A DNA stretch of 62,984 bases, the filler included, from Reclinomonas americana ATCC 50394 (taxonomy: Eukaryota), in NCBI GenBank assembly GCA_048213135.1. It is 6 parts of 4 records of this genome, joined end to end, with 100 filler letters (N's around TTAATTAATTAA, not from the genome) between each part and the next. Parts side by side here need not be neighbours in the genome. Positions count along the whole stretch, not along the records: positions 20,292 to 37,421 come from PS015184.1; 5 more parts are not named here. One strand, given 5' to 3'. Shown piece after piece: positions 1 through 62,984 of the stretch; positions within the stretch are counted from its first letter, which is position 1; every line of letters starts with the position of its first letter. The notes under the pieces are model-generated. The model saw nothing but the letters and a program-made list of their open reading frames with translations. It did no database searches and had not been told where the DNA came from. A program made the translations under genes and the position numbers.

Positions 1-271
1 AAGCGTCACCGGTTTGCCACCGGCGAGGACAGTACGGCACAGTTGGTGCTGCGACACGCAGCCAAGTACATGACGGTGGATGAGTTGGCGGGCTTTTGGC
101 TCATTAGTCGCGGAGTCTGCCGCTTGGTGGAAACGTTGCGGCGCGCACTCGTTCTTGCCCTTGTTGTTGTTTCTCCTGTTCAACACGCCGACACACACAC
201 ACACACACCACTACACACACAACAGCATTTTGTCGGAGCAGCCACGCCTGTACCACGCGCTCTCGTTCGCC

Positions 272-2230
272 ATGAGCGATTCCAGTGACCCCAATGGTGA
301 GTTTGCGCACGTGAAGGCATCGCTGGAGTGCGGACCCGCTCACCGCCGCTGTCACGTGACTACACGTACAGACTACTGCGCAGTGGTGGTCGTGAACGAG
401 CAGCAACGGATGCAAGTCGTCGGTCCATCACTTGCCGTCATCAACTTTGTGAAGAAGTTTGCGGTGGCTGGCGCTGTGTGGCCGGATGGCCGAGCACGGA
501 GTGAGCCATCCGTGGTGGAGGACGTGCAACTCGTCGGTGGGTGGAGTGTCGGACAATGGGTGGAGGGAGAGAAGTGCATGTCTCACCATGATGTTATTCG
601 TTAGTGGAGAACTGGTCGTCCGCTGACGCTCCGGTGCTTGACTTGATGCGAGTCGCGGAGACCTTTGGACCAGTGTCGTCCGTGCGCCTCTCCGTAGGTG
701 AGTCGCAATCGGTGTGCCAGTCGTGCTTCACCCGGTGCTCACCCCACTGTCACCCAGCTCGGCGTGGTGAGAGCAGTCCGTGTTCCATGGGTCGACCGTC
801 TGCTGCCCAACTGGCCTCCCTGAAAGTTCTCCGGACCTATGGTCTGCTTTCACGCGTCTATGTAATCGTCCATTTGCACTTTCCATGTCGAAGCTGACAC
901 GGCCTTTGCCACCGAAGGCATCCTGTTGACACCGACCGATCTGGAGCATCTCGGCACGTCCCAGTGCCTCGAGCAACTTTCGCTTGACGTCCGTTCTTCC
1001 ATCGTGGCAGGTGAATGGTGTCGCCCCTCTCTTGTTCCCCTGCTTTGCTTTTCTCATGCATTGACCTTGTCCTGGAAGCCGTCGCGCAACTGTGTGCCGA
1101 GTCGGAGTTGCCGAACTTGCACGAGTACCGACTCACTGGACCGGTGAGTGGTGTTTCTCAGCGCTGGTGCGAGCTGCAGCGGTTTCCTCTTCTCACATTC
1201 TTTCAGTCACACGCGCTGCCGAACAAGCCGGATGCGCTAGCCCGTCGTGCACGAGAACCATTGCAGATGGTTCGTGGTACCCTCTCGCGGAAGCTCTGTT
1301 CCTCGTCTCACTCACTCTCTTTCTTTCGGTGCGAAGACCGAGCTGGCGGTTCCGCGATTCGCTCGCCAGCTGCGTTCTCTTGTGCTACATTCCATCACAC
1401 TGGACGGTTCGACGACATTATTGGCCATCGCCGACCATCTGCGCACTGGCGCGCTCACCAACCTCGACCTCTCCGGTGCGCCGCAAATCTCTTTCGCTTG
1501 TCGATTCAGTCGCTGTGCGAATGAGCTCACCACTCACTATTTTTGGCGCATCGCAGGCACGCAAGCATTCAAAGATCCGTGGACCAAAGCCGACGGGATT
1601 CGCCAGTTTGCGGAAGCACTGCGGAGAAACCGGTCGCTTCAGTCGCTGAATATCTCGGGTACGTCATGTGTCTGTGTGTGTGGTTTCTGTGACTCGCACG
1701 CTGACATTTGTATGTGCACAAATCAAGGCACCACTCTTGGCTACGACACAGTCACTTCGCTAGGAATGGGTACAGCGTTGCTGCAGTGTTCTGCCTCTCG
1801 GATCGACGTGTCAGGTGCGTTGCACCTGAATCAGGATCTGGATGTGACTCACGTTTTTGTTGACAGCTTTCTTTCTTGTGCGTGTGTGCTTGTAGGGAAC
1901 CGCCTGACGCAGTGCAGATGGTGGACGCAAGTTGTCGCCCCGCAGCTGGCCAGTATGTCCCGCTGTGCGCGCACGATCACCGTGGATCGTCGAGAAGCAA
2001 ATTGCGACATTGATCGGCTGGAGTGCACCGCCTTGTTTGACGGCGAGGACGAGGTGGACGACGATTTTGAATTGGAACTGGCCGGCTTCGAGTCGTTCTC
2101 GGAGCAGTCAGAGGCTCGTCGCACGATCTGCAAGCATCTGTTGCCGTGGTTGTCACTGGGTGATTTCATGAGGACCACTTGGCGTGCATCTCGTTACATG
2201 TGCCAGATGCATGAGGAGTTGCGTGGGTGA
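272..2230 (+). CDS. Multi-exon RI-like leucine-rich repeat protein with an F-box-like segment near its end (may continue into the next gene)
   Basis: About 10 exons join in frame via G|GT...AG introns. LRR motifs ALTNLDLSG, FAEALRRNRSLQSLNISG, SRIDVSGNRL; tail ICKHLLPWLSLGDFMRTTWRASRYM resembles an F-box. Start and end uncertain. Confidence 0.6.
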
Positions 2231-2653
2231 AGAATGGAAGGAAGGGAGGGAGAGGGGGAGGGGAGGGAGGGGGAGGGAGGAAGGGAAGGGAGAGATAGAT
2301 TAGGATATGCACAATTCCTTGCGACACGTATTCTGCAGCTAGCGTAGAACAGCTACAAGATATCGCTCTTCATTCCACCTTGATATCGAGAATGTGTAAT
2401 GGTTCCACTCACAGATGAACAATGAGGAATGCAGTGGGCACACAAATCCGTAGGATGGTGTGGGTGGGCCAAGAAACACACAGATTACGAGAGCAGTTGA
2501 CTATAGGAATGAGGGAAAACGGAATGACTCGTGTTTGTCCATCTGTTTGTCTCTCTAATGAGAGGCTCGTAGTTGAATACTTCTTGAATACTGCCGATTC
2601 TCATTCTGCCTATTGGCATTTCTGTGCACAGGGCATTGAGTGCGGCGCAATGC

Positions 2654-4350
2654 ATGTTGTTTGATGCCGTCAGTGGCCCTCGTGCGACGTCACCGATGTT
2701 GGAGTTGTCATTCAACGGCGTCACTCGCATATACGTCAGATGTATGTTGCCACGAATGCGTATCGCGGAGTCGTCTGTTGGCGGCTCATCTTGCCTTGTG
2801 CCCTTGCAGGTTCTCTGAGTGAGGTCTTTGCCACGTTGCAACAGTGCGCTGACGAGAGCTACTGGCGTGCAATTCGACCGTCGTACTTGCCCTTGCGGGA
2901 GACGGAGCCGTGCGACGGTCTTGTCGTCGCCTGTTGCGTACTCTTCTTCATTTCCATAAGTACCAGTCGTGGCACATCGTCTCAACGAATGTGCAGACAC
3001 CATGTCTTCGTCGAGTGACGAGCTGCTCGGGGTCGCGCTGACGAATCCGCTATTTTCGTCGGTGCGCTCCCTGACTCTGCAGCCCGCGCAAGCCGATCCG
3101 CAGCAGCTGCTGGTGCCGGCCGGTTCGCTGCCACACTGCGAAAGCGTGCTGATTCGAGGTACGCTGCTCATTCGCCTGCATTGTGCGGCTCCTCCTTGCG
3201 TAGTGCTCATTCGTGGTCGTGCGCGCGCAGGTTGGCAACCGAATCATAAGACACTTGGCGACGTGCCGGCCAGCCACCTGTCGTTGTCGTGGCTGCGCGA
3301 TCTGCCGCTGCGTAAGTTGGATGTGCAAGGTTGGTATGGCTATGCACGCACGACGTGGTCGTCTGTGTCGCTCACATCCACACTCGTTTGTATGCGCAGA
3401 ATGCTCGTTGACGTGGGGCATGTCGGTGGCCCTCGCCAGTGTGCTGGCCACGCATGCGACACTGCAAGTCGTGCCCTTCCTGGTAAGTCGGTCCTGCTTC
3501 GGCACTGTTCTCGCTGGCTCGAGTCGCCGCTGACGTCCGTGTATTCTTGCCTCTCGCAGCAGCCACCTGTGCACGAGTTTTGGACTCCGACGGTCCAGCG
3601 ACTTCTCCTGCCTGCCGCTCAGTGCAATCCGCACATTCAACTTGATTCGCGCAGAGACGCACAGCGACTGGAACGAGCCATGCTGACGGTCACCATGTAC
3701 CAGGATGTGTTGGAAAATGTGGAGGTGGACCTGGACCTGACCATGCCACTGCCTACGGAACTGGTCGCGTACGAGATATTGCCGTTCCTCGGCTCGCACG
3801 CCACGCCTCTGTGGCGAGTGTGTCGTGCATTCGGCGCCGCTCTCACGTTGCGTGTTTTGTTAGTTGTTGCTTCTGAAGCCGCAGGAGATGCTCACTCCCT
3901 CTTGCACACTGCAGCATTGTTCGCGATTCGAAGAAGCTGGGCACTCAGCTTGCTCGTCAGATCCAAGCCGCCGAGAAGGTTCACAAACCACTCGGTCGAG
4001 GCAAGAAGCGCTCGGCTAGCGGCACTAATCCAGGGGAGGAGCGCGCATTGCCAGACAACACACCGACAGAGACGACGCCGGGTGCTCGTGTCGCCAGATT
4101 TGTATCGCGTCGCCGTCCCGTGTCACCACACTCTGCTGCTGCGGCACTGTCTCGGCGTGCCGCACAACTACAACACCTTCAGCAACCGACGCAACCACCG
4201 CCGCAGCAGCAGCAGGAGGCGGCAGATATGCTACCCATCTTGTTCCGTGAGTATGACCTGGAGCCCCCAATGGACCGTCGGACGGTTGCAACAGCAGCAG
4301 CCCCCAGTGGACACGGTGCAGAATTGGCATGCCCGCCAGATCACGAGTAA
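2654..4350 (+). CDS. Multi-exon degenerate LRR protein with F-box-like motif and low-complexity tail
   Basis: Spliced frame gives SSVRSLTLQ...LPLRKLDVQ...LPTELVAYEILPFLGSHATPLWRVCRAF, then a Q/P-rich tail ending TAA at 4350. Needs GTTGCGT donors at 2933 and 3847. 5' end uncertain. Confidence 0.55.
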
Positions 4351-4429
4351 ACCAGCTGTCCATATACTTCACACAAACACACGCACACAATCGGTACACA
4401 GGAAACAAGCAGTCTCTGCCGCCGCAGTG

Positions 4430-5853
4430 TCACTCGCGTGCACTCCGCGCGGCTGCGACTGTGGCTGCCATGGCGGCGTGTGCCGAGTGCACGATTTGGA
4501 CCTTGACCTTGTCCTCGGCAGACACTGGTTCATCGTCCAGAGTAGTAACTTGAAGCACGACGGCGAGGATCTGGCGGGGTTGGGCGGAAAGAACATCAGT
4601 CGTCAGCGAAACGGATGGGAGGAGAGGGGGAGGGAGGGGAAGGGGGAGGGAGGGGAAGGGAGGGGAAGAGAGGGAAGGGAGGGGGGAAGGGGAGAATAGC
4701 AGACTACCAAGGTCACTGGCGAAGAATGCAATGCCGGAGGAGACATCAGTCATCAAAAGCAGTTTGGGAATCAAGTAAACTGGTGGAACGATGAGTTCGA
4801 GAGCGAGAGTGTAAGAGGGTGATAGAAATAGGGAGAGAGGGAGGGAGGGGAGAGGCAAAGGTGGCAATGTGACAGCTCGACCAGCGAAGAATGCAATGCC
4901 GGAGGAGACATCAGTCATCATCGAAAGGGAAGGAGGGAGAGAGGGAGAGAGGGGGAAGAAAGCAGGAAGGGGAGAATAGCAGACTCATAAGGTCCCAGAA
5001 ATGTGAACAGCTCCACCAGCGTAGAATGCAATGCTGTCTTCATCGCAACTCACTCCCACACCCTGCTACAAACAAACCCTCACCTTGTGTCTGGCCTGCT
5101 CAATCTCTTGAATCGGATTCTCCATCAATCTGAGCGACGACAGGTCGCGCAGGTAGCTGAGCGGCTGCAGAACGGCCGGATCGGCAAACCTAAGTCGCGG
5201 TGGTGAGTCTCGTGTCACCAGGCGCTCTCTATTTTACAAGAGCGCGACACAACTTGTTGTGTGAAAAGTCAGCCGACGACAGGCACACCACGCGCTCGAG
5301 GCTCTCCGCACTCGCAATCTCATTGTGCGACGCATCCAGCACCTCCAGTTGCAACAGCGACCCGATATCTCTCGTGTGTGTGAGTGCATTGTGGCTCTGC
5401 GGGGCGCGCGGTGAGATGCGAGCTATTCAGCGATCACTGCAACGCCACACGGCGGAGACGCAACAACGTCGAGTCTGCGCACGGAGAGGTGTCGAATGCC
5501 GGGCAACTCGGTCAACTGATTGTGCGAGACATTGAGGTCGGCCAGCGCCGTGAGAGCGTGCAGGCTCGGCAGCGTGGAGAGCGAGTTGAAGGAGAGGTCC
5601 AGTGTCTGCAAAAAGTGCAGCGTCGGCGGCACCTGCGTGATCTCGCGGATCTGGTTGTGCGCGAGAAGCGCCTGCTGGAGAGTGTCTGGCACGGCCCAGT
5701 CGCCGGGGAAGGTCTCTGCACACCAAGGCCGCGGAATAAGCAACGCAATAGTGCATGAGAAGAGCAGGGAGGGAGAGAGGGAGAGCCTCACCGAGTCGAT
5801 TGTGAGACGCGTCAAGCACGCACAACTGGCGCAACGGCGACAAGGGTGCCAAA
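4430..5853 (-). CDS. SDS22-like LRR protein with LRRcap, similar to the LRR region of LRGUK/LRRC23 (5' part in gap)
   Basis: Spliced repeats LCVLDASHNRL, LQTLDLSFNSL, LADLNVSHNQL, VRRLDV|SHNAL, LEVLDASHNEI, then LRLMENPIQE...VTTLDDEPVSAEDKVKV; stop at 4430. Confidence 0.75.
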
Positions 5854-6536
5854 CTGTGCGCGATCACGTCACCACAAGAGTGCACCAACAGACAATGTAG
5901 TCGAAACAACAATAACAACAANNNNNNNNNNNNNNNNNNNNNNNNNNNNNNNNNNNNNNNNNNNNNNNNNNNNNNNNNNNNNNNNNNNNNNNNNNNNNNN
6001 NNNNNNNNNNNNNNNNNNNNNNNNNNNNNNNNNNNNNNNNNNNNNNNNNNNNNNNNNNNNNNNNNNNNNNNNNNNNNNNNNNNNNNNNNNNNNNNNNNNN
6101 NNNNNNNNNNNNNNNNNNNNNNNNNNNNNNNNNNNNNNNNNNNNNNNNNNNNNNNNNNNNNNNNNNNNNNNNNNNNNNNNNNNNNNNNNNNNNNNNNNNN
6201 NNNNNNNNNNNNNNNNNNNNNNNNNNNNNNNNNNNNNNNNNNNNNNNNNNNNNNNNNNNNNNNNNNNNNNNNNNNNNNNNNNNNNNNNNNNNNNNNNNNN
6301 NNNNNNNNNNNNNNNNNNNNNNNNNNNNNNNNNNNNNNNNNGCGCACGCTCTCTCTCCCTTGCGCGTGTGTGCCGTGCTGCGCGAGAGTGTTTGTTGTTG
6401 TGCGCGCTCCATTTCGTTCTGCTCCGCACATGTGCCCCGCGCCCACACACACACGCGTGCCCCTCTCTGTCTCTCCTGCTATTCTCCGCTTGTTGTGCAG
6501 CGTGGTTGTTTGTGTGTGTCTGTGTGCATGCACGTC

Positions 6537-7360
6537 ATGGGAAGGGTTGCGAGAGTGGAGCGGGGGCACTTGTCCTTTTTCCGCATGTCACGCACTCCTT
6601 CGCTCACTCACTCACTCACGCGTGCACAGCGGCAAGCGGTGATTGCACTGGTGGTGTTGTTGGTGGTGGCGGTGGTGAGCGTGTCGGCTGAGGAGCCGCA
6701 GCTGGCGGTCTTCAAGAACCTGCAGCAGTCGTTGCGTCCTCCTAAAGAGCAGGAGAGTGTGTGTGTGTGTGAGTGGAGACTGACAATGTGTGTCGCACGC
6801 AGGTACGCTGTGCAGGGTGGTGAGGTGGTGATCAACTTCCAGATCTACAACCTGGGTGATGGGTTGCGTCTTCAATTTTTCCCTCGCTTTCTCGCATGTT
6901 GTTGTCATGCTCACACTCGTTTCTGTGCACATTAGTGCTGCTCATGACTTCAAGCTGGAGGACACTGCGTACGAGAGCGACAACTTTGATGTCGTCTACG
7001 GCAAGCGCACGGCCTCGTTCGAGAAGATCCCGGCGTTGCGTTGCTTAAATGAGTGCTCATGAATGAGTGTGTGTGCGTGTGTGCTCACAATGCGGCCTGT
7101 GCAGTGGTTCCTCCGTGTCGCACACGCTGGTGCTGAAGCCCAAGACCACTGGCCGTTTCAACGCCGGCGCTGCCACGTACACGTACCGCGCGGGCAAGAA
7201 GACTGTCGTTGCGTGTTCGATTGGAGATGGGATGCATTGCCACGGACGTATGATTCACTGACGGTGGTGATCCTGCTCGCAGTCTGGCCAGTCAACTCAG
7301 GCTCCCCTCCTCGAGATCGTGAACCAGCGCGACCATGAGCGTCGCTCGGCCTCGTTCTAC
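6537..7360 (+). CDS. SSR2: Translocon-associated protein subunit beta (partial; TM/C-terminal exon lies in the gap)
   Basis: Six exons splice to a signal peptide plus YAVQGGEVVINFQIYNLGDGAAHDFKLED...FEKIPAGSSVSHTLVLKPKTTGRFNAGAATYTY...NQRDHERRSASFY, matching the TRAP-beta family. All six donors are GTTGCG. Confidence 0.9.
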
Positions 7361-7868
7361 GTTGCGTTTTTTTTTTTTTTTTGGTGCCTCCTCNNNNNNN
7401 NNNNNNNNNNNNNNNNNNNNNNNNNNNNNNNNNNNNNNNNNNNNNNNNNNNNNNNNNNNNNNNNNNNNNNNNNNNNNNNNNNNNNNNNNNNNNNNNNNNN
7501 NNNNNNNNNNNNNNNNNNNNNNNNNNNNNNNNNNNNNNNNNNNNNNNNNNNNNNNNNNNNNNNNNNNNNNNNNNNNNNNNNNNNNNNNNNNNNNNNNNNN
7601 NNNNNNNNNNNNNNNNNNNNNNNNNNNNNNNNNNNNNNNNNNNNNNNNNNNNNNNNNNNNNNNNNNNNNNNNNNNNNNNNNNNNNNNNNNNNNNNNNNNN
7701 NNNNNNNNNNNNNNNNNNNNNNNNNNNNNNNNNNNNNNNNNNNNNNNNNNNNNNNNNNNNNNNNNNNNNNNNNNNNNNNNNNNNNNNNNNNNNNNNNNAA
7801 GGGGGAAAGGGGGAAGGGGGAAGGGGGAAGGGGGCAAAGGGAGAGAGGGGACAGTATTTCGGCACGTC

Positions 7869-8330
7869 TGCTGAGAAGATCCCCACTGCAACGCGCGCGG
7901 CGGCATGTGACTCAGCGTATAGAGGAGAGCCCTCTACAACGCAACAACAACTGAGTCAGCGTATGGAGAAGAACCCCTCTGATTCAGATCCGAACTGCAA
8001 AGAGCCCCTCTGCAACGCGACAGCAACTGAGTCAGCGTCTGGAGAAGAACCACTCTGCGACGCGACATCTGCATTCATAGTCTTGCTGAGAAGAACCCCT
8101 CTGCAACCGAGTCAGCTGATGGAGAAGATCCACTGCGATGCGACATCTGCACTCATAGTCTTGCTGAGAAGAACCCCTCTGCAGCGCGACATCAGCATTC
8201 AGATTCGAACTGCAAAGAACCCCTCTGCAACGCGGCAGCAACCGAGTTAACTGATGAAGAAGATCCCCTGCAATGCGGCAGCAACTGAGTCAGCTGATGG
8301 AGAAGAACCACTCTGCAGCGCGGCAGCTGA
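7869..8330. repeat. Degenerate minisatellite, ~45-bp unit, about 10-11 copies
   Basis: Recurring core GAGAAGAACCCCTCTGCAACGCG followed by one of three tails (GCAACTGAGTCAGC, CATCTGCATTCATAGTCTTGCT, ATTCAGATTCGAACTGC). Confidence 0.8.
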
Positions 8331-8477
8331 CAGAGGAGCTCAGCCTGCGTCACGACGGAAACCCTGGCTGATACAAACTCTGCTCCGATAGGTGAGAACT
8401 CGCGAAATGCATCCAGCTGTGCGATGTGATCGCCAAGACGGCACACTTGAATCACTCGGCATTACACTGAGAGTTGC

Positions 8478-10086
8478 TCATGTCGGTGCGGCGGCCGTGG
8501 CCGAGAGCGACTGCACGTCGCGTGCCGTGAACACCGTCTGACACGTGCTACACCGATCCATCTCGAAGCAAAAGACTGCACGTGGTGTCAGAGGGGGGCG
8601 GGGAATCGACAGACATGCCCACACTGCGACGCAACTCGACAAGCACACGGAGCACACAAAGCCGACATTGATTTTCCGCTTGTGGCAGAAGCAGGCGGCG
8701 CGGAAATCAACATCGCGCTCCTTGGGCAGCGCCTGGTGCGTCCGTGACTTGTTGTCGGACAGAAACACCGTCTGCAGGAGAGACAGAGCGTGAGCATCAC
8801 GATTCAAGCAAAGTGAGTGAGTGCGTGTAAAAGCGCACCAGCAGAAACTCGAGCAGATTGCCTTCGCGTGGCCTCAGGTAAATGCCGCTAGTGATGCTGG
8901 CGGCCTGTTGCAAGAAGCTCGAGTCCTCCGGACCCAGCACACACGCGTCGACAATCACGTGCTGGTGTAGCGAGTGAGGAGGGGGAAAGAGAGAGGAAGA
9001 GAGTTCGACAGCGACGCAACATTCTTGTCGGCGCTGAAAATGGCGTTCATGACTGAAATGTACTGCGACGGCACGTCGGGCGACGCCGTCAACACCAGAA
9101 CACGACACTGCGGCTTCTTGTGCGCCGTGCTCAGCGCTCGGTTGACATCTGTGGCCCATGCGTGAGCGAGCGAGGATTGAAGGCAGCACACGACCGTGGA
9201 ACGCAACAGCAGAGGGCACGAGAGAGCGCACACGACAGTTGAATGCCGAGCTGCGCCGAGGCGGAGCCATCGTCGGGCAGGCGAACCCGCCCGACAAACT
9301 CACGCACTTGCAGATGCAGGGCGGCGGGGTCGATCACCACGCCGTCGAGGTCGTTGGCAAAGTGAGCGAACTCGCTGTGCCGGAGGGGGGGAGTATGAGA
9401 ACAGGAGACACAGAAGAGAGAAGGCACAAAAGCCAAACACGAGTGACAGCAGGCGATAGAAGAGAAACGAGATGCCTAGGTCAAAGAGATGGAGATAACA
9501 GTGGCGACAAGACGGCGAGTTGAAATGTGAATGGGGAAGCAGATGAAGCATCAAAGTTGAATGTGAGAGCTCACGTAGACAGCAGTGACAGGCAGAGTGG
9601 CAATGTACTCCCTCTCTGTGTCTCTCCGTGAGCTCGACTACAACACGGAATGAGACATGTGATTCACACGCACAGTCGTTCCTTCTCTGTCTCCCTCTCC
9701 CTCCCCCTATCTCTCCCCCACCCACCATCCATCAAAGTCCGTCAGCAACAGCTGCAGGTGATTGCGCGGATTCAACAGCGCATACGAGCGCAGAAACACC
9801 GTCACTTGCTGCAAGTACGCGTCCATGGGCAGCACAGGCCACCCAACACCACCACCACCACTACTTCTTCCACCCACTCCACTCGCTTCATCAGTGGTCA
9901 GTGGAGGCACATGCACACCGGCCTCGCCGGCGTCGGTCTCCCAACTGGGTGCATTGACATCGAGAATGACGACAAGCAGCGAGGCATCTGTGTGTGTGTG
10001 TGTGTGTGCGTGTGTCGACAGCGATCAGCACTGATAGAGGAGAGGGGTGGGAAAGGCGCAGACAGTGTACCGTCGTACGTGGCCAT
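8478..10086 (-). CDS. GTF2H3: TFIIH subunit p34 (Tfb4)
   Basis: Spliced product MATYDDASLLVVILDVN...FLRSYALLNPRNHL...LSCALSRALCYVNR...QYISVMNAIFSADKNHVIVDAC...FLQQAASITSGIY...[28 protein letters not shown]...CSTC: vWA-like domain plus C4 zinc finger typical of Tfb4. Confidence 0.95.
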
Positions 10087-10280
10087 GGCGTTCGTGCAAG
10101 CACAATGAAAGGGACGATCGAAGGACACAGCGTCTTGTGAATAAAGGGCTTCACGTTCACTGAATTCTTCACTTGACCTGCGGGTTGTCGCAGCGTGGCA
10201 TGGCGATCGCTTTCTTGATCGCGCAGTCGATCACTGGATCGATTGCATGCATGGCGGGGCTTGTGCACGGTCCGTATCAC

Positions 10281-12112
10281 TCACTTGTCGTCGTCTGCTG
10301 CTGCGGCAGCGGCTAGCTCCTGGAGCCGGGCGACGACTCGCCGTTCTTCCGCGCACCACATCTCGTACAGGCGACGCATGACGTCGTCTGTCAGCGGTGC
10401 CTTGCAGTTATACACCCACGGTTTCTGTGTCTGTGTGCATGCAATGGCGGTAAGCAGCGACAGCGACAACAATAACTGCAGCGTCGTGGTGCAATCGCAG
10501 TCGGGCACGTAACCACGTAGTAGTGCACCACGGCGAGGTTCTCCCACGACCACACTCCGCGTTTCAGCATGTCGTCGGCGCGCGTCGGGGTGACTCCGTA
10601 AAAGTGCGGCAGGCCGAGCCACCGGCGGCCCTTGATTTTCTCCAGCACCGCCACCAGCACGCCTTGTTCGCCCCATCGCATGTACATGGGGTCGGTGGGT
10701 GATCGGAACCACTGCACAAACTCCTGGTACAGCGACATCGACGGCTGAGCCGTGAAGATGCCCGAGTTCAAGCCGCGGTAGCTCGCACCAAACGTGTCCG
10801 ACAGATCGTGCGCGAAGCTGTTGGCGGGGAAGAAGAAGAGCAGGTCCACGTGCCTCGCCGGCAGCGTGTCGAGGTCGAGGTACACGATCTTGTCGTACTG
10901 CGTCAGTCGGTACAGCTCCAGCTTGTGGATGCACACGATGCAGCCTTGGAGCCTCGAGTGATTGGTGTGGTTGCCCTCAAAGGGCCCCGTGTAGTGGAAG
11001 ATCACGCCGAGCTCCCGCAGAAAGGCCCTCTCCGTCGCAGTGAACACCGGCAGCACCTTGTCTTCGATGCTCTGCGGCGAGGCCACCAGCAGTGGAATGT
11101 CGGGATAGTCGCTTGCCGCTCGCAGCGCTGAGGCAAACACAAAGAGACCGCGCTTGATGTTGTCGATGGCGGCCGCGTTGCTCGTCTCCGGAACGAGCAG
11201 ATAGGTGACCCACGCAACACGACCACGCAGGTAGCTCGGACGTTCTGTCGTCGTCGTCGTTGTCGTCGTCGTCGTTGCTGGCTGCGTCGGCAAGGGCGGT
11301 GGAGGTGGTGGCTCTGGCAAGGGTGCTGGCTCAAGGACGGGAGGAACGTGCGAGTTGACAGGCTGGTGGGGGGTTGTGAGTCGCTCACTCACTCACATGG
11401 AGACGGCGTTGCGGTGTACCTTTTCAGTCTTCGCTGGCTCCTTGACTCCCTCCGCGGCAGGTTGCTGCGCAACGTAACAGCGTGAGGGAAACGAGGCGGC
11501 AATGGACACAGGAGTTGCAGACTCACCGGCGGATCCTCCTGCTTTGGAGCCGATCCATCGTCACTCGCCTGTCACTTGACGGTCAGTCATCCATCGCTTT
11601 CTTTGTCGCACACAATCGCACCTTGCGCTGCAACAACAACATGATCGTGAGCTAAAGACCACCGTAATACCACAACGACCGATGAGTGTACCTTTTCATG
11701 ATCGCTATCCTGCTGTGGGCTGGGCACCTCGGCCACAGTGGCAGGCGTATCCGTTGCCCCATTCGGACGATCAGTTGTGTGCTCGTCGACGATCTATCAA
11801 TCAAACATGCATTGTGTGTGATGAGTGAAGACTGGTGCGCCGAGCGATCGATCACTCTCACCTTCTCCTCACAGACTGTCGGTGGCGGCACTGGTGGGCA
11901 CTCGCATTCCTGTGCCTCACACACGTGTCAGAGACAAACACGGCCACACACACACGCACAACCCACATCGAACCCGTGATTACCGGACAAGAAGCACTGG
12001 CAGTGATTCTGTCGCTTGCCTGTGGTCGATTGCTGAGCTGCACGAGCATGGCTGAGTCGAGCACCGCGGCGACGATGCACGCGATCAGAACCGTGCGGCT
12101 GTTGAGCTCCAT
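10281..12112 (-). CDS. Type II membrane glycosyltransferase, GT8 (glycogenin/galactinol-synthase-like fold)
   Basis: N-terminal TM helix, Pro/Thr stem, then AWVTYL...HKLELYRLTQYDKIVYLDLDT (DxD)...LNSGIF...GEQGVL...VVHYYV|TQKPW. Includes a 6-nt microexon (11622-11627). Confidence 0.85.
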
Positions 12113-12189
12113 GACGACGGAGGCAGCAAGGCAGAGGACGCTGTGGCGGTGGCGGACACGACGCCCAACAACAACTTCGTTCACCAACT

Positions 12190-13817
12190 TTACTCTTTCG
12201 GGGGACCCTGTATGGAGTACGGCTGGCGCGCAGCGTGTGCTTGCCGAAGCCAGACGGCCAGGTGACAGATCATGGCGTCGCTGGATCGCCACCACCACAG
12301 TGCACGTCGTCGTCGCTCGGCACCAAAGACGAGCCTGTTCACCGACGGGCCGAGAACAGTGTCCAGAAACTGTTATTGCAGCATAAGCATTTGTCCTTCA
12401 CACCACCCACACGTGACGAGCAATGCACCTGTGGCACGAGTCGTTCGATCTCGTCTCGAGTGAATTCGACAAAGTCGACAAAGTGCGCTGGTCCGTTTGC
12501 CGGATCAGCCTGGCGCTGTATGGACAGCACGATGGATGCGTACGGATCCGTACTTGCGTTCCTGCGTGGCGATTCGTGAGTACAAGAGAGAGAGAGAGAC
12601 ATGACAAGTGCCACAGTCGCTCACCAAATATCGACGAGGCCGCCCTTCCAGGCCCACGCGGTGGTGAAGATTGTGGTCAGGGCGCCCACCCATGTCGTTG
12701 ATTCGCCAGAGACTTGCAGATACACCAGCGAGGTGTCCGGGCACGTGATGGTTGGGAAGAGAAGAGCGTCGCGCTGAGCATGTTGATGAGCGTGCGACAG
12801 AGTTGCACGAAAAGACAGCAAATTTACCGTCCACAAGAAGAGAGACGCCGACCACCCGACCTGCAACACGCTGCATATGTCAAGAAAGGAAGCACTCCGC
12901 AACACGACAGAGTCACACGCAACGAGGGCCAGCGGCAACAGTATCAGGGCGACCCATTCGCGCGTGCGTCGACTCTACGAAGCCAACGGGTGAGGGATGC
13001 AAAGTTCGATCCCACAATTCCAAGTGGCGATCTCACCTTGATAATATAGATGCGGTGCGGCAGCAGCGTCTCCGCCAGGTGTCCCAGGTAATAGCGATTT
13101 CTCGCCAGTTCCGCCACATACAAGATCCATACCGCCTGTCATGCAGCAATACCATGGGAGTGAGAAAAAAACATTGCTCGACATTTAAGTGGCAGCAACG
13201 AAACCATTCCCGCTCCGATAATGACCTGTTACGGAAGCACTGGCACGTGTGAGAAAAGAGAGAGAGAGCTGCACGTGCAACACATCGGCGCAACTCCCAG
13301 CCACCGCCGATCAAAGTGGTTGTTGTGGTAGCGCATATTCGAGAGGCATCCCGTCTCCAACGGCGTCGCACACAGATTCATACTGCAATGCTTGCCGTCG
13401 CTCTCACAGCACCCCAGAATCGTGGCCTCTTGCGCCTGCCCAATGTACGAGAAGAAGGAGAGGAGCATGGTGGCGGGAATCAGGTAGGTGCTGGCGTAGC
13501 GCACCCACCAGGGCGAGCGGGCGGCGTCGACGGTGGCGAGGATGATGGCGTCGGGGGGTGGAGGGGGTGGTGAGTCGTGGGCGGGGGGTGGTGGCTGCAA
13601 AGGGGAAGAAGAGGAGAAGGGGGGGAGGTGAGGAGAAGGAAGGGAGAAGGGGAGAAGGGGGAGAGGGGGAGAAGGGGGAGAGATGAGGAGAAGGAAGGGA
13701 GAAGAGGGAGAAGGGGGAGAGATGAGGAGAAGGAAGGGAGAAGGGGGAGAAGGGGGAGAAGGAGAAAGAGAGAAAGATGAGCTGGATAGGAGACACACCA
13801 ACCGGGAGAATGCTCAT
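12190..13817 (-). CDS. Hypothetical multi-pass membrane protein
   Basis: Exons join in frame giving hydrophobic helices (YLIPATMLLSFFSYIG; WLGVIIGAGMAVWILYVAEL; WVALILLPLALVGWSASLFLWT; WVGALTTIFTTAWAW) and a Cys-rich loop; TAA at 12190. Family not recognised; start uncertain. Confidence 0.55.
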
Positions 13818-14154
13818 CCAACTCTTCACCACCTTGCCCTCCTTGCTGTTCTTCATCTTCCACTTCTTGCTCTTGTTGCAGCAGCCTGCCTTCTTACTCT
13901 TCTTCATCTTCAACTTGTTGTTGTTCTTGTTCTTGTTCGTCTTCTTCTTCTTCTTCTCCGTCTCCTTCTTCTTCTTCTCCTTCTTCTTCTTCTTCTGCTC
14001 CTTCTACTTCTTCTCCTTCTTCTCCCTCCCTCTCTCACACACCTGCCCATACTGCGCCACAAGAGGCGTGCGGTCATTCATACGAAGATAATACAAGCTA
14101 TATCAATCAATCTGTCCCGCAGTCAGTGTCCGCCACACTCTCTCTCTCCACATC

Positions 14155-14624
14155 ATGGCGGCCTCGGGCAGCAACAGCGCGCCTGCATACTTGTCATCAT
14201 CCTCACACTCACCCTCACCATTGTCGTTGTCTCCGCACTCGGGAGTGGCGTCGGCGGCTGCAGGCGCGGGTGCGGCGGCGCCTATCTTTGCGGTCGATCG
14301 CACGCAGCCACCACTCGTCACAGTCATCAAGGCCGGTCATCTCACCAAGAGAGGTGTGTGAGTGGGAGGAAGAGAGAGGGAGAGAGAGGAGAGAGTGATG
14401 ATTGAGTGTGAGNNNNNNNNNNNNNNNNNNNNNNNNNNNNNNNNNNNNNNNNNNNNNNNNNNNNNNNNNNNNNNNNNNNNNNNNNNNNNNNNNNNNNNNN
14501 NNNNNNNNNNNNNNNNNNNNNNNNNNNNNNNNNNNNNNNNNNNNNNNNNNNNNNNNNNNNNNNNNNNNNNNNNNNNNNNNNNNNNNNNNNNNNNNNNNNN
14601 NNNNNNNNNNNNNNNNNNNNNNNN

Positions 14625-14697
<73 letters not shown>

Positions 14698-17299
14698 TGA
14701 TTGAGGGCTGGATGGAGGCATTGATGACCCATTTTTCCGCTCCCCCATAGGTCGTATTTTCAAAACGTGGCGTCGACGGTGGTTTGTGCTCACCAGCAGT
14801 GCCTTGTCGTACTTTGCGGTGCGTTCTTCGCTCTCTCTCTCCACAGATGTCACTTTTGTTGTCTTTCCCCTCGCTGACTGCGCTTGTTCTTCTTCGTTCA
14901 GGATGAGCATCGCTCGCGTGCTCTTGGCTCGGTGGCGCTGCGCGACATTCTCAACGTGGTCGACGCGCATCCGCATCCGTCGGCCGCGCGGCACAGTGAT
15001 CATGTGATTGAGCTGGTCACGCGTAAGCGCACGTATCTGTTCTTTGCCAGCAGTCTTGCCGAGTCGCATGCGTGGGTTCGTCGGAGAGGGAGGGAAAGAG
15101 GGGGAGGGGAAAGATCAAGAAGGGCGAGTTCTGTTTCTCTCTCCCCTGACCTGACGCGCGTGCCAAGCCATGTAGCAGGTTGCAGGTAAAGGTGGAGAGT
15201 GAGTTGCCGAGCGAACTCGGCGTGGTGCAACAGAGTGGAGAGGACTCCCCCTCTCTCCCGAGAACTGAGGACAGCAATTAGAAAGTGGAGAAAAAGCACT
15301 CTATGTTTTTGCGCCATCTTCTCTCGCTCTCTCTCATTCTTTTCTTGTCAAGAACTGAAGACAGGAATGTGACAACGTGTGGGATACTGCTCAGTGTTTC
15401 TTGGCCATCTTTCTTTGTCTTCTTTCTCTCTCTCTCCCTTTCTTTCACGTCAAGAACTGAGGACAGGAATGAGACAGCGTGTGGGGATATCGCTCAGTGT
15501 TTCTTGGCCATCTTTCGTTGTCTTCTCTCTCTGTCTCTCTCTGTCTTCCCCTCTCTCTCTCCCTCTCTTTCACGTCAAGAACTGAGGATAGTAGTGAGAA
15601 AGCGTGCGGGGAAACTACTCTGTCTGTCGGTTTTCATGTTCTGCAGTTCTCTCTCACAGGAGAGAGAGAGAGAGAAGACGACGAAGGTTACCAAGAAACA
15701 TAGAGTAGTTTCCCTTGACGAGAGAGAGAGAGAGGAGACGACGAAGATGACCAAAAAACACAAAGTAGTTCCCTTGACGAGAGAGAGACAGAGAAGACGA
15801 CGGAGATGACTAAGACACCTGCATGTGTTTCATTCCCGTTGCGCAGGTGGAATGCATCCGCCAGACATTCTTCGACATTGGCGTGCTCTCCCGTGCCTGC
15901 ATCAGCAACTCATTTTGCTACGTGAGTGCATGCACACACCCGCGCCCGCACGCATTGACAAGAAATTACTCATTGTCATCACCCCCGTCAGTCCACATCA
16001 CTACCTCGCGCCGCCGGCGTGGCCGACCTGCCTCCCGCCGTGGTCTGCTCTCTCGCTGACAGTCTGCCATACCTGACCACTGCTCGGCGGCACCTGGCGC
16101 GTGTCGGTTTGACAGAGGTCGTCGTCGAGGTGGACGCGTTTGCGGGCATGGTGGCGTCGGAGGTGGAGCAGGCCAACCTGGGCGCGTACTTGTATCGCGG
16201 TGTGGTGTCGGCGCTGTCGACAAGGTCAGTTGGGGTGAACCTTTTCTCATTAACTCCCGCTTGATGCTCACGCATTCTCTGCGCAGCCTGCAGCGTGCAC
16301 TGGAGGGCGATCCCAGTTTTGCAGACTGCTGCCGGCACACTGTGAGCACCGGCAAGGTGGTGGTGATTGCGAATGATGATGCGCAAACGGTATGTGTGTG
16401 TGTTGCTGCCCCGTCTCTCCCACTCTCTCTCACTTGCCTTTTGCTGTAGGACTCGCTCGCCTTGTCCGTGCAACGTGGTGTTCTTATCGTCTCAATGCTC
16501 GTGCAAGCCGTGTCGCAACCAGCGGACAATATGGATAGCGCAATCGAGAATGTGATGCTGGTGGGTTCTGCAGAAGTACAGGCACAATGCGCTGATTTCG
16601 CCTCCCACTCACCGTGTGTGTCATGCGGCAGTTGGAGCGCAGTGGAGTGACGCTGCCACTTGTCGTGTGGCGCAACGTGGTGGAGCACGAGGGCGAGCGT
16701 AAGCAAGCGGCACGACTGCTCACGGAGTCGCTGTGTTATGGAGAGGATGGTGCGTCGCGTTCAACAATCGTGCGTGCGCGGGCACCGTTGTACTCACAAG
16801 CATTCTTCACAGCGCCTACACAGCAGTTTNNNNNNNNNNNNNNNNNNNNNNNNNNNNNNNNNNNNNNNNNNNNNNNNNNNNNNNNNNNNNNNNNNNNNNN
16901 NNNNNNNNNNNNNNNNNNNNNNNNNNNNNNNNNNNNNNNNNNNNNNNNNNNNNNNNNNNNNNNNNNNNNNNNNNNNNNNNNNNNNNNNNCCTGCGCTCGT
17001 GAACGCCGATGCATCCATCTCACTTCCTCGTTGCACAGTCACAAAGCGTTGCCGACGCCTTGTTCCTTCTTCGGGACACGGTGGAGGGAGGCAGCCGGCC
17101 CGCCGCTACAGCTTCTGCGCGATCAGCTGTCGCCGCGATTCCACTGCGCCGACCCTCCATGGCGCCCTCACCGCCACCGGCGCCGGCATCGCCCGGAAGT
17201 GGCGGAGGACGTGAATTCAGCGGCATGACATCGTTTGCACGCGGCACGCGGCACGGCGCCAACAATCCCACCGCACTTGGATCATCGCCAGGACGATAG
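14155..17299 (+). CDS. PH-domain protein
   Basis: Spliced N-terminus VIKAGHLTKRGRIFKTWRRRWFVLTSSALSYF...LGSVALRDI...IELVTRKRTYLFFASSLAESHAWVECIRQ is a classic PH domain; further in-frame exons follow; one gap inside. Confidence 0.8.
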
Positions 17300-17429
17300 G
17301 GTGGTGACGACAAGAGCGACGTTGCCCAACATCATCGTCGAAGGGAGCAATGTCGTCCTGTCTCTGCATCGTGCATTGTCAGTCTCGCGATCGCGCCTCC
17401 TGTTAAGAGCGGCAGTGCGTTGTTGAATC

Positions 17430-18984
17430 ATGAGCGCCAGCAGCTCGGATGACGAACGAGGTCAGGAAAGAATGAACGCTGTGTTTGTTTATGTGGTTTC
17501 TGGCTCGGTCTCAGTCTCACTTGGACCCTGCTCGCCATCATCATCATTGAGTAGTCTTCTCATCCTCTTGTGATCTCTCTCTCTCTCCCCGTGTGTTGCT
17601 CATCGTCCTTCTCTCTGTGCACCTGCGTGTGCTGCTATTGTCAACATGTCCACTTACTCACTTACTCACACACACTTTCGCCCTCCAGCAGGCGAGCCGG
17701 CAGCAGAGAGAGCAGAGGTGGACGATGGCGCGCGTCAAGTTGCATGCACTTTATACCTCGTCGCGTGTGTGATCATCAAACAAGCACTCATCTGACGACT
17801 GCTGCATGCATGCATACAGTCACGAAAGCGCACTCGCGACGACGACGACGACGGCGATGGCAGTTGCAGCGATAGTGATCGCGATGGCGACTCTCGCATG
17901 CGACAGAGCAAGCGAGACTCTCCTTCTCCGTCTCCGCCTCCTCAGCCTGCGCGACGCAAATCGCGCTCGCCCTCACGCTCGCCAGAGCGCAAACGACAGC
18001 GACGCAGTGGCAGTCGTGATCGCCGACCATCGCCGGCTTCGTCTCGCTCGCGTTCACGCTCCCGCGAGCGCGATCATCGCCGGCAACCGCGTCGACATCG
18101 ATCGCGTTCACGGAGTCCGTACTCGTCTCGTCGCCGTCGCAGCAGTCCCGACCGTCGCCGTCGCCACCGCTCGCCAAGTCCTCGGCGGCACTCTCAGTCA
18201 CCACCGCGACGCGCTCGTACTCGTCGCGAAGGCATTGTTGCGTTCGCTGTTTCCCCTGTCGTGCGTGCTCTTTCCTCACGGTCTCACGCATTTCCACAGC
18301 CAAGCCCATGCAACGTTCTCGGTCTGTTCAATATCAACCCGCGCGCCTCGCAAAAGGAGGTGGAGGAGCTGGTGAGCAAGTACGGTGAACTGGACAAGAT
18401 GTTCTTGATCATGGACCGCCAGGCACGTCGCATGTGTGTGCCCGCTCCCCTTCTGCTGCTCACCACTGGCACACACAGTCTGGTCAATCGCGAGGCTTTG
18501 CTTTTATTTACATGCGCAATGTGGAGGAGGCCACCAAGGTGAAGGATAATCTTGGCGGCATGACATACATGGGTCAGTTGCTGCGCTGCGATTACTCGTT
18601 GACCAAGCGGCCGCACTCACCAACACCCGGCCGCTACATGGGCGAGGCTACGTCGTCGTCGCGTCGAGCGTCGAGTCCTCGCAGCTATCGCGATCGCGAG
18701 CGTGACCGTGACAGGGACCGTGATCGCGAGAGGGCCAGGGATCGCGACAGGGACCGCGATCGCGACAGGGATCGCGACAGGGACCGCGATCGCGACAGGG
18801 ATCGCGACAGGGACCGCGATCGCGACAGGGATCGCGACAGAGACCGTGATCGCCGCCGAGACCGCAGTCGTGATCGTGATCGTGGTTTGTCATTCTCTGT
18901 GTACTCCACGAGTCTGCCGTCAGTGCTGCCCCCTCAATTTCGGTGCGTCATGTGCACTCTGCAGGTCGCAGTTCTTCTCGCTGA
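17430..18984 (+). CDS. TRA2: Transformer-2-like SR splicing factor (RS domain, RRM, RD repeat)
   Basis: RS-rich region, then PSPCNVLGLFNI...KYGEL...IMDRQ|SGQSRGFAFIYM...LRCDYSLTKRPHSPTPGRYMG (Tra2 linker motif) and an RD dipeptide tail. Confidence 0.88.
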
Positions 18985-19407
18985 GGCAGCAGAGGAACGA
19001 ACACACCGACTTTTCTTTGGCGGACGCCGTGACGTGTGAGAACGAAGAGTGAATTGCCGATGTGAGAAGAACGACGATCCGATGAACAAGGAGAAGATAA
19101 GAAGAAGAAGAATGAGAGGAACCGGGGCGACTGGCAGGAAGGAAGTATGCAGGCCGGTGTCGAGTCGCTGGCGACTGGCTGGAAGGACATCAAGTGGCGC
19201 CTAGGTTCTTGCTTTGAGGCTTCTGGTGAGAAGGGGGACGCAGAGTTGAAGCGGAATGGAGTCGGAAACAATCGGCCAAATGAAGATGCGCGTGCTGACT
19301 GCAATGAACATTGATCAGAGAAGAGTCCGCATTGCAAGATTACTGTTCACTAAACAAGCTTATTAAGAAAGAAAAGAATACTATCACACATCATACATAG
19401 CCACTTC

Positions 19408-22400
19408 TCATTCGGCCTCCGAGTGAGTGCCGCTACCAAAGGTGGCCGCACCATCGGCATTTGTATCTACACCCATTTGCACCATCACGTCCGTCTCGTG
19501 AACCTCCTCCTCCCCCCGTGGTCGAGACGATGAGTGTCTGCTGCTGCTGCCGCTGTCCCACTCTCCAATGTCTTCAGAAGCCGCGGCCGAAACCACCGCT
19601 GCGGTTGATGTCGTGGTTGCGGTAGCCGTCGCCGATGGTGTTGTGTCCAATGGCACCGTCGATTGCGCCGCGGCATCGGCGGCGGCAGTCGAGCGTTCCG
19701 GAGGGCCCGCACGGAGTGATTCGACTCGAAGACCGAGCGCATCCAGTCCCTGATCGACTTCCTCCTCCTCCTCATCGTCGTCGTCGTCGGACGTATTCTG
19801 ACCGGTGTCGGCGTCAAAGTCGATTGGAGTCGGGTGATCGAGGTTGAGTGGGATCTTTGCTGACGATACACAGCTGTTGCCGACGCGCAGCAGCGGGCGC
19901 GACGAGGGACTGCCAGGCGACTCGGGCGACGAGAGTCCGTGCGGCGAGTGCAAGTCGCCATCGCCGTCGGCCGCCGCAAATTCGAGATGCGTGAGTCCGC
20001 GCGCCGCCTTGGTGGACGACACGAGGAGGCCACGTGCCGAGCTCACACTCATAGAGCTGTGATGCGACGCAGTGTTGGCGCTCTCCACGTCGCTGTCCAA
20101 GAAAATGTCCGCAGCGTGGACATGTGGGGGCCGGCGCCCGCCGCCGTCTCTTCGGTTCTGGCGAGCTCGGCGCGCACACCAACCACGCTTCNNNNNNNNN
20201 NNNNNNNNNNNNNNNNNNNNNNNNNNNNNNNNNNNTTAATTAATTAANNNNNNNNNNNNNNNNNNNNNNNNNNNNNNNNNNNNNNNNNNNNACGGCCAGC
20301 CAGATGACGGTGGTGATGGCGGCGAGACCCAAGAGTGGGAAGATTACGGCCTGTGGCGGAGGAGAACCATGAGCAAGAGTGCGAGAGAGAGAGAGGAAGG
20401 GATGGCGATACATACCAATGCAATCTTCCATGCCGCCACCGAGTCCACCACGAGATTCTCGAGAACCGCCAGCGAGCTAGTGCCGACAGCAACATACTCG
20501 GTGGTGCCAGCAAACTTGATGCACATTCGCAGACGCGTAGCGTCGTCCACGTAGGCGGTCACTATTGTTTGCCGCCCGTCAGCCGACGTGTCTGCAAGGG
20601 AGCACGAGGTGAGCTCGTGCAATGTCGACGACAACAGTGACACGCACACAGTCCGCAACTCAAGGTGCCGAGCACAGCGGTCGGATACGAGGCCACTTGC
20701 GCACCGCTGCATTGCGCCAAGAACGGCGCCAACACCAGCGTGTCTGAAGACGACAAGCCAAAGCCGCTCACCGTGAGCGACGTGGAAATGTGGGCGAGAA
20801 CACTGTCGGGCGAGAACTCTGCGCGCGCATACGCCTCATCAGCAAGGAGACAAAGAGGCACAGATGTTGCGGCAAGAACAACGAGCAACGCACCGCTGGC
20901 GTGCGGTGGTTGCACGGAGAGCGACTGCTGGAGCATGTTGTACTGCGAGAAGCCTTCGTGACGGATGCAAACCTGCAGGGGCGCACAACAAGTGAGAACT
21001 CGTTTGTAGACTGCGTGCAAGCACCTCCCTGTGACGCAACGACGTAGTTGCCCGAGTTGGCAAACGAGGTCTGCACCGTGAGAATGCTGCCCGTTGCATC
21101 CACGGTTCTTGCACTCGACAGCACCACACCCGCCGCCATGACGGGCGCCGGTTGGCACGGATTGGCGACCACACCACCGGCCGACACAATCGACAAATCG
21201 GCGCCTGAAACAGAGAAGGAACAAAGCAAAGTGGTGGTGAGTGTCGGCATGCCGCGACTGGCTGCGCTGCGCCAGCAAATCACCTTCTCGCAAGGCATCG
21301 CCCTGAATCGTCAGTGTTGTCAGCCGCACAGCCGACTGCACAATCGAGGTGGGCGAGACACTGCGCGCAGACGGAGCTGCTCGGGAACCGATGATGAGAA
21401 AGGCTGATCGACGATGCGACAACAGGATCGGTAATGACGCAACTGACGGCAACCACTGAGCCCGGCACGGAGGATACTTGGGGCGCGCCGCTGGCACTGC
21501 GGAAGGAGACGCAGAGCACGTACGAGGCGGCTTTGGCGGGGGTCACAGGGACCTGCGAGAAGGGAAGGGAGGTGGGCAAGGGGGAGAGGGGGGAGGGAGG
21601 AGAAGGGAGGTGGGCAAGGGGGGAGAGGGGAGGGAGGAGAAGGGAGGAGACGGGAGGTGGGCAAGGGGGGAGAAGGGTGGGAGAAGGGGGAGGTGGGAGG
21701 AGGTGGTAGCATGCGAAGAAAGCAGTGAAGCAACGAGGCAGTGGGGGAACAAAGACGGTCGAGTAATGTCGAGGTCGAACGAAGCGAAGAGCGCCTTGGT
21801 CACGGAGATGAACGGAGAAGAAATGACGATGTATTCGCGGCGAGCGACCGAAAGGAAGAGAATAAAGAGAAATCTGAAATCTGAGAAGCCTTCAGCCAAC
21901 TGCTCACTTGCCAAGGAGGAGGGCAAGCGAGAGAGAAATACAACAAGACAGAGGTATCGACGCACTGATCGCGAGTGGGCAGAACGAAGATTGAGACAAA
22001 ACACACACAGGGAGAGAGAGAAGCAAACGACCAACTATACGCTGGAGGGCAAGTGAAAAAACACAAGCATCAGCGTGTTACATGGTGACGCGCAGATCGA
22101 GAGTGAGAGAGACACAATACGCACAGGGAGAGGAAGAGAGAAACGATCGAATACAGAAAAAGTGCACAACCAACTGCTCACTTGCCAAGGAGGAGGCAAG
22201 TGACAGAATGAGAAATAACAAAACGGAAGCTTCAGCCAGCATGTCTTGATCGCAAATCGGCCAGACACATATTTAGAGAGAATAGCGACGAGTGAACGCA
22301 CTTTCCCCCTCCCTTTCCTATCATTGCCCTTCTCTCCTCCTCCAACTTACCACAAGATTCGACGTATCGGGGTCCACTTGCGCCTGCCCGACAGTCACTG

Positions 22401-25400
22401 ACGATGAGCTGCTGGTCGCGGTCTCGCACAACCCTGCCGACGATGACGACCGCGGCTGAGCAAAAGGTACAAGAAAAGGATGAGTTTTCCACGACTGGCA
22501 GGCACATTTCATGCACTCCTCTCTCACCGTCGAAGGAGACTCGCTGGGGTCAATGACCAGCACCGAGTTGAAGGCGCTCAATGCGGTACCTTGCACGGAA
22601 ATGAGATTTACGGTGTTGACAGCCAGCGGTCGCGTCATCACCGACACGACGCGTGGCGCTGTTGTTGCCAGAGTTCCCTTTAGAATGAGAGAGACGAATG
22701 CAAGAAGTATTTTCGTCCAGCGCAACTGTCGACAACAAGAGCCGGACTACCATCGCTGCCAATCGCATTGTATGCAATGGCTCCCCGCGCACGATAGCAC
22801 ACAATGTACTCGCCACGTTGCGTGACAGTCAATGTCATGCGCAGTGCGGTCGTGCTGCCGTCGTCAATCGCGGGTGAGAATTGCACATCCGTTGCTGGAT
22901 TCACATGCTGCGCAAGTCCCAGACGAGACACAGTCAGTCTGACAAAGAGTCGGTGGCACGCACGCACGAGTGCAAAGTTACAAGTCGCACCTGGCCAACG
23001 CAGTCACCGGAGTCGGACACCAGCGCCACCTCGAAACCAGGCTGTGACAGGAATTCTCCCACGATCACAAAGGTGGTCGGGATGGCCGGAGCGATCGATG
23101 CAGGCCACACGCGGCTGACAGTCCCCACTGTGGAGGCAGGAGGGAAATGGAAAGGGGTGGTGAGAAGAAGGAGGGACACAAATGAAGGAGGAAGCCAGAG
23201 GACATCCTGCAGAGAGGAGGCACAAAGCAGAGAGTGAAAGAGGAAAAGGACACAGGGAATGAGTGACACGTGGCACAAAGAGGAAAGGCGGCGCAGCACA
23301 GAGTGGAAGAGAGAAATGTGAGAAGAAAGAAGGACACGGGGCACAAAGGGGAGGGGGGCAAGAGATGGGACAGGGTAAGAGAGAGAGAGAGATGCATGAG
23401 GATCAAGGACAAGTGCGCAACGAGGAAGGAGGTGCAGAGGTTAAAGAGGAGAAAGTGGCCCCATGGTGGAAGGGAAAAAGAAGGAGGCAAGAGATGGGAC
23501 AGAGAGGAAGAGAGATGCATGAGGATCAAGGACAAGTGCGCAACGAGAGAGGAGAAAGTGGCCCCAGGGTAGAAGGCACAAAGGGGTAGTCGGCAAGAGA
23601 GGGGAAGATGACAAGGAAGGACATGTGTCACAAAGAGGAACGAGGTGCAGCGGCACGAGATGGGAGAGGGCACAACGAGCCATCACAGGCGTTGTAAGCA
23701 CGAACCTTTTCCCACCAGCGATCCAGCTGCCACGGGTTGCAGGCCATCCTCGCCGTCGACCTCAATGCACATGATGAATTGACCGGCTCGCTGAAGAGGA
23801 AAAAGCGATGAGTGAGCCTGTGCGTGAACGTATGAACATCGAGAGCAGCATCACAACAGCACCGGAAGCGTGACATCGACGACCAGTGAATCGTCGTCCT
23901 GGTCGCGCGGAACCAGCAGAGACAGATCGGCAGGCTGTCATCACACAGCAAATATGAGGCGGCGCAGACACAAACAAGAGATGAACACCAGGAAGCAAAT
24001 TAAGCGACAGTACCGGCGACATTGTCGCAGCCGAGCATGAGGAATTCGAGGGAATCACAGCCACACGCGTCACCGACGTGAGCTGGGCGCCAAAAACAGT
24101 GACCGGCACCGCCTTCAGTACGCCAATGATACTCGGACGGACGCCCGACGTGACCGTGGCTGCGTTCGACGAGACAAGTGAGCCACACAGTTGAAGCACA
24201 CGGAAAACGAATGACGGAACCTTGAAGGGTCATCAATCCGTTCGCAACCGGCGAATAGTCAGTGCTTCCAAAGAACCGCACGCACAGCTGGTAGGTCGCA
24301 CCGATATCATCGTTGACGGCCATACTGCAGGTGGGGAACGAATGAGAGGATGGCCGGAGGCGGCAACTGACAAAGGGAGAGAAAACGCAACGTGAACAAA
24401 AACGATTTGCCCAGCAGCTCCAAATCGGTCAACGTCACCGCCGGGTCACTGACTCCTGTCTTGCACGAAGTACCCGACTTTACTGCAATGATGTCGTTGT
24501 CCGTGGGACTGAGGTTGGTGCCACTCGCAGTGACAACGGTTCGTGCACGTGGGACGAGGAAGAGTGGCGAGACTGAGTTGACGGTCGGCACTGCAGCACA
24601 AGCAAGTCGGACAGTCAGTCTATGAAGAAGAAGATGCGTGATTTGACATCGGGGTAGTGCGCAGCACCTCGAACGAGCAAGCCACCGTTGACGACCGGTT
24701 GAAACACGGCAGAGCCGGAGAATCTATCGAGGTACAAAATGTGAGCAATCAACAGCTCGACGCGCAACGAGCCTCGCAATGAACGTACGCACCGGATGCA
24801 CAAGACAAATGGCTGAAGGGAGAACTGGACAGTTACCGGCAGCGTGATTTGCGTGTCGGTGACAGAAGTAAAGGCGCCGGTCGATGCCTTGGCGGTCGCA
24901 GGTGGTGACTCGCGGTTGCACACCGTGTTTGCATCTTGGGTGCCGTCGCTGACCACCACTTGCGTGGCAGCACGCAAGCGCGTTCCCGACAACGTCAAGA
25001 CCGTGGTGACCACAATGGGTACTTGGTTGGTACCGGTCAGCGAGGCAGAAGGGACCGGCGAGATCAAATCTGCGAAAGAACAGTCAGCTGGCGGCGGTAT
25101 CAAGTCGCCAAGGAGGAGAACACACTCACGCACTTTGAACATCAAAGGGGCCGCCGACCACGTCGCGGAATGGCTGGCCCGACAAGAATGCGTACCTGCG
25201 ATGAAAGAGGGGGAGAAAAGTGAGATGCAGATAGAGGAGACGTGCACAAGAGCAAGAGAAACAGAGGGAGGCAGCGAAGAGTCCAAACGCAGAGAAGAGA
25301 AAACAAATTGGTGGGGGGGGGGGGGGGGGGGGAAGGGTTGACGGCAGCGCGGAGAGGGAGGAAGTGATTCGACGAGCAAAGGACGGTTCAAACACAATCG

Positions 25401-28400
25401 ACAGAGCGAGAGACACAATAATCCATGGGCGAAGACGGCTTGATGGCAGCGCAAGATAGCATGGAAGTGATTCGACAATTAAAGGACGGTCCAAACACAA
25501 TCGACAGAGTGAGAGAGAAAATAATCAATGGGCCGAGAAGGCGTGATAGAGACTCGACGATCATCGAGAGAGGGAGAGAGATAGAACAATCACTGGGCGA
25601 AGACGGCTTGATGGCAGCGCAAGACAGCACGGACGTGATTCGTCGATCATCGAGAGAGGGAGGGAGAGAGATAGAAAAATCAACGGGCGGGGAAGGCTAG
25701 ATGGCAGCGCGGAGAGCGAGAAGGTGATTTGACAGTCCCTTGGCGCATCGAGCACTCACCGAATGCAAATGCGGAACGACGCAATAGTGCTTCCAGTGGT
25801 TACGGGGACCACCATCAAGGAGCTCGACAGCCGCGCAGACCCCAGAGTGATGGAGGCGGCTGGCGTTGGTGACAGAGAGTTGCACGTAGATGCGGCGGGG
25901 ATAACCACCAGCGCATCATTAACACTCAGCCCGATACCTGGCACGTCAATGCAAGGGGGAGGGAGGCGAAGAAGGACGGGAGGGGGAAGGAGAGGAGCGG
26001 GCAAGACAAATAGAGGGAGTGGGAAGGGACAAAGAAGGAGAGGAGCGCACGGGAAGAGGAAGAGAGCGAGAAAGTCGGAATGTGAGCGACGACAAAGGCG
26101 CAAAAACACCCTGAGAGGCACGCACGCACCATCAATAGTGATTGAAGTGGTCGACGAGGGAGCCAGCAGCGTCGGCCAGTAGCGCAACGTGGACACCTCT
26201 GAACGACGACGTGATCAGTCAGTTTGTGCGAGGAGCCTCAAGAGCATTTCCTTTTTTTGAGGACAACAAACCAGCGAGACGAATAACGCCAGTGGTGACT
26301 GGCTGGAACACGGCCGTTGCGCCACCGGACGAGAAGCGAACGCACACTGCAGCAAGGAAGTGAGTGACGAGAGAACCGTGTGTATCAACAAACATGCACG
26401 CGACAGCACCTTGGTAGGAACCCGCGCTGCCGCTCAGAGCCACTGTCATCGTGGCAAAAGGCTGCGGAGTCATGGCGCCCACCATGACGGTCGACACTGG
26501 CGGCGCCGTGGCACAGTCGCTGTTGAGTTCGACCACTTTAACTGCGTCACCCACAAGGAACCCGTAGCCGTTGATGGTGACCACCGTTGCGCCGACATTA
26601 CTCTGGATCACCGACGGCGACAGGAAATTGCCTCCGTACGAGATGACAATGCCGCCGGAGAACTGAACATAGTCGGAAGTGTCGGTCAGCTTGATGCAGA
26701 CCGAGTAGATGCCTGGCGTGCTGATGCTGAGTGGCACAGTGAGAGCTTCCAGCGACAGCTGCTGCACAATGCCCACGGTGGCCGCGTCAGGTGCGCCGGA
26801 ACTGAGGTCGCAGCCGGAGCCCGCTGCCACCACACGCACGGGCATGGTGTCGTACAGTCTGCGGATGGAACATGAGAAAGAGGCGGAGTGGGGTGGGGGG
26901 TGGCGAGAGAAGACAACAGCAACACACCCGAATCCCTTGACGGTGACTGTGGAGACACCAATCGAGGAGATGGAGGTTGGCGAGAGGCCCGAGGCGCCTT
27001 GAATGTACAGCGTGCCGGGAATGGGCAGGAATGGCAAAATGCCCATGCTAGCGCACAGCGTGTAGGCACCGGCAGAGGCAGAGGGTGTGAAGGTGAAGGT
27101 GACGGAGGTGGTGCCGGTGAGGGTGCGAGTGCCTGGAGAGGGGAATGAAGGAAAGGGGGAATGAGGAAAGGGGGGATAAAAGGGGAAGGGCGGAAGGGGG
27201 GGAAGAGGGGAAGAGGGGAAGAGGGGAAGAGGGGAAGAGGGGAAGAGGGGAAGAGGGGAAGAGGGGAAAGAGGGGAGTGAAAAGAGATGAAGGAAGAAGA
27301 TGAGACGTGAGAAGGGACGAGACTGTGGGCATAGGGAGGAGATGAGAGCGAGAAGAAACAGCGGAAGAACAGAAAGATAAGGAGAGCGAAAAGGGCAGGA
27401 CAGGGCAAGGTGAGATATGGCGAGCAGGAAGCGGATGCGACCAACGAAGTAGAGCAAAGGATGCGAGATCGAGGAAGGGGATGGAGACGACGATGGGAGA
27501 GGGACAACAGAAGGTGGGGGAGAGTAAAGAGGAACGAGATTGACAGGAGAGATTGAATAGAAGGGCGAGTTACGCTGTGAAGAGAAGAACAAAGAGAACA
27601 GAGATGAAAAGAGGAAGGATAGTGGAGAGAGGAAAAACAAATGGCGAAGAGAAAAGCGGTGATAGTGGGAGACAGTGAGGTCAATCGACGAAAATATGAG
27701 AGAGGAGAATTAAAGAGGAAGACATGCAAAGGGTATTTTCGTGCATAGCAGGCACGCACCGTACTTGGCGCTGGCTGTCACGAAGAAATCACAATCGAAG
27801 GGGCGCTGTACAAGTTTGAGTGAAATGTCGGCAGTCAAGCCAGTGCCGATGACGACCATGGTGGTGGTGGCTCGTCGCACAAACACCTGGGCAGCGGGTT
27901 GATTAGTCGCGCAACCAGAGAGTGGCGGTAGCAACGAGACGCACATTCGGTGACATTGATTTGAACGAGACATCTGCGATACGGTCAGTGAGTGCACGAA
28001 AAGATTAACTCACAAGCGATTGATGCGTCAACTCACCGACGACAGAAATCGTGGCACCGTTGTTCACGGGCACGTACACGCCGTCGCCGCCGTACCTACA
28101 TGCGCAACGATGAGTACGGCGCAGAAGCGAGAAAAAGAGCAATGTCCATATTCTCTCTTTGTGCCTCTCACGCAACGAGATGCACAGCGGATAGACGCCA
28201 GCAGTGGACGACGTCACGTTGAAGGCCAAGGCATCCGTCAACACATAGCCATCAACAATGACGGCTGGCGTTGCGTCCGCAGTGGCGCAGTCGCCACCGT
28301 TGTCAACCAGCTTTACCAAGTCGGAGGCCGACAGGAGCGCGCCAGAGAGTGTGATAACAGACCGTCGATTCAGCAGCACGGCAATCGGAGCGACAGATGT

Positions 28401-31400
28401 AACACCCTGTAATGTGCGCGCGTGCGTGCATGCGCAGGTGAGAAGCAGTCAGGGTGCCAATATGGAGATCATGGGGGACAGACCCTCACGTCGAACCCTC
28501 CGACACTGTTCCATGCGCCGTTGATGGCCATTCTGCGTGCGTGTGTGCTCACCACCATCAGCACATGCACCAAGCAAGGTAATAGATACTGCTAGATTTC
28601 AGCGCAACTTGATGCACACAGAGTAGGTGCCCACCGATGCAGCGGAAACAGAAAGACTAATCTGTGAGCCGTCGTCCGCAGTCGTACCGCTATCGGCCAA
28701 GGTGATGGATGTGGAGGCGGTGGCTTGTCCGTCGCAAGTGACGCCGTCGTCGACCACGAGGCAGGTGTCGTTGGGTGACAGGCCCACGCCTGTGCGAAGG
28801 GGGGAAAGGGGTGAGTGGAGAAGGGAGAGGGGAGGGGGAGGGGGAGGGGGAAGGGGGAAGGGGGAAAGGGGTGAAGGGGAAAGGGTAAAGAGGGGAAGAA
28901 GGGGAAAGAAGGGAAGGGAAGGGGGAGGGGAAGGGGGAAGGGGTGCAGGGGAAAGGGTAAAGAGGGGAAGAAGGGGAAAGAGGGGAAGGGAAGGGGGAAA
29001 GGGGGTAAAGGGGAAAGGGGAAAGGGGAAAAGAGGGAAGGAGGAAGGAAAAAGAAGAGAGAGGCGACAGAAGGGAGAGGGTGGTGCAGGGTAGAGAGGAC
29101 AAAGGGCCGAGAGGGTCAAAAGGAACGGGAAAGCGGGCGAAGAGACGAGGATCACGGGAGGAAAAGATGAAGATATCGGAGAGGGGGCAGATAGGGGGGC
29201 AAAGATACAGCATGGAAAGAAAGAGGGCGACGGAGAGAGCGGAAAGTAAAGTAAAAAGGAGTTGGCAAAGGGAGAGAAATAGGGAGAGAGGACGGAAACG
29301 AGAGAGCAGCAAGGAGAAACAAGGCCACTCACACAAATGCGTGACAATGACTGACAGAAAGACACAGAAACTGACTCTGCAGCGCACGCACACAAGAAAT
29401 GATGGAACAAACTAACCGCTAATAGTCAGCATGGTCTGCTGCTGCACGTTGACAACCGCGGGCGAGAGACCGAGGAGCAGAGGAGTCACGGTGAATACGC
29501 CGCTGCTGACGGCCGTGAAATCGGATGTGTCGCTGTCGCTGTTCACATACAGAGTGTGAGACGCTGCACTGGCGATCACCAAACATCCGTCTCCCTTCTC
29601 ACGCAACGATATGCACCACCGGAAGGTACCCACTGCGCTGGCAACCACCGACACGGTCGTAGTCAGCGAGTCCATATTGTTAAAGTCGCTCAGCGAGACC
29701 TGCACGGGTGCGGTGAGTGGCGCAGATTAGCAGGAGCAATATGCCAAGACCCAATGGCGAACCGAAGAATGCGCGTTGGCGGCGCAGGTGTCCGTGGCCG
29801 CCACGACTTTCAGCCGATCGGTCGGCGTCAGGCCAAAGCCGGCGATGGTGACGGTGGTGAGCTCGGTAACAGGGAAGACATTCGGCGTGGCGGATTTCGT
29901 GCCCTGCGAAGTGAAGATGATGAGCGGCCTCCCTCCCGCTGCGTGGTCAAGACAGAAACGTGTAACGCACCCGGAAGACAACGACACCAGCCGTGGCCCA
30001 CATCATACCCACGCTGAACCTGCACACGAAATGCACGGCTAAGCAGGGGCGCGGCACGAGATCACACAGGGCGGGTCCTCACGCAACTTGATGCACACCA
30101 CGTGCTGGCCAGCCGCAGAACCAGTTACCGACACGGTTGTCAGGGTGCCGTCGGGGAGAGTCGTCCGGTCCGCCGCCACCGCCACCGTCGGCGACATGAC
30201 GGCGTCGTCGTAGCAGGTGGAGGTGGAGTCGATGATGCGGATGACATCAGAGGACGACAGCCCGACACCTGTGAAGGATCGCCGATGAGCTGCGTGGAGA
30301 AGAATGCAATGAGGCAGTCGCTAGGCTGACCTCCCAGGTGCACGACCGTCTTTTCGCCAATGTAGAGCGTCGTCGGTTTGAGGGAGGTGATGATCGGGAG
30401 GACGGTGAAGGTGCCGCTGACGACTTTTTCGTAGGCAGATGTGCCGTCGATTCTGTGGAAAGGATGGGCGAAGGGGGGGTTAGGTGAGGGAGCGGGAAGG
30501 GGCAAAGGGGAGGGGGGATAGAGAAAGATGGGAGAAGGAGGACAAGGCTGAAAGGGGAGGGGGGAGAGAGGGAGAATGGGAAGCGGGAGAATGAGGGACA
30601 AAGAAAATGTTGGAGGAGAAGGTGGATAGGACAGGCGTGGGAGACGGTCTAACGGCGAGCCGGAGAGATGAGGGGCGCAGGGGGGGAAGGACGGAGAAGG
30701 AGGACAAGGCTGAAAGGGGAGTCGTGAGGGTGAGAGAGAGAGGGAGGGGGGAGAATGGGAGGAGGGAGAATGAGGAAGAAAGAAAGCTGGAGGAGAAGGT
30801 GGATGGGATAGGCGTGGGAGACGGGCCAACGACAAGCAGGAGAGATGAGAGGTGCATTAGAGAGAGAGAGAGAGAGAGAAAGAAAAAGAAAAGAAAAGAA
30901 AAAAGAGAGACATGGACGGCGATTGCGACCAAGTGAGAGAGATATCGAGAGGGGAGAACTGTTGGCTTCTTGCTCTACTGGCGTGCGTTTGTCTTTGTCT
31001 CTCTCTTTCTCCCTTTGTCTCTCTCTCCCCGTCTTTGACCAGAGGAAGATGAAGTGAGAAATACTGGAAGGGGGAGAATGGTGGACAGAGATATGGAGAG
31101 GGGGAGAAGAAAGGGTAGGAGAAAAAGAGAGACATGAGAAAGTGAGAGACAGTCATATACATGAAGTGGGGGAGGGCACGATGTCAGCAAAGTGTACGAT
31201 TCGGCCTGCGAGTTATGAAGATATACGAAAGGAATAAAGAACTGGGAGAGGTAGGCAGGGCGCAAGATAAGAGGACTGAGTGCAAGATTTTTGCGTTGCA
31301 CAGAAAGCGGCACAGAGTGTAACGCGTAGAGACACGTGACCACAGCCTGTCAACGCAACGATGTACACCACATGAAGTCTCCGACGGCACTGGCGGTCAC

Positions 31401-33523
31401 GGAGAGGGTGACTACCTGATGACCAGACCAATTTGAGGTGGTCACGACAACCTGCGCACACACCCCATGGTGAACACAGCGTGACTGCACGCAATCACAG
31501 TCAGTCGTTTACACACCGATGAGGACGCCGCGACGGCGCACGCCTGTGCGTCGTCCGACAACGGCACAGCTTTGAACGTGTCTTTCAAGCCCAGCACGAA
31601 CCCAGCAACGGTCACTTCGACCGGACTGAGCACTGCGAATGTTGTCGGTGTGGCTGACGTGGTACCCTGCGTGCACGAATTGTGAGAAGGTGTGTGTGTG
31701 TGTGTGGGCGAACAAGATCACACTGTGCGAAGCATACGGTACCTGTACATACACAACTCCATTCGGCGCAGGAACGGCCTCGTTGACGAACTCGAATCTG
31801 CATGCGCGTGGTTGGTGGCGTGCCAGCTTGTGATCTCAAAGTCAACACCACGCAACAGAATGCAGATTTGGAAGCCGCCGGCCGAACCGCCTGCTTGTAC
31901 TTGCACGTGGAATTCGGATATGCTCACATACTCAGCCGGGCCATCAGCCACCGCATACAGTGGCGTCTTGGCCGCTTGGTCGCAGGCGGCGCCCGCGGGA
32001 ACGGCAAATGCTCTGTCGTTGGACACCAGGGACCCTCCTGCAGATGATTTTCACTGCCAGTCAGCACGGAGAAGAATGACCAGCGGGGGAACTCTCGCGC
32101 ACCAATTACTGTTAGGGTGGCCACGGCATTGCGATCAAAGTAGATCGGTTGCACGCTGTACACCGAACCCCTCACCACAAACGGGCCGCCAGGGACCGGA
32201 AAGAAGATACCCACTCCTTGGTATCTGTGCGTGTGTCAGTGCAGGCTCTTTCCCTGGTTACTATGCTCAGCCGCCACTCAACTGCACACAGAGAATGAAC
32301 TGGCCGCGCATGTGCGACGACACTACCAGCTGCAGTGAGTCACCGCTTGCATTGGCGTTGACAATCATCGGCTCGTCAAAGCCGTCAGCCGTCGGTGAGG
32401 CGTTGCAGTCGTCGCCGTTGTTGACGACGCGGAAGTGGTCGAGGTAGCCGATCTGGGAGCCTGGTGGATTAAAGGGAAAGGGGGAGGGGGGGAAGGGGTA
32501 AGGCCGAGTGAAAAAAGCGAGAGAGAAAGAGGTGGGAGGGATGCTTGCGGATATGAGTGGGTGACAGCGAAGTGGGCAAAAAAGGAAATGAGGGCAACAA
32601 CGAGAACGGATGAGAATGACGTGAGACAGGAAGAAGGAGTCGTGAGATGAAAAATGGAAGAGGGGTAATGCGCGGGAGAAGAAGCGAGAGAGTAGAAGTT
32701 GTAGGAAAGTGAGATGAGGACGGGATGCTTGGCAACTGCAGCGGGTGAGAAACGTAGCGAGGTTGAGGAAGGAGGAAGGGAGATATTGAAAAAGGAGAAA
32801 GCACCGGCGAGCATTTGGTGAGTAGTTCAAGAGAAGCGGCAAAATGGTGAGACAGACAGAGGAACCCCGCACACGCGGTGACAGTCGATTAAAATGGGGA
32901 ACGTCCCCATTCGCTCATCACCGCACTCACCAGTCAAAGTGATTCTATCGAGTGAAAATGCACGAATAACGGTGGGCGCGAACGAGAACACCGATCCGCA
33001 TCCACCTGTCGAGAGTGTGTGTCAGTGAGCAGCAATACGCGCGGGGTAGCGAAAGATACCAGTGCGCGAACCCTGCAGACAAGAGTGAGTTCAAGAGGCC
33101 CATGAATCCAAGAGTATGGTCACTAGCGCGCAACTGAGGCCACGAGGATGCCCTGACCCGCCGGCGGGCTCACATAGTCGTCGGTGCTGCGCGAAACGAT
33201 CAGCACATGACCTCACGCACTGGATACAGAAGGCTCGCACGCAACAAGAGGCAGAGCTTGTATGTGCCGCCACATGAAATCACCAACGTCATTGTCATCG
33301 AGGTGCCGTCGTCGGCAAACACAGGTGTGTCGTTTTGGATGCCACCAAGGATTTCATTGTCAGAGCACGCAGTGCTTGGGTCCACAAAGTAGACGTATAT
33401 CGCCTCGGGGTCGATCACGTCGGCGAGGAAGTCGGTGCCTGTGAGGGGCGGGAAGGGAAGGGAAAGGGGGATGGTGGGGCAAAGTGAGAAGAAGAGGGAG
33501 GAGNNNNNNNNNNNNNNNNNNNN

Positions 33524-33595
<72 letters not shown>

Positions 33596-33845
33596 ACACA
33601 CACACACACACACACACACCACATTCTACTTCCCAGCAGCACAAATACGGGTGCATACAAACACACGCACCCTCTCTCTCTCTCTCCCTCTCTTCTCTCG
33701 CACACGCACGCTCTCTTACACACACACTCTCTCTCCCTCTCTTCTCTCACACACACACGCTCCCTTACACACACAATTACATTTCTGCTTCCCAGTAGCA
33801 CAAAAACGGGTGCATGCAACATACTCACTCACTCTCTCTCCCTCT

Positions 33846-33876
<31 letters not shown>

Positions 33877-34157
33877 CACACACGCTCACACACTCACTCA
33901 ACTCACTACTCCTTGCAGCGATCATGCTATCAATATACACTCCCTCCCTTTTCTCCCTCTCTCTCCCTCCCTTTTCTCCCTCTCTCTCCCTCTCTCCCTC
34001 CTCTCTCTCTCCCTCTCTCTCACACACAAACCTGAGCAGCAGCGACCTCGAATAATGCCACCAGCACAATCACCAAAAATGGCACAGAAACGACTCTTCT
34101 TCCTCTCCTTCTTTGCAGCAGCAATGCTGAGGCCTCCACGAATCCACCACCAAACAT
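19408..34157 (-). CDS. Giant type I membrane protein with ~19 tandem ~105-aa Ig/IPT(TIG)-like beta repeats
   Basis: Signal peptide (VVSVPFLVIVLVALFEVAAAQ), about 45 exons, repeats SP...T.T..G.GL...D...V.....C...G.Y.xCI, TM helix WKIALAVIFPLLGLAAITTVIWLAV, basic stop-transfer KRGWCARRAR and an acidic disordered tail. An exon is probably missing in the 33504 gap. Confidence 0.75.
20236..20247. other. Artificial scaffolding linker TTAATTAATTAA in N-runs (also at 37466, 39717, 55161, 59853)
   Basis: Identical 12-mer with stops in all six frames, always flanked by N-runs of similar length; the one at 20236 interrupts a continuous coding exon. Confidence 0.95.
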
Positions 34158-34686
34158 CACTGCGTGTGTGTGCGTGGAAAGAGAGAAAGAGAGTGTGTGT
34201 GTGAGTGAGTGAGAGAGAGAGATGCGGGTGTCGGGTCGGAGTCCGTCGTGTTCGAGCATGACTAAATTCTTTTTGACTGCACAGTCACACATCACTGGCT
34301 TTTGACTGCATCTCGTGTGCATGTGCGTGTGACGTGTCTCTCTCTCTCCATTCACTCCGTCTCTCTCTCTCACGCACACACACTCTGTCTCTCTGTCTGT
34401 GTGTGTGAGTGTGCGTGTGTGAGATACAAAACAGGTGAGTGTGTGAGTGTGCGACACCCAATGCACGCACTGTGTGCGTCATTGTGTGTGTCATTGCGCG
34501 TGTTTGTGTGTGCGTGTGCACCCTTCTGCGGCATATATGCATGTGCGTCTGCTTGTGTGTGTCAGAGATGTGCGTGGGGGGTGGTCGACCTTTGCTCACC
34601 AATGCAAATGACCAAAAATGCTTCCCAAAATCCGAACATCGGACGTCCAAAAAGCAAAAACCCGACAAAGAAAAACAAACAACAAC

Positions 34687-34838
34687 AACAAGCAACAGCT
34701 GTCTTGATGACCAAGTTCAACCGTATCCAAAACATCAACACAGACACCAATCTTGAGGCAGCAGCAGGTTCCTTGTGTGTCTGTGTGTTCGCTCCGAACA
34801 AGTCGAGAACTGCGATCTTCGCCGCATAGCGTGGTTGA
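34687..34838. repeat. Partial copy of the inverted-repeat element arm found at 58994-59595
   Basis: Near-identical to the first ~165 nt of the 58994 arm (AACAAGCAACAGCTGTCTTGATGACC...CGTGGTTGA); runs into an assembly gap. Confidence 0.9.
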
Positions 34839-35076
34839 NNNNNNNNNNNNNNNNNNNNNNNNNNNNNNNNNNNNNNNNNNNNNNNNNNNNNNNNNNNNNN
34901 NNNNNNNNNNNNNNNNNNNNNNNNNNNNNNNNNNNNNNNNNNNNNNNNNNNNNNNNNNNNNNNNNNNNNNNNNNNNNNNNNNNNNNNNNNNNNNNNNNNN
35001 NNNNNNNNNNNNNNNNNNNNNNNNNNNNNNNNNNNNNNNNNNNNNNNNNNNNNNNNNNNNNNNNNNNNNNNNNNNN

Positions 35077-35110
<34 letters not shown>

Positions 35111-35116
35111 ACTTGC

Positions 35117-35590
35117 CGGTCGAGCTGCAGTCGTCTCCGAAGAACCCCTCGTCGCACACGCACTTGCCAGTGCTGTCGCAGTTGCCGTGGTTCGAGCACG
35201 TCATGTCGCGCTGGCAGTTGTTGTTGCACAATGTACCAAAAGAAAGACCGTTGCAGTTGCAGCTGCCGTCGGTATTGCAGGTGGCGCCATTGCCGGGGCC
35301 GGAGCAAATAGCCTCCGTGCACTTGACGTTGCACGTCGGGCCGTAGAAGTTGGCGTCACACTCGCAGTCGCCCGTGCCGCTGCACTGACCGCGCCCGCAG
35401 CACTTGGTCTGCGCGACGCACGATACGTCGCAAGCGGCTCCATACCACGGTTCGAAGCAGTCGCAGCCGCCGGTGACGTAGTTGCAGGTACCATGACCAT
35501 TGCAGGTGACCGAGGCGGTGCAGAACGTGCCGCAGTTGGCGCCGTGGAGAAACAGGTTCGCAGCAACCAAGTCGGCACAGATATCGGTGC
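35117..35590 (-). CDS. Internal exon of a tenascin/laminin-type EGF-repeat protein
   Basis: Four tandem EGF-like units (TCNGHGTC...CDCFEPWYGAAC etc.); 474-nt phase 1-1 exon if the donor is G|GCAAGT. Rest of the gene unresolved. Confidence 0.75.
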
Positions 35591-36701
35591 CTGTACGAGG
35601 CGGGAAAGGAACGGGTGAAATTGGGAGACATATGAAGAAGAGGCGACAGGCAAACACACATAGGCATTGAGATTGCGGGGGGAGGGGGATGAGACAAGAG
35701 AATATGGATGTACAGAAGAGAGGAAAAGGGAGAGGGAAGAGGGAAGAGGGAGAGGGAGAGGGAGAGGGAGAGGGAGAGGAGAGGAAGAGGAGAGGAGAGG
35801 AGAGGAGAGGAGAGGGAGAGGAGAGGGNNNNNNNNNNNNNNNNNNNNNNNNNNNNNNNNNNNNNNNNNNNNNNNNNNNNNNNNNNNNNNNNNNNNNNNNN
35901 NNNNNNNNNNNNNNNNNNNNNNNNNNNNNNNNNNNNNNNNNNNNNNNNNNNNNNNNNNNNNNNNNNNNNNNNNNNNNNNNNNNNNNNNNNNNNNNNNNAG
36001 AGAGGGAGAGGAGAGAAGAAGAGAAGGAGACTCGGATGACCAGCCAACACCAAGTCGCACAACTCGGATGGAAGAGAGGCACGCAAGTAGAGGTCGGCAA
36101 ACACACGAAACATGTACAGATCGAAAGAAGAGGAGAGGAGCAGCAGAGGTAGAAGAAAGGAAGACTGAGATTGACAGAGCGGAGAAGGGTCAGCAAGAGC
36201 GAGTGCCAAGAATGGGAAACGTGGTAGACTACGGCTGACTAGCAACTGCGAGTAACGTACAGAGAGAGGGAGAAGAAGTCAGAGGCAAATGAAGAGAGAG
36301 TCAGCGGAGCTTCAACAATACCAGTGATAAAGGCAAGCAGTCAAATGAGACACACAGGCGACACCCCAGTCCCTAGACAGACCTCCTGCACACCCTCCCT
36401 ATAATTCTTGACGTACCAGTGACCGTCAGCACAGACGGCACATTAAATGGGAAGTGCGTCGACGATGTACTCGTGGTCGCTGTGGACATTCGAAAGTGAG
36501 CATACAGCAAGAGTGAGAGAGGGAAGGGTGAGCAAACGTAACTCTGTGGCGTTGTCCAGCGATATGGTACATGGTGATATCCGTACACAACCACAGTAAG
36601 TCATACACGAACGGAAACGGGAGGGAGGCGAGTGCATAAACACTCTCACAGGAAAAACAAATTGGGGGTACACCAAGCAGTGGAATGCACTCAAGACTCA
36701 C

Positions 36702-36823
36702 GTGATCACTGTTGTAGCAAGAGTCGTGGCTGTCGCAAGTGGTGGAGGCCACGCTGAATGCGCTGCAGTCGGCGTCGTGGACAAACAGCTCGGCAGCAGT
36801 CAAGTCGGCGAAGGAATCGGTGT
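36702..36823 (-). pseudogene. Decayed duplicate of the 5' part of the EGF exon
   Basis: TDSFADLTAAELFVHDADCSAFSVASTTCDSHDSC aligns to TDICADLVAANLFLHGANCGTFCTASVTCNGHGTC with two Cys lost; the upstream intron sequence is also duplicated. Confidence 0.6.
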
Positions 36824-37242
36824 CTGTACGGGATGAAACAGGTATTGGAAGTGGGGGGACCAGGGAAGAGGGTAGAGGGAGAGAGAAGAAGGGAAACGAG
36901 ACTCCGGTGACCAGCCTTACACAACTCGGGGAGAAGAGAGGCACGCAGGAAGACAAGAGAGCGTGCAACAGGACGAAAGGAGTGCAGAGTGGGGCACAGA
37001 TAGAAGGAAGACCGAGATTGGCAGAGCGGAGAAGACACAGCAAGAGTGAGTGCATACATGAAAGGGAAACGTGGTAGAACTGACAAGTAATCGACATACC
37101 GTGGAGAGACCATTGGAGAAAATATCAGTGAGACAACTGGAAAGATAGCCGCACGTGCACACGCGAAAGCGAGCATGAAGAAGAGAGGGGGAATAGAATC
37201 CGGAAGACTGGTGGAGGCTGAGACAAACAGAATGACAGAATA

Positions 37243-37421
<179 letters not shown>

Positions 37422-39294
37422 NNNNNNNNNNNNNNNNNNNNNNNNNNNNNNNNNNNNNNNNNNNNTTAATTAATTAANNNNNNNNNNNNNNNNNNNNNNN
37501 NNNNNNNNNNNNNNNNNNNNNGGGCTGCTTGGATGTGCAGCTGATGCCACGGCACACACGAGAATCAATTGAGCAGCGAGTCAGCGACACCTCACACCTC
37601 GGATCGACCCACAGCGAGGTTGATGAGGGCACGATGATGGCACAAGGAACAGGAGAGGAGAGACCAGCATAGCAGCACAGCGATGGAAGAGGCAGCTGTG
37701 TTGTGAGACTAGTACTCGCCTCCCTCTCACCCCTGGCCAGGCACAATCAACCTCGTGACTTCAATCACACTCACAGTCAGTCGGTGAATCGTCTCATGCA
37801 TGTACTGTGAGGCACAGAACCACGTGTCTTCGCGCATGCCAGTAACTTGCCAGCACGCCTATGTTCATGGCACACACCGAACTGAGTCAGTTGATCTCCG
37901 AGTCTCATCAACTTTCTCCTCAGTGCAGATACAGAACACGCACGCACCATGTGTTGCTGGCTGAGCATGCGTCTAAAGTCACCCATGGCCACCACCATTG
38001 TCACCTGGCAGTGACAGCAGCAACCAAGGTGTGCACATCATCGATCCGCTCCGACTTGCCAGCCGGGATTGAAAACGATCCNNNNNNNNNNNNNNNNNNN
38101 NNNNNNNNNNNNNNNNNNNNNNNNNNNNNNNNNNNNNNACGGACCAGGCCATCCATCGCACATCACGGCACGCATGTGTACACCCACCCAGCCATGCACT
38201 CCTTGACGAGCACGGCCTGCATAATTGAGGTGAGTGGGAGAAAAAGAGGAAAGAAAGATCACGCCGAACAAGTCCACACACCTGCATCGTGCATCGGTGG
38301 CATTCAGGTGTGGAGCCGACTGAGTGAGGTGACAGCCGGCAGCGGGCGATGCACAGCACGCCTGCAATCATTACGGAACAACGAGGGGGACCTGCTCCTA
38401 AGGTGTCTGCATGTCGGTACACTGTGAGCGAAGAATGGAGGAAGGAGAGAGATATCTGCTCTGTCTCACGTGACAAACACACCGATCAGCACCTGATACC
38501 AACACACGGGATCGGTCAAGAGGCAAGCCAAGGGACGGTTCTGCACACACATCCATCCTACGAGAGAGAGAGAGAGAAAGAGAGAGAGAGCAGAGTCAGC
38601 ATGCAGTCATGCCACCTCACACACTTCGGCATCGGGAAGCTCACCATGATGGACTGGCAGGATGGCAATCGGAACACGGTGAGCGGACCAGCATGTTCGG
38701 CCTTGAGCGAATGCGGGAAAGAGGGGCGGATTACTGGGGAAGCAGATGAGCGCACAAAGGCAGGGAGATGGCGGAGAAAGAGAGAGAGAGACTCTGTAAG
38801 GTACAGAGAGAGAGAGAGAGAGAGCGGAATGACATGCATTCTTAAGCTTCAGAGTCGGAAGGAGAATGTCCGCGGCGCACAGGCAAAATAGGAAGCACAG
38901 CAGTGATGACAAAGTGGTGCGCGAAAGAAGACGCGAGAAAACAGACGTCGTTGACTCGCTCTCCTGAGGCACATACATGCACGACTCATGGCGCAAGCAC
39001 AACAGACATCACAACGAGACAACAAACGCAAGAGACTCCCAGGTGATTCACCGAGCATGCACACAAAATGGAGGTGAGAAAGAGACACGCACACAGAGGG
39101 AGACATGCTTCACGACCGCAGACTATCATTCACATGAAAGGAGAACAAGCACAACAACGACCTCTCTCTCCTCCTCTGTCGTCCTCTCTTCCCCCACCCA
39201 CGCCCACATGATCACCCACTCTCCCCCGCAAGACACGAAAAAACAACTCACGATCACCAGCAGCCACCGCTCTCCCACCCTTTGGCTCACCTTC

Positions 39295-40143
39295 TCAGCA
39301 CCGGAAAAGGACGACCTCGGCATCCTCGACGATGAAGCAGCGCAGAACCAGCTCGGGAAGACACAGTGAATCTACTTCATCCTCGGTGGCACTCCGCTCC
39401 TCCTGCATCTCCTGCACAGCTCGCATGGCCGAGCGCGCGGAGTCGAGTTCGAAGCCAGCAAGGCCACGCGGCGTGGACCGCACTCGCACGGTCTCGTCGT
39501 AGCCACCCGCGCTCACAATGTGCTGACCATCGGGAGAGACGGCCACAGACGACACCCATCCAGTGTGTCCCTCCAACTTTCGTACTTCCTCGCCGCCACT
39601 CGCCAGAGACCACATCCGCACGGTGCTGTCCTCGCTCCCACTCACGACATGCTGGCCGTCGGGAGTAACAGCNNNNNNNNNNNNNNNNNNNNNNNNNNNN
39701 NNNNNNNNNNNNNNNNTTAATTAATTAANNNNNNNNNNNNNNNNNNNNNNNNNNNNNNNNNNNNNNNNNNNNACCTCCTCCCCACTCGCCAGCGACCACA
39801 CCCGGATGGTGCTGTCTCCACCGCCACTCACGATGTACTGACCATCGGGGGTGACGACGACACAATACACCCATAAAGTGTGTCCCACCAGCCGTCGCAC
39901 CTCCATCCCACTCTCCAGCAACCACACACGTAGGGTGTTGTCTCCACCTCCACTCACGATGTGCTGGCCATCAGGGGTGACGGCGACAGACCACACCGAA
40001 CCAGTGTGTCCATCCAGTCGTCGCACCTCTTTGCCACTCGCCAGTGACCACACGCGAATGATTCCGTCCACACACCCACCAACAATGTGCTTGCCATCGG
40101 GAGTGACCGTGACGGATCCCACAACAGCGAGACTCTGAATGAT
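39295..40143 (-). CDS. WD40-repeat protein with highly similar 42-aa repeats (3' part; split by a linker)
   Basis: Repeats GHTGSVWSVAVTPDGQHIVSGGGDNTLRVW etc., followed by a unique helical/acidic tail ending at 39295. Confidence 0.8.
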
Positions 40144-41245
40144 CTGTGCCGATCATTCGCGGTGAGACGCACATGTACACACAGCAGCGACATTCGAAGA
40201 CACGCACATGCACAAACAACTGCCGCACACATGCACAAGCACACGAATGCACGCACAGACACCAACCACGCAAAAGTGCGCACACATTCACACCTTTGTT
40301 GCCATTCTCCGTGTGTGCGCGCGAGAAAGAGAAAGAGAGTTTGTGTGCGTGTGTGTGTGTGTGCTCGTGTGTGTGTGTTCGTGTGGGTGATGTGTTATGT
40401 GTGAACTGATTCATCCGACGGAACATCAACATCAACTCTCGCGCGTGCGCGTGCGCCTCGCGGTGCCGTCTGTGTCTCAGTGCCCCCTGTCTCTCTGCGT
40501 CCCCGTCGTGGTGCTCCATTCTCAACCAGCAATGTGAGCGAGATGTTGCGGCATTGAATGTGAATGCATGCATGCATATTCGGAGCCTGTTCATCTCGCG
40601 ATCGACACGCCATGAGCATCACTTCCCTCTGAGCCACGCATGTGGGTCGGGTGGAGAGGCAACACCACACGATTCAGAAAGAGAGCGAAGAAGCAGCGCA
40701 GTTCGTGAGTGGTGTGCGACAAACCAGTTGTCAGGGCACACACGCACGCACGGGAAACGAGTGCGCAGGGCAAGTGCACTCTCTCTCCCCGTGGCGTGTG
40801 TAACGAGAAGAGTGGCCATCTGAATCGATGCCTGACGCGCTCTCCATGTTCACGCGGTGCCAGTGTGAGAGGGGGAGGCGGGCGATGATGCCACTTCAAA
40901 AAGCTGCAGCTGCAGGTTGGCATCTCCACTGCGTTCGAATGACAGGGCGAAATGAAGGCACAAGCACAAGGCGGGTGTGGGTGGGAGAGCGAGGACTCGC
41001 TCAACGCCGAGCAGAACGCGTGTCTGTTCATTCCATGGTCTCATCTCAATCGACCACACACACATCCATCGCACTCGGCATGCTCTTCTTGCAATCCCAC
41101 TGCACTGCACTGCAATGTGCTGTATTTGCTTCCCGGCTGCCTGCACTTGGCAAGGCAGTGGAGAAGCACGTGTGAGGCGGTGTGGCTGTCAACACGACAG
41201 AGTTGCGCGCATTGACAGCCATCGGTCTTCGCATATTCATTGAGC

Positions 41246-41554
41246 TCACTCCGTCCAGCACCATGCAGGCGCACGGCGTTGAATCACCTCTGCATCCTCC
41301 AGCACAAAACACCGCAGCACAACATCGACCAGGATCCAGTCATGGTCGCCGTCTTCTTCGGCAAGCAGCTCGTTGACGGCCAGCACGGCGGATTGTGCGG
41401 CCGCAAGCTCTTGCCCCGCCAGCCCACGCGGCGTGGACCACACTCGGATCGTCTCGTCCCGTCTGCCACTTACGACGAGCTGGCCATCGGGGGTAACGAC
41501 GACAGAGTATACCCATCCAGTGTGTTCCCTCCAACCGTCCAACACTGTGCGCAA
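41246..41554 (-). pseudogene. Paralogous WD40 fragment (last repeat plus tail), apparent frameshift at its 5' side
   Basis: HTGWVYSVVVTPDGQLVVSGRRDETIRVWSTPRGLAG...VLRCFVLEDAEV parallels the 39295 gene end; an extra A in GAGGGAACAC breaks RLEGH (could be a homopolymer error). Confidence 0.5.
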
Positions 41555-42339
41555 CTGGAACGAAAGGAAAGTGAGAAGAACCAATCAGATGAGAGAGTGG
41601 GTTGTGCAGCAAGGGGACAGACATCGGCGAACGGGATGCAATGAGGGGAATGAGAGAGGAGTAGCGTGCTGCAATTACGTGGGTGCAAAAAGAAGAAGAG
41701 AAGAGCGGGTAGGCACAAATCGGAGTGGGGAGGAAGAGGAGAGCAAGCGANNNNNNNNNNNNNNNNNNNNGTTCTCTCCTGTGTCAGCTGAGCGCTCTTC
41801 AATGGCTTCCCTTTCAATGCCTCCCTCCTGTCTTCATCGTCCGCTTCTCAAGATCCGCCCTGTTCTCTCTCCTTCCTGTCATGCACTTGCATTGTTCATG
41901 CCTCCGTGCGCCCTCTCTCTCTCTCTCTTCTCGTCTCGCATTGTTCTGCTTCGTGTCGATTGAGGGATGCTTGCTCGTCACTGTGCCGCGTTCCNNNNNN
42001 NNNNNNNNNNNNNNNNNNNNNNNNNNNNNNNNNNNNNNNNNNNNNNNNNNNNNNNNNNNNNNNNNNNNNNNNNNNNNNNNNNNNNNNNNNNNNNNNNNNN
42101 NNNNNNNNNNNNNNNNNNNNNNNNNNNNNNNNNNNNNNNNNNNNNNNNNNNNNNNNNNNNNNNNNNNNNNNNNNNNNNNNNNNNNNNNNNNNNNNNNNNN
42201 NNNNNNNNNNNNNNNNNNNNNNNNNNNNNNNNNNNNNNNNNNNNNNNNNNNNNNNNNNNNNNNNNNNNNNNNNNNNNNNNNNNNNNNNNNNNNNNNNNNN
42301 NNNNNNNNNNNNNNNNNNNNNNNNNNNNNNNNNNNNNNG

Positions 42340-43380
42340 AGACGAGGAGAAGGAGAAAGAGAGTGGGAGGAGGCGTGAAGGATGCAAGTGAAAAAAGTTC
42401 AAGGAAGGAGAAAGGGACCGAAAAGGGAAGTCCTTGAAACACAGAGAGGTGAGGAGAAGGAGAGTGAGAGTGGGAGGAGTCGTGAAGAATGCAAGTGAAA
42501 AAAGATCAAGGAAAAGCAACAAGGGCGGCGCACGGGAAGGGGACAATGCAGAGGAGAGAGGCCAAGAATGGAAGGCAATAGAAGACACAAGAATGAGCGA
42601 AATGAGACGAGACGAGGTGAGGAGAAGGAGAGTGGGAGGAGGCGTGAAGGGTGCAAGTGAAAAGAGATCAAGGAAGGAGAAAGGGACCGAAAGGGAAGTC
42701 CTTGAAGCACAGACAGGTGAGGAGAAGGAGAGTGAGAGTGGGAGGAGTCGTGAAGGATGCAAATGAAAAGAGATCAACGAAAGGCAACAGGGGCGGCTCA
42801 CGGGAAGTGGACAATGGAGAGGAGAGGCCAAGAGAGGAAGGCAATAGAAGACACAAGAAAGAGCGAAACGAGACGAACCGAGGTGAAGGAAAAGGAGAGT
42901 TGGAGGAGTCGTGAAGGATGCCAGTGAATAGAGATCAAGGAAGGAGAAAGGGACCGAAAAGGGAAGTCCTTGAAGCATAGTGAAGAGCGAAACGAGGTGA
43001 AGGAGAAAGAGAGCGATCGCGAGAGGAGGCGTGAACGATGCAAGTGNNNNNNNNNNNNNNNNNNNNAGAGTGGGAGGAGGCGTGAAGAATGCAAGTGAAC
43101 AGAGACCAAGGAAGGAGAGAGGGACCGAAAGGGAAGTCCTTGAAGCACAGTGAAGAGCGAGACGAGGTGAAGGAGAAGGAGAGTGGACAGAGGCGTGAAG
43201 GATGCAAGTGAAAAGAGATCAACGAAAGGCAACAGGGGCGGCTCACGGGAAGTGGACAATGGAGAGGAGGGAGGCAAAGAAAGGAGTGCAATAGAAGACA
43301 CAAGAAGAGCGAAACGAGACGAGACGAGGTGAGGAAAAGGAGAGTGGGAGGAGTCGTGAAGGAAGCAAGTGAATGTGACC
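42340..43380. repeat. Purine-rich degenerate tandem repeat (~100-150-bp units)
   Basis: Recurring GAGAGTGGGAGGAGGCGTGAAGGATGCAAGTGAAAAGAGATCAAGGAA motif, about 8 copies. Confidence 0.8.
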
Positions 43381-43991
43381 AATGCGAGGGATGATGGAGG
43401 TGAGGAAGAACGATCGCGAGGAATAAAGGTGACGTGAATCGCTCACCTGCTCAGCATGTGAGACACAAGAACACAGTCTGCGCAGCGTGTACTCGCTCCG
43501 CGTCATGGGGGCCGCACAAGGCGGGCAAGGAGAGATCTGAATGTGATGCTGGAGCGCGCCATTGCGAGGCACATGCACACATCTCGTCGCCACGGCGCTC
43601 CGTCTCGCACAACACAATAGACAGATGGTGCATGGCAGGCCTCATTCCCCTGCGACATGAGAGCGCATGTGTGAGCAAAAAAAAAAAAAGAGCAGCCGGC
43701 GCTCGTGTTGCATGCACCACAAGCACACACCGATCGACAGAAAATGCGTGTGGGCATTCGAGCAGTCAAGGGACACAGCGGCAAGTGACAGGATGCCGCC
43801 CAGCTGCACCTGCTGAAGTAGAGCATGTGGACCAGACGAGTCGAAATGCGTCCCGCATCTGTCGCAGAAGTGGCATCATGCGTGTCAGTGCATGACCATG
43901 CTGGTCGCCCTCCCTTCAACCTCAATCGCACACAATCCTCCTCTTCTCTCTCTCCACTCTTCTCACCCTCCCGTCAACTCACCCCGCACGT

Positions 43992-44221
43992 GTGTACCGT
44001 CGAACACCACCAGCATCATCAGCTGCTGTGGAGGAGTGTGTGACGGTCGATCAACGCAGAGCCACCAACAGGAAGAACAAGATGCGCCACATTGCGAATC
44101 CGGCGGTGGCCGACGACTGGCTCACACGAGCTCCCATCGATATCACGCCGGCTGACAAGCGACGGTCGAATAGCACCGCTCTCACACAGAATCATCGCCT
44201 GCAGGCGGAGAACGAGAGAAG
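43992..44221 (+). CDS. Possible exon of an unknown gene
   Basis: Open frame (RATNRKNKMRHIANPAVADDWLTRAPIDITP) ending at an AG|GTGAGT donor followed by a pyrimidine-rich intron-like tract; no family recognised. Confidence 0.3.
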
Positions 44222-44314
44222 GTGAGTGTGGGTGCAGGATTGGGCGAAGAAGGAGGGCGTAGAGAGTGAATCGGTGAATCTGAAGCGAGAGGGNNNNNNN
44301 NNNNNNNNNNNNNC

Positions 44315-45710
44315 CCTCGTTGAATCATCGCTCTGTTGTTCTCTCTGCCTCTTTATTCTCTTCTGCTTTCTTCTCTTCCTTCGCATCTTCCCTCTCCCCT
44401 TCCGTCTTTACCCTCGTTGAATCATCGCTCTGTTGTTGTCTCTTCCTCTTCCTTCTCTTTCCCTTCCGTCTTCATCCTCCTCTAACCTGTACTCTGCCTC
44501 GTTGAATCATTGCACTGTTATCTCTTCCTCTTTATTCTCTTCTGTTTTCTTCACTTCTTTCGCATCTTCCCTTTCCCTTCCGTGTTCTCCCTCGTTGAAT
44601 CATTGCTCTGCTGTTGTCTCTGCCTCTTCATTCTCTTCTGTTTTCTTCTCTTCTATCGCATCTTCCCTCTCCCCTTCCGTCCTCATCCTCCTCTTGCCTG
44701 TACTCTGCCTCTCCCTTCTCTTCTGCTCCTTCGCATCTTCCCTCTCCCCTTCCGTCTCCATCCTCCTGGTTGCCTGTACTCTGCCTGTCTCTGTACCCCT
44801 CTCCCCCCTCTCCGCCTTGTCCGTCATGCCACCGTTGCTTCTTCTGTCTNNNNNNNNNNNNNNNNNNNNNNNNNNNNNNNNNNNNNNNNNNNNNNNNNNN
44901 NNNNNNNNNNNNNNNNNNNNNNNNNNNNNNNNNNNNNNNNNNNNNNNNNNNNNNNNNNNNNNNNNNNNNNNNNNNNNNNNNNNNNNNNNNNNNNNNNNNN
45001 NNNNNNNNNNNNNNNNNNNNNNNNNNNNNNNNNNNNNNNNNNNNNNNNNNNNNNNNNNNNNNNNNNNNNNNNNNNNNNNNNNNNNNNNNNNNNNNNNNNN
45101 NNNNNNNNNNNNNNNNNNNNNNNNNNNNNNNNNNNNNNNNNNNNNNNNNNNNNNNNNNTGAAGACAGAAGAGAAAGGGAAGATGCGAAGGAAGAAAAAGC
45201 AGAAGAGAAGGAAGAGGCAGAGACAACAACTGAGCGATGATTCAACGAGGATAAAAAAGAAGGAAGGGAAGATGCGAAGGAAGAAAAAGCAGAAGAGAAG
45301 GAAGAGGCAGAGACAACAACTGAGCGATGATTCAACGAGGATAAAAAAGAAGGAAGGGAAAGGGAAGACGCGAAGGAAGAGAAAGCAGAAGGGGAAAAGA
45401 GGCGGAGACAACAGAGCGATGATTCAATGAGGGTGAAGACGGAAGGGGAAAGGGAAGATGAGAAGGAAGGGAAAGCAGAAGAGAAGGGAGAGGCAGAGAC
45501 AACAACAGAGCGATGATTCAGTGAGGGAGAACACGGAAGGGAAAGGGAAGACGCGAAGGAAGAGAAAGCAGAAAGAGAAGGAAGAGGCAGAGACAACGGG
45601 TGAAGACGGAAGGGAAAGGGAAGACGCGAAGGAAGAGAAAGCGAAAGAGGGGGCGGAGGGGGAAGAGAGAATGAGGAGGAAGAGATAACAGAGCGATGAT
45701 TCAACAAGGG
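44315..45710. repeat. ~90-bp minisatellite present in opposite orientations either side of a gap
   Basis: CCTCGTTGAATCATCGCTCTGTTG units at 44315-44620; reverse-complement CAACAGAGCGATGATTCAACGAGG units at 45160-45710. Confidence 0.8.
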
Positions 45711-46955
45711 TGGAGAGGAGAGAGAGAGGCGATTGCATGAACGCACAGATGCACATCCATCTGTCACTCTGACCAGAGCCAAGGATGAGAATGGAAGGGC
45801 ACAAAAGAGAGAGAGAGGAGGAAGAAGAGAACGCAGGAGGAGAACGAGTGTGTGGGGATTTGATCAACAGACGCAAAGTGACTCATCCACGACGCATACG
45901 CACGCNNNNNNNNNNNNNNNNNNNNCCAGGATCGTGCTGCTGAACAGACACCATGGATGAATGAGTGAGCGAGGAGAGCGAGAGCGGGGGAGAAGGAACA
46001 ATGCAACAGGGACAACTCACAGAGACGTCCGAGCCTTGCGATGCATGCACCGGCGACGGTGGAGACAGGGAAAGAGACAACTCTCCATTTGAGCAGGAAC
46101 ACGGATCGAGCTGCTGAACAGACACAATGAATGAATGAGTGAGTGAGGCACACGCGGTTGGTTTCCCATCCACACCCCATGGCCAAGGCGCTCATACGCA
46201 CGTACCTCCAAAAGATGCCCATGTCGCCACATCCAGCAGGTCATCTTCTTTTCTCCTTCGCCTCCTCCCCCTCCTCCTCAAGGAGAAGACGATGAAATGG
46301 CACAACAGCAATTTGGTGGAGGCGAACTGGGATCAATAATCGTCCAGATGGAGGAGGTGGAGGTGTGAGTCGCGCTCCATGAGTGTCTCTTGCATCATCA
46401 ACGAGAGCGTCTGTGCGAGCAGGAAACCATGCTGATGAGTGAGAGCACGCAGCGTGAGATCTAGAAGAGAGAAAAAGGGGGAGAAACAGGACGATGGCGT
46501 GCTGCGGTGCGGAGGTTACTCTTTTCTTCATTTCTTTAACGACCAGTCTTCCTCTCTCTCTCCCCACACCGACACCGCTTCTTGCGTCAGGTACACGAAG
46601 ATTGATCTTCCTTCTGTGTTCTGCAAGCCAACGGCTCAAAATGGCAACAACAGCAACCACACACACACGAAGACATTCACTCGTTGCGCATCGGAAGAAA
46701 AGAAAACGGGACAAGCGGCGGACAGCACGGCCGTGAGAACAAAGTGGGTGGAGAGAGAAGAGAGAAGAGAAAGAGAGTAGGGATGACGAATGAGGGAAGG
46801 AAGAGTGATTNNNNNNNNNNNNNNNNNNNNTCCCTTATTCTTCTCCTTCCTCATCTCTTATCTTCCTTCTCTTTATTTCCCTTCCCCCCTCCACTATCCC
46901 CCTCATCTCCGTCTTCCCTCCACCGTTCCCCTCATCACCCTTTCCCTGTGCACAG

Positions 46956-49900
46956 GAGTTCTGCGAGGCCCTCCTCCCACCCCCCAAAGCCGTGGCCACC
47001 ATCGCTGCCGCCTCCTCACCGTCCGCCATCTCCGAACACGACGTAGTCACCGTGCAGACCTACCAAAAGACGGTGCGTGGCATGCTCGACGAGGCTTTCG
47101 AGGGCGTGGCCAAGAACGTGAAGGCAAGTCGACAGGGGGAGGAGGAGATGAGAGAAAGCTCACTTGCCAACTTGTGCATCACGTGCAGGTCCGTTTCACC
47201 CAACTGTACCGCTCTCGCGTCGAAACAATTACCCTGTACCGCCTCTCCAACTTGCTCGAATTCTACGCCGAGACGCACGAGTCGATTCTCGGGTCGCAGG
47301 CGCGGTTAACCGCCGCACTGGCAGAGTGAGTGTGATGTGCTCTCTATTGTGACTCGCGCCTGTTCAACCATGGTTGTATCACAGACTGGCGCACGAGACA
47401 CGACAGCAGTTCTTCAAGGAGCTGAGGGCATCCGCTGAGAAGCTGTTGGACAATCCGCCAGTTTCGTGCGGAAGAGAATGTCGTGGAGGAGGGCTATTCT
47501 CTGACACCCTGAGCAATATCGCAGATGTGCCCACAAGATCTCTCACCTCCGTATGCCATCATGGAGGTCGCCAAGATATTGGTGAGGGCGCAGCAACCTG
47601 CAGTTCGGAGAACCAAAGCACTCACTTGTCCTGCAGCAAGAGATCCTGGCCACCATTCGCACCTCACTGACGACCCACAGCGACGCCGATGCAGTTGCGT
47701 GCGAGACGACAAGTCCATGAGCTTCCTCCTTTTCAGAAACTCGTCCAACTCTGTTTCTCGCACTCTGTCTTCTATTTTGTCATTGTATCCTTCAGTCTCT
47801 CCCTCTCAATCCTGCACTCTATTGTCTCGGTCGCCTGACGTTCCACTCGAATCTCTTTCGTCTCTCTGTCTTTCTCTCTCTCTCTCTCTGTGACTCTCTT
47901 TCTCTCTTGCTTTCTAATCATCATTTTCAACTGCCTGCCCTCTCCCCTTCTTCTTCAGTCCTTCAGGTGTGCTTCTCTATATCTCCATTGTCAGACTTGC
48001 GCTGCATCTTCACAAGTTTCCACTTTGTTTATCTCCCTTTCTCTCTTCCTCCGACAATCTCACATCAATCAACTTCTCGTTAAGTTGTCGCTGTCGTCTG
48101 ACTCTCTTTTCTCACTCCCTCTTTGCTCTCTCTTTCATCGGTCAGTTCTGCTTCTGCATTCTCTCCTGGTGTTTGTTCTCTTTTCCTTCATCGCTCAGCC
48201 AGTCTCACTCAGTCTTCTTGACTCTTCATCTCGTCTGCTTTGCTCACCCCTCCCCTTCCCTTCCCCCTCCCTCATAATCCTTCCCCTTCACCACCCTTCC
48301 CCTTCATCGCCCTTCCCCTTCATCACCTTGCCTTTCATCGTCATCACTCTTCCCCTTCATCCCCCTTCCCATTCATCACCCTTCCCTTCATCACCCTTTC
48401 CCCTCGTCCACCCTTCCCCTCCCCCACCCTTTCCCTGTTTGCAGGCCTCGGAGGTCGACACCGCGAGCATCGCCGACGGCAGCACCGTGGACACCGACAC
48501 ACGCACCGCCCTCGCCTGCGTCATCGAGCCGGGCGTCGCCCTCGTGCGCGCCTGCAGCCGGTCGCTGGACTCCCTCGATTCCGCACAGTTTTCCATCAAC
48601 GCGCTGCGAGTGCTGGAGGTGAGCGGGGAGTGGGGGGGCAGCGATATTCTGAGCAGCAGCAGACCCATGACCTTATTGATGCGCAGCAACCCTTCGTCAA
48701 CCTGCGTTACGAGGGCTCTGAACGGCGTCTCCTCGAGTCGCTGATAGAGCAGACACTCGACACACTGGTGCAGGAGCAGTCGACGCAGATTCTCTCGCGT
48801 TGTGGTTTCGCCGATAAGCTGCATTTGGTTGAGGAGGCGGACAAGGCGGCGAAGGTGAGGAGAGGGAGTGAGAGGGAGGGAGAGGGAGGGAGAGAGAGAG
48901 AGAGGGATGAAGGCGCTGCATGGCATCGACAACTTGTAATAGAGTCGAACTCTATACTGTACCAATACTTTGTGGCGAGTCACGTGTTTGCACTGGCCTC
49001 GACGCGTGCCCTCGTGCTGGGGGAAGGGACATCTTTGCTCGCCTCGTTCCTTTGAACCAAGATGACTGCAGCTACTTTCCTCTTTGATCTCTTCTGCCGC
49101 TTTGGACTCCTGGACTTCATTGTATCGAGCATCTCAGACCTTATCAGTGAAGGCACATTTCTCCACACTGCTCGTCTCATTCTGCTGTCTATTGTCACTT
49201 GCTGCTCATTGTTATGAAATTCAATCTCCTCTGTCTCCTTCCTGCTCTCTCTCGCTCTCTCTCTCTCTCTCTCTGTGCCACACTTTGTGCTCTCTGTCAT
49301 ATTAGTCTCGCTCGCCTCTGTCTCTTACTCTCTCTTTCTTGCTCTCATCGCGCTCGTCACATATCATTCCGTCCCTTTGTCACTCTTTCTCCACTTGTTG
49401 CCCATGTCAACCGCTATCTCTCGTCTATTTTTCGTGTCATCGTCTCTTTCTTCTTCCTACCTGTTCTCTCTCTTTTCCCATCACACTGCACGTCTGTCGC
49501 TCCTGCTGCCTTACTTTCTCTCTTCCAAGTCTCCTCCGGCGACATTGCTCTGCTGCTGCTCAGTGCGGTGTTGTCCATTCTACTCTTCTCTCCATTGTGT
49601 TACTCTCGCAAGGCATCCGCCTCTCGTCCCATCTCTGTCATTCGCTCGCGATCATCCTCGTCATTCTCTTCATGTTGCGCTCATCGTTCATTCTTGTCGT
49701 TTTCTCTCTTGTCCTTCTCCTCATCATCGTCTCCTCTTTTACCCCTTCTCCTAACAATTCTCTTCCACTCTCCTCATCCTCCCTTCCCCTTGTCTCCCCT
49801 CTTCCTCCTCTTCCTCCCTTTCCCCCTCCATTCCCCTTCCCTTCTCAACCCTTCTCCGTGTCCCCTTTCCCTGCAGAGCGGTGACATCAAACTCTACTCC

Positions 49901-50179
49901 ACCATCGACGGCCTCGACGAAACCAGCATGGCCTACACCATGCACGGCTTCTACAGCTCGCTCTTCCAGGTGGGCTCGGCGCTCGTGCCACCACTGGAGC
50001 GCCTGCAAAACGTGCGGCAGCGTCTGGCGGTGCGCAAGCGTGTGGCCGACGCCGTGGTCATTGGCTACCGACGCCTCTTCTTGGCGCTCATGGATCGCGA
50101 GCGCGGTGGCTATCGTCAACCGGAGACCATTGTATATCACACGGAGCAGCAGGTCAAGACGCTGCTGGATGCCGACTAA
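46956..50179 (+). CDS. COG6: Conserved oligomeric Golgi complex subunit 6 (3' half; 5' part not assembled here)
   Basis: Spliced: AFEGVAKNVK|VRFTQ...ITLYRLSNLLEFY...PQDLSPP...DTLVQEQSTQILSRCG...LERLQ...IVYHTEQQVKTLL, matching COG6 C-terminal motifs. Confidence 0.85.
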
Positions 50180-50229
50180 GAGAGAGAGACAGACAGATGG
50201 TAAACTCTAATGGTTGCGCACTATATTAC

Positions 50230-53948
<3,719 letters not shown>

Positions 53949-54514
53949 GTGGAAAAGGAAGAATGAGGACGGAGGACAAGTCCCTTCGTTCTTGCATGAC
54001 TTCGCGTCCAGTTTTGCCTCTCAAATCATGCACTCAGCGGCGACCTTGTCTCGGCCTTTGGCTCCTTCCACTGCAGACCCTTTCGAGCGAACGTTGTCTT
54101 GTTTAACGTTTGCATGCGCACCAACACAACATCTGCTCCTCTCACTTCCTCTTCCTCTTCTTCTTCTGCTTCCAGCATCCCACGTCGTCTTTCGTCAACC
54201 TCAAACACCAGTCCACTGTCTTCTTCTTCACTCTCGGTACTGTGAAAGGAAGAATGCAGTGAGAAGCCGCTTCTTGCAACACGCCAACCTTGACCTCCAA
54301 GGGTCGGTCTCTTTCAAGTCCCCTTGCTCCCAGTCACACCTCCTCCTCCTCTCTTCCTCATCTTCCTCTTCTTCTACAATCCCATGTCACCTCTCATCGT
54401 GCTGATGACGTCGCCCGCCCTTTCTCCTTCTCCCATAGTTGTGATTTTTTACAACAACCATACGCATAAGAGGAGGACACATACGACATAACACCTCGTG
54501 AGAGACAGCTGGCC

Positions 54515-58660
<4,146 letters not shown>

Positions 58661-58993
58661 GAGTGAAGAAGAGTGTGCGAATGTGAGCACAAAGAGCGAG
58701 CTTCTTGAGTGGAGAAGGGTGCGTCACACTGTCTCACTGTCGCACACACACAGTCGCAGTGAGGACAAGCGAGCGCGAATGGGCGCGTAACGGTCATTTC
58801 ATGGATAATCAACTGATCGGATCGTGGAAATCAGGGAAAATGGGGTGCGCGCGAGAAGCCATGTGCATGCGCGGCTATAGTAGGGAGTTGGATGTACGCT
58901 AGATTCATACAGAGAGAGCAGCAGAATGGAAAATCGAATTCGCGATCGATACCAATATCGGTTTCCAACAACAACAACAAATTCATTCACCAT

Positions 58994-62984: not shown

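Follow-up and report, generated by a model that had tools for sequence, protein, structure and literature searches.

Donors of GT-AG introns in Reclinomonas americana ATCC 50394 fall into two classes that are tied to the last base of the preceding exon, class 2 being characterized by an essentially invariant heptamer, GTTGCGT. The sample consists of 57 curated donors from five genes in 63 kb, that is, in the window (the whole stretch of 62,984 nucleotides that was analysed). Junctions were placed by frame, repeat homology or profile colinearity and donors were curated by hand; in ambiguous linkers the choice of donor was partly steered by recognisable donor words, never by the -1 base. Class 2 (GTTG-N-G) makes up 23/57 donors, about 40%, and reads exactly GTTGCGT in 19 of the 23. 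The exon ends in G at 1/23 class-2 donors vs 30/34 of the others (Fisher p = 8.8e-11). The same trend is seen in a giant repeat gene alone (45 introns), with G at -1 in 0/14 GTTG-N-G donors vs 27/31 others (p = 1.8e-8, with an effective sample that is smaller owing to homology among many of these introns), and in the four other genes (1/9 class 2 vs 3/3 class 1, p = 0.018).

The link between donor class and -1 base, proposed in the first-pass annotation from ten introns, thus holds over a wider set of donors but is not absolute. A single class-2 donor follows G (G/GTTGCGT at 6863, in TRAP-beta; the slash marks the cut), and four exons with a non-G end precede ordinary donors, namely AAT/GTGCGT (27939..27944, minus strand, rank 1 in the repeat-HMM check described below), A/GTGCGT at 25133 (A/GTGCGTGAGT, minus strand, rank 1), C/GTGAGG at 28489 (minus strand, rank 4th of 4) and an ambiguous case at 26280. 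The GTGCGT donors after non-G at 27944 and 25133, together with G/GTTGCGT at 6863, are possible intermediates between the classes.

Base composition allows a sharper statement of the rule. Position -1 of class 2 (A8 C9 G1 T5) behaves like position -2 of class 1 (A9 C12 G2 T7; G vs non-G, p = 1.0) in that G is not preferred, and the rule is better put in terms of a G whose spacing to the TGCGT core is constant across both classes. In class 2 an extra U comes after the GU, and positions +2 to +6 of the usual consensus (GTGCGT-like in class 1) are displaced by one base. The class-2 core is nearly fixed (T+3 23/23, G+4 23/23, C+5 22/23, G+6 23/23, T+7 19/23) whereas class 1 is looser (G+3 22/34, C+4 19/34, G+5 24/34, T+6 19/34), a difference that fits compensation for one lost pair.

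A recurring phase-2 intron in the giant repeat gene

Within the giant repeat gene, the stretch that was curated (20300..33438, minus strand) comprises 46 exons and 45 introns and encodes 19 repeats of about 95 residues (64–116 residues in the 19 aligned) in an open frame of 5783 nt without a stop. Upstream of an N gap the gene runs on into EGF-like exons near 35112-35498, and a Pfam search gives EGF_2 and Teneurin-like EGF matches upstream of the repeats; the repeat itself matches no Pfam family in that search.

The ten donor strings from which the first-pass annotation started are all present on the minus strand, and the ten introns are homologous in position as it had claimed, occupying one alignment column in phase 2, where the interrupted codon is the second past the Cys. 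The donor is shifted in repeats 1–8 and ordinary in repeats 12–13, and the intron is absent from the other nine of the 19 repeats. The shifted forms are those of repeat 1 (33187..33245, TT/GTTGCGT, 59 nt, after C-h-x), repeat 2 (32225..32282, CA/GTTGAGT, 58 nt), repeat 3 (31798..31856, CT/GTTGCGT, 59 nt), repeat 4 (30453..31359, TC/GTTGCGT, at 907 nt the sole long intron of the shifted class), repeat 5 (30020..30087, AA/GTTGCGT, 68 nt, with a second acceptor 6 nt downstream at 30013), repeat 6 (29539..29607, TC/GTTGCGT, 69 nt, HMM rank 1, in frame without a stop and read through by the gene finder), repeat 7 (28533..28608, AA/GTTGCGC, 76 nt) and repeat 8 (28096..28176, TC/GTTGCGT, 81 nt). The ordinary forms follow Arg-type CG ends in repeat 12 (25196..25759, CG/GTGAGT, 564 nt) and repeat 13 (24724..24792, CG/GTGCGT, 69 nt). 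Donor class against -1 base is therefore 8/0 vs 0/2 (Fisher p = 0.022), a value that is weak on its own because the repeats are related.

That relatedness raises the reading of shared descent only, according to which the eight GTTG donors all derive from one ancestral intron that spread by repeat duplication and the -1 link is accidental to two lineages. Such a history would agree with the layout, the shifted eight lying in contiguous repeats 1–8 and the ordinary two in adjacent repeats 12–13, and with the exon sizes of 122/181 nt that recur in alternate repeats R3, R5 and R7 and suggest duplication of a two-repeat unit. The repeat tree is equally compatible with it: 0/16 inner branches are supported, the two CG/GT repeats, R12 and R13, form a sister pair in 40% of 200 bootstrap trees, and the mapping of donor class on a repeat phylogeny that had been suggested is consequently uninformative. 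Against shared descent, identity between the eight homologous intron bodies is at the random level (0.26 at positions 8–45) whereas the heptamer is kept (0.93 at positions 1–7), and outside this column heptamer and rule recur at six positions within the gene and also in three others, so that we regard shared descent alone as highly improbable. The median end branch of the repeats is 1.78 changes per site long; with the heptamer kept and the intron bodies randomised, this argues for selection rather than recent copying, in partial agreement with the selection invoked in the first-pass annotation.

The short lengths could also suggest a mobile family, with class-2 introns as introner copies of an element ending in GTTGCGT. 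Class-2 introns of the repeat gene are indeed nearly all short and alike in size (13/14 at 58–81 nt), but ordinary short introns span similar sizes (54–89 nt). Across all 23 class-2 introns pairwise identity falls from 0.94 at positions 1–7 to 0.25 at positions 8–45, leaving no likeness past position 7, and flanking duplications were not seen by eye in the repeat-gene, Tfb4 and TRAP-beta sequences that were read. Of all the readings considered, the introner is the one to which we give the least credence.

Both classes also occur at two more homologous linker positions of the gene (alignment columns 23–25, phases 0 and 1), where the -1 rule is obeyed with one exception, A/GTGCGT in R13. There are thus at least three class differences at shared intron positions. 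For the suggestion that the classes interconvert, the presence of both at three homologous positions stands, while the repeat tree does not separate one event from several.

Shifted donors at other positions and in other genes

Outside the recurring column, the repeat gene carries further shifted donors on the minus strand: C/GTTGCGT within repeat 14 (24385..24391, phase 2, HMM rank 1), A/GTTGCGC in the linker of repeat 17 (22720..22726, phase 1, rank 6th of 10), A/GTTGCGT in the linker of repeat 18 (21437..21443, phase 1, rank 1), C/GTTGCGT one codon before the repeat 18 Cys (21034..21040, phase 0, rank 1) and A/GTTGCGG in repeat 19 (20653..20659, rank 1, with an alternative T/GTGCGT 12 nt downstream). 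A/GTTGCGC in the linker of repeat 2 (33128..33134) is uncertain, since its use presupposes a predicted 13-nt microexon (33060-33072). Class-2 introns of this gene are found in phase 2 (nine), phase 1 (three) and phase 0 (two). Repeat 11 has an ordinary phase-1 intron (G/GTGCTG, 26409), and relative to it both ends of the repeat 18 intron at 21040 are displaced by exactly 1 nt.

In a motif-blind check a repeat HMM scored 433 alternative GT/GC-AG pairs, a check that is partly circular in that the HMM was trained on the curated repeats; the curated junction ranked first at 34/45 introns, second at 3 and fourth to seventh at 8. Among the ten recurring introns, seven rank first, two second (33245, 28608) and one seventh (30087, 15 alternatives). 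The score gaps are ≤2.4 bits and lie in variable linkers. The low ranks of two class-2 junctions (30087, 7th; 22726, 6th) count against the class-2 reading.

The word itself is enriched, GTTGCGT occurring 35 times in the window vs 7.95 expected, a number that 0/100 shuffles reach, and 18 of the 35 copies are curated donors. On the sense strand of the repeat gene all nine copies are curated donors and none falls in an exon, making the heptamer a near-perfect donor predictor in this gene.

Three further genes contain shifted donors. The Tfb4 (TFIIH p34) segment (8629..9207, minus strand) has T/GTTGCGT at 9207 and at 9020 and A/GTTGCGT at 8635, along with an ordinary G/GTGCGC at 8838; the junction at 9020 corresponds to residues 187/188 of human p34 (chain 28jm_F) and to positions 172/173 of Pfam PF03850, and the next junction to 228/229. 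All five visible donors of the TRAP-beta segment (6731..7367, plus strand) are GTTGCGT, after C at 6731, G at 6863, and C at 7035, 7208 and 7361. Around the 7035 intron the product follows PF05753 through positions 50–81, a split codon 82 and then 83–114, and around the 6863 intron through positions 29–48, a split codon 49 and then 50. At these three junctions (Tfb4, TRAP-beta) the alignment of the predicted proteins confirms, to the residue, a cut at the GT of GTTGCGT and not one base later. T/GTTGCGT is also found in a TRA2-like RRM gene (18237..18243, plus strand), on the basis of sequence, frame continuity and an RRM_1 match to the gene; the following intron of this gene is GC-AG (G/GCACGT at 18423).

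Colinearity also bears on the reading of class 2 as GC-AG (or GA-AG) introns that start 3 nt later, GTT/GCGT, with GTT exonic. The +3 alternative is in frame and comes within about 1 bit of the curated junction in the repeat HMM at several introns, e.g. 33245, 29607 and 28176. It would, however, insert an extra residue at the three Pfam-colinear junctions (one of them also colinear with human p34), need a GA donor at 32282 (GTTGAGT) and demand that an exonic GTT stay invariant whatever the phase (0, 1 or 2), and we consider it very unlikely. U12-type introns have the donor consensus RTATCCTT, which 0/23 class-2 donors resemble, and were rejected as a candidate.

A proposed single recognition word and its probable reader

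The explanation that we favour, and hold to be somewhat better than an even bet, is that one recognition heptamer serves both classes and is read by U1 in one register, which is shifted with respect to the cut in class 2. Class 1, with an exon ending in G and an intron beginning with a loose GTG(C/A)GT, and class 2, with near-invariant GTTGCGT after an exon ending in A, C or T, would then share the word G-[G/T]-T-G-C-G-T, cut just before its first GT. With G as the second base of the word the first G would stay exonic, and with T the first G would open the intron. This word is most likely read by the 5′ end of U1 snRNA, in a single register for both classes; in class 2 this register would lie one base off the cut site, like that of the rare human 'shifted register' donors, and the cut would be fixed later at GU by U6 and U5. 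Identification of the reader as U1, and of the register as shifted and not bulged, is inferred, and the pattern is presumably genome-wide.

The standard U1 5′ end is given as AUACUUACCUG in the accessible part of PMC4856993 and is also written ACUUACCU. Counted by hand against this standard U1, which may differ from the organism's own, class 2 forms 5 pairs with 2 mismatches in the shifted register and about 3 pairs in the canonical one. The shifted register thereby has no more pairs than H/GTGCGT in the canonical register, plus one mismatch, and therefore pairing with standard U1 does not explain the excess of class 2, of which there are 22 cases after non-G vs 2 curated H/GTGCGT (4 non-G ordinary donors in all). 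Furthermore, the fixed G+4 and C+5 lie opposite the two pseudouridines of standard U1, where A pairs better, which counts against a standard-U1 reading.

In a bulged register, U1 would pair with G+1 and U+2, one U (+2 or +3) would bulge and the GCGU core would pair one step on. This arrangement retains the two pairs beside the cut site, and the +3 (or +2) bulge is documented in human donors in the available text of PMC4856993. It leaves the -1 base opposite U1 C9, however, so that G is expected there (30/34 in class 1) but is observed in 1/23, and the -1 composition of class 2 equals that of position -2 in class 1. In addition, the bulge has a cost and gains no pair over H/GTGCGT, yet after non-G exon ends class 2 outnumbers ordinary donors about fivefold (22 vs 4). 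A bulged register accordingly appears unlikely, albeit far less so than the GC-AG reading.

More weight, though well short of an even chance, may be given to a non-standard reader, either a U1 with a 5′ end altered to suit GGUGCGU or GUUGCGU, or another factor that reads the heptamer. Such a reader can be compatible with the one-register model. It would agree with G+4 in 23/23 and C+5 in 22/23 of class 2, and with C+4 as the commonest base in class 1 (19/34), standard U1 preferring A, and it is consistent with an excess of class 2 over H/GTGCGT that pair counts against standard U1 do not account for. On the other hand, few RNA sequences in eukaryotes are as conserved as the U1 5′ end, and GC-rich algae with GTGCGT-rich donors retain the standard U1; both count against a non-standard reader. 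A search for snRNA genes in the window gave 0 Rfam matches at gathering score. A more specific and slightly more tentative proposal, to which we would give about one chance in a handful or a little better, is that the U1 5′ end co-evolved to GGUGCGU/GUUGCGU, with G and C replacing the two pseudouridines, and that donor recognition was re-tuned lineage-wide. If this re-tuning were true, the cut would fall one base upstream of its usual place in the register in roughly two introns in five, and a single substitution of T for G as second base of the word would displace the cut by exactly one base, giving a built-in route to one-base intron sliding. The introns of repeats 11 and 18 (donors 26409 and 21040), with their 1-nt offset at both ends, may be a preserved example of such sliding.

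How U1 binding leads to a cut at an exact phosphate has been studied mainly with a few rare human sites and engineered constructs. Class 2 is apparently the ordinary recognition word one base out of step, and would make a natural system for cut-site choice in which shifted and ordinary donors appear side by side in the same genes. As paralogous and orthologous positions apparently carry either donor form, many matched natural test cases would be at hand, and these would show how loosely the cut site can become tied to the U1 register in evolution. In practical terms, gene finders trained on a single donor matrix will score about 40% of the present curated donors wrongly.

Comparison with known donor systems

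We found no description of such a donor class in print; several known systems share some of its traits. Human U2-type 5′ splice sites with a shifted register were reportedly described by Roca and Krainer in 2009. In these sites, as in class 2, an extra U at +3 displaces the consensus after the GU by one base in a GT-AG intron, and all pairs between the 5′ splice site and U1 move one position while the cut stays at GU. The human sites are rare, whereas class 2 here accounts for 23/57 curated donors, with putative binding in the shifted register; unlike in the human sites, an exon-final G is almost wholly excluded.

When G is missing at -1, an ordinary donor has to make up for it with a stronger intron side (compensation at +3 to +6). 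In agreement with this trend, two of the class-1 exceptions after non-G are perfect GTGCGT and another is GTGAGG. Unlike in ordinary compensation, a non-G exon end here is mostly answered not by a stronger ordinary donor but by a separate, discrete word that carries one extra T. An association between exon-end G and +5G in ordinary donors is reported in the part of PMC8283771 that was available.

All noncanonical registers validated in human together are estimated at 1.5% of 201,541 donors in the accessible part of PMC4856993, and an oligonucleotide listed there has an AAGU-type core as opposed to the GCGU core of class 2. The human bulge +3 (or +2) donors of the same partial source resemble class 2 in having an extra nucleotide right after the GU and the consensus one base later, but their register predicts G at -1, which class 2 has in 1/23. 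Finally, the tunicate Fritillaria borealis exhibits genome-wide noncanonical splicing, for which its authors mention a shifted U1 register as one possible explanation (PMC13326754, in the available portion). As in the R. americana sample, a large share of its introns departs from the standard donor; according to the same portion of PMC13326754, most of these introns lack GT-AG ends and the register is not settled, whereas the introns described here are GT-AG and carry one fixed heptamer.

The repeat gene and the placement of its junctions

The donors at 33245, 32282, 31856, 31359, 30087, 29607, 28608, 28176, 25759 and 24792 (minus strand), which the first-pass annotation read as one intron changing donor class with the last exon base, belong to a large multi-exon minus-strand gene, and all ten strings are present exactly at these positions. 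Eight donors follow H/GTTG(C/A)G(T/C) and are termed shifted (the slash after the exon base marks the exon/intron cut; H is any base but G), whereas two, CG/GTGAGT and CG/GTGCGT, are ordinary. Our own gene finder was run twice, motif-blind and with a donor matrix ignoring position -1; it read through the in-frame 29607 intron, missed one exon and over-called GTTG at 31757, and the repeat gene was therefore curated by hand. The model, built via an exon-chaining program, reading of problem regions and a final coordinate list, has 46 exons and 45 introns (5783 nt), is stop-free from 33438 to 20300 (minus strand) and encodes 19 repeats (R1–R19) of 64–116 residues each. The ten introns share one alignment column and phase 2, in repeats 1–8 (shifted) and 12–13 (ordinary), and the nine remaining repeats have no intron at this column. 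A Pfam profile search returned no family for the repeat, and a 150-residue repeat exon found no match in a protein search restricted to longer proteins. The AlphaFold model of one 76-residue single-exon repeat is all-beta (pLDDT 73.6); Foldseek against the PDB gave nothing at E ≤ 0.001 (best E = 0.72), the weak hits being mostly Ig-like or filamin domains. EGF-type domains lie on exons upstream of the curated repeats.

Intron sizes in the repeat gene are bimodal (54–89 nt in 36 of 45, 115–907 nt in nine). The long introns at 27130–27760, 28790–29420, 30480–31350 and 32470–32930 (minus strand) have a pyrimidine-rich sense strand and abound in short tandem repeats, with GGGGAAGA-type units on the plus strand at 27180–27260. 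A 13-nt microexon is predicted at 33060–33072 (minus strand), between introns of 62 and 54 nt, because the frame needs keeping between the exon ending at 33135 and that starting at 33005; failing this, a GC donor 7 nt 3' of the curated cut (33134) would serve instead. The shifted-class intron 29539–29607 (minus strand; 69 nt) is in frame and stop-free, such that its retention would add 23 residues and leave the protein unbroken, and at 30013–30019 (minus strand) two acceptor AGs 6 nt apart would give ...CIK-FSVG... or ...CIN-VG....

Junctions were placed by frame and repeat homology, by colinearity with conserved families and by exclusion of a downstream donor. When 433 frame-compatible GT/GC-AG alternatives, listed without regard to motif, were scored with a repeat HMM, the curated junction ranked first in 34 of the 45 introns, second in three and lower in eight, and first for 10 of the 14 shifted donors of the gene; this is a moderate check only, as the HMM derives from these same curated repeats and linker sequences vary. 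Independent families were compared by sending exons, as unaltered window sequence, to profile and protein comparison. On human p34, the Tfb4 exon ending T/GTTGCGT (9020) runs up to residue 187 and its successor starts with residue 188, the junction falling between positions 172 and 173 of the Pfam profile; two short Tfb4 exons had no match in the PDB. In TRAP-beta, the exons flanking C/GTTGCGT (7035) cover profile positions 50–81 and 83–114, with 82 as the split codon, and those flanking G/GTTGCGT (6863) cover 29–48 and then from 50, with 49 split (the first match is weak, E = 0.046). A GC donor 3 nt downstream would add one residue at each of these three colinear junctions (9020, 7035 and 6863) and is thereby ruled out. 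A donor 5 nt downstream (GTTGC/GTGAG) was rejected as well, since a frame-compatible AG is wanting at 29607 and the motif is absent at 31359, 28608 and 32282. U12-type introns were likewise rejected as the identity of the shifted class.

Donor class and the last exon base

Within the repeat gene, 14 of the 45 introns start GTTG-N-G, all of them after an exon-final base other than G (A 7, C 5, T 2), whereas G precedes the donor in 27 of the other 31 (p = 1.8e-8), although homologous copies are frequent among these introns, which brings the effective sample below 45. The shifted class extends beyond this gene. It supplies three of the four donors read in the Tfb4 gene, all five visible introns of the TRAP-beta gene (6642–7367, plus strand; each starting GTTGCGT), one of the two read in a TRA2-like RRM gene and none in an AAR2 gene, where a single intron was read. 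In total, 23 of the 57 curated donors in the five genes (40%) are shifted. A preceding G is found at one of these 23, namely 6863 (plus strand) in TRAP-beta, versus 30 of the 34 ordinary donors (p = 8.8e-11), and the link persists in the four genes besides the repeat gene (p = 0.018). The existence of a shifted donor class tied to the exon-final base is very likely.

The heptamer itself is enriched, with 35 copies of GTTGCGT in the window versus 7.95 expected; 18 are curated donors, and on the sense strand of the repeat gene each of the nine copies is a donor, and exons contain none. Outside the repeat gene, a whole-window gene-finder run is too noisy, with 60 introns predicted, many of them antisense; in that portion, predicted GTTG-N-G donors follow a non-G base in six of seven cases, and ordinary-donor counts from this run were left out. 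GTTGCGT preceded by A also occurs at 2218 (plus), 47694 (plus) and 55749 (minus), where long open frames or predicted exons end, and these are probably shifted donors of three more genes.

Several features of the surrounding genes were recorded alongside. The RRM of the TRA2-like gene (RRM_1 match) is split by a GC-AG intron, CAG/GCACGT, at 18423 (plus strand). For AAR2, the frame had no match in a protein search among longer proteins and the exon no relative in a metagenome scan. A protein atlas comparison gave scores all under 0.8. A WD40-repeat gene at 39298–41584 (minus strand), composed of near-identical tandem WD repeats, is broken by assembly gaps. The 100-base gaps (20192–20291, 37422–37521, 39673–39772, 55117–55216 and 59809–59908) each consist of 44 N, TTAATTAATTAA and 44 N; TTAATTAATTAA is a six-frame stop linker joining contigs, which makes the window a stitched pseudomolecule, and order and orientation across the joins are uncertain.

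All introns of the repeat gene were mapped on the repeat alignment. At a phase 1 linker position, R9, R14, R15 and R16 have G followed by ordinary donors, the shifted word comes after A in R17 and R18, and R13 has A/GTGCGTGAGT (A/GTGCGT). In phase 0 at the same column, ordinary donors after G are found in R4 and R6 and A/GTTGCGC in R2, and at a Gly-codon position all five repeats have an exon-final G and an ordinary donor. Counting the column of the ten introns, both classes thus occur at three shared intron positions, with the rule kept except in R13. Provided that introns sharing a position are homologous, no fewer than three class switches would have occurred, for which H/GTGCGT at 27944 and 25133 and G/GTTGCGT at 6863 are plausible intermediates. 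The earlier proposal that the classes interconvert finds partial support in this, but the repeat tree gives no count of events: support is lacking for all 16 of its inner branches, and R12 groups with R13 as its sister in 40% of 200 bootstrap trees. Just before the Cys codon, R11 carries a phase 1 intron with G/GTGCTG (26409, minus strand) and R18 a phase 0 intron with C/GTTGCGT (21040, minus strand); donor and acceptor are both displaced by exactly one base, and the pair may record an intron slide of one base that went together with a class switch.

Conservation of the heptamer and a proposed mechanism

Pairwise identity among the 23 shifted introns is 0.94 at positions 1–7 and 0.25 at positions 8–45, and the eight homologous shifted introns give 0.93 and 0.26 over the same intervals. 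The repeats are saturated (median end branch, 1.78 changes per site). As the heptamer is kept while intron bodies and repeats have diverged, the sequences point to selection, rather than recent copying, as what maintains it, in agreement with the first-pass annotation. Copies of a mobile element (introners) were ruled out, the shifted introns being alike only in their first seven bases.

The shifted class is near-invariant (T+3, G+4 and G+6 in 23/23, C+5 in 22/23, T+7 in 19/23), whereas ordinary donors are loose. Counted from the G before the core, the word is G-[G/T]-T-G-C-G-T in both classes; this G is the last exon base of ordinary donors and the first intron base of shifted donors. Once core-aligned, the exon sides are alike (shifted -1: A8 C9 G1 T5; ordinary -2: A9 C12 G2 T7), and the last-exon-base rule is therefore a by-product of the fixed G in the word. 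The association of donor class with position -1 is very likely real, but is better recast as a two-class system built on one shared word. We lean towards the simplest mechanism, in which U1 would bind the heptamer in a single register and cleavage would then fall just ahead of its first GU, the GTT form being a 'shifted register' as in rare human donors (PMC4856993). A bulged-U register is less likely, because it predicts a favoured G at -1 and shifted donors lack this preference.

Pairing strength complicates the shifted-register reading. By a hand count against the standard U1 5' end (ACUUACCU), shifted GTTGCGT pairs no better than H/GTGCGT read normally, and after non-G exons the 57 curated donors comprise 22 shifted words and four ordinary donors. 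At +4/+5, moreover, the fixed G and C would face the two pseudouridines of standard U1, where A pairs better. A G that pairs with U1 C9, or that something else recognizes, may count for more than the number of pairs; alternatively, the reader of the heptamer may differ from standard U1. Rfam and tRNA scans of the window gave no match.

Relation to known donor systems

Roca and Krainer reportedly described, in 2009, a shifted register at rare human donors. Searches of the full text of open-access papers and preprints yielded no account of a genome that uses a single shifted word for a large fraction of its introns, and full-text queries for GTTGCGT, for GTTGCG with splice terms and for GUUGCG/GUUGCGU returned only primers and unrelated RNAs. 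The nearest mention concerns a tunicate with mostly non-GT-AG introns, for which a shifted register is remarked as possible (PMC13326754); the shifted-class introns described here are, in contrast, GT-AG. In human cells, noncanonical U1 registers are an established but rare phenomenon, with all validated ones together estimated at 1.5% of 201,541 donors (PMC4856993). Whereas the shifted register is rare in human, the shifted class here comprises 23 of the 57 curated donors.
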